From: an uncultured Solirubrobacteraceae bacterium
GTDB taxonomy: Bacteria; Actinomycetota; Thermoleophilia; Solirubrobacterales; Solirubrobacteraceae
NCBI GenBank assembly: GCA_963730575.1
Contig: CAVSSG010000002.1
Location: 359,707-423,706, forward strand
Direction of reading: 5' to 3'
Length of the DNA: 64,000 nucleotides
In this document: positions 1 through 64,000 of the stretch, one piece after another
Position numbering within the stretch: the first letter of the stretch is position 1
How the letters are laid out: every line of letters starts with the position of its first letter
The notes under the pieces: generated by a model
The model's input: the letters and a program-made list of their open reading frames with translations, nothing else
Database searches by the model: none
Told to the model about the DNA's origin: nothing
Position numbers and translations under genes: made by a program

Positions 1-2
1 CT

Positions 3-293
3 AGACCGGCACGGGAAGCGCGGCAGGCAGAAGCGCGAGAAGCAGCACAACCGCTTCCCTGGCGTGCCCACGCGGCTGACGGGAGCGTCATCGGCGTCTT
101 CGACGACAAGGAAGAAGCCGAAATCTGCGCTGCGCAAGCCCAGCCCTGGACACGGGCAGCAGCGGAGTTGCGCATCCGTCGCGGAGAAAGCGATCCGTAT
201 GCCTATCCAGGTGGCTCGGTGCATCGGCAGATGAGAATGCCACCGCAGCCGCCCCAGGTCATCCTGCCTCCTGGAGTCTCCGCAACTCGCTAG
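3..293 (+). CDS. Partial hypothetical protein (5' end outside window)
   Basis: Frame open from window start to TAG at 291-293; no recognisable motif. Confidence 0.35.
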   Translation, partial: RPAREARQAEAREAAQPLPWRAHAADGSVIGVFDDKEEAEICAAQAQPWTRAAAELRIRRGESDPYAYPGGSVHRQMRMPPQPPQVILPPGVSATR

Positions 294-312
294 TGCGCGC
301 GATACTGCATCG

Positions 313-729
313 ATGGCATCGGAGAATCTGACTCTCGTGCGCTCGATCTACGCGGCATGGGAACGCGGCGACTACAGATCGGTGGACTGGGCGAACCCCG
401 AGATGGAGTACAAGCTCGCCGATGGTCCCTCCCCCGGTACATGGACGGGCATCAAAGGGATGACGGAGGGCTTCCGCGAGGTCCTGACTGCCTGGGAGGA
501 TTGGGGCGTGGTCGCGGACGACTACCTCGACCTATCAGGGGATCGTGTCCTCGTGAGCTTCCATTGCACCGGACGCGGCAAAGCCAGCGGCGTGGACCTC
601 GCGCAACTGCACGTACGCGGGGCAACCCTGTTCGAAGTCGGCGACGGCAAGATCACCAGAATCGTCCAGTACTTCGACAGAGATCACGCTCTTGCCGACC
701 TCGGCCTCACACCGGACACCTGCACCTGA
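313..729 (+). CDS. SnoaL-like / NTF2-family protein
   Basis: MASENLTLVRSIYAAWERGD...GKITRIVQYFDRDHALADLGL is typical of SnoaL_2 proteins; paralogous to 39982..40395. Confidence 0.85.
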   Translation: MASENLTLVRSIYAAWERGDYRSVDWANPEMEYKLADGPSPGTWTGIKGMTEGFREVLTAWEDWGVVADDYLDLSGDRVLVSFHCTGRGKASGVDLAQLHVRGATLFEVGDGKITRIVQYFDRDHALADLGLTPDTCT

Positions 730-732
730 CCG

Positions 733-1299
733 CTACTCAGACAGGCCCGCCGCCCGCAACGCCCCGCCGTGATCGTGTAGGGCGTCGAGGGCTTCCTGCC
801 ATGTCCAGTAAAGGTCTTGTCGCGCGACCAGACCGCGCCGCGAGAAGTAGTAGATGGTGCCGGTCATCTGAGTAGTGATAGCGCCGCTGGTTTGACCGCG
901 CCCGACGAGCGTGCCGCGCAGGGCGACGCGATCTCCGAGGTCGATGATCTGTTCAGGCTGGAAGCTAACGTCGTCCATATCCTGCTGCGTGTCGCGCCAG
1001 AGGTCGATGAACCCCTGGTGACCGTCGTAGCGTTCGGGCAGACCGAGAGCGCGAGCGAACTCCCCCGGTGCGCGTATCTCAACGTCCGGCTCGTAGAAGA
1101 GCAAGCCGACCGCGTAATCCTCTCGACTTCCGGCCTCAAAGCCGCGCGCGAGGGCGCGCTTTAGCGTGCGCCGCCGCACCTGCGATCCAGGCGGCAGACG
1201 CGCAAAGCCTCTCGGCAGGAGCCGCACGAGCGGGGTCGGCAGCCGCAACATGACCCGCTCTTCGATGGAGCGGCCCGCCACCACGTCCCCCTCAGCCAC
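733..1299 (-). CDS. SnoaL-like / NTF2-family protein
   Basis: FYEPDVEI...YDGHQGFIDLW...EQIIDLGDRV pattern; GTG start at 1299 overlaps the stop of the upstream gene. Confidence 0.75.
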   Translation of the reverse strand: MAEGDVVAGRSIEERVMLRLPTPLVRLLPRGFARLPPGSQVRRRTLKRALARGFEAGSREDYAVGLLFYEPDVEIRAPGEFARALGLPERYDGHQGFIDLWRDTQQDMDDVSFQPEQIIDLGDRVALRGTLVGRGQTSGAITTQMTGTIYYFSRRGLVARQDLYWTWQEALDALHDHGGALRAAGLSE

Positions 1300-1726
1300 C
1301 GTCCCGTTCCTCGGCGAGGCGTTCGGCGGCAGCACGGGCCTCGGTGGCATCGAAGTAGGGTTCGACGTGCTCGATCTTGCCCCCCGTCCCCAGAAGGACC
1401 CAGCCCCTGAACTGTTCGACCTGGCCAGCACTAGCGACCGGACGACCGACTTCCCGGACGCGAGCAAACGCGACCCCCTGGCTGAGCGCAGCGATCTCTA
1501 GTACCTCGGTCTGGTGATCTTCGAATGTCTCCCACCACTCCGCAATGAAACTTCGTATCGCTGCCACGCCCTCAAAGCTGATCCCAAGCCCCGCATGACT
1601 CGCATCGTACACCGCGTCAGGTGCATATAAGCCCATAAGCCCGTCAAGATCGTGGCAACTCGCGGCGTCGAACATGCTCCGCGTAAGCTCCACCAGGTCG
1701 GGGGTCGTGGACTCCTCCTCGGACAT
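1292..1726 (-). CDS. SnoaL-like / NTF2-family protein
   Basis: MSEEESTTPDLVELTR...DLDGLMGLYAPDAVYD...EARAAAERLAEER; start trimmed to ATG at 1726. Confidence 0.8.
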   Translation of the reverse strand: MSEEESTTPDLVELTRSMFDAASCHDLDGLMGLYAPDAVYDASHAGLGISFEGVAAIRSFIAEWWETFEDHQTEVLEIAALSQGVAFARVREVGRPVASAGQVEQFRGWVLLGTGGKIEHVEPYFDATEARAAAERLAEERDGG

Positions 1727-1914
1727 CACGTTGGCAGTATTCCGCAGACGACGTGTGGCGCACCCGAGGCGAGCCAAGACGCCGCCTGCACTCGCATATT
1801 GCCCTCGCTGCGCCTGCATTTCATAGAGCCGCTTTGCGCTGAGTGCCTCCGAGTGCTTCACTTCTCTCATGGGCGGCGCGTGGTCCGCCCGCTTGGAGGC
1901 ACGGAGGGCGAGCG

Positions 1915-2835
1915 ATGACGTGCAAGGCCCTACGGGGTATCGGGGGAGCAGCCTGTATTGCGATGAGCCTGCTCGCGGTGACGGCGAGCGGATCGATGGC
2001 TTCGGGGGTCAAGCTCTGCGTGTCCTCACATGAAGGCTGGCCTGCGATCAGCCCCATCAGGGGTGCCTGCCCAAGCGGCTACACCCTGACGGAACTTGGG
2101 GGCGCTCAAGGCCCGACAGGCCCGAGCGGGCCGACAGGCAAAGAAGGAGCCAAAGGCGTGACCGGGGCTACCGGCCCGACCGGCGCAACGGGAGCCACGG
2201 GAAGCAACGGAGGCAACGGCGCAACGGGAGCCACCGGACCGCAGGGCGTGACCGGAGCGACCGGAGCCACCGGACCGCAGGGGGTAGCGGGAGCAACCGG
2301 ACCCCAGGGTCCCGAAGGCAAGACAGGCCCGACCGGACCACAGGGTACGACCGGCGCGACCCGAGAAGGACCGGCAGGCCCAACAGGACCCGAAGGACTT
2401 CAAGGTCCGGCAGGTCCCGCAGGTGCTTCGGGGTCGAGCGTGGTGGCTCGGGTTAGCGCCGGGCCGACTGCTGTTGGCCACTACCCGGCATACATCCCGG
2501 TTTCGCTCGTGGGCGGCACATGGACTCAGCACGCCGAAGAACTTAGTGTCCTCACGGGGCAGGCGACGTTCACGTCGCCTGCGGGGTCTCCTGGCTGCGG
2601 CGTAGAAATCCAACTGCTTATCGACGGGCAAATGGCGGGAGCCGCCTCTACCATCGTGGCAGGCGCTTCGACGGCAACGCTGGACATTCACTGGGAAGGC
2701 GGAACCGGAGCAAAGACGGAATGGCTCTTCGAGCCTGCGGTAGACACGGTTCACACCCTTACGGCTCGTGCAACCAGGAGTTGCGAAAATAACGTCGAAG
2801 TGAGCGTCTCCGTCGACGTAATCGGCATCCACTAG
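1915..2835 (+). CDS. Secreted collagen-like protein
   Basis: Signal-peptide-like N-terminus, about 37 Gly-X-Y triplets (29 + 8 with one interruption), beta-rich C-terminal domain. Confidence 0.85.
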
Positions 2836-3082
2836 AAGCCTCAGCGTGGTGGCCTGTGCCTCACAGCACGGGCCACCAGTCGTACGCCCCTCAGTCTAAC
2901 GCCTGGTCTAGTCTCGCCGACCCCGGCACGAGTCGCAATAGACGACCCAATCGTCGCTGTGGAGCCAAACTTGACGCTTCATCCAGCGCGGAGTTTGTAA
3001 AGGGACCAACCCCCGATTACAACGAAACGTGAGCGCAGCCTGAGGGCGTATCCTTCGTCGCACGCCTTGGGGGCAGACAAAT

Positions 3083-3694
3083 ATGCGTCTACGTAGGTCA
3101 TCGCGAACCACCGTCATCGCCAGCCTCGTGCTCGTCGTGCTCGTGCCAGTAGCCTGCGCGCCCGGTTTGGCCCAGGCGGAAGAGAGGACCAGCGTGTCGA
3201 TCTACCAAGCGTTCACGCCAAACGGGTACGCCAAGCTGCACACGCGGACAAGGGCTGGCTACTGCTGGGTGGGGTCGCTTACAATCGCTCGGCGGGACGC
3301 ATGGCGGTGTTTCGTCGGTAACTACATCTACGACCCCTGCTTCAGCGCCGCACGCGACCCCGGCATCGTCGTGTGCCCCGACGCGCCATGGCGCATGACC
3401 GGTGTCAAGATACGGCTGACCAAGCCTTTGCCCCGCGCCTATGGCAACCACGGCGCTCCGTCGCTGCGCTTGAAACCTTGGGCAATTGAACTCTATGACG
3501 GTCGGCGCTGTCTGTTTGCTAGCGGCGCGTCCTCAGTGGTGGAAGGCCAGAGGCTCAACTACTTCTGTGGCACCGGTAAGGAAGGTCTGTGGGGATTCCC
3601 ATACCGTGGCAGCGAGCCTTGGACGATCCTCACAGCACCAATCGAGGCAACGGAACTGAGCGAACGCGCGACTGTGCGTCACGCCTGGACGTAG
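3083..3694 (+). CDS. Secreted Cys-rich hypothetical protein
   Basis: Signal peptide; motif AWRCFVGNYIYDPCF seen in actinobacterial secreted hypotheticals. Confidence 0.7.
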   Translation: MRLRRSSRTTVIASLVLVVLVPVACAPGLAQAEERTSVSIYQAFTPNGYAKLHTRTRAGYCWVGSLTIARRDAWRCFVGNYIYDPCFSAARDPGIVVCPDAPWRMTGVKIRLTKPLPRAYGNHGAPSLRLKPWAIELYDGRRCLFASGASSVVEGQRLNYFCGTGKEGLWGFPYRGSEPWTILTAPIEATELSERATVRHAWT

Positions 3695-3887
3695 ATCAAG
3701 GGCGCTCCTGTATGGCGGCGGATGACGATGCCCGCCGTACACAACCCCTCCCTTGTGGTCACGGACTCACGCTTGCCGGACGCGGAAATCCGCTTTAGAA
3801 GACGGATCGCCAAGGAACGGTTCTGTACAGGGCAAGCGAAGCGAAGTGCGTGAGAGGTGGGTGCGGAGTTGCTACCTGGCGTGTTCG

Positions 3888-6251
3888 CTACGGCGCATCG
3901 GGCGCGGCGATTGCGGTTGCGAGTTCCTGGACTAGCTGCTCAAGAGCGGGGTCGCGGGTGTCGTCGGTGGGCGATCCGTCGAAATGGTAGGAGATGTAGC
4001 GGAACCGACCGCCTCGTTCGCGACCGTTTGCGAAGAAGCAGGCGCTCTTCTCGGACTCTGGCGACGCCATCATGCGGAACAGTGGCGCAAGCTCCAGCGC
4101 ATCAGAGACAGGCTCAGCGTCTTCAAGGAGGTACAGCGACCGCGCCTTGAGGTGCCTCAGGCTCGCCAGCGGGCGCTTGCGGAAGTTTGGGTTGTGGCCC
4201 GTCATCCGTCGAGCGTTGGCATAGAGATTGATCTCGCCGTCGAACTCTCCCGGACCTGGCTCTACGAGGACCGTCGAAGCGAAGGTTCGCTCGGTCGTCT
4301 CGCGCAATTCCGCGAGTAACCTCTCCAGGGTCTCTAGGAGGGCGCGCTTCGCTTGAACGCCCACGGCTCGGTTGTGCGCGAGGTCCTTGCGGGCGTCATT
4401 GGCCTGCTCAAGCACGCCCCACAGGCGCTTATCGCATACGGTCTCAGCGAAACGCGCGTCCGCGATGGCAAACAGCGCGATTCGGGCCTGCTCTCCTGCG
4501 GGTGCGGGCGGATCAGCCGCGTTGTCGGTTGCAACAGCATCCTGTAGCTGGATGCGCACCCACTTGGCAAGCTTGAAGCCGAGCTTGATCCAGCTTCCGA
4601 AGGTGGCTTCCTCAAGAGGGTGGAGGCCGCGTGGGCCTGGTTCGGCGATCTCCTTCAGCTTGGTCTTCCACAGTGACTCGTCGCGACGAGTGGCAGCGAG
4701 CAGAACCGCTACGCCGAACTCCGCGAACGCCTCGAAGAATTGCAAGAGTCGCTCGACCTTGGCCTCGGGCGACGAGTCCGCGATGTAGCGGTCGAGGATT
4801 GATGCGAGCGGAAACGGCAAGCGGTTCACCCACGCCTCTAACGGGTGCTCCCAGTAAGCATCGAGTCGCTCTTCGAGAAACTTGGCGGCGACCGGATTCG
4901 CTGCCAACTCACTCTCGAATGCCTCGACCTCCGCCTGCAATGCATGGAGTCGTTCGTGCAACCCGATGGCACTCCGCTGCTTCGATAAGGGCGGAAGTGG
5001 TACAGAAAGAGTACCTACCGCCTGGAGGCTGAGACGTGGAATCGTCACACCGCTGGATACGGCCTCGCGCGCGATCTTGCCGGTGTTGCTGTTGAGCCAC
5101 CACGCCACGTAGTCGGCCCGTGCAAGCTTCTCGTCTAGCGCGATCTCATACGCTTTACCCGTCGAGGCTGCATTCTTTGGAGGGGCGGGTGGCTCTAGGC
5201 CAACCACTCCGCGTACCTCACGCACGTAGATCGCGTTGTCTCGCGCACTACGCTGGTCTCCGACTTTGGTCGGTGGCAATGCCACGATCTCCGTCGAGAT
5301 GTCAGCCAAGCGTCTGAGCGGAGTTCGCGACGCGCGCAGCCGTTGCCGTAATTCGTGCTGAGCAGCGAACGCGCCCCACCCCTGGTAATCGGACTCAGCG
5401 ACGAGCGCGCCGGTCTCGATGACCCTGCCTGGCCGACGTGCGAGGAGGTTGCGGACTAGTGGACCAGCTTCACCCCCTGGCGCGATATGCGCAACAAAAA
5501 CCGCGTCCTGTTCCTTACGGTCGAACACGATTAGGTTGGTCCTGATCAGCGCCATAGGAGCCAACCCTTGAGCGACCGTGATCGCTGCGTTGAGGTGAAT
5601 GCCCTCTCGTCTGAGGTGCTCGCGTAGCTGGGCCGCCTGCTTGGCATGAAAGAACATGTCGCTGTGAAGAAAGACCGCCTGGCCGTCATCGCCGATTTTC
5701 TTTGCTGCCTCTGCCATGACCCAATAGGCGAGATCGCGGCGATACACGCCTGGCTCAAGAGCGCCTGGCAGGTCGCGGCGTGGCGCAAGGCCGATTGGGG
5801 GTGATGTCGCTACAAGATCGAACGGACCCTCGACCTCTGCCAACGTATCCTCTGGCCTTCCTCCGAGCCACTCGATAGAGCGGCTCGGGCCGGTCGGCAG
5901 CAGATCGGCAAGGTGCTCATTCGGTACCAGCCCGACCGCACGCTTGACGGAGGGAGCTTGTGACGCTTCACCGAGCACGGCTGGGGCGACAACGAAGGGG
6001 TCAAGGACCGACGACGGTGACCACGCATCCGCTAGGGCTCGTACCAGATCGAGAAGATGCCCGGGCCGGGTGATCTCTGAGTGGCGCGGCATCCCAAGCA
6101 GCTTGTTCACATCGCTCCAAGTCAGGCCGCGTTGCGCCTGGATCACCTGCCAAACCAAATCGAGCGTCATCTCTCGATCTCGCATGCTTGCCAGTTCTTG
6201 CCAGGCTTTGGCGTAGGCGGTGTCGCCGATGCCGGTCTCGCGAGTGGCCAT
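3888..6251 (-). CDS. Type I R-M-associated fusion: degenerate N6-MTase fold + HsdS-like TRD + coiled coil + putative HEPN domain
   Basis: VLDPFVVAPAVL and FDLVATSPPIG align with MTase motifs I and IV; DYVAWWLNS...GVTIPRLS...VPLPPLSKQ is an HsdS TRD/conserved-region signature; RKDLAH (RxxxxH) at 4374-4391; start lies 2 bp after the hsdR stop. Confidence 0.75.
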   Translation of the reverse strand: MATRETGIGDTAYAKAWQELASMRDREMTLDLVWQVIQAQRGLTWSDVNKLLGMPRHSEITRPGHLLDLVRALADAWSPSSVLDPFVVAPAVLGEASQAPSVKRAVGLVPNEHLADLLPTGPSRSIEWLGGRPEDTLAEVEGPFDLVATSPPIGLAPRRDLPGALEPGVYRRDLAYWVMAEAAKKIGDDGQAVFLHSDMFFHAKQAAQLREHLRREGIHLNAAITVAQGLAPMALIRTNLIVFDRKEQDAVFVAHIAPGGEAGPLVRNLLARRPGRVIETGALVAESDYQGWGAFAAQHELRQRLRASRTPLRRLADISTEIVALPPTKVGDQRSARDNAIYVREVRGVVGLEPPAPPKNAASTGKAYEIALDEKLARADYVAWWLNSNTGKIAREAVSSGVTIPRLSLQAVGTLSVPLPPLSKQRSAIGLHERLHALQAEVEAFESELAANPVAAKFLEERLDAYWEHPLEAWVNRLPFPLASILDRYIADSSPEAKVERLLQFFEAFAEFGVAVLLAATRRDESLWKTKLKEIAEPGPRGLHPLEEATFGSWIKLGFKLAKWVRIQLQDAVATDNAADPPAPAGEQARIALFAIADARFAETVCDKRLWGVLEQANDARKDLAHNRAVGVQAKRALLETLERLLAELRETTERTFASTVLVEPGPGEFDGEINLYANARRMTGHNPNFRKRPLASLRHLKARSLYLLEDAEPVSDALELAPLFRMMASPESEKSACFFANGRERGGRFRYISYHFDGSPTDDTRDPALEQLVQELATAIAAPDAP

Positions 6252-6253
6252 GG

Positions 6254-9231
6254 TCAGATCGCGCCGCGTGCTCTTTGATAGACGCGGCTGGCGTAGAGGC
6301 CCTTCAGCGCTTCCCGTAGCTCTGTCTCATCAAGAACCCGCTTGACGATTGCCTCGTTGTCGTCCATGCGGCTGATGATCGTGCTCATGAAGCGATCATC
6401 GAAGGCGAGGCGGAAGTTCTCAAGAGTGTTAGCTCGCGCCTGGTCGATGACCGTTGGGATCGGCCATCCAAGTCTGCTCGAACTGGTCGAAGAGCAGCTT
6501 GTCGCGCTCGTCAAGGTTTAGGCCGAATCGCTCGTTGAGTTGTTCGATGATGTCCGAGAGCGGTTCTAGGGGCGGCTCGGCCTGCTTGCCAGCGCCCTCT
6601 CCGTAGATTGTGATGACCTCGCCTGTCTCCGCGTCGAGCGAGAGGGAACCTTCGGAGGTGACCTCGTTACGAAGGTGCGTGAGTTCGACCTCTTCTCCGA
6701 GATCGAGGCGTTCGACGGTTGCTGCATCACGCAGCTTGGACGCCAGCGCTCGGCAGTACGTGTAGTCGCGCTCAAGCGTCGAGTCTTGGAACGAGACTAC
6801 CTGGGAGAGGAACGAGTAGATACGCACGAACTTGTCTACGCCTTCCTTGAATTCAAGCCGCTGCTCCTCCTCCAAGAGCCCGAAACCTCTCAACCGCTGG
6901 GTCGAGTAGGGCGTAGACCTTCCCGTGATCCTTTGGACGCTCGATCTTCAGCAGCAAGGCGACCGTAGCCTCGATCTCCTCTGGCCGCAGGACATCGAAA
7001 TCGTCTAGGCGACGGCGAGTGTCGAACAGCAGGTTCGGATCACTCGGGGGAGCGACGGTTCTCCCGTAATACGGCTCGAACGCGTCAACGATGTCCTCGG
7101 CCTCGTTGCGGAAGTCAAGGACGAACGTGTCCTCCTTTTCCCGATGCCAGCGGTTGAGCCTTGAGAGCGTCTGGACCGCGCTCAGGCCGGTCAGAATCTT
7201 GTCCACGTACATCGTGTGGAGCAAAGGCTGGTCGAAACCCGTCTGGAACTTCTCAGCGACGATCAGTACCTGGTAGGCGTCTTCAGCGAAGCGGTCAGCC
7301 GTTTCCGACATGGGAAAAGCATTCATCTGTGCCTCGGTGTAGGTCAGGGCCTTCTCGTCAATGACCGTGCCCGAGAACGCCACTAGCGTGGTCAGGTCCT
7401 CGTAGCCCTTGCTCTTGATGTAGCGGTCGAGCGCCTGCTTGTAGCGCACAGCGTGAAGGCGAGAGGAAGTGACGACCATCGCTTTCGCCCGCCCGCCAAT
7501 CTTGGGAGCCGTGTGGGTGCGGAAGTGCTCGATGATGACCTCGGCCTTCTGGGCGAGGTTCGTCGGGTGCAGCGACACGAAACGGGCTATCGCACGTCGT
7601 GCCTTCGGTCCCTCGTAGGTCGGGTCCTCGGCGACCTTCTTCTCGATCCGCCAGTAGGTCTTGTAGGTGGTGTAGTTGGCCAGCACGTCGAGGATGAAGT
7701 GCTCCTCGATGGCCTGCCGCATCGAATACAGGTGGAACGGCTCGTAGACGCCCTTGTCCGGGTTGAGACTGCCGAACATCTCAAGCGTGCGAGCCTTCGG
7801 CGTCGCCGTGAATGCGAAGAACGAGAGGTTCGGCTGTTTGCCACGGGCACGGACCTCTTTCGCGACGGCCTCCTCAACCGGATCGGTTGCCGCAGCGATG
7901 AAGCCCGCGTCCTCCGCCTCAGCCGCCGTTAGCTCCTGCTCCTCGGTCGCTCCGAGGACAAGGCGCAACTCCTTCGCCGCCTCTCCGGTCTGGGAAGAGT
8001 GCGCCTCGTCCACGATCACGGCATAGCGCCGGTCAGGAAGCAAGCCAACCTTGTCGAGCACGAACGGGAACTTCTGCAAGGTCGTGATGATGATGCGGGC
8101 CTGCTCTCCGGCGAGGGCGTTCGCAAGCTGGGACGAGTCCTCATCGATCCTCTCGACCACTCCCCGAGCGTGCTCGAACTGGTAGATCGTGTCCTGAAGC
8201 TGTTTGTCCAGGATCACCCGATCTGTGATCACGACCACCTTGTCGAACACCTTCGAGTCGCTGGCGTCGTGCAGCGAGGAGAACCTGTGAGCAGCCCAAG
8301 CAATCGTGTTGGACTTCCCGGAGCCAGCAGAGTGCTCGATCAGGTAGTTCGACCCAGCGCCGTGCGTCTTGGCGTGGGCCTCTAGCTTCAGCACCGCATC
8401 CCATTGATGGAAGCGCGGGAAGATGACCTTCTCGGCTGCACGGCGAGCAGCCGGAGAGCCTTTCGAAGGCCGCTCAACGTGGATGAACCGGGCAAGGATG
8501 TCCATCCAAGAGTCACGGGTCCAGACACGCTCCCAGAGGTAGGAGGTCCGATGGCCATCGGGGTTCGGTGGGTTGCCTGCTCCGCCATCATGGCCGAGGT
8601 TGAATGGCAGGAACTGCGTAGCCTGGCCTGCGAGCTTGGTGGTCATTGCCACGCGATCCGGATCAACTGCGAAGTGGACGAGAGCACGGCGAGCGAGACT
8701 GACGTTCTTCGGGTCCCGGTCGGTGCGGTACTGCCTTATGGCGTGCTCGACCGTCTGGTCCGTCAACTGATTCTTTAGCTCCGCAGTAGCAGTAGGAATG
8801 CCGTTGACCAGGAGGGCTAGATCGATTGTCCTGCCGGAGTCGGCGTCGTAGGGGAACTGGCGGGTGACGCTCACTCGATTGGCCTCGTACAGCTTCTGAA
8901 GCTCTGGCGTCAGGCCGTGGGCGGGCTTGAAGTACGCCAGATGGATCGTGACCCCCAAATCCACGACCCCGCGCCTGAGCACATCAACAGTGCCTCGGTT
9001 ATCAAGCTCGCTTGCTAGCCGCTTCGCGAAACGTGCCCGAGCTTCCTGCCCATGACGACCGGCGAGATCGGCCCAGTCCTTCGCCTGTGTAGCCTCAATG
9101 AACGCGAACAACTCGTCTAGGTCCAGCCCGAGGGTCGCGTCGAAGTTCGACGGCAGGGACTTGAGATAGCCGTGCTGGGTGAGCAAAGACTCCTCGATGG
9201 CATCCTCGAAAAGCTTCTCGTCAACGCTCAT
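6254..9231 (-). CDS. hsdR: Type I restriction enzyme subunit R (two apparent frameshifts near 6873 and 6456)
   Basis: IDLALLVNGIP.ATAELK nuclease motif, HSAGSGKS Walker A, IVDEAH, FTATP, FQTGFDQP, QTLSRLNR; C-terminus continues in ORFs 6429..6893 and 6254..6514. Confidence 0.92.
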
Positions 9232-10478
9232 GCCACTACTCCGGGGATCTGTAGCTCGCCCGTCACGGCGGCGGTGATGAGCGCTTGGCGATGCTCTTGG
9301 AGACGAACTCGCCCCTCTTCGTGCAGGCGAGACAACTCATGCGTTGATCTCTGGACTCGGTTGAACCGCGCAGCGAGTCTTACTTGAATAGGCACTGGAG
9401 GCAGTGGGATCGTCTGTGCGAGAAGATCAGGAAGTAGCAGGTTCTTCAGCGTCGTTGCGGCATTCGTTTCATTGAGATACAACAGAATCAACGGGAGCAA
9501 CGTCCTCAGGAAGCCAACGCTCAGTCGATCTCGCGGTAAGACGCGGCAGACGCGTTGATTGAGGGCCGCACGCCCGCCTTCCCAAGTACCGCAAGCGAAC
9601 TCCCCGGTAAGGCCGACGATCAGATCGCCAGTATTGACGTATGCGCTGTCGGGAACGTTTGTCGCTACATAGGTGTCCGTGTAACCCCTTACCACGTCAC
9701 CGATTCTAATGAGCGGAGTGCCCGCCGAATCGTGCGAAATATCATCCGAGTTGAACGCATACCCGTTACTAACGTGTACGACATCCCTTAGACGGACGAC
9801 CGGCCAGGTCCTCGGCACCTGCCCCGCCCACCATGCGAGTGAGACAAGCTGAGTGTCGTTCTCCCCGTCTATCGCCGTCCCAGAGAATGTCTCTTCCGCA
9901 CGCACTCGAAAGAGTCGTTCCTCCAGCAACTCGACCATCCGCTGCTTCTTCTCGATGAGCGCATCAATACGAGCGGTTTCGGTGTCCAGAAAGTCGGCGA
10001 TGACAGATTGTGTCGCAAGCGGTGGCAGCGCAAGCGGCACGGTCTTCAGATCATCCCACGCGATGTCATTCTGATTCGGCGGCATCCACTTTGATATGCG
10101 CCTAAGCTCCTGTGCCCATGGTGCGGCGTGCAGAAGGTAGTCGGCGTACCTACTATCCACCATGTCTCGTCGTGGGCGGCAAACAAAATAGGCAGGGCTG
10201 ACGATCCCAGAGAATTGCGATACTCCAAGTGCGCCTTGCCAAGTGCGGAGTTTGTTGAAAACGAGATCGCCTGGCTGCACAACCAAGTATGACGAGAGAT
10301 CGTCGCTGAGTGCCTTATAGGAGTAATCGCGGCTCGCTCTGGGTAGTACACCCTGGCCCGTAAATACGGACAGCGGTTCAAGAGCCTTGCCACCGGCCTT
10401 CTTTGATCGGTCGAACGCAACATCCAGCCGAACACTCGTCCACTCGGGCGGCAATACGGCTCCTGGCGGAGAAGTCAC
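9228..10478 (-). CDS. hsdS: Type I restriction specificity subunit S
   Basis: Two TRDs each followed by LPPL/LPPV..Q conserved regions; ends ALITAAVTGEL; overlaps hsdM and hsdR by 4 bp. Confidence 0.93.
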   Translation of the reverse strand: MTSPPGAVLPPEWTSVRLDVAFDRSKKAGGKALEPLSVFTGQGVLPRASRDYSYKALSDDLSSYLVVQPGDLVFNKLRTWQGALGVSQFSGIVSPAYFVCRPRRDMVDSRYADYLLHAAPWAQELRRISKWMPPNQNDIAWDDLKTVPLALPPLATQSVIADFLDTETARIDALIEKKQRMVELLEERLFRVRAEETFSGTAIDGENDTQLVSLAWWAGQVPRTWPVVRLRDVVHVSNGYAFNSDDISHDSAGTPLIRIGDVVRGYTDTYVATNVPDSAYVNTGDLIVGLTGEFACGTWEGGRAALNQRVCRVLPRDRLSVGFLRTLLPLILLYLNETNAATTLKNLLLPDLLAQTIPLPPVPIQVRLAARFNRVQRSTHELSRLHEEGRVRLQEHRQALITAAVTGELQIPGVVA

Positions 10479-12469
10479 CGCGCTACCTCGGCCAGCAGCG
10501 TCTGAATCTCGGCCTCTAGCACTTTGATCTCGGCATCGATCTCAGCCAGCGGTCGCGGTGGAACGTATTTGTAGAAATAGCGCGTGAGCGCGATCTCGTA
10601 GCCGATCTTGGTCTTCTCATGATCCACCCACGCGTCTGCCACGTAGGGGAGAACCTCACGCTCCACGTACTCTTCGACCGAGGTTCCGTACTCAAGGCTG
10701 GCGAGGCGCTCGGTCGGGTCTGCCTCCCATGAGACTGGGATGTTGGGTAGGGGGACCTTCTCGTTGTCTCGAAGCTCGGGGTCCGGCTGCGGATCGCCCC
10801 TCCGGTCGGCGATGATCGGGGCGTCGGAGTCTCGAAAGCTGAGGACATCCCAGACCTGTTTATCGATCCCCTTCGGTACGGAGCCGAGCTTGGAGGCCAT
10901 CTGTTTGCGCTGCGTCGCGGTGACGCCCACGAGGTCTTTGAGCCGGGCTTCTAGGTCTGCTTGCTCTTGAAGCGTGAGCTTCTTCCACTGCTTGGTCGCG
11001 GTCAACTGCTCTATTGCGTCCGAAGGAACCTCCCAGCGCAGACGTAGTGGCCGCTCGACCGTGATGCGCTGATAGCCGAATGCCTCGTTCGGGAATATCT
11101 TGACTTGCTCGTGTTGTCCGAAGTCGGCGTAGAGCCGTGTGATTTCGTTGATCTGTTCGGCGCTGATTTCCTTGCGCTTTTCTCCGAGAGACTTGCGCAT
11201 CTTGACCGAGTAATCGCGGGCATCGATTAGCTGGACCTTGCCCTCGCGCTCTGGGCGCTTGCGGTTAGTGACGATCCAGAAGTACGTCGAGATGCCGGTG
11301 TTGTAGAAGAGTTGATCTGGCAGGGCAACGATGGCCTCTAGCCAATCGCTCTCGATGATCCAGCGGCGAATCTCAGACTCCCCAGACGCCGCCGCTCCGC
11401 TGAAGAGCGGCGATCCATTGAAGACGATGGCTAGGCGGCTTCCTCCGTCCTCGACGGGCTTCATCTTCGAGATCATGTGCTGAAGGAAGAGGAAGCTCCC
11501 GTCGTTGATCCTGGGCAGGCCCGCGCCAAATCGCCCGCGAAATCCGAGGCTCTCATGCTCGCCACGGATCGAGCCCTCGACCTTCTTCCACTCGACGCCA
11601 AATGGCGGATTAGCGAGCAGGTAGTCGAATGTCTCGCCCTGGTGGCCGTCCTCGCTGAAGGAGTTGCCGCACACGATGCGCGAGGGGTCATCGCCCTTCA
11701 GCATCATGTCCGAGCGGCAGATGGCGTACGTCTCGTCATTTAGCTCCTGGCCGAAGACCTCAAGGCGGGCAGTTGGGTTGTGCTCGGCCAAATAGTCCTT
11801 GGCGACCGAGAGCATTCCCCCAGTCCCGCAGGCTGGGTCTAGGAGCGTCTTGATCGCGCCTGGATCGGCAAGGGCCTCATCGTCCTCTGCAAAGAGCAGG
11901 CTCACCATGAGGCGGACGACCTCACGGGGGGTGAAGTGCTCTCCTGCCGTCTCGTTCGATAGCTCCGAAAAGCGCCTGATTAGCTCCTCATAGAGATAGC
12001 CCATCTCCGTGTTCGAAACGACCGAGGGGTGCAGGTCGATGTCCGCGAACTTCGAGATGACCAGATACAGCAGGTCGGCTTTGGCCAGGCGCGTGACTTG
12101 CCCGTCGAAGTCGAACTTGTCGATGACCTCCCTCGCTCCTGGACTGAAGGCCGCGATGTAGGCTCGAAGGTTGCCCGCAAGCTGCCCTGGATCGTTCAGG
12201 AGCTTTCGGAAGTCGAGCGGCGAAGTGTTGAAGAACCTCTCGCCAGCGACGTTTTCGAGGACCGGCTCGACGTTCTCAATCCGGCCTTTGAGCTTCTGGG
12301 CACGGTCGAGGACGGCCTCCTTCGTCGGCTCAAGCACGCAGTCAAGGCGGCGCAAGACGGTCAGGGGGAGGATGACCCTGCCGTACTCCGACTGCTTGTA
12401 GTCCCCCCGCAGCAGGTCGGCCACCGACCAGATGAAGGCAGCGTGGTTCTTGATCGTGTCCTCAGCCAT
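10475..12469 (-). CDS. hsdM: Type I DNA methyltransferase subunit M
   Basis: FIWSVADLLRGDYK, GEHFTPREV, LDPACGTGGML (motif I), NPPFG (motif IV, m6A). Confidence 0.95.
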   Translation of the reverse strand: MAEDTIKNHAAFIWSVADLLRGDYKQSEYGRVILPLTVLRRLDCVLEPTKEAVLDRAQKLKGRIENVEPVLENVAGERFFNTSPLDFRKLLNDPGQLAGNLRAYIAAFSPGAREVIDKFDFDGQVTRLAKADLLYLVISKFADIDLHPSVVSNTEMGYLYEELIRRFSELSNETAGEHFTPREVVRLMVSLLFAEDDEALADPGAIKTLLDPACGTGGMLSVAKDYLAEHNPTARLEVFGQELNDETYAICRSDMMLKGDDPSRIVCGNSFSEDGHQGETFDYLLANPPFGVEWKKVEGSIRGEHESLGFRGRFGAGLPRINDGSFLFLQHMISKMKPVEDGGSRLAIVFNGSPLFSGAAASGESEIRRWIIESDWLEAIVALPDQLFYNTGISTYFWIVTNRKRPEREGKVQLIDARDYSVKMRKSLGEKRKEISAEQINEITRLYADFGQHEQVKIFPNEAFGYQRITVERPLRLRWEVPSDAIEQLTATKQWKKLTLQEQADLEARLKDLVGVTATQRKQMASKLGSVPKGIDKQVWDVLSFRDSDAPIIADRRGDPQPDPELRDNEKVPLPNIPVSWEADPTERLASLEYGTSVEEYVEREVLPYVADAWVDHEKTKIGYEIALTRYFYKYVPPRPLAEIDAEIKVLEAEIQTLLAEVAR

Positions 12470-12550
12470 ATCGCCTGATCCCCTCGTCATACCCCGCGTT
12501 TCGGGGCTGAGCCTATCGAGGCAGACGGCGCTGTGGTCGGGTCCCGTGCT

Positions 12551-13228
12551 TCACGCGGCCAGCTTCGAGATGCTCGCGATTGGCTGCGTCTGACCGTGCG
12601 GCTCCTCGGACGCTCTAGCCAGCCTTGTGGGGCGCGGGGAATCCGGGTCTGTGGACATCTCTGGGTCCAGCACGTCGCGCCACACCAGCCCTGCCTTGAT
12701 TCGCGAGACATGGCTTTGCGTGATGCCGTAGCGTTCGGCCAGGACGTGCTGCGGCTCATTGCATCGCCTGATCTCGATCACGTTGGCACGGGTGAGCTTG
12801 CACTTGCCGCATCGCCTCAGGTTCTCGCGCCTGTCCACAGCCTCCAAGTGATCCACGTCAATGCACGCGCGTTCACAGCACTTGTGGTCAATCTCTAACC
12901 CATCCTCTATCTCCCCGTGGACCCGTTCGAATTCGGCACGATGGGCTAGAACCTTCTTACCACCCAAGGACTGCCTTACGTAGCCGTCTTTGCCCGCTGC
13001 GAGCGTCGATATCAGACACGGGGTCGGATACCTGCGTTGCTCCACGACTCCCCTCACTAACTTGCGGTTCTGATGCCCCGGCACCCAAGGCAGCGGCTGG
13101 CCCTTGATTCGCCCTCCCTTCCGGTTGGTGGTCTTGGCAAGCGCAGTTCGCCCGCCACACCCGCACTGGCAATGGCGGATGGGTGGCAGCGACTCCGGGT
13201 GACTCTTGCTGGGCGGAACGGGCGGCAT
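12551..13228 (-). CDS. HNH endonuclease-like protein (CxCGCG, HNH, C-terminal HTH)
   Basis: CQCGCGG; LAHR...EIDHKCCERACIDVDHLEAVDRREN; LAERYGITQSHVSRIK. Confidence 0.85.
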   Translation of the reverse strand: MPPVPPSKSHPESLPPIRHCQCGCGGRTALAKTTNRKGGRIKGQPLPWVPGHQNRKLVRGVVEQRRYPTPCLISTLAAGKDGYVRQSLGGKKVLAHRAEFERVHGEIEDGLEIDHKCCERACIDVDHLEAVDRRENLRRCGKCKLTRANVIEIRRCNEPQHVLAERYGITQSHVSRIKAGLVWRDVLDPEMSTDPDSPRPTRLARASEEPHGQTQPIASISKLAA

Positions 13229-13357
13229 CGCCTATTAGCAACGCGAATGGGTGAAGAAACATGTACATGCGTCTCATCCCGTCGTTTGAATCAAGAGCCG
13301 GTGCCTGATAAAATGTGTACTCGGAAACCATCAAGAGCGGTCGAGCGATTCAGCGCG

Positions 13358-14131
13358 ATGACGCCGCAGCAACCGACCGTATGGCACGGTGCTACTGCTG
13401 AAATCGATGGAGGTAATGTGAAGGTTCTTGCGTACACTCGCTGTTCAACTGAGGAGCAAGCAGTAGAAGGCGTGAGCCTTTCCACTCAGCTTGGGCGCAT
13501 CGAAGCCTGGTGCGAGGCCACCGGTGCGGAGCTTGCGGGAGTGATTGAAGATGCGGGCGTGTCAGGAACTCGCCCGCTGGCTGATCGTCCTGGCGGTGCT
13601 CGGGTAGCATCTCTCCTAGAAGCCCGCAATCCTGACGTTGATGCGGTGATCGTCGTGCGCCTAGACAGGCTGGCAAGGAATGCAGCCGATGCTCTGCACT
13701 ATTTGCACAAGTTCGCAAGAGGCTCTGTCGGCCTGGTGTCCATCGATGATCGCCTCGATTTGGCGTCGCCTCAGGGCAAAGCCATGGCGCAGATGAGCGC
13801 GGTCTTCGCGGAACTGGAGCGCAACCTCGGGGCTCAGCGGACTTCAGACGCCCTCTGCGGACTTCGTTCGCTCGCGGCGAGGCTTACGGACCAACGCCCT
13901 TCGGTTTCGAGCGTAACGGCGACAGCCTGTTCCCCCACGAGCCCGAGCAGAAGGCGCTCGCCAAGATGAGGCGAGCTGAGAGCGAAGGGCCAAAGCTATC
14001 GAGCTATCGCTCACTCTATGAATCGCTCGGGAACCCCGGCCAAGAACGGCGGCGCGTGGTTCGCATCATCGGTGCGCTCCACCCTCTTGACTAGCGAGAA
14101 GGTAGGGCTTCCACGGGCGGCAGTGGCGTGA
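13358..14131 (+). CDS. Serine recombinase (resolvase catalytic domain + short recombinase/wHTH domain), frameshifted near 13870-13980
   Basis: AYTRCSTEEQ, DAGVSG, RLDRLAR, FAELER; downstream frames give YGPTPFGF...SYRAIAHSMNRSG...GGAWFASSVRS ending at TGA 14129-14131. An alternative start is GTG 13418. Confidence 0.85.
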
Positions 14132-14676
14132 GCCGTGATACCAAGGCGCAGACTGCATCGCACTGCTCGTGTGGTTCTGCCCTACGGTGGGAGGCGAGGG
14201 AAAGCTACGGGGAACGGCGGTCGCTCGCCCTTTGCTCGAACGCGAATTGTGGGCTGATCACGACCGCTTCGCCGAACGGGTCTGAACCGCTGCAGGCGCT
14301 GGAGTCCTTCCTGCTCGGACCACTCCGTGCCAAGCGATACCTGAACCCGTGGGCGCGGCTGTATTGGAAAGCAAGCCGGTCGGGATTCATCTGGCGTCCC
14401 CATCACGAGGTTTGCCCCGACTGCACCGGCGAGATTACCGTGCAACTCGGACTGCCTCCGCTGATCGAAAGGCAAAACGATCCGTATCAGGTCGTCCTGT
14501 GCCTCACCTGCGGCACGGCGAACATCGCCTGGTGGATGGCCGGAGAAAGGGTCGCCATCGCAATCGAGGGGAGCGAGTGGAACGAGCCTTCCACCGCTGT
14601 GCTGATCTTGAAGCGTGTCCTCGAAGAAAGGGCAGCAATGACTCGCGACGGTCAGACGTGGGACTTTCTCCAGTGA
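14128..14676 (+). CDS. Hypothetical Zn-ribbon protein
   Basis: CSCG, CSNANC, CPDC, CLTC; GTGA overlap with the recombinase stop. Confidence 0.7.
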   Translation: MSRDTKAQTASHCSCGSALRWEARESYGERRSLALCSNANCGLITTASPNGSEPLQALESFLLGPLRAKRYLNPWARLYWKASRSGFIWRPHHEVCPDCTGEITVQLGLPPLIERQNDPYQVVLCLTCGTANIAWWMAGERVAIAIEGSEWNEPSTAVLILKRVLEERAAMTRDGQTWDFLQ

Positions 14677-14960
14677 CCGCCTCGGCCTCCCCGTCCCGAG
14701 CCGAGCAGGTAGACGAGCGAGTATGTGTGCTGTGCGGAACATCGCTCGCCGGTCATCGCCCGCACGCCCGTCATTGCAGCGGCAGATGTCGGGCCGAGGC
14801 AGCGAGAATTAGGGCGATTCTGAGCGGAAGAGAACCCTCCGGCTTCCGCTCCCTCAAAGAGCGGCGCGAAAGCGCACACAAGGACCGTGTGAGCCTCTGG
14901 GAGGGACATACGCCGATGGCTCTGACCCCGGAACGGACAAGAGGGAAAGACCATGACTGA
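14673..14960 (+). CDS. Small Zn-finger protein
   Basis: CVLCG...ARHCSGRCR treble-clef-like motif; GTGA overlap with the previous gene. Confidence 0.6.
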   Translation: MTASASPSRAEQVDERVCVLCGTSLAGHRPHARHCSGRCRAEAARIRAILSGREPSGFRSLKERRESAHKDRVSLWEGHTPMALTPERTRGKDHD

Positions 14961-15342
14961 CTATGGCGACCAGCCCGATCCTCGAAGGGTTCGCCTGTAT
15001 CTCTGCATCTTCCAGCCCTCATCGCTCGACCGCGTTGTCGAAGCCGTGTCTGTCGCAACCGCCGACGAGACGCGAGTGTACGTCGAGCGCCATGGCACTG
15101 GCTATCGGTGGAGCCTCACTCACCCCGGAGGCGCGTACCCCCTGCTCCGCATAACGGCCCGGTTCCTACGCATCGACTATCACCTTCTCGTGATCGGCTT
15201 TCGCAGCATCGCCGAGGGCGTCTACGTTCTGTCCAGCGATCCCGATAGCGACAAGGACCCAGATTCCTGGTCGGTCATCGAGTTCGATGGACCAACAGCG
15301 CCAGCAGATGTGAAGGCACGTATCGAACAGGCGCTCTCGTGA
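14953..15342 (+). CDS. Hypothetical protein
   Basis: Purine-rich RBS, overlaps the previous stop, globular composition. Confidence 0.65.
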   Translation: MTDYGDQPDPRRVRLYLCIFQPSSLDRVVEAVSVATADETRVYVERHGTGYRWSLTHPGGAYPLLRITARFLRIDYHLLVIGFRSIAEGVYVLSSDPDSDKDPDSWSVIEFDGPTAPADVKARIEQALS

Positions 15343-15658
15343 CTCATGTCGAAGGCTGACCGAGGGCGCCAAGCATCCGCAGCCGCCTCCGCTGACCGCC
15401 GAGCACATCCGGACGCTGCTAGCCGCCGAGAAACCATCTTGAGGCGAGACGCATAGCCGCAACCGGAGTCGCGACGATGCCACCGATAACGACCGGAGGT
15501 CACTAGTGCTCGCTCATGCGGACGCGAGGGAAAGGGTTCTGCGACAGCCACGCCCCTCTGGCAAAACCGTCCGAGGTTTAGGGAGTTCCCTCCGATCCTG
15601 AGAGAAAAGCGACCCATCGAAGTCGCGGAAAGTGAAAATCTAGAAGTCGATTAGCCAA

Positions 15659-15800
15659 AAGGGGTCTCACCATCCTTACTGGCGGCTGGTACCTGGCAGA
15701 GCTTATAAGGGTCCCGGCGAGGCTCACGGCGGCGACTACCTGGCAGGACTGCGAAAGGGGTCCCGATGAGGCTCTTGGTGGCTGGCCAGTCAGGAGCCTC
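15659..15800. repeat. Three degenerate ~48-bp tandem units
   Basis: aaggg(g)tc at 15659, 15707, 15755; ggyggc at 15681, 15728, 15777; tacctggcag at 15690, 15737. Confidence 0.55.
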
Positions 15801-15819
15801 CTCCTGCCCCCAACGGGAG

Positions 15820-16398
15820 CTAGAACCGGCGCACAGCGACCGCAATCTGAGGTCGCCGGACTCCGGCCCGAAGAGCCGCCCACACCCAGTCCTCCTGAGC
15901 GGGCTTGAATGTCTCGCGAGGACCCTTGCACTCGATGAAAATCGCTGAACCGAGAGGATCGAGATCGCCCCAGGCAACCACGTCCGGCACCCCGCCCTTG
16001 CGCGAGGAGATGTGCTGGCGGATCGTCCTGTCGAGAGACACAAGCCAGTCCGGTGCTTCGGTCAGGCTGCTGACCCATGGCCGCCAGATCGAGGGCACCC
16101 GCTCGACGCTGTACCCGCTGAACCAGAACGCATGATCACGCGCCACACGTAAACGCTTGGCGACCTCGACCTCCTGACAGCTTCGCAAGGGCTGCCTGCC
16201 GTCGAGCGAGTAGACCTGTCCGCACCCCTTGCCGAAATGCTCGCTCCACTCGCCAATCGGCCCGTCCCACTGGCGGAAGTCGAACTCGATCTGCGCCACC
16301 AGGCTGGGAGGTCCATACTCCGGCGACTCTCGCGGTCGCCTGGCTGCAACCAGTACCTCTCCCCTCCGCGTTGCGCCGATGCCGTCGATCCAGTCCAT
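15820..16398 (-). CDS. VRR-NUC domain (PD-(D/E)XK) nuclease
   Basis: GGVPDVVAW...IFIECKGPRETFKPAQEDW. Confidence 0.8.
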   Translation of the reverse strand: MDWIDGIGATRRGEVLVAARRPRESPEYGPPSLVAQIEFDFRQWDGPIGEWSEHFGKGCGQVYSLDGRQPLRSCQEVEVAKRLRVARDHAFWFSGYSVERVPSIWRPWVSSLTEAPDWLVSLDRTIRQHISSRKGGVPDVVAWGDLDPLGSAIFIECKGPRETFKPAQEDWVWAALRAGVRRPQIAVAVRRF

Positions 16399-16617
16399 GG
16401 CGAGCATCGGAGCACCCTACGGCCTGGCTGCGGCGCTCGCCGCGAGCGCCAGCCCCGAGGACTCCCGATGCGGTGCTCCTCGGGACCGCGCCCCTTGCGA
16501 GTTACAAGCCAAGCGGGATTGGCTTGAACAAGTACTCCTTCGCCCTTACCCCCGGAACAGGTGGCACCCACCGGCACGCTCACGAGAAGTCTTGCCGATG
16601 CCGATGCGTCCAGCGCG

Positions 16618-16851
16618 ATGGCCGACGAGGAGCTACATCTCGGCATTGCGGGGAGCAGCGCGAGCCGCGAGGCCGACCGTCTGCGCCAGGAGCGCGAACG
16701 ACGGAACAGCGAACGGAGTCCTCTTGGTCGCGCCTGGGCGGGTGTCTTCCGGTCTGCTGACGACAGAAAGCGACTTGCCGACGAGCGGCACTGGCGAAAG
16801 GCGGCTGATGGCCGGTTTCTGGCGCTGACTCCCGGCTTAGTCATGGCATGA
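16618..16851 (+). pseudogene. Truncated N-terminal paralog of the NERD protein at 19509
   Basis: HLGIAGSSA...RLRQE...RSPLGR...ERHW..AADG aligns with HLGDPGGSA...RLREE...RSPLGR...ERNW..GAEG and stops before the nuclease core. Confidence 0.6.
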
Positions 16852-16900
16852 GTCGGGAGCCAATCTTTCAGCGATACTACGGATAGCAGCCATGAGCAGG

Positions 16901-17629
16901 TCACTTACATCGCACCCGGTATCCGCATTCTCCTTTACTCATCCGTGTGCGTTCTTCTTCTTCTTCTTTCGCTTCCTTCTCGCTCGCGTGCGTTTCCTGT
17001 TCACGCGCCGGGGTGTGGTCTTCGGCTTCGGTCCTCTGTTTTTCAACGTAGTTGCTGCCGCCTACTCCTTGTGCGTTCATTTCGACCGCCTGATGGCCTT
17101 CCATCGCGGTAAGCATTCCTTCAGCAGGTTCGGTACTGCTTTCTGGTTCCCCAGGTCGGCGCTGCCGACCAACAGTGGCGTTCCCATTTTCCCGACCCCA
17201 TTCTGCCGAATTCGTGTTGATGGGCGAAAAGGATTCCCCTCCGGGAGCAACGCTGGGTTCCACCCACGAGCCGCCTGGCTGCTGCACGAACACTGTCCGA
17301 CTAGCGACCACGATGCATGCCTTCGGTTCAATCGTTGCCCATTCCGCTGCACTCGCACCTTCCTTGCCACTTAGCACCACGTACCTGCTTTCGCTGCCGC
17401 CGTACGTGGCAACGGTCGCAATATTCGAGGAGATCGTTTGACCCGCAGCCCTGATGCGTTCATCTCTCCCCGCGCTGGCGTTCCAAGCTTGCACGCACCG
17501 CGAGAGCGGACTCTGGACCGACGCGGTTGTTGCCGCAGTGTTCGGCGGTGACGCGGACTTGGAGGAGCCGCAGCCAGCCGCGCAACCGAGCAGTGCGAGC
17601 GCCGTACAGAACGCCGTCAGGTTCCTCAT
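16901..17629 (-). CDS. Putative lipoprotein
   Basis: Lipobox-like LLGCAAGC after a hydrophobic signal. Confidence 0.65.
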   Translation of the reverse strand: MRNLTAFCTALALLGCAAGCGSSKSASPPNTAATTASVQSPLSRCVQAWNASAGRDERIRAAGQTISSNIATVATYGGSESRYVVLSGKEGASAAEWATIEPKACIVVASRTVFVQQPGGSWVEPSVAPGGESFSPINTNSAEWGRENGNATVGRQRRPGEPESSTEPAEGMLTAMEGHQAVEMNAQGVGGSNYVEKQRTEAEDHTPAREQETHASEKEAKEEEEERTRMSKGECGYRVRCK

Positions 17630-17797
17630 CGCCGTTGTCGCGTTTCGTTCATCGGATTGCCCGTCGAGGGCCGCTCGTAAACGAGGTGGTCAAGCGCCGA
17701 CCCAAGGCGTGACGGTGCGCGCCCTGGCCGCCAACAAATCCTCGGAGCCCGAAATCGAGTTTGTCTCTGGGGTCCGGCATTCGTGTCCCCGGAACGC

Positions 17798-18940
17798 CTA
17801 GCTCGCGAACCGAAAGCCGCAGTAGCGACAAACATGCGCGGCGTCCTTGACCCACTCGGCGCACTCGGGACATCGCTTGACTGGATCGCCGTCCGAATCC
17901 AGCCTAGTACCTTGAACTGACGTAGCTGCCGGACTCGCGACATGCGCTCCGGTGGCTGCGCTGCGACTCTCCGGCACCGCGACCCCAGACGGGTCCCAGG
18001 CAGATGGCGCAAGCGCCTCGCTCGGGCGTTCTCGGCCCGCAAGGAACATCACCCCTGTGCTGCCCACCGCGATCATTGCCAGCAGCAGCGTCACAACACC
18101 CCACGCCGCATCCGAGGCGTGGACTTCCGATGGTGCTTCGGGAGTAGACGCCAAGCCGATGATCGAACACACGACCATCGCGAAGGCCGCCACCACGGCG
18201 AATCCCAGCACTGTCGGGGGGAGATTAGGCTGATCGTTGGGGACCCGAAATAGGCTCGCCGCACTCGTGCCAGCCACCAGCACCGCTCCCGCCACGATCA
18301 ATGCACCAAGTGCCGGGTGGGCGGTCCAAAGCCCTTCGCCCTTGGTCAGTGTTCCTTCGGTCGTTCCTGCAATCGAAAATACGTACCAGTGCGTAGCCGT
18401 CAGTGCCCCTGCAATTATCGCCGCGATCAGGGCGACGACACGGGCGGTGCGAAAAGCGGCTGGAGCGTTTGCGACTGACGCAGGGTCAACCCATTCGGGT
18501 GGCGGTGTGGTCGGGATTGGTTTAGCGGGCGGGGCGAGCACGCCGTTCCACCATGACTTCCTAACCCAAACGCCGCCAATCCGATCCCAGTAGCGCGCGT
18601 GACGGGGATTCGCTGGGTCGGGGTACCAGTCGGACTGGACCCAAGGCTCAAGTATCGGGTCTTTCCAGCCACACCGCTCGCATTCAGACTCGCCCGATTC
18701 GAAACCCTTGGCCTGACACTTTGGACATCGGCCAGCCCACATGCCCCCAAAGGACTCAAGCAGTCGCCGGAGCGGAGATGCGCCCGCTTGCGGATGTGTG
18801 TTGCTCTCGCCCTGCTCGGGAGCCACGCCCTCTTGTTTCGCGCGCAACGACGCCTCGGCAGACTCTTGACCGCCAGAGGGGTCGTCTCTAGTGCTCATCA
18901 CGCTTCCCCCAGCCTGGACTTCCGCCGCTTTCGAGGACAC
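17798..18940 (-). CDS. Membrane protein with Zn ribbon, DUF2510-like motif, 4 TM helices and C-terminal Zn ribbon
   Basis: CPKC..CERC; DWYPDPANPRHARYWD; KRCPECAEWVKDAAHVCRYCG. Confidence 0.75.
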   Translation of the reverse strand: MSSKAAEVQAGGSVMSTRDDPSGGQESAEASLRAKQEGVAPEQGESNTHPQAGASPLRRLLESFGGMWAGRCPKCQAKGFESGESECERCGWKDPILEPWVQSDWYPDPANPRHARYWDRIGGVWVRKSWWNGVLAPPAKPIPTTPPPEWVDPASVANAPAAFRTARVVALIAAIIAGALTATHWYVFSIAGTTEGTLTKGEGLWTAHPALGALIVAGAVLVAGTSAASLFRVPNDQPNLPPTVLGFAVVAAFAMVVCSIIGLASTPEAPSEVHASDAAWGVVTLLLAMIAVGSTGVMFLAGRERPSEALAPSAWDPSGVAVPESRSAATGAHVASPAATSVQGTRLDSDGDPVKRCPECAEWVKDAAHVCRYCGFRFAS

Positions 18941-19149
18941 TTGAGCGCGTGGGAGATTTCCTTGCCTTCATGCCCCGACCGGCCTTATTCATGCACTGCA
19001 TGTTCTGGGGGCGTTTCGCCTCCTCCGCACCCGGCCACGCCTCCCAGTAGGACGAGCACCATAGCGAGTGTCATCAGCCGCCTGATGACGTGCTTATCGG
19101 CTCGTACGAAGACTCTACTTGAGTTCGACTCTATGGACCACGAGCGGCC

Positions 19150-19407
19150 TTGGCCACGAGGGTGGCGGACGTGGCTCCACGATCCGAACCCCAACTCGCC
19201 CTCGGACAGGCCATCCGCCATGCGAGGCTCAGTCGCGGCCTCAGCCAGGAGGAGGTTGCACACAAGGCCGACCTGCACCCGACCTGGCTCAGTCATATCG
19301 AGGCAGGTCGCAATCCGGCCTGGGGCACCGTGCGGCGCATCGCCTCCGGTCTTGGGATTGAGGTTTCAGAGCTTGCGCGGCTCGCAGAGCAGATCGACAA
19401 GACCTAG
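19150..19407 (+). CDS. XRE-family HTH transcriptional regulator
   Basis: GLSQEEVAHKADLHPTWLSHIEAGRNPAW. Confidence 0.88.
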   Translation: MATRVADVAPRSEPQLALGQAIRHARLSRGLSQEEVAHKADLHPTWLSHIEAGRNPAWGTVRRIASGLGIEVSELARLAEQIDKT

Positions 19408-19508
19408 CTCCCACCAAGCGCCAAAGACACGTCGCCGGTCGCCATCTCAGCTACGACACCGGTGCCGACTGTCAGGAGAAGCCCCCGTGGTGCCGATACC
19501 GAACCGCG

Positions 19509-20144
19509 ATGGCCAGCGAACACCTTGGTGATCCCGGTGGAAGCGCCCATCTCAACGCGCAGCGTCTACGCGAAGAATACGAAGCGCTGAGGGCAAGCCG
19601 CAGCCCTCTCGGGCGCATGCTCACGGCCCTCTTTCCGTCTGCCAAGGAAAAGAGGCTTTGCCAGGAAGAGCGCAACTGGCTCACTGGCGCTGAAGGCGAG
19701 CAGGGCCTCGCGAGTTCGCTTGCCCAGCGTTGTCCTCACGTCCCCCTGCTCCACGACCGGCGCGCGCCTTCGAGCCGAGCGAACATCGACCACATCGCCA
19801 TCGCGCCCTCCGGCGTCTACGTGATCGACTGCAAGCGGTACAGGGGCAAGATCGAGGTCGCCACTCCCCTCTTGGGAAAGCCCAAGCTCAAGATCAACGG
19901 ACGCGACCGGACGAAGCTCATCGACGGCCTCGACAAGCAGGTAGCCACGTCAAGGCTGCGCTTGGCGACGTTGCTGAGGATGTTTCCGTCCACGGCTGCC
20001 TCTGCTTCGTCGCCCCCGAGCTACCCGCTCTATTACGCCAAGCGACTCGCGAAGCGCCTGAACCAAGAAGGCCCGATCACGGTCGATCAAGCACAGCGAC
20101 TCAAGGAAGAGCTTGCACGATGTCTTCCGCCAGCGTTTCCATAG
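19509..20144 (+). CDS. NERD-domain nuclease-related protein (frameshift/deletion near 19945-20020)
   Basis: GAEGE...LLHDRR...ANIDHIAIAPSGVYVIDCKRY; HVKAALG...VHGCLCFV lies in another frame. Confidence 0.8.
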   Translation: MASEHLGDPGGSAHLNAQRLREEYEALRASRSPLGRMLTALFPSAKEKRLCQEERNWLTGAEGEQGLASSLAQRCPHVPLLHDRRAPSSRANIDHIAIAPSGVYVIDCKRYRGKIEVATPLLGKPKLKINGRDRTKLIDGLDKQVATSRLRLATLLRMFPSTAASASSPPSYPLYYAKRLAKRLNQEGPITVDQAQRLKEELARCLPPAFP

Positions 20145-20208
20145 CGTTTCCATGGGCTCTGCCCCCGAGGGCTCCGAGAGGCCATCGACCCAATAGAATC
20201 GGGCTCTC

Positions 20209-20281
20209 GGGGCCATAGCTCAGATGGGAGAGCGCCTGCTTTGCAAGCAGGAGGTCACCGGTTCGATCCCGGTTGGCTCCA
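20209..20281 (+). tRNA. tRNA-Ala(TGC)
   Basis: Full cloverleaf GGGGCCA/TGGCTCC with G3:U70, anticodon loop TT-TGC-AA, TTCGATC T-loop; CCA not encoded. Confidence 0.97.
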
Positions 20282-20313
20282 CTGCAGAAGTGCCTGCAAA
20301 TGGGCCGGTTTTA

Positions 20314-21823
20314 GTAAGCGTTCAGTTGGTTGGGGGACATGATCCCGGCGCGTCGAATCCCTATGCGTGGAGCGCTCTGAAGCGGAGGCGATCTACGACG
20401 CCGGACGCGAGGTCGTGGTCGAGGTGCTGCTGCGGATGGACGAGCAGATCCGCAGGCTGGAGGCCCGTGTCGCTCGTCAAGACGAGCGGATCGCCCAGCT
20501 CGAGCGGCGGCTGAACCGCAGCTCGCGGAACTCCTCGTCTCCGCCGAGCTCAGATCCGCCCAACCGGACGTCCGAGCGCGGCAAGGACCCATCCGGGCGC
20601 AAACGCGGTGGCCAGCCCGGTCACGAGGGGCGCGGACGGGATCTGTTGCCGGCGTTGGCGGTGGACGAGGTGATCGAGCACTGGCCCTCGCGCTGCGGTT
20701 GCGGACACGTCTTCGGCGAGCAGGAGCACGACCGGGCTGGAGAGCCAGTCGTTCACCAGATCGAAGAGCTACCCGAGCTGACCGTGAGAGTGATCGAGCA
20801 CCGTGCCCAGCGCCTTTGCTGCCCGCGCTGTGGGCGCAGATCTCGTGCGCAGCTGCCGCGGGAGCTCACTGCGAGCTCCTTCGGTCCCCGCCTTCAGGCA
20901 GCGCTCGTAGCGCTCTCGGTGCGCAACCGTGTCTCCCGTCGTGACGTGGTCGAGCTCGGCGAAGAGCTTTTCGGTGCCCGCCTGTCGACGGGAAGCGTCG
21001 ATACCCTCCTCACCCGCGCCAGCGAAGCGCTCGCCGAGCCCTATGAGGACCTGCTCGGGCGGGTTCGCGATGCGGGGGCGCTCAACGCGGATGAGACGGG
21101 CTGGCGCACCGCCGGAGAGCGCCGCGCGCTGTGGGGCCTTTTCACCAGCCGTCACGCCTTCTTCCAGGTCGCGCGGGACCGTCACGAGGACCACGCCAAG
21201 AGCCTGCTCGCCGACACCCAGGCGGTCGTCACCTCTGACCGCTGGTGGGCATACCGCAACCTGCCTTTGCGCCGCCGCCAGCTCTGCTGGTCTCATTTGC
21301 AGCGCGACTTCGTTGCCCATGCCGAAGGACTCGCCGCCGAGAAAGAGTTCGGCGAGCACGGCCTTGAGCTCTCACACGAAGTGCTCTCGGCTTGGGAGAC
21401 CTTCCAACACACCCACGACCGGCGCGAGCTCAAGCGCACGATCACCCGGCTGGCACGCACCTACAAGCCGATCATCGCCAGCTACGCCGCTAAGCGAGCT
21501 CGCAACAAACGCTGTCGCGGCATGGCGCGCAACCTTCTCAAGGCCTGGCCCGCGCTCTGGAGCTTCGCTAAACACGACGGCGTGGAGCCAACGAACAACC
21601 ACGCTGAGCGTGGCCTTCGCGGCGCAGTCATCTACCGCAAGCTCTCCCTCGGCACCCAATCCCAGGGCGGCGAGCGGCGCATCGAGCGACTGCTCTCCGC
21701 CCACACCACCTGCCGCCTACAACACCGCTCGCTCTACGACTACCTCAGCGAGCTCCTCACCGCCCACGCACGTGGCGACCCACTGCCACTGCTCGCCTGA
21801 CCAGCGACCCACTGAACGCTTAC
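20314..21823 (+). mobile_element. IS66-family element (single-ORF, ISBst12-like), copy 1
   Basis: Terminal IRs GTAAGCGTTCAG / CTGAACGCTTAC; left flank cggtttta, right flank not duplicated. Confidence 0.93.
20367..21800 (+). CDS. IS66-family transposase
   Basis: NSSSPPSSD, GGQPGHEG, ADETGW, QLCWSHLQRDF, PTNNHAERGLR. Confidence 0.95.
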   Translation: MERSEAEAIYDAGREVVVEVLLRMDEQIRRLEARVARQDERIAQLERRLNRSSRNSSSPPSSDPPNRTSERGKDPSGRKRGGQPGHEGRGRDLLPALAVDEVIEHWPSRCGCGHVFGEQEHDRAGEPVVHQIEELPELTVRVIEHRAQRLCCPRCGRRSRAQLPRELTASSFGPRLQAALVALSVRNRVSRRDVVELGEELFGARLSTGSVDTLLTRASEALAEPYEDLLGRVRDAGALNADETGWRTAGERRALWGLFTSRHAFFQVARDRHEDHAKSLLADTQAVVTSDRWWAYRNLPLRRRQLCWSHLQRDFVAHAEGLAAEKEFGEHGLELSHEVLSAWETFQHTHDRRELKRTITRLARTYKPIIASYAAKRARNKRCRGMARNLLKAWPALWSFAKHDGVEPTNNHAERGLRGAVIYRKLSLGTQSQGGERRIERLLSAHTTCRLQHRSLYDYLSELLTAHARGDPLPLLA

Positions 21824-21831
21824 GCAAACTA

Positions 21832-23456
21832 AGCCTTGATCCACCGTTTGTAGAGGGCGTGGCAGCTGGCGGCGGCTTTGCACGGGCTGAGGCCAGTTGA
21901 GGCCGTCGGTGATGCGTGTTGGGCGCGGAAGCGCTCGGCTTGGAGGTCTCGGGCGAAGCAGAGACGCTCAGGATGCGGGTGTTTCGACAAGGCGGGAGCT
22001 TCGCCGGTGGCGTGTGCTCCTGCGTTTGTCTTCGAGGCGGCTCAGGCGATGGCGGGGAGCGCTCGGATGCGCGTGAGCGCTTGGGTGAAGTCGGTCTGCC
22101 AGGGCCAGCGGGCGGGCAGGTGAATCGTTGATCGTCGTGCGGTGCGGGTGATCCTTCCGGGCAGGCTGAACAGTCGCCGGCGGGTGGTGGCCGCCGTTCT
22201 GGGTGTCGGGTCGCTGAGTCCGAGCAGGGCGCTCCAGCGCGAGAGGTTGTGCGCTAGGCAGGCGATGACCGTCCAGGCGCTGTTGGCGCTGAAGTGACCG
22301 GAGGGGAAGTGCGCGAGGGCTTGGTCTTTGAGGTCGCGGATGACCAGCTCAACGACGGCGTGCTGGCGATGCTCAGCATCGACGAGATGCATCGGCTCTG
22401 AGCGGTTGGTGATGAACGAGTGGTGTCGCCAGTAGGTAAACAGCTCGCCTTGGTCCTCCTGGACGCGCAGGTGCACCCGGCGCACGATCAGCCGCTCATC
22501 GCCGAGGGTCGTCTCGGCCAGCTCACAGACCCCCGTGTCCGGATAGTCCTCGACGGGCTGCCAGTCCTCATCCGGGATCTGGGCGATCCGCGCCGCGACA
22601 GCCGGGTGCATGTTCACGCCGATCGAGAAGCGGCAGCCCTGCTTCTTGAGATAGGCGCAGACCTTCTTGTTCCAGAATCCCGAGTCGCCGCGCAGCAGGA
22701 TCTCACCACTCGCGCCGGCGCGGCGGACCCTGGGGATGAGCTCTTGGACGAACCGCAGCGCGCCGCGCTGGGTGTTGGCCTGCCCCTTGCGCTGGCGGAC
22801 GTGCAGCACCTCGGCGGTGTCGCCCCGGCTGGCCATCAACGGGTGATAACCAAGCTGACCGGTGTAGCCATAGCCAGCGCCCTGCTTTGCGTGCCCGTGG
22901 ACCTCGCCCACGAACGAATCGATATCGATTACCAGGCGCTCCTCGTCTGGGCCGGCGCCCGCTGACCACGCTCGCGCCAGCGCAGTAGCGAGCATCTGGT
23001 CGAGCTGGCGAACATGCCCGAAGGTAAACGAGCGCAGAAACGTTCCAAGCATCGAGGGGGCCATCGCATGGTGGCCGAGAACCGCCTCGGTGCGCCCGAC
23101 GCGCAACAGATCGCAGTCATCGATGCTGTCGGCGCCGAGCAGCATCGCGTGCGCCAGCGAGAGCACCTTGCGCCCCGGACGCGCTGCCCCCGGGCGCTCA
23201 CCGAGATCGACGCTCTCATCGACCAGCGCCTCAATACCCAGCCGCTGTCCAAGCGTCACTGGCAGCAAGATCCCAGCGTTCGCGACAACACGCTCGTCAT
23301 CGAAGGCCACCGCTAGTCGGTCCGGACGGTCCTGCACCATAAGGGTGACCTCCTGTGCAGGACCCGCAGCCGCTGGCACGGCCCGTCTTGCCTGCTCAGG
23401 AGGTCATTTCACTGGCCCAACCGGACGACCCCGTCACAAAACGGTGGATCAAGGCT
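21832..23456 (-). mobile_element. IS1380-family element
   Basis: Perfect 21-bp inverted repeat at 21829-21849 and 23439-23459, which includes the flanking CTA/TAG target bases. Confidence 0.88.
22042..23340 (-). CDS. IS1380-family transposase
   Basis: IDIDS, GYHPL, LLRGDSGF, VELVIRDLKD, FSANSAW, LHLP-like IHLPARWPW; RBS AGGAGG before ATG 23340. Confidence 0.92.
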   Translation of the reverse strand: MVQDRPDRLAVAFDDERVVANAGILLPVTLGQRLGIEALVDESVDLGERPGAARPGRKVLSLAHAMLLGADSIDDCDLLRVGRTEAVLGHHAMAPSMLGTFLRSFTFGHVRQLDQMLATALARAWSAGAGPDEERLVIDIDSFVGEVHGHAKQGAGYGYTGQLGYHPLMASRGDTAEVLHVRQRKGQANTQRGALRFVQELIPRVRRAGASGEILLRGDSGFWNKKVCAYLKKQGCRFSIGVNMHPAVAARIAQIPDEDWQPVEDYPDTGVCELAETTLGDERLIVRRVHLRVQEDQGELFTYWRHHSFITNRSEPMHLVDAEHRQHAVVELVIRDLKDQALAHFPSGHFSANSAWTVIACLAHNLSRWSALLGLSDPTPRTAATTRRRLFSLPGRITRTARRSTIHLPARWPWQTDFTQALTRIRALPAIA

Positions 23457-23458
23457 TA

Positions 23459-23764
23459 GGCCCATACGGTGCGTCCGCCGTCCCGTTTAACAAAGAAGAA
23501 GTCGGTGTCGTTAGGGACGCGACCTCAGGCGTCGAAGTGAAGCTCGAATGCTATGTCAACGGACAGCTTGAAGAATCGCTGCTGTTCAGCCGAAGCTCGA
23601 CACCGCTCGAGCACGGCGGCACGAGCGCGGGCAAGCCGACGCTTATGGAATTAGGCGCGGGATCTGGCGAACTGGAAGCCCTGGGCGGGTCCGTGAAAGG
23701 CACGATCACGGGCAAGACCAAGCTCCTCGGCTTCGAAGAACAGGAACTCATAAGCGCCCAGTGA
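23459..23764 (+). pseudogene. C-terminal remnant of a hypothetical protein disrupted by IS1380 and IS66
   Basis: Removing the IS restores the in-frame AAA CTA GGC CCA TAC (KLGPY...); no start codon remains. Confidence 0.55.
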
Positions 23765-24099
23765 TGACTGCGCTCAGAGACGCCGATTGCGGGAGGGAGA
23801 CCCCCCTGCTGCCTGAGCAAGAGGTCACCTGGTTCAGACGGAGCGACCTCCTGGGTTTAGGCAGGCGCTCGTAGGTTGAATCGGCCAGTTCGACGGCGAG
23901 ATGGGCCGCAAGCCCGACGGCATCGACTACACGTCCCTAGAGGAGTTTCAGAACGACGCTTGACGCACGAACTCGTCCCGCACGGGCAGTACAGGGCATT
24001 CGCTGGCTCCCCGAGGCCGACGCGCTGGAAACGATCGAGATGAGCGCGTCTTAACGGCCTTCACGCAGTACACTCAGGCTCGGAAGAAGGGGAGGAGTC

Positions 24100-27000
24100 A
24101 TGGCGGACGGACATGGGGGGCTTAGTTCCGAGCGGCCTGCTAATTGGCGCGCGTCGGTCGGCGTGCGCTGGGCGGGGCCTGCGGTGCGCCTGGTGGTTGT
24201 CGCGGTTGCCCTCTTCAGCTCTGTGCTCACCCAGGCAGCGAGCGCGTATGGACCTGGGTTCTCTTGGACACCTTCTGCGACTGAGCCCTACGCGGCGTGC
24301 GGTCGTCCTACGCCTGGTCATGCTGAGTGCTTGGCGGTGCTCGTTCCGCCCGCCACAAAAGCCTCCTTGACCGCCCCGCTGCGAGAAGCCGCTCCGTCGG
24401 TGAGCCCGACCTACACGGGCACCGGTGTCGGGGGAGGCTATGGTCCCGCGGACCTGCGCTCCGCATACAATCTCCCCTCAGAAGCAGAGGGCTCCGGACA
24501 GACGGTGGCGATCGTCGACGCCTACAACGATCCCAATGCAGAAGTCGATCTGGGCACCTACCGCTCGCAGTATGGGATCCCGGCGTGCACGACGGCCAAC
24601 GGCTGCTTCAAGAAGGTCAACCAGACCGGGGGCACCACCAACTACCCATCGTCGAATGCCGAATGGTCCGTTGAGATCTCCCTCGACGTGGACATGGTGT
24701 CCGCCGCCTGCCCGAACTGCCACATCCTGCTGGTCGAGGCCGAATCGAGCTCAAGCGCCAACCTGGACAAATCCGAGGACGAGGCGGTCACGCTCGGGGC
24801 GACCGAGGTCAGTAACAGCTGGGTTGGCCCGGAGGAATCCGATGAGACATCGACGGACAAATATTTCGATCACCCGGGCGTGCCGATCGTGGCAGGGGCG
24901 GGCGACTCCGGTTACGGAGTCGCCTACCCGGCAGCCTCGCAGTATGTGATCGCCGCCGGCGGGACGAGGCTGATTCAGGCATCGAACTCGCGGGGGTGGA
25001 CTGAGACCGTCTGGGAGGAAAAAGAAAAGGGAATCGGCACGGGCAGCGGCTGCAGCGCCTATGAGCCAAAGCCAACCTGGCAGACCGATAAAGCATGTAC
25101 GCGGAGGACAGATGACGACATCGCGGCTGACGCCGCGGTGGAAACACCCGTCTCCGTAGCGGATTCATACGAACTTCCGACCAAGTTCGCCGAACGGTCG
25201 ACGCAGGCGGGATGGACGTTGGTGGGTGGGACTAGCGCCGCCAGCCCGTTCATCGCAGCGACGATGGCGCTGGCGAGCCCCCATACGAGATCACTCGGCG
25301 CCGAGGCGTTCTACATGGAGGCCACAAGCGGCGGCGGCATCAACGATGTGGTGTCCGGGAGCAACGGAAAATGCACGCCGCCCGCCGAAGACGAATATCT
25401 CTGCACCGCACAGGTCGGCTACGACGGGCCGACGGGCGTGGGCACCCCCTGGGGCGCCCCGCAGGCGCCGCCGACGGTCGTCACAAAAGCTGCCTCTTCC
25501 ATCACCCAGACCTCGGCCACCCTGAACGCAACGGCGAACCCCAACGGCGGGTCGGTCAGCGAATGCAAGCTCGAATACGGCACCACGACCTCCTACGGCT
25601 CAAGCGCGTCGTGCGCCCCATCGCCGGGGTCAGGTGAAAGCGCGGTGGCAGTGTCCGGGTCGATAGCGGGCCTGACTGCGAACACGACCTACCACTTCAG
25701 GATCTCGGCAGCCAACTCCGGCGGCACGACCAAGGGCTCAGACGAAACGTTCAAAACGACGGAAGCAGCCGCCACGCCCCCGACCGTCGAAACAAGAGCG
25801 GCCTCGGCGGTCAGCCAGACCACCGCGACCCTAAACGCGACCGTGAACCCCAACGCCGGGTCGGTCAGCGAATGCAAGCTCGAATACGGCCTAACAAACA
25901 CCTACGGGTCAAGTGCCACTTGCACGCCCTCGCCGGGATCGGGGACCAGCCCCGTAGCGGTCTCCGCGGCCGTCACGGGCCTTAGCCCGAACACCACCTA
26001 CCACTTCAGGATCTCCGCCACGAACGCGGGCGGCACGAGCAAGGGCTCTGACGAAACCTTCAAAACACTCGTGAGCCCACCAACCGTCGTGACCAAGGCG
26101 GCTTCATCGGTCGCGCAGACTACCGCGAGCCTGAACGCGAGCGTGAACCCCAACGGCGGGGAAGTCAGCAAGTGCGAATACGAATATGGCGAAACCGCTG
26201 CTTACGGGAAAACGGCTCAGTGCGGCTCGCCGCCCGGGTCGGGGACGAGCCCAGTCGAAGTCACGGCCTCGCTTACGGGGCTCACAGCGAACACCACCTA
26301 CCACTTCAGGATCTCAGCGACGAACGCGGGCGGAACCAGCAGGGGGTCTGACGAAACGTTCAGGACGCTGCCGAACCCTCCGACGGTCGCGACGTGCTCG
26401 GCGGCATCGATCACCCAGACCTCGGCGAGGTTGCACTGCACGGTTAACCCCGGCGGCGCCGAAGTCACCGAATGCAAGTTCGAATTCGGCACCACCAACT
26501 CATACGGCTCAAACGCCGCGTGCACGCCGCCGCCGGGGTCGGGGACCAGCCCGGTCGAAGTGTCCGCAGAAGTCACGGGCCTTAGCACAAACACGACGTA
26601 CCACTTCCGGATCTCGGCGACGAACTCCGGCGGCACGGGCACAGGCTCTGACGAAACGTTCACAACCCTGCCGAACGCCCCGATGGTCGTGACCAAAGCG
26701 GCCTCGGAAGTCAAACAGACGACAGCGACGCTGAACGCGACGGTCAACCCCAACGGCGGGAACGTCACCAAATGCGAATTCGAATACGGCGAAACGACCT
26801 TCTACGGCAACACGGCCTCCTGCGCCTCGCTGCCGGGTTCGGGGACGAGCGCCGTTGCGGTCTCCGCAGCGGTCACCGGCCTCGCAGCGAACACGACCTA
26901 CCACTTCCGCATCTCCGCGACGAACGGCGGCGGCACGAGCAAGGGGGCAGACGAAACGCTCAAAACGCTGCCCAACGCCCCAGCGGTCGTGACGAAACCG

Positions 27001-30000
27001 GCCTCCTCGGAAACGCAGACCACGGCGACGCTCAACGCGACCGTCAACCCCAACGGCGGGAACGTCGAAAAATGCGAATTCGAATACGGCGAAACGACCT
27101 CCTACGGCAAAACGGCCTCCTGCGCCTCGCTGCCGGGATCCGGAGAAAAACCGATAGCGGTGTCCGCGTCGGTCACGGGCCTTGCCGCGAACACCACCTA
27201 CCACTTCAGGATCTGGGCGACGAACGCGGGCGGCACGAGCAAAGGCTCTGATGAAACGGTCAAGACGCTCCCGAACGCCCCGACAGTCGTGACCAAACCG
27301 GCCTCGGAAATCAAACGGACGACAGCCACGCTGAAGGCGACGGTCAACCCCAACGGCGTGAACGTCGAAAAATGCGAATTCGAATACGCAGCCGCCGCGT
27401 ACTACGAACTGACGAAATCCTACGAAGTGGCCGTGGCGTGCACGTCGCTGCCGGGCTCGGGCACCAGCCCCGTCGCCGTCTCCGCGATGCTCACGAGCCT
27501 CACGGCGAACACGACGTACCACTTCCGGATCTCGGCGACGAACTCCGGCGGCACGGGCACAGGCTCTGACGAAACGTTCACAACCCCCCTGAACGCCCCA
27601 GCGGTCGTGACGAAACCGGCCTCCTCGGAAACGCAGACCACGGTGACGCTCAACGCGACCGTCAACCCCAACGGCGGGAACGTCGAAAAATGCGAATTCG
27701 AATACGGCGAAACGACCTCCTACGGGAAAACCGCCTCCTGCGCCTCGCTGCCGGGGTCGGGGACGAGCCCCGTCGAAGTGTCCGCAACGCTCACGGGCCT
27801 CACGGCAAACACGACCTACCACTTCCGCATCTCGGCGACGAACGCCGGCGGCACGAGCAAGGGCTCTGATGAAGCGTTCAAAACGCTGCCCAACGCCCCG
27901 ACGGTCGTGACGAAACCGGCCTCGGCGGTCACTCGGACATCGGCGACGCTGAACGCGACGGTCAATCCGAACGGCAGGGAAGTCACCGAATGCAAGTTCG
28001 AATACGGCGAAACCAAAGCGTACGGGTCCACGGTCCCCTGCACGCCGTCGAAACCGGGGTCTGGCAGCGGCCCGGTCGCGGTGTCCGCAGCGGTGACGGA
28101 CCTTGTCACGAATGTCAGGTACCACTTCAGGATCTCGGCGACCAACGCCGGCGGCACGAGCACGGGCGCAGACCAGAGATTCGAAACCGATCCCCCGACG
28201 GTGGTGACCCAGGGGGCCTCGTCGGTCACGCAGACCACGGCGACTCTCAACGCCAGCGTGAACCCCGGCGGCGAAGAACTCAGCGAATGCGAGTTCGAAT
28301 ACGGCACCACGACCGCCTACGGATCAAGCGCGCCGTGCTCCTCCACGCCCGAAGGCGTGGAATACCCCGTGCCCGTGTCCGCATCGATCTCCGGCCTCAC
28401 CGCCAACACGACCTACCACTTCCGCATCTCGGCCACCAATCCGAGCGGCCCGAGCAAGGGCACCGACGAAACGTTCAAAACGTCGCCGAACTGCACGGCC
28501 GAAGGCTACTGCGCGACCTTCACTGCCCCCAACAACATCGAAGGAAGCCTCAAGGAACCCGAAGCGCTGGCCGTTGACGGAAGCGGGAACACCTGGGTCG
28601 CGGACTCGGGCCACGACCGCGTCATCGAGTTCAACTCCAAACACGAATACCTCAGGCAGTTCGGCTCGGAAGGCACCGCCGAAGGCCAGTTCCAGGGGAT
28701 CAGGGGCATCGCCACGAACAAAGAAGGCGACGTCTACGTCTCCGACTACGCCAACGACCGCGTGCAGGAGTTCTCCCCGACGGGCGCCTTCATCCGCAAG
28801 TTCGGCTCTGCGGGCACCTCCGCCGGGCAGTTCCTGCATCCCACCGGACTCGCGGTCGACTCGAGCGGCAACGTGTGGGTACTCAGCAGCTTCGGCGTGA
28901 TCGTGCAGGAGTTCTCATCAGAAGGCACCTACATCTCGGGCTTCGGCTCGCTGGGCACGGGCTCCGGGCAGTTCGAGGGAGCGGCGGGCATCGCCATCTC
29001 CGGCGGGAACCTGTACATCTCCGAATGGTCTAACCAGCGCGTGCAGGAGTTCTCGTCCGCCGGCGTCTTCATTAGGGCCTTCGATGAAGCGGGCTCGGGC
29101 ACCGGCAAGTCGAGTTTGCCGTGGGGCATCGCCACAGAACCCTCCACGGGCAACCTCTACGTCGCAGAAGTCGGCAACGACCGTGTGCAGGAGTTCAGCT
29201 CCTCGGGGACCTTCATCGCCGCCTTCGGCTCGGCCGGCTCGGGCGCAGAACAGCTCTCTGCACCCAAGGGCGTCGCCGTAAGCTCCACAGGTGCGATCGC
29301 GATCGCCGACACGGGCAATCAGCGGATCGAGCAGTGGAGCTCAGGCGAACCCCCCACCTATACCGGCACCTTCACGGCCCCCAACAACATCGAAGGCGCC
29401 TTCAAGGAACCCGAAGCGCTGGCGGTCGACGGAAGCGGGAACATCTGGGTCGCGGACTCGGGCCACGACCGCGTCATCGAGTTCAACTCCAAACACGAAT
29501 ACCTCAGGCAGTTCGGCTCGGAAGGCAGCGGAGAAGGACAGTTCCAGGGGATCAGGGGCATCGCCGCAAACTCAGAAGGCGACGTCTACGTCTCCGACTA
29601 CGCCAACGACCGCGTGCAGGAGTTCTCCCCGACGGGCGCCTTCATCCGCAAGTTCGGCTCTGCGGGCACCTCCGCCGGGCAGTTCCTGCATCCCACCGGA
29701 CTCGCGGTCGACTCGAGCGGCAACGTGTGGGTGCTCAGCAGCTACGGCGTCATCGTGCAGGAGTTCTCATCAGAAGGCACCTACATCTCGGGCTTCGGCT
29801 CGCTGGGCACGGGCTCCGGGCAGTTCGAGGGAGCGGCGGGCATCGCCATCTCCGGCGGGAACCTGTACGTCTCTGAATGGGGCAACCAGCGCGTGCAGGA
29901 GTTCTCGACCGCCGGGCGATATATCATGCAGTTTGACGAAGCGAGCTCAGGCATATCCAGCCTGCCGTGGGGCGTCGCCACAGACCCGACGACGGGCAAC

Positions 30001-30198
30001 CTCTACGTCACAGAGGTCGGGAACAATCGCGTGCAGGAGTTCACTGCCGAAGGCAGCTTCATCGCCGCATTCGGCTCCCCCGGCTCTGGCAACACCCAGT
30101 TCTCAGGCCCTAGGGCGGTAGCCGTGAGTACCACCGGCACCATCTACGTCGCCGACACCCTCGACAATCGCATCGAGGAATGGATGCCGACGCCGTAG
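24100..30198 (+). CDS. Secreted S53 (sedolisin-like) peptidase with 10 FN3-like repeats and two NHL beta-propellers
   Basis: EISLD, AGAGDSG and GGTSAASP catalytic motifs; ten ~100-aa PTVVT...CEFEYG...TTYHFRISATN repeats; two near-identical NHL blocks. Confidence 0.92.
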   Translation: MADGHGGLSSERPANWRASVGVRWAGPAVRLVVVAVALFSSVLTQAASAYGPGFSWTPSATEPYAACGRPTPGHAECLAVLVPPATKASLTAPLREAAPSVSPTYTGTGVGGGYGPADLRSAYNLPSEAEGSGQTVAIVDAYNDPNAEVDLGTYRSQYGIPACTTANGCFKKVNQTGGTTNYPSSNAEWSVEISLDVDMVSAACPNCHILLVEAESSSSANLDKSEDEAVTLGATEVSNSWVGPEESDETSTDKYFDHPGVPIVAGAGDSGYGVAYPAASQYVIAAGGTRLIQASNSRGWTETVWEEKEKGIGTGSGCSAYEPKPTWQTDKACTRRTDDDIAADAAVETPVSVADSYELPTKFAERSTQAGWTLVGGTSAASPFIAATMALASPHTRSLGAEAFYMEATSGGGINDVVSGSNGKCTPPAEDEYLCTAQVGYDGPTGVGTPWGAPQAPPTVVTKAASSITQTSATLNATANPNGGSVSECKLEYGTTTSYGSSASCAPSPGSGESAVAVSGSIAGLTANTTYHFRISAANSGGTTKGSDETFKTTEAAATPPTVETRAASAVSQTTATLNATVNPNAGSVSECKLEYGLTNTYGSSATCTPSPGSGTSPVAVSAAVTGLSPNTTYHFRISATNAGGTSKGSDETFKTLVSPPTVVTKAASSVAQTTASLNASVNPNGGEVSKCEYEYGETAAYGKTAQCGSPPGSGTSPVEVTASLTGLTANTTYHFRISATNAGGTSRGSDETFRTLPNPPTVATCSAASITQTSARLHCTVNPGGAEVTECKFEFGTTNSYGSNAACTPPPGSGTSPVEVSAEVTGLSTNTTYHFRISATNSGGTGTGSDETFTTLPNAPMVVTKAASEVKQTTATLNATVNPNGGNVTKCEFEYGETTFYGNTASCASLPGSGTSAVAVSAAVTGLAANTTYHFRISATNGGGTSKGADETLKTLPNAPAVVTKPASSETQTTATLNATVNPNGGNVEKCEFEYGETTSYGKTASCASLPGSGEKPIAVSASVTGLAANTTYHFRIWATNAGGTSKGSDETVKTLPNAPTVVTKPASEIKRTTATLKATVNPNGVNVEKCEFEYAAAAYYELTKSYEVAVACTSLPGSGTSPVAVSAMLTSLTANTTYHFRISATNSGGTGTGSDETFTTPLNAPAVVTKPASSETQTTVTLNATVNPNGGNVEKCEFEYGETTSYGKTASCASLPGSGTSPVEVSATLTGLTANTTYHFRISATNAGGTSKGSDEAFKTLPNAPTVVTKPASAVTRTSATLNATVNPNGREVTECKFEYGETKAYGSTVPCTPSKPGSGSGPVAVSAAVTDLVTNVRYHFRISATNAGGTSTGADQRFETDPPTVVTQGASSVTQTTATLNASVNPGGEELSECEFEYGTTTAYGSSAPCSSTPEGVEYPVPVSASISGLTANTTYHFRISATNPSGPSKGTDETFKTSPNCTAEGYCATFTAPNNIEGSLKEPEALAVDGSGNTWVADSGHDRVIEFNSKHEYLRQFGSEGTAEGQFQGIRGIATNKEGDVYVSDYANDRVQEFSPTGAFIRKFGSAGTSAGQFLHPTGLAVDSSGNVWVLSSFGVIVQEFSSEGTYISGFGSLGTGSGQFEGAAGIAISGGNLYISEWSNQRVQEFSSAGVFIRAFDEAGSGTGKSSLPWGIATEPSTGNLYVAEVGNDRVQEFSSSGTFIAAFGSAGSGAEQLSAPKGVAVSSTGAIAIADTGNQRIEQWSSGEPPTYTGTFTAPNNIEGAFKEPEALAVDGSGNIWVADSGHDRVIEFNSKHEYLRQFGSEGSGEGQFQGIRGIAANSEGDVYVSDYANDRVQEFSPTGAFIRKFGSAGTSAGQFLHPTGLAVDSSGNVWVLSSYGVIVQEFSSEGTYISGFGSLGTGSGQFEGAAGIAISGGNLYVSEWGNQRVQEFSTAGRYIMQFDEASSGISSLPWGVATDPTTGNLYVTEVGNNRVQEFTAEGSFIAAFGSPGSGNTQFSGPRAVAVSTTGTIYVADTLDNRIEEWMPTP

Positions 30199-30390
30199 GG
30201 CCGGGCAACACCGCCCCGCGTGCCCGCGGCGGCGCCGGCATCCGCTGCTTCCCTTGGGCAGCGGTCCGGTTCTGCTGCCCAAACGCAGCCTGATCGGGCC
30301 TGATCCCGCCATATCCGCACGGCGAGGCAGGGGTCGCAATACCGCAGAAACGCGTGGGAATTGGGCGATCCAGCGACTCCGCCGTCCCGT

Positions 30391-30432
30391 TTTGCGAGCA
30401 GGAGGTCACCGGTTCGATCCCGGTTGGCTCCA
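30391..30432 (+). repeat. attR: 3' fragment of tRNA-Ala
   Basis: Matches 20240-20281 with one mismatch; lacks the 5' half. Confidence 0.9.
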
Positions 30433-30464
30433 TCGAGGAAGTGCGTGCAAATGGGCCGGTTTTA

Positions 30465-31974
30465 GTAAGCGTTCAGTTGGTTGGGGGACATGATCCCGGC
30501 GCGTCGAATCCCTATGCGTGGAGCGCTCTGAAGCGGAGGCGATCTACGACGCCGGACGCGAGGTCGTGGTCGAGGTGCTGCTGCGGATGGACGAGCAGAT
30601 CCGCAGGCTGGAGGCCCGTGTCGCTCGTCAAGACGAGCGGATCGCCCAGCTCGAGCGGCGGCTGAACCGCAGCTCGCGGAACTCCTCGTCTCCGCCGAGC
30701 TCAGATCCGCCCAACCGGACGTCCGAGCGCGGCAAGGACCCATCCGGGCGCAAACGCGGTGGCCAGCCCGGTCACGAGGGGCGCGGACGGGATCTGTTGC
30801 CGGCGTTGGCGGTGGACGAGGTGATCGAGCACTGGCCCTCGCGCTGCGGTTGCGGACACGTCTTCGGCGAGCAGGAGCACGACCGGGCTGGAGAGCCAGT
30901 CGTTCACCAGATCGAAGAGCTACCCGAGCTGACCGTGAGAGTGATCGAGCACCGTGCCCAGCGCCTTTGCTGCCCGCGCTGTGGGCGCAGATCTCGTGCG
31001 CAGCTGCCGCGGGAGCTCACTGCGAGCTCCTTCGGTCCCCGCCTTCAGGCAGCGCTCGTAGCGCTCTCGGTGCGCAACCGTGTCTCCCGTCGTGACGTGG
31101 TCGAGCTCGGCGAAGAGCTTTTCGGTGCCCGCCTGTCGACGGGAAGCGTCGATACCCTCCTCACCCGCGCCAGCGAAGCGCTCGCCGAGCCCTATGAGGA
31201 CCTGCTCGGGCGGGTTCGCGATGCGGGGGCGCTCAACGCGGATGAGACGGGCTGGCGCACCGCCGGAGAGCGCCGCGCGCTGTGGGGCCTTTTCACCAGC
31301 CGTCACGCCTTCTTCCAGGTCGCGCGGGACCGTCACGAGGACCACGCCAAGAGCCTGCTCGCCGACACCCAGGCGGTCGTCACCTCTGACCGCTGGTGGG
31401 CATACCGCAACCTGCCTTTGCGCCGCCGCCAGCTCTGCTGGTCTCATTTGCAGCGCGACTTCGTTGCCCATGCCGAAGGACTCGCCGCCGAGAAAGAGTT
31501 CGGCGAGCACGGCCTTGAGCTCTCACACGAAGTGTTCTCGGCTTGGGAGACCTTCCAACACACCCACGACCGGCGCGAGCTCAAGCGCACGATCACCCGG
31601 CTGGCACGCACCTACAAGCCGATCATCGCCAGCTACGCCGCTAAGCGAGCTCGCAACAAACGCTGTCGCGGCATGGCGCGCAACCTTCTCAAGGCCTGGC
31701 CCGCGCTCTGGAGCTTCGCTAAACACGACGGCGTGGAGCCAACGAACAACCACGCTGAGCGTGGCCTTCGCGGCGCAGTCATCTACCGCAAGCTCTCCCT
31801 CGGCACCCAATCCCAGGGCGGCGAGCGGCGCATCGAGCGACTGCTCTCCGCCCACACCACCTGCCGCCTACAACACCGCTCGCTCTACGACTACCTCAGC
31901 GAGCTCCTCACCGCCCACGCACGTGGCGACCCACTGCCACTGCTCGCCTGACCAGCGACCCACTGAACGCTTAC
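30465..31974 (+). mobile_element. IS66-family element, copy 2, with 8-bp target duplication
   Basis: Same IRs as copy 1; cggtttta at 30457-30464 and 31975-31982. Confidence 0.95.
30518..31951 (+). CDS. IS66-family transposase
   Basis: Identical to 20367..21800 except L->F (C21384 vs T31535). Confidence 0.95.
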   Translation: MERSEAEAIYDAGREVVVEVLLRMDEQIRRLEARVARQDERIAQLERRLNRSSRNSSSPPSSDPPNRTSERGKDPSGRKRGGQPGHEGRGRDLLPALAVDEVIEHWPSRCGCGHVFGEQEHDRAGEPVVHQIEELPELTVRVIEHRAQRLCCPRCGRRSRAQLPRELTASSFGPRLQAALVALSVRNRVSRRDVVELGEELFGARLSTGSVDTLLTRASEALAEPYEDLLGRVRDAGALNADETGWRTAGERRALWGLFTSRHAFFQVARDRHEDHAKSLLADTQAVVTSDRWWAYRNLPLRRRQLCWSHLQRDFVAHAEGLAAEKEFGEHGLELSHEVFSAWETFQHTHDRRELKRTITRLARTYKPIIASYAAKRARNKRCRGMARNLLKAWPALWSFAKHDGVEPTNNHAERGLRGAVIYRKLSLGTQSQGGERRIERLLSAHTTCRLQHRSLYDYLSELLTAHARGDPLPLLA

Positions 31975-31989
31975 CGGTTTTAGGGTCAG

Positions 31990-32187
31990 TCCGCCGCACA
32001 GCAGGAGGCCGCACAGAACGCGCAGATCGCGGAACTCCAGGCTCAGCAGCCGCCCGCCGCGCCCCCAGCGGCGCCGGCCGAGCCCGACGACGCCGCGCAG
32101 ATCGAAAAGTACGCCGCGCTAAAGGGTCAAGGCCTTATCACCGAGGAGGAGTTCGAGGCGAAGAAGAAGCAGAACCTCGGCATCTAG
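31990..32187 (+). pseudogene. 5'-truncated SHOCT-domain protein
   Basis: ...DDAAQIEKYAALKGQGLITEEEFEAKKKQNLGI*; in-frame stop at 31981 and no start. Confidence 0.65.
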
Positions 32188-32598
32188 CCGCGCCTCGATC
32201 GCGTTCACGCACTGCTACCTCGACATCGACCTCGCGCACCGAAGGGGCGCTCAGGCGGGGGGGGGGGGACTGAACGGACTCCGCCGCTTGGTCTGGTGCG
32301 GGCGCCGCAATTCAAGCCCGCGCTCATTGGCTGCGGCAAGTGGCTATCACGACCGTCAGCCGTGTTCCGTCGGAATCGACGTTGGTAGCCTCCCGCTGGC
32401 TTGGGATACTGCCGTCGCTGCCAGCGGCCGTGATGGCTTGGGCACGCGCCGCCGCCGATGGTAAGGGGATGTTGCCTGTGGCGGCTGACCCCCGCGTCCC
32501 TGGGCAGCAGTGGGCCTACCACTCGCCCTCCGCGGGAGGCCATGCGGCCGCCTCTGGCGAGAAGCGGCGAGACCGGACCGCTCAGGGGTTTATGTTGG

Positions 32599-33012
32599 CT
32601 AGCCCCTGCGGCGTTCGGCGCGGTCGAGGCGCTTTTCGAAGCGCTCGTCACGGATAGTTCGGCGCGCGAACACGTCCGCGGCGGCGGTCGTCGCCCAGAT
32701 GATGAGCGTGGCCCAGACGTAGGTCTGCGATCCGTGCACCGTGAGGCCTGGCACGACGGCGACGGAGATGAACAGCGCGATGACCGTCGACGCGAGCGCG
32801 AGCAGGCCGGCGAGCGCGATCGACGGCTGGCGCACCAGGACTTTGAGCGCGAGGAACTGCACGACGATATGCGCAACCCAAAACACCAGCGTCGCCTCGA
32901 GCAGCCCGGCAGCGCTGATCGAGAGGTTTTCGAGCGCGACGTCACATACCAGCAGCCCCGCAGCCACTCCGACGAGGCCTGCGAGCAGTCGGATGGCCCA
33001 CCTCCTCAACAT
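32599..33012 (-). CDS. 4-TM membrane protein (phage-holin-family-like)
   Basis: Four hydrophobic segments, VPGLTVHG...WATLIIW. Confidence 0.7.
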   Translation of the reverse strand: MLRRWAIRLLAGLVGVAAGLLVCDVALENLSISAAGLLEATLVFWVAHIVVQFLALKVLVRQPSIALAGLLALASTVIALFISVAVVPGLTVHGSQTYVWATLIIWATTAAADVFARRTIRDERFEKRLDRAERRRG

Positions 33013-33294
33013 GCGCACTTGGAGCATAATGGTTCGCGTCTGGTGCCGGCGGCGCGACAGGCAGCTCACGTTCGTTTCCACAGGGCGAAGCGATAGCGAC
33101 GCTTAGCAGCGCGAAACGCCTGAACGTCGTCTTGCGCGAGCGTCAGAGGCGTGACCACGGGAAGCAGACGGCGACTGGCGCCGTCGTCTACCAACGACCA
33201 CCTCGCCCGATACTGTCACTGGTGCGGGGTGTTAGGGCGGATATGAGCGCTTGTATCGACGTTATTGGCCGGGGTTGACCCGGGGGGTCTAGCG

Positions 33295-34367
33295 ATGTGG
33301 TTCAAGCGCGTGGCGGCTGTCGGGGTCCTACTGGCCGTCGGCGTAACGGTCCCTGCGGCGGTAGCAGAGGCTGGAGCGTTTGGCGTGGCCGCGGACCTGG
33401 CGACACCAGCGTTCCCCAGCTCGGTTTCGGCTGTGGGGGGCGTCGTCGCCTGGGCGGCTGAGGCTGGACCCGGCCACCGGTTTGAGATCGTCGTCCGCCG
33501 CGGAAGGCACAGCAAAGCGCTGACCGCAACCTCGGCCGTGGGCTGGATCGACGGAGTCAAGTTGGGAACCGACGCCGACGGCCGCTCGATCGTCGTGTAC
33601 TCGCGCTGCCCGCACTCGCCGTTTGCGAACGCGATCGTAGGTAGCGCCGGGACTGACGGCTGCCGCTTGTGGTGGGCGCCGACGAGCGGGGGCAACGCCC
33701 ATCGAGTCAATGCAGCGCCGGCGGACACGAGCGTTGGTGTCGCCGACCACGGCGTCGTCGTCTTCGCCGTGCAGCCCAATACAGCCCGCGCAAACCAGCC
33801 TGCCCGCATCGAGACTGCGCGGCTGACCGGCACCTCTGCTCGCGCACTGAAGCTGCCGAGGCCGGATGGTGCCACGATCGACGAATCAGTGCAAACGGGG
33901 CGCAGGTCGCCATCAGCGAGGCTCCAGGCTCGTCGAACTCCAACATGGGAGCCTCGGAGATCTGGCTCGACAACGGCGGCGCGGCGCCCCACCTGATCGC
34001 GAAGGTCGTTTCCGACGACAACCCGATCGACGACTCAGAGCAGTTCTTCGATGGTCTGACGTTGACGAGCAGCTTCGTCTACGCGTTTCTGTACTCCGAG
34101 GGCGGAATTGTCCCACCGGCCGCCTCGCAGCTGGAGCAGATCTCGCTCCCCGGCCTGGCGAGGACCGTGGCGTCGTGGGCACCAAGCGCGGCGCTGAGCA
34201 GCGACGGCATCAACGCTACGGCTTTCGATCCCAGCAACAGGCGTCTGGTCCTTGACCTGTTCTCCCCGCAGCTCGAATTCTCGACCGTGTCGGCGTCCTG
34301 CTCGACCCACGTTGGCAGCACCCAGACCTGTCCAGTCGTGCAAACCGGGCCCGTCACGTTCGGCTGA
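33295..34367 (+). CDS. Secreted hypothetical protein (frameshift near 33880)
   Basis: Signal peptide, LGTDADGRSIVVYSRC motif; continues in ORF 33669..34367. Confidence 0.65.
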
Positions 34368-34628
34368 ACCTCCAATGCATAACCCAGCGAAGATTGTGAG
34401 CGGACAGAGCACCATTTGCGCTCGCGCCCGCTGCAAGCGTTCGTGTCGGGCGCTCTGTCTCAGACGACCGCCTTGGACGATCTCCGAGCGCCTCGGTTGA
34501 GAGCCGGCATACGGGCTCGCCCATCCTGTGGCCGCGTAAAGAGTCGCTGGCTGGGCAACATCGTGACCGGCGGTCAAGCACGGCGCGCCCGCGCTGTCGC
34601 ATATTCCCCGTCTGGCAGACTGCCGGCC

Positions 34629-35042
34629 ATGAGCGAGACGAATCAGGCGATCGACCCGCAGCTGAGCGCTCAGCGTCTCGCTGGAACGTTCCCCGGCAAC
34701 CTCGGAATCGAGCTGACCGAAATCAGCGACGAGAGGGTGCGTGGTCGCATGCGCGTGGATAGGCGCCACCTGCATCCTGAAGGCTACGTTCACGGAGGCG
34801 CGTGGGTGGCGTTTGCGGACACGGTCGCAGCGTGGGGCACGCTGCGCCACCTGCCCCAGGGCCGCGGATTCACGACGGTAGAGCTCAAGATCAATGTGCT
34901 CGCGTCGGCCACCGACGGCGATGAGCTTACAGCCGTCGGGGAGCAGCTCCACGGTGGCTCTCGCACGCAGGTCTGGCAGGTGCAAGTGTTCCGCGGCGAG
35001 CGCTTGGCGGCGCACTTCGTGTGCACCCAGATGATTCTGTGA
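34629..35042 (+). CDS. PaaI-family hotdog thioesterase
   Basis: LHPEGYVHGGAWVAFAD, TTVELKINVL, HGGSRTQVW. Confidence 0.9.
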   Translation: MSETNQAIDPQLSAQRLAGTFPGNLGIELTEISDERVRGRMRVDRRHLHPEGYVHGGAWVAFADTVAAWGTLRHLPQGRGFTTVELKINVLASATDGDELTAVGEQLHGGSRTQVWQVQVFRGERLAAHFVCTQMIL

Positions 35043-35090
35043 GCACCTCGGACGCGGCTGCACGCCCCGCGGTGCGCGCCGACCTCTGCT

Positions 35091-35444
35091 TCAGCAGTCG
35101 ACGCGCAGCGCCGGAAGCCTCGCGGGGCTGATCCCTGCCTCGAGGCATGCCAGATATGCGATGCCGCGATGTATGCCGTCGATCACGAGCAAGGTGCCGT
35201 CGAACACGCCTATCCGCATGACCACATCGCTCCTCCACCTCTTGCTCGCCATGTCATCGATGAAGCGGTTCACCCGCAGATCATCCGCATGGTCCTCGGC
35301 CAGGTCCAGCGCTTTGCTGCGCTCGCGGTAAATCGCGAGCAACTCGCCGACGGTCTTGTAGCTTCGGTCCACGTAGCCCATGAAGCTGGCGAACAACGTT
35401 GGCGTCCTGGCCAGTTCTTCGGCCGAAAGGGGCTCGAGAGCCAT
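35091..35444 (-). CDS. Hypothetical protein with ParB/Srx-like DGxHR motif
   Basis: LLVIDGIHRGIA. Confidence 0.55.
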   Translation of the reverse strand: MALEPLSAEELARTPTLFASFMGYVDRSYKTVGELLAIYRERSKALDLAEDHADDLRVNRFIDDMASKRWRSDVVMRIGVFDGTLLVIDGIHRGIAYLACLEAGISPARLPALRVDC

Positions 35445-35573
35445 GCTGAGATGCTCCCTCGGCAGGGTGCGTGGGCATATGGTCCGTCGGCCAAAGATGT
35501 GCCCCCCTGTTGTTACATCTGTTGGATAGGTCGGCGACGTGCCAAACGGCTCGGACATGGCCGTCGAATGGAC

Positions 35574-37040
35574 CTATTGCAGGCGCGCTCCGGCCTGAAT
35601 GAACGCCCGCCAGCGCTCGCGCCGCGCCGAGCGCTCGCGGGGATCGCCCCTCGATGCCACCACGCGGCCCTCCGGCAGCCGCTGCGCGGCCTCCTCCACG
35701 CTCGCGAACACACCTGCCCCGACACCTCCTAGCATCGCCGCACCGAGGACGGTCGCATCGGTGTGCCCGACGGTTAGCGGCAGGCCGAGCGCGTCGGCCT
35801 GGATCTGCAACAGCGTCTCGTCGTTGGTCAGGCCACCGTCGACGCGCACGCGCCGGATGGGTACGACCTCCGACATCGCCTCGACGATGTCCGCGACGCG
35901 CCAGGCGATCGCCTCGAGAGCCGCTCGCGCGACATGCGGGGCGCCCACGGCCGGGTGCAGCCCTGCGATTACGCCGTGCGCCGCCGGACGCCACCAGGGG
36001 GCGCCGAGCCCCGTCAGCGCGGGGAGCACGATCACGCCGGCGCTGTCGTGCACGCCGGCGGCGGCAGCGGCCAGGGCGGGGGCGTCGGCCGCCAGGCCGA
36101 GCCCTTCTGCGAGCCAGTCGAGCAGCGAGCCTGCCGCGAACACGCCGCCGTCCAGCGCGCACGAGATCGGCCCCAAGCCTCCCGCGCCGTCAGGTGCGGC
36201 CCAGGCGATCGTCGGCAGCAGGCCACCGGCGAGGACAAGTCCGTCGGTACGTCCGAGCACGAACACGCCCGTGCCGTACGTCGCCTTCAGCTCGCCCGGA
36301 TGGACCGCCCCGGAGCCGGCAAGCGCCGCCTGCTGGTCGACGAGTTGCGCGGCGAGCGGGATCGCGATCGGCCAGCGTCCGTGCCGGAGCTGCCCCAGCG
36401 AGCCGAAACTCGGACCGACTGCGGGCAGCCACTCCTGCCGCATGCCGAAGGCCGACAGCAGCCCGTCGTCCCAGTCGCGCCCGCCCGTCGCCAGCAGCTG
36501 GGTGCGCGATGCCGTCGAGAGATCCGTGGCGAATCGGCCCCCGAGCCGGTCGGTCAGGAAGGCGTCGACGGTGCCGAGGCGCAGACAGCCGGCATCTCGC
36601 GCCCGTCGCACGTCCTCGTGATTGTCAAGCAGCCAGGCGAGCTTGCCGGCCGAGAAGTAGGGGTCAAGCGGCAGGCCGGAGCGCTCGACCGCCTGCGGTG
36701 CGATCTCGGAGAGCAGGGATTCATGGCGCTTGTCCTGCCAGACGATGACGGGCGTCAACGCGCGACCGCTCGTCGCGTCCCAGGCGAGGACGGACTCGCC
36801 CTGATGATCGAGTCCCGCAGCGATGATCTCGCGGTCGCCGGCGTGCTCGAGCACCTCGGCGACCGCGTCCACCACGGCTTCGAGGATCAGCTCGGGATCC
36901 TGCTCGACCCAGCCGGGGCGCGGGTGCGTCACTGCCACTGCGCGCCGCGTCTCGGCCACCGCGCGCAGGTCGTCGTCGAACAGCGCGGCCTTCACGGCGG
37001 TGGTCCCCTCGTCGATCCCCAAGAGCAGCGGGGAGCTCAT
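35574..37040 (-). CDS. glpK: Glycerol kinase-like FGGY carbohydrate kinase
   Basis: GIDEGTTAVK, PGWVEQDP, IVWQDKR, DPYFSAGK, STASRT, DQQAAL, KATYGTG, VDGG. Confidence 0.85.
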   Translation of the reverse strand: MSSPLLLGIDEGTTAVKAALFDDDLRAVAETRRAVAVTHPRPGWVEQDPELILEAVVDAVAEVLEHAGDREIIAAGLDHQGESVLAWDATSGRALTPVIVWQDKRHESLLSEIAPQAVERSGLPLDPYFSAGKLAWLLDNHEDVRRARDAGCLRLGTVDAFLTDRLGGRFATDLSTASRTQLLATGGRDWDDGLLSAFGMRQEWLPAVGPSFGSLGQLRHGRWPIAIPLAAQLVDQQAALAGSGAVHPGELKATYGTGVFVLGRTDGLVLAGGLLPTIAWAAPDGAGGLGPISCALDGGVFAAGSLLDWLAEGLGLAADAPALAAAAAGVHDSAGVIVLPALTGLGAPWWRPAAHGVIAGLHPAVGAPHVARAALEAIAWRVADIVEAMSEVVPIRRVRVDGGLTNDETLLQIQADALGLPLTVGHTDATVLGAAMLGGVGAGVFASVEEAAQRLPEGRVVASRGDPRERSARRERWRAFIQAGARLQ

Positions 37041-38206
37041 CGCGCGGGCGGCGCCTTGGTCGACCTCCCATGGTGGCGCGCCGCACGCTCCCACCAGGAA
37101 CCCCCCGCCGGGGCGGGCTGTGGCGTCGGCAGGGGACGCTCGGGCTCGAGCACGATCGAGGTCCGACCGGCAAGCAGGCCCGCGACGTGCTCGCCTATCC
37201 CCAACGAGGCCGAGAGGCCGGTCGAGCGGATCGCGGCGACGTGGATCAGGCCGGGCACCCTGCGCGACAGCTCGATCACGTAGTTGCCCTCGCGCCCCGC
37301 CGGGCGCAGCCCGGCGTAGGCACCGATCTGCCCGGCCCGTTCGAGCGGGGGGTACATGCGCGTGGCACGGGTCACGATCAGCTCGCCCGCATCGGCCTCT
37401 ACCGACCAGTCATCCTTGTCCTCGCGCTCGCGTGCAGTCGGTCCAGCGATGATCTGGCGGTGGTCGACCGTCGGGAATACCAGCACGCCCTTGCCGAGCG
37501 TCGAGGGCACGGGCAGCAGGATCTGCTCGAGCGGCTCATGCTCCGGTGGCGAGAATACGAGGAACTCTCCCTTGCGGGGATACACGGTCACGGGATCGTC
37601 CTGCGCCAGATGTGCGACCTCGTCGGCGTGCAGGCCGGCGCAGTTGACCGCCGCGCGCGTGTGCCATCGTCCGCCCGTCGCCAGCTCGACGAGGACGCCT
37701 CCGTCGGCCGTTCCCGCGAGCCGGCTGACGCGCGCGTTTAGCACCACCGTCGAGCCGCCTGCCTGCGCGGCGAGCGCGAGCGCGTGAGTGAAGGCGACCG
37801 GGTCGGTGACGGCCTCACCCGGCACGATCAGCGAGCCGTCCCCGTCCAGGTGGACCTCGACGCGGTTTACGCGAGCGTTCTCTGCCAGGCGCAGGACAGC
37901 GGTGCGCTCGTCCTCGGTTCGCGGCTTCAGCTGCGCCCCACACGGCCACACCGCCACTCCCAGCTCTCCCAGCAACTCCTCGCGCAGTTCGGCTGAGCGC
38001 AGGATGAGGCTCGTCTCCAACTCGCCCGGATGGGAGTCGAAGCCGGTGTGAAGGATTCCGGAGTTCGTGCCGCTGGCCCCGAACGCCAATCCGGACTCGG
38101 ACTCGAGCAGCACCACATCGACGCCGCGGCGCGCCAGCGCATGTGCCACGGCGCATCCCACCACGCCGCCTCCGATGACGGCGGCCTGTGTCTCGGCGGC
38201 TTTCAT
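37037..38206 (-). CDS. FAD-dependent oxidoreductase (GlpA/LhgO-like)
   Basis: IGGGVVG, ASGTNSGILHTG, NCAGLHAD, YAGLRP; overlaps the kinase start. Confidence 0.85.
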   Translation of the reverse strand: MKAAETQAAVIGGGVVGCAVAHALARRGVDVVLLESESGLAFGASGTNSGILHTGFDSHPGELETSLILRSAELREELLGELGVAVWPCGAQLKPRTEDERTAVLRLAENARVNRVEVHLDGDGSLIVPGEAVTDPVAFTHALALAAQAGGSTVVLNARVSRLAGTADGGVLVELATGGRWHTRAAVNCAGLHADEVAHLAQDDPVTVYPRKGEFLVFSPPEHEPLEQILLPVPSTLGKGVLVFPTVDHRQIIAGPTAREREDKDDWSVEADAGELIVTRATRMYPPLERAGQIGAYAGLRPAGREGNYVIELSRRVPGLIHVAAIRSTGLSASLGIGEHVAGLLAGRTSIVLEPERPLPTPQPAPAGGSWWERAARHHGRSTKAPPAR

Positions 38207-38724
38207 CTGGCGAGAATCTCAGTGATCGCCACCCCCACCATTGGAGACATGCTCCCGTATTTGCGCACATGGGAGCCCGTCCTTCGGCGGAGCTCCACGT
38301 GACGACGCTCGAGATCCATGCGGATGGGCCGCGATAACGGCTGCGGCCCATCTCGCATCCTCCTCCTCGTACAGGCCTTCCAGGGAGCCTGCGGTGTCTT
38401 TCCCTGACCGTTCTCATTGGATCAGTACTTGGGCACTCCGTGTTGCGCCAATGTGGCGCGGCGCGTCATCCAGATGCGCCAGGTTGTCCCAATCGGTCCC
38501 CGGCACGACGTTCCGGGCCGCAGTCGCAACGAGGGCTCGCTCGTCCCGGCGCCCCGGGACCAGGGTCTGCTGTCCTGCAGATGGAGCCCGCCCGAGTCGG
38601 CCGGCGGTGAGGTGGGACAATGTGGCGCGTTTCGCCGATCGCATCGCACCACATTGGTGCACCACACACCGCGCGAACAGTGGTACGCATTGGTTATGGG
38701 AAACCAGGGCGAGGTCGGGAGGGC

Positions 38725-39972
38725 ATGATGGCTCGCAAGGGGACGAGGGCCCTGCGGCTGTCCGACGGCCCGGGCCACGATGCCGCGTCCGTGGAAAGCG
38801 TCCGTGCCGGCCTGGCCGAGCGGTTGCAGACGCGGCGCTCGGAGATCGCCGAGGCGGTCTTTGCCCGTTTCCGCGAGGCCGGTTTTGACCCGGAGCAGGG
38901 CGAGGACGCAGAGTACGTTGCCGGGTCGCGTGCGGCGATTATCGAGGCGGTGGACTACGGCCTCGGGGCCATCGAGCGAGGGGAGGAATGGTTCGGCTCG
39001 ATACCGCCGGCAGCCGTGGCGCAGGTGCGCCGTGCCGCTCGCGACGGTGTGAAGCTCGAAAAGGTCCTGCTCCGCAACAGCGCCGGCCACACCGTGCTCG
39101 AGGACTTCGTCGTGCAGGAGGTTGACTTCGCCAGCCAGAGCATCGTGCTGCGTAGCGTGTTCGCAACCCTGGGGGCGCTGCTCGACCATTTCACGGCCGT
39201 ACTTGCCCACGAGTACCAGCGCGAGGTGGCGCGAATGGCGCACACCCCCGAGCTGCGCCGCACCGAGCAGGTGCAGCGGCTCATCGCCGGTGGGCCGGTT
39301 GAGGCCGCCGGGCTCGACTACGAGCTCGACGCGGAGCATCTCGGTGTGGTCGCGGTGGGCGCGAAGGCGCGCGAGACCGTTCGGGCCCTGGGCCTGGCAA
39401 TCGGTTGCGAGCTGCTGAGCGTCTCGCCCGGCGCGGGGACCGTGTGGGCGTGGTTCGGTGGCCGGCGGGTGCTCGACATCGCAGATCTCGGGCGTCTGGT
39501 CTCCTCCGGGCCGTACGCGGGCGTCTCGCTGGCGGTCGGCGAGTCAGGGAGGGGGATCGACGGATGGCGTCTCACCCACCGGCAGGCCCAGGCCGCGATG
39601 CTCGTCGCACTGCGCCGGCCACAGAGGCTCACACGGTACGCCGATGTGTCGCTGCTCGCGGCTGTGCTGAAGGACCACGAGCTGGCGAGGTCGCTGGTCG
39701 AGGTCCATCTGTCGCCGCTCGAGGGCCGGAAGGACAGCGCCGTGGCGCACGAGACGTTGCGCGCCTACTTCGCCGCCGGCTGCAACGCGGCGACGGCCGC
39801 GGCCGCGCTCGGGGTCGACCGCCACACGGTCGAACGCCGCGTGCGTGCGATCGAGACGAAGCTCGGCCGGCTGCTGCATACCCGCCGGGCCGAGTTGGAA
39901 GTGGCGCTGCGCCTGCAGGAGCTCGATGAGCTAACCGGACCATCGGACGGCGGCCGGTCGCGGTCGCGGTGA
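38725..39972 (+). CDS. PucR/CdaR-family transcriptional regulator
   Basis: GWRLTHRQA; C-terminal HTH ETLRAYF...NAATAAAALGVDRHTV. Confidence 0.9.
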   Translation: MMARKGTRALRLSDGPGHDAASVESVRAGLAERLQTRRSEIAEAVFARFREAGFDPEQGEDAEYVAGSRAAIIEAVDYGLGAIERGEEWFGSIPPAAVAQVRRAARDGVKLEKVLLRNSAGHTVLEDFVVQEVDFASQSIVLRSVFATLGALLDHFTAVLAHEYQREVARMAHTPELRRTEQVQRLIAGGPVEAAGLDYELDAEHLGVVAVGAKARETVRALGLAIGCELLSVSPGAGTVWAWFGGRRVLDIADLGRLVSSGPYAGVSLAVGESGRGIDGWRLTHRQAQAAMLVALRRPQRLTRYADVSLLAAVLKDHELARSLVEVHLSPLEGRKDSAVAHETLRAYFAAGCNAATAAAALGVDRHTVERRVRAIETKLGRLLHTRRAELEVALRLQELDELTGPSDGGRSRSR

Positions 39973-39981
39973 GCCCATCAG

Positions 39982-40395
39982 ATGTCCTCGGCGAACCTGG
40001 ACCTCGTGCACTCAATCGTCGCCGCACACGAACGTGGCGACTTCAGCTCCGCCGCGTGGGCGCATCCCGACATCGAGTACGTGATCGCCGACGGTCCCTC
40101 GCCCGGCAGATGGAAGGGGCCCGCCGGGATGGCGGAGGCCTTCCGCGGCAATCTGATCGGCTGGAAGGACTTCCGGATCGAGGCGGACGAGTACCGCGAG
40201 CTCGATGATGAGCGCGTGCTCGTGCTGACCCGCAGTACCGCGCGTGGCAGGGCGGGGGCACTGGTGGCCGGGCGGATGCGAGCGAAGGGGGCGGTGCTGT
40301 ACCAGCTCAGCGCGGGCCGGGTGACCAGGCTCGTCTACTACTGGAACCGCGAGCGTGCGCTCGCCGATGCCGGCCTCTCCGAAGCCCGCCGATAG
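39982..40395 (+). CDS. SnoaL-like / NTF2-family protein
   Basis: Close paralog of 313..729 (ADGPSPG.W.G). Confidence 0.85.
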   Translation: MSSANLDLVHSIVAAHERGDFSSAAWAHPDIEYVIADGPSPGRWKGPAGMAEAFRGNLIGWKDFRIEADEYRELDDERVLVLTRSTARGRAGALVAGRMRAKGAVLYQLSAGRVTRLVYYWNRERALADAGLSEARR

Positions 40396-40512
40396 CCACC
40401 CGCGCGGCGGTGGGCGAGGAGCGTCAGTTCGTTCGAGGGGTCTGAAGGCGACGGCCGGCTGGCGGGCAGCGGATCGCCGGCGGCCGAGGGCGACTCGACT
40501 GACGTCGTCAGC

Positions 40513-40844
40513 TCAGGAGGGCGACGGTGCGGGAGGGGGGCCGGGTGTTCCCGCCGCACGGGTCTGTTCGTCCTGGAACGGGTGGTAGGTCTCCGTCAGC
40601 GGGGCGATGTAGGCATGCGAGCGCGCGATGTAGGAGTTGGCCAGGACCATCAGGTCGAACAGGCCCCGCGGCATCCTGCCGGTGATCACGATCACGAACC
40701 AGGATGCGACCGCGCCGATCTCCAGCATCAGCGTCATCACGTAGGGCAGGACAGGATCGGGATCGCGAGGATGATGCAAAACAGCGTCTTCGGACGGCTG
40801 TAGCGCTCGAGCGCCTTGAACCGCATCCGCACGGGATAGGACAC
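40513..40844 (-). pseudogene. DUF4389-like membrane protein, frameshifted/degenerate
   Basis: SYPVR...ERYSR..TLF..ILAIP, then WFVIVITGRMPRGLFD...TETYHPF in another frame. Confidence 0.65.
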
Positions 40845-40933
40845 AAGATGATCCCCCTTTGGTTCAGCGGACATCCTGCGATTTGGGCGACTCTCCAGCC
40901 CTCGCTGGACGGGGGCCGTAACATTGTGAACAA

Positions 40934-41503
40934 ATGCGAGTAAAGGACCGTCGTGCGGGCGCAACTGCCGAGGATCTCGCGCCCACGGGCGCGGATGACG
41001 GGCCGATCGAGATCGTCGAGTACGAGCCCTCCTGGCCGTCCTTTTTCATCGCCGAGCGCGAACGGTTGGCCCCGCTGATGCCGGGCATACCGATCTACCA
41101 CATCGGCTCCACCGCGGTCCCCGGACTGGCGGCCAAGCCGGTGATCGACATGATCGCGTTGGTCGACGATCTCGAGGCGAAGCTCGAACCCCTGATTCAA
41201 CGGGCCGGCTACCAGCTGCCCGCACGATTCAACGAGCATCTGGTGCATCGCCGCTTCCTGTGTTACCCGACGACCACCTATCGAACGCATCACTTGCACC
41301 TGGTCGACGAGCTCGAGGGCGTCGAGCGCTGCCTGCACTTTCGCGACAGCCTCCGCCACGATACAAAGCTCGCCGCCGACTACGCCGCGCTGAAGCGGGC
41401 GCTCGCCGCGCGCTATCAGGCCGACCGCGAGGGATACACGAACGCCAAGACCAGGTTTATCACCCGGGCCGACGGTTCGGGCAACGGCGACATTTCGATC
41501 TAG
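40934..41503 (+). CDS. GrpB-family nucleotidyltransferase-fold protein
   Basis: YEPSWP, HIGSTAVPGLAAKPVID, HHLHL, YTNAKTRFI. Confidence 0.92.
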   Translation: MRVKDRRAGATAEDLAPTGADDGPIEIVEYEPSWPSFFIAERERLAPLMPGIPIYHIGSTAVPGLAAKPVIDMIALVDDLEAKLEPLIQRAGYQLPARFNEHLVHRRFLCYPTTTYRTHHLHLVDELEGVERCLHFRDSLRHDTKLAADYAALKRALAARYQADREGYTNAKTRFITRADGSGNGDISI

Positions 41504-41572
41504 GGCCACGCTCTTCCCGCCGGATCTGCAGCTTGCGCTTGGTCGGGACCGCCGACCCGCTAGCCTGGAGTC

Positions 41573-41728
41573 ATGGTCACTCAGGCGGAGCGAGCGGCCG
41601 AGCGCCGCCGGGAGAAGCTGGAGCAGATCCAGCGGCAGGTGCAGGAAGGCTCGCTCAAGATCCGCAGGATGACCGCCGAGGAGCGCCGACGCTTTCCCGC
41701 CGTGCCTGCCAAGGCACGGCGCAAGTGA
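41573..41728 (+). CDS. Small basic hypothetical protein (51 aa)
   Basis: RBS GGAG; MVTQAERAAERRREKLEQIQRQVQEGSLKIRRMTAEERRRFP; GTGA overlap with the next gene. Confidence 0.6.
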   Translation: MVTQAERAAERRREKLEQIQRQVQEGSLKIRRMTAEERRRFPAVPAKARRK

Positions 41729-42039
41729 CTAACTTCTTCGTCGCGGGCATCGATGCGGAGGGGGCGCACGAGGAGGCATACAGGGAGCTGCGCGCCCAGT
41801 CTCTGATCGCCGCCGGTTGTCCCGCCCGGGCCCGGCGGATCTTCAAGCTGAGCTGTCGCTTCGATGGGCAGGACCGTGAGATCGAGGTCGGCAGACCCCT
41901 TTCCAAGGGTGGAGACGTGGTCGTCGCGATCCTCGACCACGGGCGCTTCGAGCCCTTCTGCGTGCATACCGCCGACGCGGGCGAGGGCTCACCCGCGCGG
42001 GTCAGCCATCCCGTGTACTCGGTGACCGAGTTCTCATGA
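41725..42039 (+). CDS. Hypothetical protein
   Basis: Coupled by 4-bp overlaps on both sides. Confidence 0.6.
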   Translation: MTNFFVAGIDAEGAHEEAYRELRAQSLIAAGCPARARRIFKLSCRFDGQDREIEVGRPLSKGGDVVVAILDHGRFEPFCVHTADAGEGSPARVSHPVYSVTEFS

Positions 42040-42323
42040 GCACCGAGCGCTCGGTCCGCGACGCTGAGATCCACGCCCTCGTGAAGCGCCTTGCGCGGCC
42101 ACACCCCTCCGGCGGGGACGTCGTCGAGCGGGCCGCGCTCCTGGCGTCGGGCAGCGACTTCACGGCCGCGATGACGTGGATCACCGAGCACGCCGGTGTG
42201 GCCGAGAGGATGGTCCCCGAGGCTTCCCGGCGAGGTCTGCACGGTCCGCGGCTTGGCCTCTCGGGGGGTGCCGAGATGCGGGTTCCGCTGCGCTTCGTGC
42301 TGCCCGCCGGCGCGCTGGACTGA
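42036..42323 (+). CDS. Hypothetical protein
   Basis: LARPHPSGGDVVERAALLA...LRFVLPAGAL; ATGA overlap. Confidence 0.65.
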   Translation: MSTERSVRDAEIHALVKRLARPHPSGGDVVERAALLASGSDFTAAMTWITEHAGVAERMVPEASRRGLHGPRLGLSGGAEMRVPLRFVLPAGALD

Positions 42324-42390
42324 GGGTCGACCGCCGCTCGACCGGGTTCGCACCCGTCGATGATCGATTCGGCGGGTAGAGCGAGCGGTC

Positions 42391-43188
42391 CTACAGCGGC
42401 CGCGCCGCCGCCGTGTCCGCGACGCCGGCGCGCAGGGTCAGCGACAGCACCGACGCCTGGGTGAGCAGTGCCACGCCCGTTGCGAGCGCGAAGCTGGCGG
42501 GTACCCCCAGCGTGCGCAACGAGACGGCCAGCGTGAAGCAGAACAGCGCGAACGCGCCGAAGCCGGCGACCAGCCCGCGCAGCAGTCTCTGGACGTCGGC
42601 CGGGCCGCGCTGGACGTGGGTGAACGCCGCGAGGACGCTCGCGATGATCGGGAACGGCGCGAGCAGGCCGCTCAGCTCAGGGCCGAGCCAGCCGGCCACG
42701 GCCGTCAGCGCCAGCACGAGTGCGAGGGCGCTCACCGCCCGCATCGGCAGATCCCAGCCGGGGGGCCTCCTCTGCGGCCGGCCATCGTGGCGGGGGTGGG
42801 GAAGGATGAGCAGTGCGCAGGCGAACGCCAGACACGCGATGGCGAGTGCCGCCGCCGGCGGGATCGACACCGCACTGAGCAGCGCGGTCGCTAGGAGGAA
42901 CGCGCTCCAGCCCGCGAGCAGGCTGATACCCCAGGACACGCGTCCGGCGAGGTGTGCGTAGACGACGACGAACGTGGTCAACGACACGAGCCCGAGCAGC
43001 GTGCCCGCGGCGGCGCTGGCCGCGAACACCCGCCCGTGGGCCGCCGCGTAGACAAGCAGGATCGGGCCGGCCACGACGGGCAACGCGGCTATCAGGCCGC
43101 CTACTCGCACCCCGTAACGGCGTGCGATGAGTGACGCGCCGACGACGAAGCTGGGCGCGAGCATGATCTTTGCGGCGAGCAGAGCCAC
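42391..43188 (-). CDS. Multi-pass membrane protein
   Basis: About 8 TM segments with internal symmetry (GGLIAALPVVAGP / SGLLAPFPIIAS); start approximate. Confidence 0.75.
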   Translation of the reverse strand: MALLAAKIMLAPSFVVGASLIARRYGVRVGGLIAALPVVAGPILLVYAAAHGRVFAASAAAGTLLGLVSLTTFVVVYAHLAGRVSWGISLLAGWSAFLLATALLSAVSIPPAAALAIACLAFACALLILPHPRHDGRPQRRPPGWDLPMRAVSALALVLALTAVAGWLGPELSGLLAPFPIIASVLAAFTHVQRGPADVQRLLRGLVAGFGAFALFCFTLAVSLRTLGVPASFALATGVALLTQASVLSLTLRAGVADTAAARPL

Positions 43189-43293
43189 CCCCAAGATGAT
43201 GACTGCTCGCGCGTCGGTTTGGCGTCGCGCGCCGTCCCCCGGTAGGCGGAACCCCGTAGGCTCCTCTGTTGCCAGGCGAGAGAGAGGAACGAG

Positions 43294-45055
43294 ATGGGTT
43301 TCATAGCGCCGTCGCCACCCCCGGTCGATGTCGAGGAGTGGAAGCAGCTTCCCTATCTGCAGCGCATCAAGCCGCTCGCGCAGGATTGGGCGATCAACGG
43401 CTTCGGCACGCCGACGGCCGTCTACCTGGCCTACGTAGTCAAGCTCGTCGTCTTCGTGCTCGGTGCCGCGCTGGTCATCTCCGCATCGACCCCTGCCCTC
43501 GGCGGTCTGGGGAGCATCTCGAGCTGGTGGACGGACCCGATCGTCTTTCAGAAGGCCGCCGTGTGGACGATGCTGTGGGAGATCATCGGGCTCGGGGCGG
43601 GCTCCATGCCCCTCACCTTCCGCTTCGTGCCGCCGATCGGCGGCACCCTCTACTGGCTGCGTCCCGGCACGATCCGGCTTCCGCCGTTTCCCGACCGCGT
43701 TCCGCTCACCCGCGGCTCGACGCGAACCTGGTTCGACGTGGCTCTCTATGCCGGCGTGCTCGCCGCCGGCATGAACCTGCTCGTCTCCTCCGGCGAGGCC
43801 GTCGCGGGCACACCGGCCGGCCGGCTGGACCCGGTCGCGATCGGCGTCATGCTCGGCCTGCTCGCGCTCCTGGGCCTGCGCGACAAGGTCTCGTTCCTGT
43901 GCGCGCGCCCAGAAGTCTACGGGCTGCTGCTGCTCGTCTTCCTGTTTCCGCTCAGCGAAGTGATCGTCGCCAGCCAGCTCGTGCTCGTCTGCATCTGGTG
44001 GGGCGCGGCAGCGTCCAAGCTCAACAAGCACTTCCCCTTCGTGGTGGCGGTAATGATCAGCAACACGCCATGGAATCGATCGCGCCGGGCCAAGAGCCGT
44101 CTGTATCGAGACCACCCCGACGACCTGCGTCCCTCGCGCGAGGCGGCGTTCGCCGCGCACCTCGGCACGGTCATCGAGTTCGCGCTGCCGCTGGTGCTGC
44201 TGGTGTCACGTGGAGGCACGCTGTGCACGATCGCCGTGGTGGGGATGATCATCTTCCACGTGCACATCACCTCCACCTTCCCGCTGGCGGTGCCACTGGA
44301 GTGGAACCTGTTCATGATCTTCGGCCTGCTCTTCCTCTTCGGCCATTACGGCGACGTCCCGTTCTCAACGCTCCAGGATCCGCTGCTCGTGGCGATCATT
44401 GTCGTGATTGGCGTCGTCATACCGGTGATCGGCAACTTCCGCCCGGACAAGGTCTCGTTCCTTCCGTCGATGCGCTACTACGCGGGCAACTGGGCCACGA
44501 GTCAGTGGTTGTTCCGCAGGGACGGCGCGGAGGAGAAGTTCGATCACGCGCTCGACAAGCCGGCGCGTGTCCCGGTCGAGCAGGTGGCCGGCATCTACGA
44601 TCGCGAGACCGCCGAGCTGCTGCTCACGAAGGGCCTCGCGTTCAGGTCGATGCACTCACACGGCCGAGCGCTGAACGGACTGGTCTTCCGGGCCGTCGAG
44701 GACATCGAGGAGTACTCGGTTCGTGAGGGTGAGCTCATCGCGGGAGTTGCCGTCGGGCTGGAACTTCGGCGATGGGCACTTCCACAGCGAGCAGCTGCTC
44801 GAAGCGGTGCAGGAGCGCTGTCGTTTCGGCGAGGGCGAGCTGCGGGTGGTGATGCTCGAGTCCCAGCCCGTGAACTCCCCGCGCCAGCACTACCGCATCT
44901 ACGACGCCGCCACCGGCCTCGTCGAGGAGGGCTGTGTGCGGGTGGCCGACATGGTCGAGCGCCAGCCGTGGCTCGATGAGATCGGCACGTTCCCGGTCGA
45001 GGTGGTTGCCCCGAGCGCCGCCCTGAAGCCCGCGGGAGCCGCGGTGTCGCAGTGA
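43294..45055 (+). CDS. DUF3556-family membrane protein (frameshift near 44757)
   Basis: GAAASKLNKHFP, PLAVPLEWN, SFLPSMRYYAGNWA, GWNFGDGHFH. Confidence 0.85.
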
Positions 45056-46469
45056 GCGAGGCGATCGTCGTCGGGTCCGGCCCGAACGGCCTGGCCTGTG
45101 CGGCGGTGCTCGCGCGGGCGGGAGTCAAGGTGAGCGTGCTGGAGGCCGAGTCCACGATCGGTGGTGGCAGCCGCACGAGCGAATCGACGCTTCCGGGCCT
45201 GCTGCACGACGACTGCTCCGCCGTGCATGCGATGGCGGTCGGAGCGCCGTCGCTGAACAAGCTCGGTCTCGAGCGCCACGGCCTGGAGTGGTGCTGGCCG
45301 GAGGTCGACCTCGCACATCCGCTCGACGGTGACGGCGCGGGGGTGATGGTGCGTTCGATCGCGGATACCGCAGAGGGACTCGGCGAGGACGGGCGCGCGT
45401 GGCGGCGCCTGTTCGAATCCTCAGCCGCGGGGTTTGAGCCACTGAGCGAGGACATCATGCGACCGCTTCTGCACGTGCCGCGCCACCCGGTCCGACTCAT
45501 GCGGTTCGGGCTGCCGGCGGCACTGCCCGCGACGCTGCTGGCGCGCGCGTTCGCAGGCGAGGAGGCACGGGCGCTGTTCGGCGGCTGCGCGGCACACTCG
45601 CTCAGCCCGCTGTCGCAGCCGATGAGCTCGGCGATCGGGGTGGCGCTGATCTGCGCCGGCCATCGCTACGGCTGGCCGGTGGCACGCGGCGGGTCCTCGC
45701 GCCATCAGCAACGCCCTGGCCGCCGTCGTGCGCGAGCACGGCGGGAGCATTCAGACCGGGCGGCAGGTGAGGTCCCTGTCCGAGCTACCGCCGGCCGACG
45801 CGGTCGTGCTCGACCTCGCGCCCGGCGCCGTCGTCGAGATCGCCGGTGAGCGGCTGCCCGCGCGCGTCGCGCGCGCCTACCGGCGCTACCGGCACGCTCC
45901 CGGGGCGTTCAAGGTCGACCTCGCGGTCGCCGGTGGCGTGCCGTGGCGCAGCGCGGCCGCTCGCCGCGCGGGCACCGTGCACGTGATCGGGGCCTTCCGG
46001 GAGATCGTCGGCGGCCGAGCGCGCGATCAACCGCGGGCGCATGCCCGAGCGTCCATTCGTGCTCGTCTGCCAGCAGTCGCTCGCCGACCCGACCCGCTCC
46101 AAGGACGACGTCCACCCGGTCTGGAGCTACGCGCACGTCCCGTCCGGCTACACCGGCGACGCGACCGAGGCCCTGCTCGACCAGATCGAACGGTTCGCGC
46201 CGGGACTGCGCGAGAGGATCCTGGCGAGGGCAGTCCGCTCGACGACCGAGATGGAGCGCTACAACGCCAACTACGTCGGTGGCGACATCATCACCGGCGC
46301 CAACACCGGGCTGCAGGGCGTCATCCGCCCGCGCCTGGCCTTCGACCCCTACAGCACGGGCATCCCGGGCGTGTTCATCTGCTCCGCGGCGACCCCGCCG
46401 GGGGCCGGCGCGCACGGAATGAACGGCTACAACGCGGCCCGATCGGTTCTCGGGAACCTGGCGAGGTAG
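45052..46469 (+). CDS. Phytoene dehydrogenase-like FAD oxidoreductase (frameshifts near 45700 and 46010)
   Basis: VVGSGPNGL, HDDCSAVH, NANYVGGDI, CSAATPPGAGAHGMNGY. Confidence 0.88.
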
Positions 46470-46554
46470 AGCAACTACGCCGTCACGCGCCCATGCTCGG
46501 CCCGGGCATGCTTAGATTATGAGCCTGTCAGCATCCTGAACTGGCAGATAGCGC

Positions 46555-46650
46555 GCGCCCGTAGCTCAGTGGTCAACGGTTCTCTTCGGGGAGCCAAAGA
46601 GCAGCGGTCTTTCAAGCCGCAGGCCGCGGGTTCGATTCCCGCCGGGCGCA
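46555..46650 (+). tRNA. Atypical 96-nt tRNA, anticodon TTC (nominally Glu), with extra hairpin in the D-loop
   Basis: Acceptor GCGCCCG/CGGGCGC+A, D stem GCTC/GAGC, anticodon arm GCGGT-CTTTCAA-GCCGC, T arm GCGGG-TTCGATT-CCCGC; D-loop 31 nt. Confidence 0.88.
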
Positions 46651-46779
46651 CTTTTCGAAGTATCTGCAAACCGGTGGGTTTCAGAGCCGGGCGGGCAGGG
46701 CGAGCGGGGCCATTTCGGCGAGCGGCTCGGTCCACAGCCGCTGATGTACGTCGATCTTGATCATTGTTGGTGGCCCGTC

Positions 46780-47049
46780 CTAAGCGGCAAGAGGCTGGTG
46801 GATACGGGCTCCTCGCGCCGGGGCGCGGATTGGGGTTCGTTGCACCGGCGCTGAGGCGTGCCCGGAGAGCGCGTTCTCCTGCTCCTCGGCATCGATGATG
46901 GCCCACGCCAGACGCTCGACGAGCTGCGTCGCTGCGTGCCAGGTGCTCAGGTGCACCGAGTGGACTTGCTCGTCAAGAAAGACGACGGCGTCGGCGGGCC
47001 GCTCGAGGGCGGCGTGTGCGGCCTCGGTCGTGACGATGATGCTCGGCAT
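46780..47049 (-). CDS. Small hypothetical protein
   Basis: RBS AAAGGAG before ATG; QLVERLAWAIIDAE. Confidence 0.65.
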   Translation of the reverse strand: MPSIIVTTEAAHAALERPADAVVFLDEQVHSVHLSTWHAATQLVERLAWAIIDAEEQENALSGHASAPVQRTPIRAPARGARIHQPLAA

Positions 47050-47498
47050 TGGAGCTCCTTTGGGGTTCGAGGTGTCGGAGTAGTGGATATGCGTCCGGCA
47101 GAGGACGTCGGCGTATCCGGAGGGGTCCACCCAGGGAGGGTCCATCCCTGGGTACTCAGGAGGAGGGGCGTCAGGATGCGTCAGGAGGGTTCACAAAGCC
47201 CGGACACGCCCGCCGACGCACCTTGGGCGCAAGCCTTACAGCTCCCCGAAGCCTTGCGGAGCGTCTCGCTGCCTCGACGCGTGGTGGTGGGGCGGCGCGA
47301 TCGCCAACCAATCCGCCAGCACCGATGGGTCGCAGCACAAACGCCGCACCTGTCTGGTCTGGAGTGGACTCTCGTCCTCGGCAGGCCGGCCCCACCAAGG
47401 CCGTCAGGTGACCTGCCTCATCGAGATCACCCTGCCTTAAGGCGATTCAGGCGGTTCAACTCCAGCCGCCCGACGACCGGGGCGATCCTCGCTGTTGT

Positions 47499-49622
47499 TC
47501 AGCGGCCGCGTTTCGCCCCGGGGGCGGTCGGCCCAGCCGACGACACTCCCAGCTGCCGTCGCAGCCGCGCCCTCTTCTCGACATCGACGCGGCCGCGCCC
47601 GAAGGCGTCGACGCGACGCCAGCGTCCGGGGATGTCGAGCAGCTCAAGCCGGCCGATCCCGATCGGCAGCGCGGGATCGACGATCAGGTGATCCTCGAGC
47701 GGCTCGAGTCCGAGCATCGTCCGGAGCAGCAGCAGCGGCGCGCCCGTCGACCAGGCCTGCGGGCTGCACGCGGTTGGGTACTGGACCGGGTACTTCGTCA
47801 CGCTGCGCTCGTAGCCGCCGAACGCCTCCGGCAGGCGGCCCGCGAAGAAGTCGGCGGCGTCGAGGATGCCGGCTGCGATCTGCGCGGCCTCGTCCTTGAA
47901 GCCGTAGCGGCGCAGGCCCCAGGCGATGAATGAGTTGTCGAACGGCCAAACGGTGCCGACGTGGTAGCCGATCGGGTTGTAGCGCGCCTCGCCCTCGGCC
48001 AGCGTGCGCACCCCCCAGCCCGAGAAGAGGCGCGGCCCCATCAGGTGGCGCACGACGGCTCCGGCCTTGGACTTGTCGACGATCCCGCTCCACAGGAGGT
48101 GGCCGTTGTTCGAGGTCAGTGCATCGACCTGGTTGCCCTCCGCGTCGAGCGCCAGCGCGAAGTACTCGTCGTCCTTCACCCAGAAGTCGCGGTTGAAGCG
48201 GCGCTTCAGATCCGCGGCGCTCCTCTGCAGTTCCTCAGCGAACGCTGGGTCCCTCCACACCTCGCGCGCGAGCCGCGCACCGCGCACCTTCGCGTCGTAT
48301 GCGTAGCCCTGCAGCTCGCAGGTCGCGCGCGGGAAGCCGGGCAGACGCCCGTCGCGGTAGGAGATCGAGTCCCAGGAGTCCTTCCAACACTGGTTCTCAA
48401 GGCCCGTCTCCTGGTTGCGGCGCTCATAGGAGATGTAGCCGTTGCCCATCAGGTCCGCGTACTCGTCGATCCATCTCAGTGCCGCACGGGCCTCGAACTC
48501 GAGCTCGCGAACGAGCTTGCGGTCGCCCGACCAGCGCTCGTACTCGTCGAGCAGCACGACGAACAGCGGCGTCGCGTCAGCTGAGCCGTAGTAGGGCGAG
48601 TGTGGTCGTTCTTCGAACGCCGTCAGCTCGCCGTAGCGCATCTCATGCAGGATGCGGCCCGGATCCTCGTCGCGAAAGTCATCGATCCGGGCGCCCTGTC
48701 GAAGCCCGAGCTCGCGCAGCGTCGTCGCGGCGAGCTCCGGGGTGAAGGGCAGCGCCTGCAGGCTGGTGAGGATGCTGTCGCGACCGAACATGGTCATGAA
48801 CCACGGCAGGCCGGCCGCCGGCAGGCTCCGCTTCCCCGCGGTGAGCGGCGAGAAGCGCAGGGCGGCGAGGTCGACGAGACTGCGCCGGTAGGTCGCCTTC
48901 AGCGGCTCCCAGTCGCACTCGAGTTGCGGCGCGCCCTGAAGCCAGCGCTCGAGGTCCTGTTCCATGTGGGGTCGCGCGCTGCGGATTTCCCGCCCGTACT
49001 TGGGTCGGTCGAGCCGCTGTCTCATCGCCCCCGTCGCCGTCACCACGTCGAGGTCGGTCGTCCAGCTGCCGTGGGGCTCGATCCTGACCTTGAAGGTCAG
49101 CCCGTTCTTGTCGACCCGCGCATGTGCCGAGGCCGAGATCAGCGTCGCCTTCTCAAGAGTGTCGCGCCGGTAGGAGAGCATCAGCCGGCCGTCCTTGACC
49201 GCCGAGTCGTAGCGCCCCTTCTTTGTCAGCGCGTCCTTGACCTCGAACAGGTCGGCGAAGTCGCTGCCGGCGTCGAGTCGTACGGTCAGCTCGACTGGCT
49301 CGTCCTCGTGGCTGAGGATCGTCAGCTCCTCGTGGAAGCCGTCGCCGACAGCCCGCTCGCGGATCACCGAGAGCTTCGCGTCGACGTACACGGTCCCGGT
49401 TCCGGGTACGAGGAAGAACCTCGTCTCGAAGTAGTTCACCTCGTCGACCGACAGGGCATTGAGCCGCTGGCCGTCCACCGTGAGCACCCACTTCGACAGG
49501 AAGCGGGTGTCGAACGAGAAGAGGCCCATCGGGTCGGTCATCGACGCTTCGACGTCGCCCCGCGTGTCGCTGACGACGAACGTGTTGCCGTCGAGGATCT
49601 TGACCAGGTCGTCGTCGCTCAT
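47499..49622 (-). CDS. Amylo-alpha-1,6-glucosidase / glycogen debranching enzyme
   Basis: AAGLPWFMTMFGRDS, EDPGRILHE, YYGSADATP, WKDS, YHVGTVWP, CSPQAW. Confidence 0.92.
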   Translation of the reverse strand: MSDDDLVKILDGNTFVVSDTRGDVEASMTDPMGLFSFDTRFLSKWVLTVDGQRLNALSVDEVNYFETRFFLVPGTGTVYVDAKLSVIRERAVGDGFHEELTILSHEDEPVELTVRLDAGSDFADLFEVKDALTKKGRYDSAVKDGRLMLSYRRDTLEKATLISASAHARVDKNGLTFKVRIEPHGSWTTDLDVVTATGAMRQRLDRPKYGREIRSARPHMEQDLERWLQGAPQLECDWEPLKATYRRSLVDLAALRFSPLTAGKRSLPAAGLPWFMTMFGRDSILTSLQALPFTPELAATTLRELGLRQGARIDDFRDEDPGRILHEMRYGELTAFEERPHSPYYGSADATPLFVVLLDEYERWSGDRKLVRELEFEARAALRWIDEYADLMGNGYISYERRNQETGLENQCWKDSWDSISYRDGRLPGFPRATCELQGYAYDAKVRGARLAREVWRDPAFAEELQRSAADLKRRFNRDFWVKDDEYFALALDAEGNQVDALTSNNGHLLWSGIVDKSKAGAVVRHLMGPRLFSGWGVRTLAEGEARYNPIGYHVGTVWPFDNSFIAWGLRRYGFKDEAAQIAAGILDAADFFAGRLPEAFGGYERSVTKYPVQYPTACSPQAWSTGAPLLLLRTMLGLEPLEDHLIVDPALPIGIGRLELLDIPGRWRRVDAFGRGRVDVEKRARLRRQLGVSSAGPTAPGAKRGR

Positions 49623-49996
49623 CGCCTTCCCCTTGCGTCGCCCGCCCTGCGTTTCCGTCTGCGTGTACGTGGTGGGCCTGGAAACACGCGCTGGAACAGC
49701 ATCAGCATCTCGAGGTCGCCCTCCACGTCCACGGCCTCGCGCAGAAGGGCCGCCTGCACGTTGATCTCGCCGCTTGCCAGGCGGTCGAACACCTCTCTGT
49801 CCGCGCGCAGCGTGGCGTCGGCTGCGCCGACCTCGCTCGACACCTCGACGTGGCCGTTCTCGACAGAGACGCACCAGTGGTCGGTGTGCCTGTCGTGCCT
49901 GAGTTCGAAGCTCACGCTGCCCTTGAGCTTCTCGAGCAGCGGCTCGTGACCCCGGCGGGCGAGGTCATCGAAGAAGTCCGCGGTGGCGTCAGTCAA
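49619..49996 (-). CDS. SCP2 sterol-carrier-domain protein
   Basis: FFDDLARRGHEPLL, ADATLRAD, VEGDL...FQRVFPGP; start approximate. Confidence 0.8.
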   Translation of the reverse strand: MTDATADFFDDLARRGHEPLLEKLKGSVSFELRHDRHTDHWCVSVENGHVEVSSEVGAADATLRADREVFDRLASGEINVQAALLREAVDVEGDLEMLMLFQRVFPGPPRTRRRKRRAGDARGRR

Positions 49997-50618
49997 CTTC
50001 AGCCCTCCGATTGGTCCCACTGAGCGAGATCCGAGCGGCCGTGAGGCCCCTTTGCACGAGCTTACACGTGGGATCCGTGCGGATGCTGCCCGAGCATCGC
50101 GTCCTCGCGTCGTGCCCGCATCCGTCATTCGCCACGCTCGTGGCGCTCGGAGGAAGGTGCGGGCGGTTGGTCGTTTCTTTGCAAGCCCGACCCCGTGCTT
50201 CGAGCGTGTTGACATTTGGCGTAAAAGATGATTTATATGTCAGCGACTTGAACTGGACGACAACCGCAAGGATGAGGGTTCAGCCAGTGCCCGAGTCGAG
50301 GAGCGACGAGGGCGACCAGGGGTTGCAGACGGGAAGCTTGGGTGGGCAGGATGCGAAACCAAGATGGGGACGGACAGAGAATGGGGCGGTTCGCTTGTCA
50401 GCAGCAGCGTATGCTTCGTGCGCTTCACGGTCGGTGGCCATACCGTCGCTCACACTGCCGCGACGACCTGCACTGGCTGGTGCGGGTGCGCCCGGAGAGG
50501 CGCTGGTGTTCGACCGGACGCGCACATTCGATGGCCGCCCTGCCGGTCTGCGGCCGGCGACCCCACGCCGGGTGAACGAACTTGGGGGGACCGGGGAACG
50601 GAGGAGCGGGAGGACCGC

Positions 50619-51560
50619 CTATCCCGGCAGGCCCGATAGCGAGGAGGAGCGGGCCTGCTGGGATGGGCGGTCCTTGAACCGCCCGTCTGCCTGACCGGCG
50701 AGTTTCGCGATCGCGTCGATCAATCCCGGCCAGATCACCCGGGGCATGTCATGCCCCATGCCCCTGATTCGCATCAGCCTGGCACCGGTGATCGCGCGTG
50801 CGGTCGCCCGGCCGCCCGAGTAGGCCACCAGCCGGTCGGCGGTGCCGTGGACCACGAGCGTCGGAGCGCTGATGGCGCGCACTTCGCGGGTTCGGTCGCC
50901 TGACGCTGTTATCGCGGCAAGCTGGCGCGCGGGGCCGCCGGGGTCGTGGTCGCGCTCGTAGCTCGCGGCGGCGACGGCGCGGACGTCATCGGGGTCGCGG
51001 GGCAGGCCGGTTGAGCCGATCGCCGCGAATACGGCTTCCGCTCGGGCGATGAATGCCTCTCGTCCCTCTTTCGGCCTCCTCAGCAGCATCGGGATGAGCC
51101 TGGGCGCCGGGCGTCCGCTCCAGGGGCTGCCGGTGTTGGACATGATCGACACCAGCGAGCAGACCTTGCCGGGATGGCGGGCCGCGAGCGTCTGGGCGAT
51201 CATCCCGCCCATCGACGCGCCGATCACGTGCGCGGGCGCCAGCTCGAGCTCGCGCAGCAGGCCGGCGGCGTCCGCCGCCATGTCGGCGAGGGTGTAGCTC
51301 GCGGCGTGCCTGGAACGAGTCACGAGCTGCGGGATCGTGGGCGTGTGACCGTGTAGGTGGGTCGAGCGCCCGGCGTCACGGTTGTCGAAGCGCACGACGT
51401 GAAATCCCCGGTCCGCGAGCGCCTGGCAGAAGTCCTCCTGCCAGGCCACCATCTGCATGCCGAGCCCCATGATCAGGAGCGCCGTAGGATCGGCGGGGTC
51501 GCCGAACGTCTCATAGCAGAGGGTGATTCCCCGGCCCACGTCGCAGAGCTGCTCAGACAT
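50619..51560 (-). CDS. Alpha/beta hydrolase
   Basis: [16 protein letters not shown] nucleophile elbow, HGTAD, GMGHD. Confidence 0.92.
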
Positions 51561-51603
51561 CGTTCACCAACTGTACCGGCCCATCAACGCTAGGATCGAG
51601 CGG

Positions 51604-53708
51604 ATGCCCGACCGCGACATCCAGCGACTGTCGATCGACACGATTCGGGGTTTGGCGATGGATGCGGTGCAGCAGGCCAACGCCGGACATCCCGGTACGG
51701 CTATGGCACTCGCTCCGCTGGCCCACACGCTGTTCACCGGGTTCTTGCGGTGCAACCCGAAGGACACCACCTGGCCGGATCGCGACCGCTTCGTGCTGAG
51801 TGCCGGGCACGCGTGCATACTGCAGTACTCGCTTCTGCATCTCGTCGGCTACGAGCTCGGCCTCGACGATCTGAAGCAGTTCCGCCAATGGGGCTCGCGC
51901 ACCCCCGGGCATCCCGAGCGCGGCCACACGCCCGGGATCGAGATCACGACCGGGCCGCTCGGCCAGGGCCTCGGCAACGCCGTCGGCATGGCCATGGCAG
52001 AGCGCTTTCTGGCAGAGCGCTTCAACCGTCCCGGCCACGAGATCGTCGACCACCGTGTCTACGCGATCTGCTCCGACGGCGACCTGATGGAGGGAGTCAG
52101 CCAGGAGGCGGCCTCGATCGCGGGGCACTTCGGGCTCGGCAAGCTGGTCGTCTGCTACGACGACAACCACATCACGATCGACGGCACCACCTCGATCTCC
52201 TTCGACGGCGAGCAGCACGTGGAGCGCTTCCGGGCCGAGGGCTGGCACGTGCAGCGGGTCGAGGATTCAGAGGACCTGGAGGCCCTGCACGGCGCGATCG
52301 AGCGGGCACGCGCCGAAGAGCAGCGCCCGTCGTTGATCGCGATCCGCTCGCACATTGCCTACCCCGCGCCGCACGCGGTCGATACCGCCAAGGCCCACGG
52401 TGCGCCGCTGGGGGAGCCGGAGGTGAGGGCCACAAAGGAGGTCATGGGCTTCGACCCCGAGGTCAAGTTCTGGGTCGACGAGAGCGTCTATCGGCACATG
52501 TCCCTGATCGAGCGCGGCGCGGCCGCGCAGAGGGAGTGGAAGGAGCGCCTGTTCGACCCCTGGCGCGAGGCCTTTCCGGACATGGCGCGCGATTGGGATC
52601 TAGCCTCGCGCGGCCGGCTGAGGGATGGCTGGCGGGAGTCGCTGCCGCGCTTTCGGGCCGGCGAGGAGCTCGCCACCCGCTCGGCCGGCCAGAAGACTAT
52701 GGCCGCGTTCGCGGAGTTCGCCCCGACGATGATCGGCGGAGCCGCCGACCTCGTCGAGTCGACGAAGACGCTGTTCGACGGCGGCGGGGAGTTCTCCAGG
52801 GTGCACGCCGGACGAAACGTGCCCTTCGGCATTCGCGAGCACGCGATGGGCGCGATCGTCAACGGCGCCGCGGCCCACGGCGGGATCGTCAAGCCGTACG
52901 GATCGACATTCCTGGTGTTCTCCGACTACATGCGCCCGAGCGTGCGGCTGTCCGCGCTCATGGGTCTGCCCGTCGTCTGGGTCTGGACCCACGACTCGGT
53001 GGCTCTCGGCGAGGACGGCCCGACCCACCAGCCGATCGAGCACTACGCCGCGCTGCGCGCGATCCCCCACCTGTGGGTGATCAGACCGGCCGATGCGAAC
53101 GAGACCGCGGTTGCGTGGCGGGTGGCGCTCGAGCGCGAGGACGGTCCGGTCGCGCTGCTGCTCTCCCGCCAGAACATCCCGGTGCTCGACCGCGACGAGC
53201 TCGACGAGCGCCGAGGAGCTCGAGCTGGGCGGCTACGTGCTGTGGGACTCGGGTGCCGGGGGAGCGCAGGCGGTCACGGCCGGCCGGGAGGATGGCGCCG
53301 GGCGACGATCCCGACGTGATCCTCATGGCCACGGGCGCCGAGGTGTCGCCGACGCTCGCGGCCGCGCAGATGCTCGCCGACGAGGGCTCTCGCGTGCGGG
53401 TCGTCTCGATGCCCTGCATGGAGCTGTTCGAGGCCCAGCCGCTCGAGTACCGCGAGCAGGTGCTCCCGCGCGAGGTGAGCGCGCGCCTGGCGGTCGAGCC
53501 GGGCGCGACGATGAGCTGGTGGAGGTGGGTGGGCTCGGAGGGAGATGTCCTGGGGCTCGACCGATTCGGCGCCTCGGCACCGGGTACCACGGTCTTGAAG
53601 GAGCTGGGCTTCAGCGCGGAGAACATCGCCTTGCGCGCCAGGGCTCTGCTCGAGCGGCACGAGTCCGATACCGAGCTGAACAAGGAGATCGAACGATGTC
53701 CTCTGTAA
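51604..53708 (+). CDS. tkt: Transketolase (frameshift near 53210-53300)
   Basis: [62 protein letters not shown]. Confidence 0.95.
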
Positions 53709-54812
53709 ACCTCTCCCCGCTGCGGCTGCTGTCCTCGCTGGGGCAGAGCGTGTGGATCGACTTCCTCTCCCGCGAGTCGATTCGCGGCGGGCACCTGCAG
53801 AGCCTGCTCGATGAGGACTCGGTCGTGGGCGCGACGTCGAACCCACGATCTTCCAGAAGGCGATGGCCGACTCGGGACGCCTACGAGGGGCAGCTGTCGC
53901 GAGCTCGACTCCGGACTGGACATCAAGGACGTCTTCTGGGCGCTGGCCGAGCAGGACATACGCGAGGCGTGCGACCTGTTCCGCCCGGTCTGGGACGGAG
54001 GCGAGGGCCGCGACGGGTACGTCTCACTGGAGGTGGACCCCGGCCTCGCCTACGAGACGCTGTCCACGTTCGGTGAAGCGATGCGCATGCACGAGGCCGT
54101 GGACCGGCCCAATCTGATGGTCAAGATCCCCGCCACCAAGCCGGGACTGGCGGCGATCGAGGACGTGATCGCCAAGGGCCGCTCGATCAACGTCACGCTG
54201 ATCTTCTCGCTGCGCCGCTACGCGGAGGTCGCCGAGTCCTACCTGCGCGGGCATCGAGCGCCTGATCGCCGAGGGCGGCGACCCCGCCACGGTGGCGTCG
54301 GTGGCGAGCTTCTTCGTCTCGCGCATCGACACCGAGGCCGACAGGCGCCTTGACGAGCTCGGCGGCCACGACGCACCTGAAGGGCAAGCTCGCCGTGGCC
54401 AACGCGAAGCTCGCCTACAGCCACTACCAGCAGGCGTTCTCGGGCCCGCGCTGGGAGTACCTGGCATCGAAGGGCGCCAGGCCGCAGCGGGTGCTGTGGG
54501 CATCCACATCGGTGAAGAACCCCGTCTACCCCGACACGATGTACGTGGAGGAGCTGATCGGCCCGGACACGGTCAACACGATGCCCGAGGAGACGATCAG
54601 GGCCTACCAGGACCACGGCCGCCCGCAGCCGCGGCTCGGATCGGGGCCTCGCGGACGCACGCAGGCTGCTCGACGAGCTCGCGCGCGCCGGCGTCGACTA
54701 CGAGGACCTCACCGACACTCTCGAGCGCGAGGGAGTTGAGAAATTCTCCGACTCCTTCCAGGAGCTGCTCGGGGCCCTGCAGGATAAGCGCGCCTCGCTG
54801 GTTGCAGCGTGA
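53696..54812 (+). CDS. tal: Transaldolase (several frameshifts)
   Basis: [62 protein letters not shown]. Confidence 0.93.
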
Positions 54813-54911
54813 TCTGGCCGGCGAGCTGATCGCGCCGGAGCCGGCCGCCGCCGATCTGGTGGAGGCTGGGCCGCGGTCATATGTGCGCCCGGCGGGTCAG
54901 CGCCCGGCGGG

Positions 54912-56181
54912 TCAGCTGTAGGGGATCGGGATCAGCACGCGGATCGTCAGCGGCCCGGACGGGAACGCGGTCTGCGTTGAGCGTGAACACGCGGAAGTCA
55001 TGCCCACCGTAGCTGTAGCTGCCGCTGGCGGGAACGGCTCCGGGGTTCGGACCGAGGCTGTTCTTCACGAGCGTTGAGCCCATGTACATCAGCACACGAG
55101 TCCGCCAGGCGACCGGCCAGCCGCTTGTAGCCCTCGTCGTCCTGGATCGACAGCACGAAGCTGCCGATCGTGCGTCCGTCGAGACGCAGCGGGGCTTCAC
55201 CGGCGCGAGCACGAACGGGCCACCGACATCGGCGAGCAGGCGCCCGCCGGCGCTGACCCGGAGACGGACGATGTGTTGGTTGAGCAGGGCCGACACGGCC
55301 TGCCTGGTGGCCGCCGGTTCGCGCCGCGCCACGGCACGCAGCAGGGCGGGGCTGTTCTGGACGCGGTGGACCTCCGTGAGCGCCCGCCCGCCGGCCTCGC
55401 CCGCATAGATGAGGCTCGCGATGTGGCTCATGGTCTTGAACAGGGTGTCTTCGCTCGTCGGTCCACAGAGCTTTCTGGTCGAGTCGATCGTCCTCAGCAG
55501 GTACACGTCCACGGGACCCGAGGGGTAGCGCTGTGCCGGGAACGACGTGTACTGGTAGTCGATGCCGTGCCAGCTGAGCGTGCCCTGGCGGGGCAGCTGG
55601 CCCGCGGGCAGCTCGAACGAGCCCGCGATGCTGCGCCCGCCCGACCGCAGGGCCACCGCGCCTCCGGTGATGCCGTCGGTCTCGAGCAGGAATCCTTCGT
55701 CGCTCCACACGCTCGTCACGAACGTTCCGATCGGCGAACGGCTCGTCCCCGTAATGATCCCGCTCACCGGGGCGAGCGCGGCGGGGCTGCCGACATCGGC
55801 CAGCACCTTTCCGCCGCGCATGATCTTCAGGTTCGTCATGTGTCCGGTGGCGATCAGCGCGAGGGCGGCCGTGCGCGCGGCGGGGGCGTCGTCGCGTTCC
55901 ACGGCTCGGCGCAGGGGCCGCGACGCGTCGATGAGATGTGCCGCCACCACCGTCCGTTCGCTTGCGACACCCTCGCGGTAGATGCGCATGGCCACATCGC
56001 CGAGCGCTCCGAGCACCGTCTGTGCGCATGTCGTGGAGGCCGGTTCGCCCGCGCCTATGTGTGCGACCGAGCTGCTCTGCGAGCTGGCCCCGCAACCGGC
56101 GAGGACGGCCGTCGCCGCCAGTGCGATCGCCGCTCCCGTCAGGAGCGAGGAGATAGCCGCGCGTGTGAGCATCCGCGACAT
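54912..56181 (-). CDS. Hypothetical lipoprotein with internal duplication (frameshifts near the 3' end)
   Basis: LAGC lipobox; repeated VLADVGSPAALAPV / LLADVGGPFVLAPV. Confidence 0.7.
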
Positions 56182-56220
56182 GCTAGGGCCGAGCCGATGG
56201 ACGGCAGGGTGAGAGGTCTC

Positions 56221-57390
56221 TCACTGCGGCGGCGGGTACACGGCCAGCCACGCGAACAGGCTGGTGGTGGCCGCCTGCGTCTGCAGCTCCCCCGGCAGGG
56301 CGTCCTGCGCCGGGCAGCGTTTCGCCGTTCCAGGAGAGCAGGTACAGGCCTTCGCCGTTGAGCGCGCGCGTCTGCGCGTCGCGCGCGTTGTCGGCCGCCA
56401 GCGCATACAGCGTGGGGTCGTGGTTCGAGCGAGTACAGGGCGAGCATCCACTGCAGGTAGATCGCGTCGTACTGCGGGGAGAAGTCGAGCAGGTAGCCGA
56501 AGCGATCCAGCGCGGTGGCCGTCAGCGCGCTCGGACGCGTTCGCAGTCGCGCGGCTTCTGCGGTCAGCTGGCACAGCACCGCCTGCGCGTAGATCAGCGG
56601 CGCCTCGATGTAGTCGATCGGCGTGGCGTCGAGGTTGCTTGCCGGCGTACAGCCCGTTGGCGGCGCTGAACCCGGCGGTGTTCGCCCAGGCCAGGAACAT
56701 GCGCGCCGTCGCGAGGTAGCGCGGTCGAGTGGGTCTGCTGGTAGAGCAGCGTCGCCAGCAGCGTGCCCGAGGCGAGCGCCTCGCCGGCCTTGTAGGGGTG
56801 GCTGGTGTTCCACCAGATCCCGCCGCCCTGGCGGTCCCAGCCGGCGGCGGCGATGTAGGCGAGCGCCCGCTCGGCGTCGCCGAGCCAGCGCCGGGTGCCG
56901 GTCGCGCGGTAGGCGTTCAGGAACGCAAGGCCCCACCAGCCGTTGTCGTCGAACCAGGTCTGGGTGTTGGCGCGCGGTCGCCCGGGTAGGGCGAGTAGCC
57001 GGGCACCGGGCGCAGCCCGCGGTTCAGGTAGCGCTCGGCGCCCGTGGCGAAGCGCGCCACGCGCCCGCCTGTTGGCCGGCGTCGGGCTGGGCGATGGCGA
57101 TCGCGTCGATCGACTCGAACAGCGGCACGATGTCCCAGATCGTGGCCAGCGGGTAGCGGTCGCGGTCGCCGAGCCGCGCGTCATACCAGCCGCGCCGCGG
57201 GATCGCGCCAGCGCCGCTCGGCCACGCGCGACGCCCGCTCTGCGCCAGCGCGAGGTATCGCTGCTGGGCACCGCTCAGCGCCTGCGCGGCCCCGGCGCGG
57301 GGCGGGCGCCCGGCGGCCGCGGCGATCGGCGCCGCGGGGCCGCAGACGGCGGTCAGCGAGCATGGCGAGGATGAGTGCGGGCTTGGCCAT
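56221..57390 (-). CDS. Glycoside hydrolase family 76-like protein (multiple frameshifts)
   Basis: WFDDNGWWGLAFLNAYRATG and GGGIWWN motifs. Confidence 0.75.
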
Positions 57391-57542
57391 ATGATCCAGA
57401 ACCCGACAGTTGGTCACAACGTCGCGTGTTCTCGGCACGGATGCTGCCCGCGCTGCATTGTCTGCCCATACTTCGCCGGTGGCACCGAATATTTAGGCGC
57501 CGAGTAGGTCAGCAACCGATGAATGTGGCCGAATAGACGACC

Positions 57543-58517
57543 ATGGCTCCCATCCCGAATCCGCCGCCCTCGAGGCCCACGTCCCGATGCCAGCCCTCCG
57601 AACGCAGGGCGTGGCTGCTCGCGTGCTCTGATCGGGGCGCTCGGCGTGGCCGTGCTCGTGGCGGTGCTCACCGGCCTGGTCGGCCAGACGGCGGCGCCGC
57701 GGCGCACTCCTCGCCGCCCGCCGTGCCCGTCGCGGCGGCGACCCCCACGCCGGGCCCGAGCCGCCGCGGCGAGCGTTCTCGCCGGAGAGGCGCGGCACCG
57801 CGTCGGGATCGCCGCGCCCGCTCGCCGCCGAGCTACGCGCACGGCGATCGTCGCCGCGCCTTCGCGCCTGCAGCAGAGCGTCGACGCCAGGCGCTTCGTC
57901 GATCAGACCCAGACGCACATCTCCTACCGCTGGATGGAAGGCTTCTACCCGATCTACGCGGTCGCCCAGCGCACGTTCGGGGTCAACTGGCTGCTGATCG
58001 CCTCGATCCACATGCAGGAGTCGGCGTTCTCCACGGCGCCCGGCATCTACCACGGGCTGAACTTCGCCGGCTGCTGCGGCGGGCCGATGCAGTTCAACGT
58101 GACCAACGGCCCGCGTTACCACGTGGCAGCTCGTCAGCAACTCCTACATCTACGGCAAGCGCCCCGCCTCCTACAACCACATGACCGCCACCCACCCGTC
58201 GATCTACGACGACTTCGACTCGATCATGGCCGCCGCCCACCTGCTGTCCGCGGACGGGGCTGAATGGCGCTCGACGGCGCCGCGTGGGATGCGGCCTATG
58301 ACTACTACGGTCACGACGCCACCGGCGTGACCTATGCCGACGAGGTGCTCGCGCGCGCGATCGGCTGGTCCCAGCACGGGTTCTGCATCAACTGCGGGGT
58401 CGAACCGGCGATGGTCGAAGCCGTGCACGCCGCCTACGGCGCGCCCGTGCTGGCGGCGTTGAGCGGCCCCGTCGCCCACTCCGCGACGCTCGACCGCAGC
58501 GCCCGCCCCGGCGCTGA
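57543..58517 (+). CDS. Lytic transglycosylase-domain protein (frameshifted; ends approximate)
   Basis: IYAVAQRTFGVNWLLIASIHMQES, GPMQF, DSIMAAAHLL, YADEVLARA. Confidence 0.7.
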
Positions 58518-58565
58518 GAGCGGATCGGCTCGGTCGCGCGAAGCGCAGGCGGCGCTCGGCCTGCG

Positions 58566-59696
58566 TCAGCAGCTCGCCGGCGACCCGGTCGGTCGCGCCG
58601 AGGCGCCGCCGAGCAGGCGGCGCGAGAGCTCGGCGCGGCGGAAGTACAGGGGCGCGTCGTGCTCCCATGTGGCGCCGATGCCGCCGTGCACGGAGATCAT
58701 CGTGCGCGCGGCCTGATCGAGCGCGCGAGAGGCGACCGAGCGGGCGGCGTTGGCGGCGAGCGGGAACTCCGCGGGCGCCCCGTCGCGCGCCCAGCCGGCG
58801 TAGTAGAGCAGCGAGCGCCCGTTCTCGAGCTGGCGCAGCACCTCGGTCAGGGAGTGCTTGATCGCCTGATAGGAGCCGATCGCCCGGCCGAACGTGAAGC
58901 GCTCCTTGGCGTAGGCGACCGATACCTCGAGCGCCGTCTCGACGCTGCCGATCGACTCCGCCGCGATCAGCGCCTGTGCCAGATGCCAGGCGCCCGCGAG
59001 GGACTCCTCGGGGGCATCGAGGACGACGGCGGGCGCGTCGCTGAGCGTGACGTGCCCGAGCGAGCGGGTGGCGTCGTAGCGGGTCACGGCCTCGACCGTG
59101 CACCCCCGGGGCGTCGGCCAGGATCGCCACGCCGATGGGCCGGCCGTCCTGCAGCGCGACGCCCACCAGCACGTCGGCGCCGGGGGCGTCGGGCACGAAC
59201 GCGAAGCTGCCGTTCACGGCGCACGCGTCCATCCTCGTCGGTGGCTCCGGCGCTCGGAAGCGCGAGCGCGGCGAGGCCGTGCGCCGGGTCGCGTGCTCCA
59301 GCTGTCCGTCGAGGTCGTCGGGGGGTCGCGCGGGGAGGTAGGCCGCGCGCTGCTCGCCGCTGGCGAGGCCGGGCAGAACTCGGCCGCGTCCGGCGCGTCG
59401 CCGAGGATCGCGGTGGCGGGCAGGTGGCCGAGCAGCTCGCACGCTCGCGAGCACGCGGCCGCACTCGCCCGAGCACGAGCATCGCGTCGAACACGTCCAG
59501 GCCGGCGCCGTCGTGCTCCTCGCTCGATCAGCAGCCCCGGCCAGCCGGCCTCGCATGCGACCGGCCACAGGTCGGGCAGCGCGCTCTCGTCTCCGTCGAG
59601 GGCCTCGCGTGCGGCCTCGAACGTCTTGAAGCGCGACAGCGCGCCGCGTGCGGCCTCGCGCAGGAACACCTGCTCGTCTGACAGTGACAGATTCAC
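58566..59696 (-). CDS. Acyl-CoA dehydrogenase family protein (frameshifted)
   Basis: MNLSLSDEQ; YAKERFTFGRAIGSYQAIKH; HGGIGATWEH. Confidence 0.85.
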
Positions 59697-59727
59697 GGTG
59701 ACACTCCTTCTGTCGTGTGCGACCGGT

Positions 59728-60946
59728 TCATGCCGCCGCCGTTTCCTTGGAGCGCAGCTCCGAGAACGGGATGCCCTTGTCCAGCCGCGGCTCCGGCGGC
59801 AGTCCGAGGACGCGCTCGCCGATGGTGTTGCGCAGGATCTCCTCGGTCCCGCCCGCGGACTTCAGGCCGGGCAGGAACGAGATCATGTATGCCCACTCGC
59901 TGTCCTCGGCCAGCGCGTCGGGGCCGAACACGTCGGCGATCAGATCGCCGGCCTTGATCGCGCCGTTGACGATCGTGACCTTCGCGAGGCCCGCCTCCGG
60001 TCCCGGGATCTGGCCCTTCTGAAGCGCCGTCAAGGTGCGGTAGCCGGTGAACCTGACCGCCAGCAGTTCGCTTGAGATCTCGCCGAGCTGGTGGCGGACG
60101 TTGCGGTCGCGCCGTGCGTGCTCGTCGCTCGCGATCGCGGCGGCGAAGCGGTCGGAGTTGTAGCCGAACCCCTCGCCGCCGAGCCCGATCGTGACGCGCT
60201 CGTACATGAGCGTGGTCAGCGCCGTGCCCCAGCCGTTTCCGACTCCACCGACGACGGCCCCGGGCTCGAGCGCGACGTCGTCGAAGAACACCTCGTTGAA
60301 CTCCGCCTCGCCGGAGATCTGGCGCAGGCCGCGCACCGTCACGCCCTCGGCGTCCATCGGGACGACGAACATGGTCAGGCCCTTGTGCTTGGGCACATCC
60401 GCGTCGGTGCGCGCGAGCAGCAGTCCGTAGGAGGCGAACTGGGCGTTGGTCGTCCATACCTTCTGGCCCGACAGCCGCCAGCTGCCGTCGTCCTGAAGGC
60501 GCGCGCGCGCCTGCACCGCCGCGAGGTCAGAGCCGGCGGCGGGCTCGGAGAACAGCTGGCACCAGACCTCGTCGCCGTGGAGCATCGGCCCGAGATAGCG
60601 CGAGCTTCTGCTCGTCGGTGCCGTTGGCGATGATCGTCGGGCCGAGCATGCCGACGCCGATCGCGTCGAGGATGCCGGGCACCCGTGCGCGGGCGATCTC
60701 CTGGCCGCAGATGACCTGCTCGATCGGCCCGAGTCCCTGTCCGCCGTACTCCTTTGGCCAGGTCACCCCGGCCAGAGCGCCCTCGGCGAGCTTGCCCTGC
60801 CAGACGCGCCGCGCCGCGATTATCTCGTTCTCATCCTCGAGCGCTCCCGGCCCCTGGAGGATGGGTGCTTCGGATGAATGCTCGTCAAGCCAGCGCCGCA
60901 CCTGGGCGCGGTAGGCGGCCTGCTCAGGGGTGTCATCAAGATCCAT
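59728..60946 (-). CDS. Acyl-CoA dehydrogenase family protein (frameshift near 60600)
   Basis: WPKEYGG, WCQLFSEPAAGSDLA, GQKVWT, EFNEVFF, AGGTEEILRNTIGERVLGLP; tandem pair typical of heteromeric FadE enzymes. Confidence 0.9.
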
Positions 60947-60960
60947 GCCCGCTCCTTTGG

Positions 60961-60984
60961 CTGACTGACTGGTCAGTCAGTATA
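60961..60984 (-). promoter_or_regulatory. Palindromic operator (TetR-like) adjoining a -10 box of the acyl-CoA dehydrogenase operon
   Basis: CTGACTGAC-TG-GTCAGTCAG at 60961-60980; TATACT on the minus strand at 60979-60984. Confidence 0.7.
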
Positions 60985-61096
60985 GACCCAACGGGCCCGG
61001 CCGTGGTCAGGCGCCGTGCGCCCGCGTTCACGCGCCACTCGCGCACATTCGCCCCCGCGTTCGGGCGCCGTGGGCCCGCGTTCAGGCCCGGCGCGG

Positions 61097-62222
61097 TCAG
61101 GCGCCGGGCGGGATCGGCGGCTCGGGCACGGGCGCCTGGTGGTAGACGCTCTCGAATCCGCTGTCGAGCAGATCGGCTGGCCTGCGATGGCCGGGTCGGG
61201 CGAGTCGAGCAGCACGACGCCCAGGCGCACGCCGTGGCGCTCGGCCGTTGCCACCAGGCATTTGCCGGCGGCCAGCGGTGTAGCCGGTCTTCAGGCCCGT
61301 CACGCCCGGGATAGCCGTAGATGAGCAGCGGGTTGTTGTTGTAGAGGAACAGCCTGCCGCCCTTGATCGGGAAGGGCAAGCGCCGCCGTGATAGGTACGC
61401 ACGATGCTGGCGATGCGCGGCTGTTCGAGGTCGACGTGCGCGAGCATCGCGAGATCGGCGGCGCAGGAGTAGTTGCCCTGGTTTACGTAGCCCGACGGCG
61501 AGGAGTAGCGCGTGCAGCCCATCCCCAGCTTGGCCGCCTCGTGCGTTCATGCGCGTCGACGAACCGCCTGACGCGGTGCCGGCGACGTGCTGCGCGAGCG
61601 CCATCGCGGCGTCGTTGCCCGAGGGCAGCAGCAGCCCGTAGAGCATGCTCTCGAGTCGCACGTGCCTGCCTAGCGGCAGCACGCCGACCTTCGAGCCGGC
61701 GGCTTCGACCGCCTGCCTGGTCACGAGCACGGGCGCGTCGGCGGGCGCCGACTCGACCGTCAGCAGCGCGGTCATCATCTTCGTCAGGCTCGCGATGCGC
61801 AGGCGCTCGTAGGGATTGCGCTGCCACAGCACCTGGCCGGTGTCAGGTTGAACAGCAGCCCGGCGCGGGGCGGGGTTCGAAAGGCGATGTGCACGGGGTC
61901 CTTGAGGGGCGTCGCGATCCCGGCGAGCGCGAGAGGCGGGCTTGCCGAGCGGCAGGCCGCTCGGCGACAGAGCGCCGGCGCCGGGTCGGCTGGTCCGCCT
62001 GCGCCGCGTGCGTGGCCGCGCTGGCCGTGTCGTGGGCTGGTGTGCGACTCGGCGAGCGCCATCACGACGAGCGCCGCGACGATCGCCAGCGCGAGCGCGA
62101 CCGCCAGACGCGCCGCGCCTGCGCCGCGGCGGCTGTGCTCGCGCCTGCGGCTCGGTCTCGGCGTCGTGAACGGAGGGTGCTCATCGGCGGGCGGGCGGCT
62201 GGAGGAACGTGCTGGCGTGCAT
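61097..62222 (-). CDS. D-alanyl-D-alanine carboxypeptidase (S11), frameshifted
   Basis: IASLTKMM (SxxK), PSGND (SxN), GLKTGYT (KTG). Confidence 0.88.
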
Positions 62223-62226
62223 CAGG

Positions 62227-62402
62227 TCACCGGGGAGGATTGCGCAGCGCGCCGACGATCCCCACGGCAAGCAGCACGAGGATGCAGCACGGACAGCAGC
62301 GCTGGCCAGCGTAAACCCTTCCTCGACGACCGCGGCGAAGGTGAGGAAGGCGAAGCCGGCGATGAACACGAGCGCCACGCCGAGGACGGGCAGGCGCGTC
62401 AT
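62227..62402 (-). CDS. Small membrane protein (frameshifted)
   Basis: Two hydrophobic segments, lies within the operon. Confidence 0.5.
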
Positions 62403-62433
62403 GTCGGCAGGGTCCCGGGCGTGGCCATTGCGA

Positions 62434-63252
62434 TCAGTACGCGGGCAGCGGCGGCGACTCGGGCCTGCCGCGCCCGACGAACAGACGGATCAGCGAGCAG
62501 GCCGAAGAGCGAAGCCGCCGACGTGCGCGAAGTAGGCGACGCCTTCGCCGCCGCCGACCGGGCTGGCCAGGCCGGCCGCGCCGAAGAGCGAGCTGCACGA
62601 CGAACCAGAAGCCGAGCAGGAGCAGCGCGGGGACCTCGACGATGGTCACGAAGAAGATCGATGAACACGAGGCTGAGCACGCGCGCGCGCGGATACAGCA
62701 GGACGTAGCCGCCGAGCACCGCCGCGATCGCCCCCGAGGCGCCGAGCGTGGGGATGGTCGAGTCGGGGCGCACGAGCACCTGCGCGCCCAGCGCGACGAG
62801 GCCGCCGAGCAGGTAGAAGGCCAGGAAGCGCCCCCGCCCCATCGAGTCCTCGACGGTGGGGCCGAAGATCGCCAAGAAGAGCATGTTGCCAAAGATGTGA
62901 AGGAAGCTGCCGTGCAGGAACATCGAGGTGAACACCGTCTGCCCAGGTCGCGGGCTGCGCGGGCGGCCGCCGTCGCCGCCAGCGCAGCGACTGCCCGGCT
63001 GGCGCTGACAGGCGACCGTGCTGCCGAGGCCTTCGAGCGTCCGTACCCCGACCAGGTCGCAGTGCGTCGCCGGGATGGGTGAGCTCGTAGGGGATCGCCC
63101 CGTAGCGCACCGCCACGTTGCTCGCTCGGCCCCCCGAAGAAGCTGCCGCCGTGGCGGATCTCGAGCAGATAGACGATCACGTTGATCGCGACGAGCGCGA
63201 CCGTGACGAGCGGAAATCGCGCGAGCGGAATGTTGTCTTTGAGCGGGAACAT
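62434..63252 (-). CDS. Rhomboid intramembrane serine protease (frameshifted)
   Basis: MFPLKDNIP, SMFLHG..HIFGNMLFL, GASGAIA, AYFAHVGG. Confidence 0.9.
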   Translation of the reverse strand: MFPLKDNIPLARFPLVTVALVAINVIVYLLEIRHGGSFFGGPSEQRGGALRGDPLRAHPSRRRTATWSGYGRSKASAARSPVSASRAVAALAATAAARAARDLGRRCSPRCSCTAASFTSLATCSSWRSSAPPSRTRWGGGASWPSTCSAASSRWARRCSCAPTRPSPRSAPRGRSRRCSAATSCCIRARACSASCSSIFFVTIVEVPALLLLGFWFVVQLALRRGRPGQPGRRRRRRRLLRARRRLRSSACSLIRLFVGRGRPESPPLPAY

Positions 63253-63359
63253 CGCTGCAGGCCCCCGGGCGCGAGGGCGCCGCTGAGCCTATCCGCGGGC
63301 GCGCGCGCGGCGGAGGCTCCGGCGGGCCGACCGCAGCGGCGGGTGGGCGGTCGTCCGCG

Positions 63360-64000
63360 CTACGCGCGCGCAGCCGTCGCGCCGCGTCCGCGGGGCTGCG
63401 GCACGTGCTCGTCGGCGTGGTAGCTGGAGCGCACGAGCGGGCCGGCGGCGACGTGCTCGAAGCCGAGCTCGTAGGCGGCCCGCTCGAGCGCGGCGAACTC
63501 GTCGGGGTGCCAGTAGCGCACGACCGGCAGGTGGCGCTCGGAGGGGCGCAGGTACTGCCCGACGGTGAGCACCTGCACGCCGTGCTCGCGCAGCGTGGCG
63601 AAGGCGTCCACCATCTCCTCGTGGGTCTCGCCCAGCCCGACCATCAGCCCGGACTTGGTGAGCACCTCATCGCCCGGCCATCTCCTTGGCCATGCGCAGC
63701 ACGCGGCAGGAGCGCGCGAACTCGGAGCCGCGCCGCGCCAGCGGATACAGGCGGGGGACGACCTCGACGTTGTGGTTGAACACGTCCGGGCGCTCGGCGA
63801 TGACCTTCGCCAGCGGCATCTCCTGGCCCTGGAAGTCGGGGGTCAGCACCTCGATCTGGCAGCCGGGCGCCTGGCGGCGCACCTGGCGGATGACGCCGAC
63901 GAACGCCGAGGCGCCCTTGTCGGGCAGGTCGTCGCGGTCGACCGAGGTGATGACCGCGTGGCGCAGGCCCATGCGCGCGATCGAGCGCGCCACCCGTGCG
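63360..64000 (-). CDS. lipA: Lipoyl synthase, 3' part (frameshift near 63670)
   Basis: [47 protein letters not shown]. Confidence 0.95.

Follow-up and report, generated by a model that had tools for sequence, protein, structure and literature searches.

A degenerate methylase, a target recognition domain and a HEPN-like domain in one chain: a candidate guardian of type I restriction

What is the role of a fourth gene in a type I restriction-modification (R-M) operon, beside an HsdM that its product resembles? We addressed this question for a locus of an uncultured Solirubrobacteraceae bacterium, lying in a window (the whole stretch of DNA that was analysed) of 64,000 nucleotides. The original prediction, made from the sequence alone, was of a dead methyltransferase and a single target recognition domain (TRD), serving as a decoy or sensor for a HEPN-like effector carried by the same protein.

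The fourth gene and its family

All features described below lie on the minus strand. The operon comprises hsdM (10475..12490; intact DPACGTGG and NPPF motifs), hsdS with two TRDs (9228..10478) and hsdR (6254..9231), all three confirmed by Pfam and PADLOC as predicted, and the gene under study (3888..6251). The 2-bp spacing between the last two was read directly: the hsdR stop codon TGA occupies 6256-6254, followed by CC and by the ATG of the fourth gene at 6251. A scan for promoters and terminators at the locus gave nothing above chance. The encoded protein, of 787 aa, is made of a degenerate N6-methylase fold, one TRD, a coiled coil, a HEPN-like domain and a beta-rich tail, and its AlphaFold2 model had a pLDDT of 87.3.

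The assembly breaks hsdR into three frames (6853-9231, 6429-6893 and 6254-6514). One base at 6879 was absent from the short-read contigs of runs X1 and X2, and one base at 6454 from those of runs X2 and X4; by coordinate arithmetic, removing both joins the frames into one 991-codon gene. The two frameshifts are thus single-base assembly errors, and the R-M system of the window is therefore probably intact. Accordingly, we rejected the idea that hsdR is a pseudogene and the locus hence Ronin-like. We also considered whether the odd motifs of the fourth gene were sequencing errors, and rejected this as well, since short-read contigs matched the assembly with 0 differences over the RKDLAH stretch (contigs from three runs), motif I (contig span 5878-6029) and motif IV (contig span 5659-5948). 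The degenerate motifs and K622 of the window's copy are therefore real.

A word-index search returned only five full-length homologs, at 26-32% identity. Searched against the GTDB species collection, an alignment of these five yielded 62 loci, distributed over Actinomycetota, Bacillota, Acidobacteriota, Verrucomicrobiota, Planctomycetota, Pseudomonadota, Bacteroidota and Chloroflexota, plus one archaeon. From these we assembled a 53-sequence set, made of 47 loci (with an uninterrupted ORF of 690 aa or longer and E<1e-100) and P0001-P0006, P0001 being the window's protein; the patterns used to gather it did not contain the RxxxxH motif discussed below, and did contain residue E507. Searching with a profile of the C-terminal half and counting matches as clusters at 50% identity, we obtained 1815 at E<=1e-3, of which at least 865 remained at the stricter E<=1e-30. 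Among its best 150 matches, 149 were new, and the 106 with a length of 700-900 aa were added to give a 158-sequence set.

The family is rare per genome and patchy. The C-terminal profile had 0 matches in 400 other genomes of the same phylum, and the window's protein was absent from 60 related genomes save for one weak methylase-only match. Querying a phage collection with the family member P0017 gave no match, and four plasmid records were found to carry the family. Carriers that are cultured and non-pathogenic include Modestobacter altitudinis, Alkalibacterium putridalgicola, Salinibacillus kushneri and Mesobacillus maritimus. In their source databases, members are named "hypothetical protein" or "N-6 DNA methylase", the latter being used by RefSeq for relatives. 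Incidentally, the distant matches also contained dead methylase-TRD proteins led by an HTH, an architecture that differs from the methylase-TRD-HEPN one.

The methylase fold, the TRD and a predicted dimer

The N-terminal third had been described as an HsdM with broken motifs. Aligning the family profile with the window's HsdM by hhalign (97% probability, E 1.7e-11) reproduced the proposed pairings of EITRP with EHFTP, LDPFVVAP with LDPACGTG, and SPPIG with NPPFG. The methylase fold covers residues ~59-300 (5352..6077). Pfam N6_Mtase matched 35 of 53 members, and Foldseek matched the full AlphaFold2 model to type I and TaqI-type methylases, the best match being 7eew_A, the structure of a type I methylase together with Ocr (E 3.8e-12). 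In the window's copy, motif I (6011-5979) reads DPFVVAP, without both glycines, and motif IV (5804-5790) reads SPPIG.

Catalytic motif IV, [DNS]PP[FYW], was kept in only 7/158 members, the window's copy having SPPI; NPPF or DPPF occurred in a few, and three of the seven also had GxG. As a control, 26 of 30 adjoining HsdM-labelled proteins contained the motif, and one of the four misses turned out to be itself a member of the methylase-TRD-HEPN family. The catalytic position is free to vary (C 32, D 20, S 15, E 15, V 13, F 11 and I 10 of 158). With motif IV lost in 151/158, most homologs lack the catalytic methylase motif, which bears out the description as a dead methyltransferase. Loss of the glycine-rich SAM loop, also predicted, holds for the window's copy, where the contigs confirm it, but not family-wide: GxG was kept in 99/158 homologs; those without it include the window's copy together with its actinobacterial sister rows, as well as the Bacillota clade.

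A possibility was that the methylase fold serves as a cofactor sensor, binding SAM and freeing the RNase when SAM is lost, for instance to phage SAM lyases. D84 (143/158), P85 (150/158) and the second glycine (140/158) are indeed kept, as is a GD-like motif in much of the family, and the EcoSal review, in the text accessible to us, names SAM depletion as a trigger yet to be found. However, GxG is absent from the lineages just listed, no more than 44/158 members retain the acidic residue of motif II, and a TRD would be needless for sensing SAM. We regard a cofactor sensor as very improbable.

Was the fold merely decaying? dN/dS was 0.08-0.46 for the methylase fold (six computable of eight close pairs) and 0.04-0.11 for the HEPN domain (five of the six close pairs). 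Judged by these ratios, the methylase fold is under purifying selection and not decaying. Two members, P0076 and P0156, possess a full HsdM with intact motifs ahead of the same TRD and C-terminal domain; they may show the origin of the fusion, or may be later fusions. A recent duplication of the adjoining hsdM and hsdS was rejected as a source, as cognate subunits scored no better than non-cognate ones: a median of 66% of non-cognate HsdM (n=24) and 38% of non-cognate HsdS (n=30) scored higher against the family member.

The single HsdS-like TRD was recovered at residues ~305-420 (4992..5339): PADLOC specificity models matched residues ~340-451 (mad5, the best, E 1.5e-9; Specificity_I, E 1.8e-7), and Pfam Methylase_S matched 16/53 members at E<=0.05. 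Between loci L010 and L012, the fused protein is 100% identical, HsdM 91% and HsdR 95%, and HsdS only 26%. Because the fused protein stays constant while the adjoining HsdS switches, the TRD is independent of the host HsdS specificity.

The TRD is followed by a coiled-coil spacer (residues ~421-468; 4848..4991). A homodimer of residues 300-783 was predicted with a score of 0.60, the best control reaching 0.00; the mark for a dimer was reached by 20/30 solved homodimers and 1/23 monomers. At least 79% of the contacts were common between runs, with a partner pLDDT of at least 80. In the predicted interface, residues 418-467 run antiparallel (contacts 431-449, 439-439 and 442-442) and are joined by TRD residues 381-391. 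The model gave no confident contact beyond residue 467, and is neutral as to HEPN-HEPN pairing, neither showing nor excluding it. HsdS sets out its own two TRDs by the same antiparallel coiled-coil layout, so this result may owe something to solved HsdS structures. The structure 7eew, presumably an M/half-S construct, and the half-HsdS M2S2 enzymes likewise combine a methylase fold, a TRD and a coiled coil, and half-HsdS dimers are functional; these are, however, active methylases devoid of an effector domain. Here, the predicted dimer would assemble two methylase folds and two TRDs, that is, the layout of an M2S methylase. Such a methylase is what Ocr and ArdA bind, according to the portion available of PMC9613975. 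The predicted HsdS-like dimer and the host-independent TRD thus favour the decoy side of the decoy-or-sensor proposal. The idea that dimerisation activates the RNase calls for revision: the predicted coiled-coil dimer is likely constitutive, and activation would instead be a rearrangement within it.

Alternatively, the dimer could bind DNA, at a fixed palindrome or a flipped modified base, and foreign or wrongly modified DNA would then activate the HEPN RNase. In keeping with this, the pocket scaffold is preserved (P152 in 145/158; F, L, W, I or M at position 153 in 147/158), the catalytic N/D is often swapped for C, V, F or I, and the TRD and methylase fold evolve faster than the HEPN domain. 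Yet the TRD does not track the host HsdS, and its median pairwise identity across phyla was 0.25 against 0.18 for HsdS halves (two values that come from different alignments), whereas diversification is the usual course for TRDs that read sequence. Recognition of a fixed site would also put the cell itself at risk of being killed. Overall, we consider a DNA sensor unlikely.

The HEPN-like domain and the genomic context of the family

The original prediction rested its effector on an RxxxxH motif in a helical domain. Taken alone, the presence of this motif is at chance level: the window's protein contains four RxxxxH matches, and at least one was found in 80% of 2000 shuffles. Conservation among homologs is what supports it. 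In the 53-sequence set, which was not selected on the motif, R621 and H626 were found in 53/53 and N622 in 52/53; in the larger set, R621 and H626 were invariant (158/158) and N622 was present in 157/158, the sole exception being the window's copy, which has K. The K had been flagged as non-canonical, rightly so, and the contigs confirm it. The family motif is therefore RN-x3-4-H, the spacer from R to H being 5 in 134 members and 4 in 24. Only six polar columns were conserved at 95% or more, four of which are E507, R621, N622 and H626.

The HEPN-like domain spans residues ~469-655 (4287..4847). In the model, RKDLAH (4391-4374) terminates helix 3 (residues 608-626), with an insert before it and helix 4 (632-653) after it. 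E507 (4733-4731) sits in helix 2 (495-523) and is kept in 157/158, although E was part of the search pattern; the +4 residue is E, Q or A. The 2013 HEPN survey (PMC3710099), in the part accessible to us, describes the same helix order and motif placement, and lists as criteria a polar N, D or H directly after the R and an acidic residue in helix 2, typically Ex3[KR]. The superfamily is further characterised by a four-helix fold and by RNase activity that is metal-independent. HEPN topology is predicted for the helical-domain model, and HEPN proteins are among its top matches to natural structures, with modest Z, in line with the helical domain first proposed. This region was also the most conserved of the protein, with a median pairwise identity of 0.36 as against 0.245 in the methylase fold.

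Profile matches were weak: among 46 members, HEPN_Swt1 was matched in four, being the only family matched more than once, and Abi_2 and HEPN_Apea once each. An hhalign comparison with nine Swt1-like HEPNs aligned the motif (E 0.0018). Swt1-like (PF18731) and Abi2 (PF07751) domains thus gave the best profile matches and share the R-N-x-x-(x)-H placement, some Swt1-like members also having AHN after the motif; nevertheless, these matches were below the cut-off, and the present family differs by its long insert, its WxETLPFPLA and FFEA motifs and its beta-rich tail. Foldseek with the C-terminal model returned nothing at E<=0.001, weak ribosomal S4e-like rows being disregarded. The tail itself (residues ~656-787; 3891..4286) is conserved, with NACYF and SYHF motifs in the family, and a search of the Atlas gave no usable match for it.

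One could argue that the protein is an accessory or atypical methylase whose helical domain merely resembles HEPN, as the RefSeq name of its relatives, the few members keeping NPPF or DPPF and the modest HEPN fold scores would suggest. This fits poorly with a family in which 151/158 members have lost catalytic motif IV, yet the C-terminal R, N and H are near-invariant, and we give it little credence. Judging from the above, the family very probably comprises HEPN-type RNases. The window's copy appears to be an atypical member by sequence, in which K replaces N and R replaces G next to the motif; we favour its being active only marginally.

We then surveyed the gene neighbourhoods. One weak 70-residue match was dropped from the 62 loci, and 40 of the remaining 61 were flanked by 7 kb or more on each side; hsd genes were called by profiles seeded from the window's genes. 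Linkage to R-M was evident, as anticipated: hsdM, hsdS and hsdR were found together in 28 of the 40 well-flanked loci, hsdR in 29 and at least one hsd gene in 30. By comparison, a rough background that was not host-matched, ~19 HSDR_N matches in 61 window-related genomes, corresponds to well below 1% per 22 kb. In the 31 loci with all three genes, the order was M-S-X-R in 14 (X being the fused gene), M-S-R-X in 7, R-M-S-X in 4, X-M-S-R in 2 and other in 4. A Gordonia plasmid has the M-S-R-X order of the window. Other neighbours, as seen from a Pfam scan of 87 of 89 near neighbours (two duplicates omitted), were defence genes: GmrSD, AbiJ/Abi_C, an RloC-like AAA_13 protein, a CBASS cyclase, SIR2, AbiEii and HipA. 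GmrSD-type modification-dependent genes recurred (cluster C2, 9 loci), a point in favour of the DNA sensor considered above.

The gene's close association with the operon and its M-S-X-R placement (14/31), which resembles that of PrrC, raised the question of whether the protein docks on the adjoining HsdM, HsdS or HsdR, is held inactive there and fires when the complex is disturbed, which is how PrrC works according to the accessible parts of PMC3710099 and PMC12707154. Several observations speak against such docking. Homologs 65-86% identical to each other adjoin R-M subunits that are mostly 22-44% identical, in loci compared with the help of a quick version of the homolog tree rather than a finished search. 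Furthermore, 10 of the 40 well-flanked loci had no hsd gene within ~10 kb, though 8 of the 10 host genomes have hsdR elsewhere, by a model that misses some HsdR subfamilies, and a Streptomyces plasmid copy is solitary. A docked guard is, in our opinion, decidedly unlikely.

Comparison with known guardians and a proposed mechanism

Known guardians of R-M are few, namely PrrC, PARIS, Ronin and EcoR22I in the accessible literature. In Ronin, an HsdM/HsdS decoy senses Ocr or ArdA without needing the methylase catalytic motif and triggers cell death (Silas et al., bioRxiv 10.1101/2023.04.06.535777). Its hsdM and hsdS are separate genes, hsdR is missing and the toxin is a membrane protein of 61 aa; the word HEPN is absent from that paper. 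Here, in contrast, decoy and effector form one chain with one TRD and a HEPN-like effector, and a complete R-M system adjoins. PrrC and RloC share with the present family a C-terminal HEPN, a gene inside a type I hsdMSR operon and a second-line abortive role, as far as the accessible parts of the sources go (PMC3710099, PMC12707154). Their sensor is an ABC ATPase, PrrC being held by EcoprrI, whereas here a methylase fold and a TRD occupy the N-terminus and the Pfam matches of the 53 members contain no ATPase family. PARIS (AriA/AriB) also senses Ocr and cleaves tRNA in reply, but is described in the available text as pairing an ATPase sensor with a second protein, a nuclease that is released, and has no methylase-like decoy (PMC12707154, PMC12409349). 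The best reading, by analogy, is that the fused family works like Ronin or PrrC and belongs to neither, because it departs from the defining architecture of each.

The window's protein had no significant match in Pfam or NCBIfam, its best match among PDB sequences had E>=0.2, and PADLOC-DB 2.0 and NCBIfam 20 gave TRD-sized matches only, with no full-length system model. The C-terminal halves of 46 members gave isolated weak matches in defence catalogues (best E 0.002). The architecture is not described in Pfam, NCBIfam, PADLOC 2.0 or the searched literature, while newer catalogues, subscription papers and supplements may differ. This large family is thus apparently undescribed.

A conserved but non-catalytic methylase, an uncoupled TRD, an HsdS-like predicted dimer, a conserved HEPN motif and linkage to R-M are most simply accounted for by a decoy wired to an RNase. 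We infer the following course of events. Two copies would pair by their coiled coil into a symmetric shape like that of an M2S methylase. The decoy would also be bound by a DNA-mimic inhibitor of phage or plasmid origin, such as Ocr or ArdA, whose proper target is the real enzyme; on binding, the dimer would rearrange and bring two HEPN motifs together. The joined motifs would cleave RNA of the host (tRNA being the probable substrate, as for PrrC), and this would stop the infection. An anti-phage abortive role seems probable, and as a trigger, binding of the decoy by an anti-restriction protein, argued from known systems, has our mild preference. A self-contained decoy joined to a likely HEPN RNase and guarding type I restriction is, taken as a whole, a reading to which we give just short of even confidence. 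A little more tentatively, we propose a single-chain "integrated decoy" immune receptor, a cassette that moves from one type I R-M operon to another, unrelated one, across bacterial phyla and in some archaea.

Collectively, these data point to a real, widespread and apparently undescribed family of the R-M guardian kind, whose canonical homologs are a better first test than the window's copy. As sensor and effector apparently reside in one polypeptide, the proposal could be tested with one gene plus Ocr or ArdA. The 2013 survey states, in its accessible part, that R-M-linked HEPN domains are fused to nucleases, helicases and ATPases "but not to the methylases" (PMC3710099); if our reading is true, the family would be an exception to this rule. 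It would also parallel, in bacteria, those plant receptors that have a decoy built in, and show a route from an R-M enzyme to an immune receptor. At least 865 clusters are concealed in databases under methylase or hypothetical names, and some annotated methylases in R-M loci could be RNase effectors.

Accuracy of the hsdR reading frame and surroundings of the operon

The window's hsdR gene (6254-9231, - strand) carries single-base insertions at 6454 and 6879. Since both are missing from the short-read contigs, these two insertions are assembly errors, and further frameshifts in the window's long-read assembly may be errors as well.

Signs of mobile elements surround the operon (12551-13969, 19150-23379 and 30518-31948). 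They consist of an HNH endonuclease gene (12551-13228, - strand), a serine resolvase gene (13073-13969, + strand), HTH and NERD genes, and three transposase genes, two of the IS66 type and one other DDE. IS elements lie on either side of a gene (24100-30195, + strand) whose 2032-aa product is rich in fibronectin type III and NHL repeats. A collagen-like protein with Gly-X-Y repeats and a signal-like N-terminus is encoded at 1843-2835 (+ strand).

Methylase-like proteins outside the family

Four actinobacterial proteins (P0008-P0010 and P0013) lack HEPN and combine an HTH-like N-terminal segment with a methylase domain and a TRD-like end; the methylase domain of three of them contains CNPPY or CHPPF. 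The catalytic motif IV, [DNS]PP[FYW], was absent from three HsdM-labelled neighbours of family genes (L020:1688-3328, L031:5041-6636 and L047:4579-6510), which may be atypical methylases or wrongly labelled.

Variant architectures and the C-terminal domain

Two family members, P0076 (956 aa) and P0156 (1001 aa), join the TRD and HEPN-like half to a complete HsdM whose motifs are intact. The homolog on the Gordonia plasmid NZ_CP047236.1 (L003:8897-11416) lies downstream of hsdM-hsdS-hsdR, with a SIR2 gene nearby, and is annotated as two genes, the break falling inside the TRD. At L064:8954-11032, the family's C-terminal domain is preceded by a different N-terminal region, and some clusters of Atlas look-alikes carry SAM_1/2 or EAD11 (scores 0.76-0.77, leads only). 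The effector domain of the family may therefore be employed in other systems too.

Follow-up and report, generated by a model that had tools for sequence, protein, structure and literature searches.

A tRNA with an additional D-loop arm replaces canonical tRNA-Glu(UUC) in four genera of the Solirubrobacterales and may mark a natural expansion of the code at GAA

In four genera of the Solirubrobacterales, canonical tRNA-Glu(UUC) is replaced by a tRNA that has the same anticodon but carries an additional helix in its D-loop, and GAA and GAG behave as different residues in the genomes possessing this armed tRNA. The armed tRNA, a LeuRS paralogue (LeuRS-X), and a biosynthetic gene were found to be linked and co-inherited, as expected of a cassette of the pyrrolysine type. 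Judging from the gene sequences, LeuRS-X probably charges the armed tRNA with a non-standard, Glu-like residue made by a PLP enzyme. With somewhat less assurance, we favor the broader interpretation that these genes constitute a natural sense-codon expansion of the genetic code at GAA, based on mobile cassettes of tRNA, LeuRS-X, and biosynthetic genes that are not bound to one anticodon, with a LysRS paralogue (LysRS-X) acting in parallel at AAA.

Results

The window, the whole 64,000-nucleotide stretch of DNA analysed here, derives from an uncultured Solirubrobacteraceae bacterium, whose genome (G000) is 65% complete and belongs to a genus denoted g1. On the forward strand, positions 46555-46650 constitute a 96-nt tRNA gene with the anticodon UUC and without an encoded CCA. 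The match to RF00005 scored 66.6 bits (gathering threshold, 29), with a 25-nt insert placed in the D-loop. Sequence inspection located the acceptor stem at 46555-61/46643-49, A73 at 46650, the D-stem, which contains C11-G24 and C13-G22, at 46564-67/46599-602, and the anticodon TTC (UUC, reading GAA) at 46611-46613; the variable loop is 5 nt, the T arm is normal, and U8 and U33 are present. The four canonical stems and conserved tRNA positions described in an earlier note on this DNA were thus borne out, as was its 31-nt D-loop with a 7-bp stem. The loop (46568-46598) comprises A14, G18G19, a conserved 5' linker, the extra arm, and a 3-nt 3' linker, and the arm (46578-46595; strands 46578-84/46589-95) has seven base pairs, two of them G:U, closed by a 4-nt loop at 46585-88. 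The same note had expected standard scanners to mis-score the gene, and ARAGORN indeed took the extra arm for the anticodon arm and returned '???'; across loci, its labels for armed tRNAs were ???, Pro, Ala, or Arg. A promoter and terminator scan around the armed tRNA found nothing; a possible -10-like hexamer at 46513-46518 (forward strand) was recognized by eye only, and the sigma-70 scan gave no site.

Several other features of the genome were observed. The genes flanking the tRNA (43294-46469 and 51604-54353), named by eye as phytoene-dehydrogenase-like, transketolase, and transaldolase, are frameshifted, and so are GluRS and other genes of G000; these frameshifts are probably long-read assembly errors. 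ORFs at 6429-12469 resemble, by eye, type I restriction-modification subunits and lie upstream of a tRNA-Ala (20209-20282). A tRNA with an ACC anticodon (A34) and an Arg-like body at G000:C5:241725-241800 is possibly a decayed attachment-site copy.

The armed tRNA is widespread. Among the best 29 other loci of the same genus, 16 were 100% identical to the window tRNA, and a GTDB pattern scan returned 118 stretches from 15 of the 64 parts (approximately 540 estimated overall), in entries titled Solirubrobacterales, Solirubrobacteraceae, Thermoleophilia, or Actinomycetes. The observation is real; the identical loci together with the wide spread ruled out an assembly error. The armed tRNA was present in 19/19 g1 genomes, in 11/11 g78 genomes, and in all three g70 genomes checked out of 20. 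The 15 viral matches (L538-L552) all carry an arm too, with very different sequences; several of these armed tRNA(UUC) genes lie inside full tRNA arrays. Eight genomes (G009, G011, G027, G031, G032, G034, G404, and G406) hold duplications of its 3' half that begin at the anticodon loop, which marks the armed tRNA gene as a common integration site.

The earlier note had asked whether the genome has other TTC tRNAs; none was found in G000, where tRNA-Glu(CUC) is the sole companion of the armed tRNA for Glu. A pattern for any UUC tRNA gave matches in 34/36 and 7/7 g1 genomes (two samples), and the tRNA-like ones, among the matches listed, were armed copies or duplicated 3' halves. When 20 g1 stretches were rechecked, ARAGORN reported Glu(TTC) in G159 only (L560 177-251, G159:C32), a gene that resembles a UUC tRNA but has a long anticodon stem and lacks a normal D arm. 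Within the genus, then, no intact tRNA that reads GAA was found other than the armed one. In other genera of the family, 19 of 20 loci were canonical Glu(UUC) with U11-A24, and the remaining one was a long armed form. Outside g1, loss of the canonical gene was examined in one g78 and three g70 genomes.

Covariation in the extra stem, which the earlier note had proposed as a check, was evident. Of the 175 arm cells in 25 distinct 31-nt D-loops (the set comes from 200 loci of hosts and phages), 172 are paired, against a mean of 122.6 and a maximum of 137 in 2000 shuffles; in 12 hand-picked rows, two of the seven arm pairs were changed on both sides. The C(UUCG)G loop occurred in just 6 of the 25 variants, so that the conserved features are the stem length and the linkers, and the weight that the note had laid on cUUCGg was misplaced. 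This pattern indicates that the helix and position of the arm, but not its loop sequence, are under selection. The minimum-free-energy structure computed for the sequence by itself gives the D-loop other pairings (z = -1.64), and the arm accordingly rests on covariation and not on folding energy.

The covariation upholds the proposal that the tRNA belongs to a non-canonical class which retains its arm. The alternative that the arm is removed by processing found no support, given a D-loop length fixed within 30-36 nt among the short armed forms and, more weakly, the contigs from three of four RNA-library runs (X2, X11, and X14), which span the whole tRNA with the arm kept and no joint, and which neither prove transcription nor exclude a processed form; X6 yielded no contig. 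No Rfam intron or ribozyme match was found in the armed-tRNA inserts of five loci, and the long inserts gave tRNA only. As for the role of the arm, the suggested protein docking is probably correct, with LeuRS-X the likely partner. A purely non-ribosomal role, which had also been suggested, is unsupported because the armed tRNA is the sole intact UUC tRNA found in a genus where GAA makes up 17% of the Glu codons (figure for G000). Additional armed UUC tRNAs were noticed at L127/L170 (G030:C1:1881885; a different body, a 35-nt D-loop, and an 8-bp arm) and at L146 (a 36-nt D-loop).

The armed family as a whole has D-loops of 30-156 nt and the anticodons UUC, UAG, UUG, or UGU. Eight long UUC loci (g3 and g44) share the same body and have D-loops of 128-144 nt, and the long-form carriers G043 and G208 keep canonical Glu(UUC) as well. 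Long inserts (128-156 nt) have an internal helix and a small hairpin in common, and the 7-bp arm appears, from these sequences, to be the minimal form of a D-loop domain that reaches 128-156 nt in relatives. Six further armed tRNAs, selected by construction for their adjacency to additional LeuRS-X copies, have the anticodons UAG (L302, L303, and L398), UUG (L304 and L401), or UGU (L305) in unusual anticodon loops; L305 adjoins an NRPS-like ORF and FabD/FabG. No precursor ORF rich in the cognate codon was found near the long forms.

According to the accessible part of PMC9976931, U11-A24, U13-G22:A46, and a lack of residue 47 are major determinants of Glu identity, and Leu identity in E. coli depends on A73 and the D/T-loop elbow, with the anticodon not used. 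Where Glu identity calls for U11-A24, U13-G22, and the deletion of residue 47, the armed tRNA shows C11-G24, C13-G22, and a variable loop of 5 nt. The deletion is not decisive, because some canonical Glu(UUC) of other genera also have a 5-nt variable loop. The window copy has part of the Glu set (U34, U35, C36, A37, and G1-C72), and its first 18 nt are identical to those of the tRNA-Arg(CCG) of G000; the armed copies of g84 have C37. Each of five genomes has one GluRS-family gene, and a second GluRS, a GlnRS, or a GluQ as charging partner was rejected, none being found in 5/5 genomes. MnmA was present and MnmG was not found in the same number of genomes (5/5), a combination that would permit GAA and GAG to be told apart.

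LeuRS-X of G000 (754 aa; G000:C1:244736-247000, minus strand) is encoded outside the window, in a genome that also has canonical leuS. Its linkage to the armed tRNA is clearest for the eight long UUC forms, which were found by the tRNA pattern alone and all lie no more than ~150 nt upstream of a LeuRS-X gene. The adjoining gene is intact in four (g44) and degenerate in four (g3); in g3, an intact copy lies ~12 kb from the armed tRNA. In G388 (g84), the three genes form an operon: a short form with a 31-nt D-loop precedes LeuRS-X by ~10 nt, and a PLP gene of the threonine-synthase family comes next. In G406, a 3' half of the armed tRNA occupies the same place beside LeuRS-X. The armed tRNA is not adjacent to LeuRS-X in g1, and in g70 and g78 it is near the LysRS paralogue instead.

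Strong LeuRS-X matches were obtained in 59 of 301 genomes of the order: g1 19/19 in addition to G000, g78 11/11, g70 19/20, g84 2/2, g44 2/2, and g3 5/13, the five positive g3 genomes being exactly those that bear the armed tRNA. In this count, 12 weak matches (355-407 bits) were taken as canonical LeuRS without individual checks, and G364, G215, and G635 appear as negative rows only in the denominators for LeuRS-X, LysRS-X, and possibly the PLP enzyme. LeuRS-X was not found outside the Solirubrobacterales in 301 genomes of the class, and no clear orthologue was seen in the viral contigs. A tree of 23 of 29 rows groups LeuRS-X in a single supported clade, in which the g3 enzyme and the short-UUC enzymes are sisters.

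The structural model of LeuRS-X has the LeuRS fold (pLDDT 81; Foldseek TMq 0.79). The replaced positions are Lys43, Ser45, Ala46, Phe48, His468, Ala471, Leu474, and the Asp512-Arg521 stretch, which we take to line the leucine pocket. The pocket residues vary by clade, in step with the neighboring genes. LeuRS-X shares with bacterial LeuRS (TIGR00396; PDB 7NU4, 1H3N, and 4AQ7) the fold, the ATP motifs HIGH and KMSK, and the amine-binding Asp (Asp85), but differs in the pocket, in its degenerate editing motifs, and in the absence of the C-terminal domain; the g44 enzyme scored 419 bits on TIGR00396, against a cut-off of 548. The independence of Leu identity from the anticodon (in E. coli it depends on A73 and the D/T elbow) accounts for the free variation of the anticodon in this family.

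The neighbors of LeuRS-X differ among clades. In g44 (L196 and L199-L201), a long armed tRNA(UUC) and LeuRS-X are divergent from SbnA/SbnB, which presumably synthesize 2,3-diaminopropionate, and the neighbor in G373 is a TauD-type hydroxylase. A cluster in g3 (L297-L301 and L308; G043, G249, G284, and G038) contains LeuRS-X, LysW, homocitrate synthase, LysA-, LysX-, ArgC-, ArgB-, and DapF-like genes, two aminotransferases, an ATP-grasp, and a GATase, and it also holds the long armed tRNA(UUC) and a degenerate second LeuRS-X. Its gene content points to an amino-group-carrier pathway to some amino acid. No convincing match to a homocitrate synthase/LysW (2-aminoadipate) route was found in G000 (65% complete).

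In G000, the gene directly behind LeuRS-X encodes the PLP enzyme (G000:C1:243408-244709, minus strand; outside the window). The paralogue was found in 37 of 271 genomes, confined to g1, g70, g78, and g84. It is closest to threonine synthase models and scored 55-61 bits on TIGR03844 (cysteate synthase), whose cut-off is 325. G000 also has thrC in a lysA-hom cluster, as well as a related threonine-synthase-type copy followed by a small ORF that is MoaD-like by eye; from its motifs and gene context, we presume this copy to be MetM. The LeuRS-X-linked enzyme aligns with it at 48% over 156 aa, and no sulfur carrier was seen beside it. Some PLP enzymes of the threonine synthase family use sulfite, and cysteate synthase does replacement chemistry. 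MetM and cysteate synthase (TIGR03844) exemplify, within this family, the chemistry proposed here, but the LeuRS-X-linked enzyme is a separate paralogue, far under the cysteate synthase cut-off. Its closeness to threonine synthase and the MetM-like copy in G000 suggest a gamma-replacement on O-phosphohomoserine, either free or on tRNA. The MetM-like copy and its small ORF have the MetM/MetO layout given in PMC13759103, where MetM is a sulfur-carrier-dependent homocysteine synthase.

The two Glu codons are distributed unequally in the armed-tRNA genomes. G000 has 9673 GAA in its gene calls, and with a crude, codon-blind classifier GAA accounted for 53% of the Glu codons in genes predicted to be secreted, against 15% in those predicted to be cytoplasmic; the control codons showed no such difference (CAA, 10% vs 10%; GAT, 20% vs 22%). 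The corresponding GAA shares were 48/11% in other g1 genomes, 55/14% in g78, and 36/14% in g70, compared with 5/8% in G272, 3/3% in long-form carriers, and 11/6% in the others. The codons switch at the membrane within single genes: across the membrane segment, GAA falls from 8/12 to 4/56 in FtsH of G000 and from 12/16 to 1/16 in a CHASE2-like cyclase. In the FtsH comparison of 29 of 30 loci, GAA outside vs inside amounted to 55/65 vs 15/314 in g1, 19/26 vs 12/132 in g78, 12/22 vs 8/123 in g70, and 3/73 vs 25/496 in controls, several of which are a second FtsH type.

Position within the protein also matters. The catalytic Glu of GH16 is GAG in 16/16 cases (8 genes, 5 genomes) against 74 GAA/55 GAG overall, with a product p of 3e-7 that overstates the significance, as the genes are related and the genomes are not independent either. 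Within G000, the catalytic Glu is GAG in GH16 (4/4, one non-GH16 match left out), S53 (2/2), and CoxII (2/2), and the NEP and HExxH motifs gave no information. In exported domains, by contrast, conserved Glu without a catalytic role have become GAA. A likely client in the window is an S53-type peptidase/repeat protein (24400-30198, forward strand), which has 98 GAA vs 29 GAG and whose ExxLD Glu is GAG. In RpoB/C, EF-G, EF-Tu, and their neighbors from 15 armed-tRNA genomes, GAA was used at 3.2% of invariant vs 13.1% of variable Glu columns in g1, 2.8 vs 17.5% in g78, and 4.0 vs 14.6% in g70; in the controls, by which invariance was defined, the values were 3.1 vs 5.8% (p = 8e-8). GAA sites align to Glu in 55-66% and, next most often, to Asp, and GAA encodes about 3% of the invariant Glu, repeatedly so at some positions of RpoB, RpoC, and EF-Tu. 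The residue at GAA must thus be very Glu-like or partly Glu.

A LysRS paralogue with an altered pocket was found at G000:C3:127563-129203 (relatives at L283, L285, L286, L361, and L379). LysRS-X occurs in g1, g70, g78, and g84, but it was likewise found in G272, G301, and G088, three genomes that retain canonical Glu(UUC). In the groups examined for it (g1, g70, g78, and G272), AAA is raised yet shunned at invariant Lys, and G272 displays this AAA effect with no GAA effect. We therefore assigned LysRS-X to AAA usage, as a second system. Its neighbors include lysine 5,6-aminomutase (g1), diaminobutyrate transaminase (G356), and a PrmC-like methylase (f4), and LysRS-X may possibly represent a second code expansion with lysine analogues. 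A histone-like Lys-rich protein was seen near LysRS-X (L361:15465-15893, L377, and L378), with 15-19 AAA vs 5-7 AAG.

Discussion

We propose that LeuRS-X, and not GluRS, would charge the armed tRNA. Because LeuRS-type enzymes ignore the anticodon, the D-loop arm may serve as an identity element in place of the contact between the variable arm and the C-terminal domain. A 2-thio-U34 without the 5-methylene group would keep the armed tRNA on GAA, while tRNA-Glu(CUC) would supply true Glu at GAG, and the non-standard residue would enter mainly exported proteins. For the gamma-replacement envisaged for the PLP enzyme, sulfite as the nucleophile, giving L-homocysteate, is a guess by analogy that is more doubtful than not; such a residue might stay anionic at low pH outside the cell. 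Weighing against the proposal are the separate locations of the armed tRNA and LeuRS-X in g1, g70, and g78, the degenerate adjoining copy in g3, and the long-form carriers, which retain a canonical tRNA and have equal GAA shares in the two protein classes (3% vs 3%).

Other explanations were considered. The armed tRNA might be a true tRNA-Glu of unusual form that receives Glu from GluRS, or from LeuRS-X as a second GluRS, the bias then reflecting translation rate or gene history. We regard this as improbable, although GAA aligns mainly to Glu and sits at some invariant Glu, the window copy has U34, U35, C36, A37, and G1-C72, and phages carry the armed tRNA as the UUC member of tRNA arrays. Such a reading fits poorly with a GAA/GAG switch at a transmembrane segment inside single genes, with GAG at catalytic and GAA at conserved non-catalytic Glu of the same domains, or with the lack of such bias for CAA and GAT. 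Core Glu determinants are missing, and the co-inherited PLP enzyme and the occurrence of the same body with UAG, UUG, and UGU would be left unexplained. Charging by LysRS-X is very unlikely: in G272 and G301, a canonical Glu(UUC) adjoins LysRS-X and LeuRS-X gave no match, the AAA effect in G272 comes without a GAA effect and LysRS-X tracks AAA, and four of five g3 carriers gave one LysRS match only. These observations outweigh the proximity of LysRS-X to the armed tRNA in g70 and g78 (1-7 kb), its presence in g1, g70, g78, and g84, and its altered pocket.

A role as a non-ribosomal amino-acyl donor for biosynthesis is plausible for the long forms, which lie in amino-acid biosynthetic clusters and coexist with the canonical tRNA and rare GAA. 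With the short form, no second intact tRNA for GAA turned up, and there are 9673 GAA codons in the gene calls of G000; we give this explanation very little credence for the armed tRNA of the window. Scarcely credible is the view that the arm is an intron or an intron remnant absent from the mature tRNA. Relatives do bear structured inserts of 128-156 nt at the same place, but stem length and linkers are fixed while the loop sequence is free, no Rfam intron or ribozyme was matched at five loci, the arm is kept without a joint in contigs of three of four RNA-library runs (weak evidence), and its removal would not restore Glu identity. Charging by LeuRS-X with a non-standard, Glu-like residue remains our preferred explanation.

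Comparison with known systems places the armed tRNA apart. It resembles canonical tRNA-Glu(UUC) in its cloverleaf, UUC anticodon, A37, G1-C72, and GAA slot, and differs in the arm, in the missing determinants, and in a codon that is non-synonymous with GAG. The pylTSBCD operon unites tRNA, synthetase, and biosynthetic genes in one cassette, and both systems combine an atypical tRNA, a dedicated synthetase, and biosynthetic enzyme(s). PylRS is a class II enzyme and acts at amber, whereas the enzyme here is class Ia and LeuRS-derived and would act at a sense codon, at thousands of predicted sites; moreover, the armed family has four anticodons and several pathways. Streptomyces ProRSx/tRNA-ProA causes deliberate mistranslation with a canonical residue and competes with the normal tRNA. 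Both there and here, a synthetase paralogue stands beside a tRNA with a mismatch between anticodon and body and with variable anticodons; in the present case, however, the normal tRNA has disappeared, the synthetase has a rebuilt pocket, and a biosynthetic gene accompanies the pair.

Allo-tRNAs, tRNA-Sec, and tRNA-Pyl are, like the armed tRNA, natural non-canonical tRNAs, and the D-arm serves as a protein determinant for SelA and PSTK; in contrast to the armed tRNA, no helix inserted in the D-loop is described in the accessible part of PMC7609411, from which these points are taken. The reassignment of ACA from Thr to Asp is likewise a sense-codon change, with a 10-nt D-loop, a canonical residue, and no synthetase paralogue mentioned in the accessible part of the source (10.64898/2026.05.03.722492). 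A literature search, outside which subscription papers and bioRxiv supplements lay, found no account of the armed tRNA, LeuRS-X, or the codon split.

Even if GAA encodes Glu, the sole GAA reader has an architecture absent from the literature searched and is mis-annotated by ARAGORN. If our proposal is true, the ribosome tolerates a tRNA with a helix built into its D-loop, and natural orthogonal tRNA/synthetase pairs exist that are independent of the anticodon and have their own biosynthetic genes. Codon-inference screens would miss the change at GAA, because GAA still aligns to Glu. For a large group of soil bacteria, the Glu box of the standard code would then be divided, with a new amino acid encoded proteome-wide.
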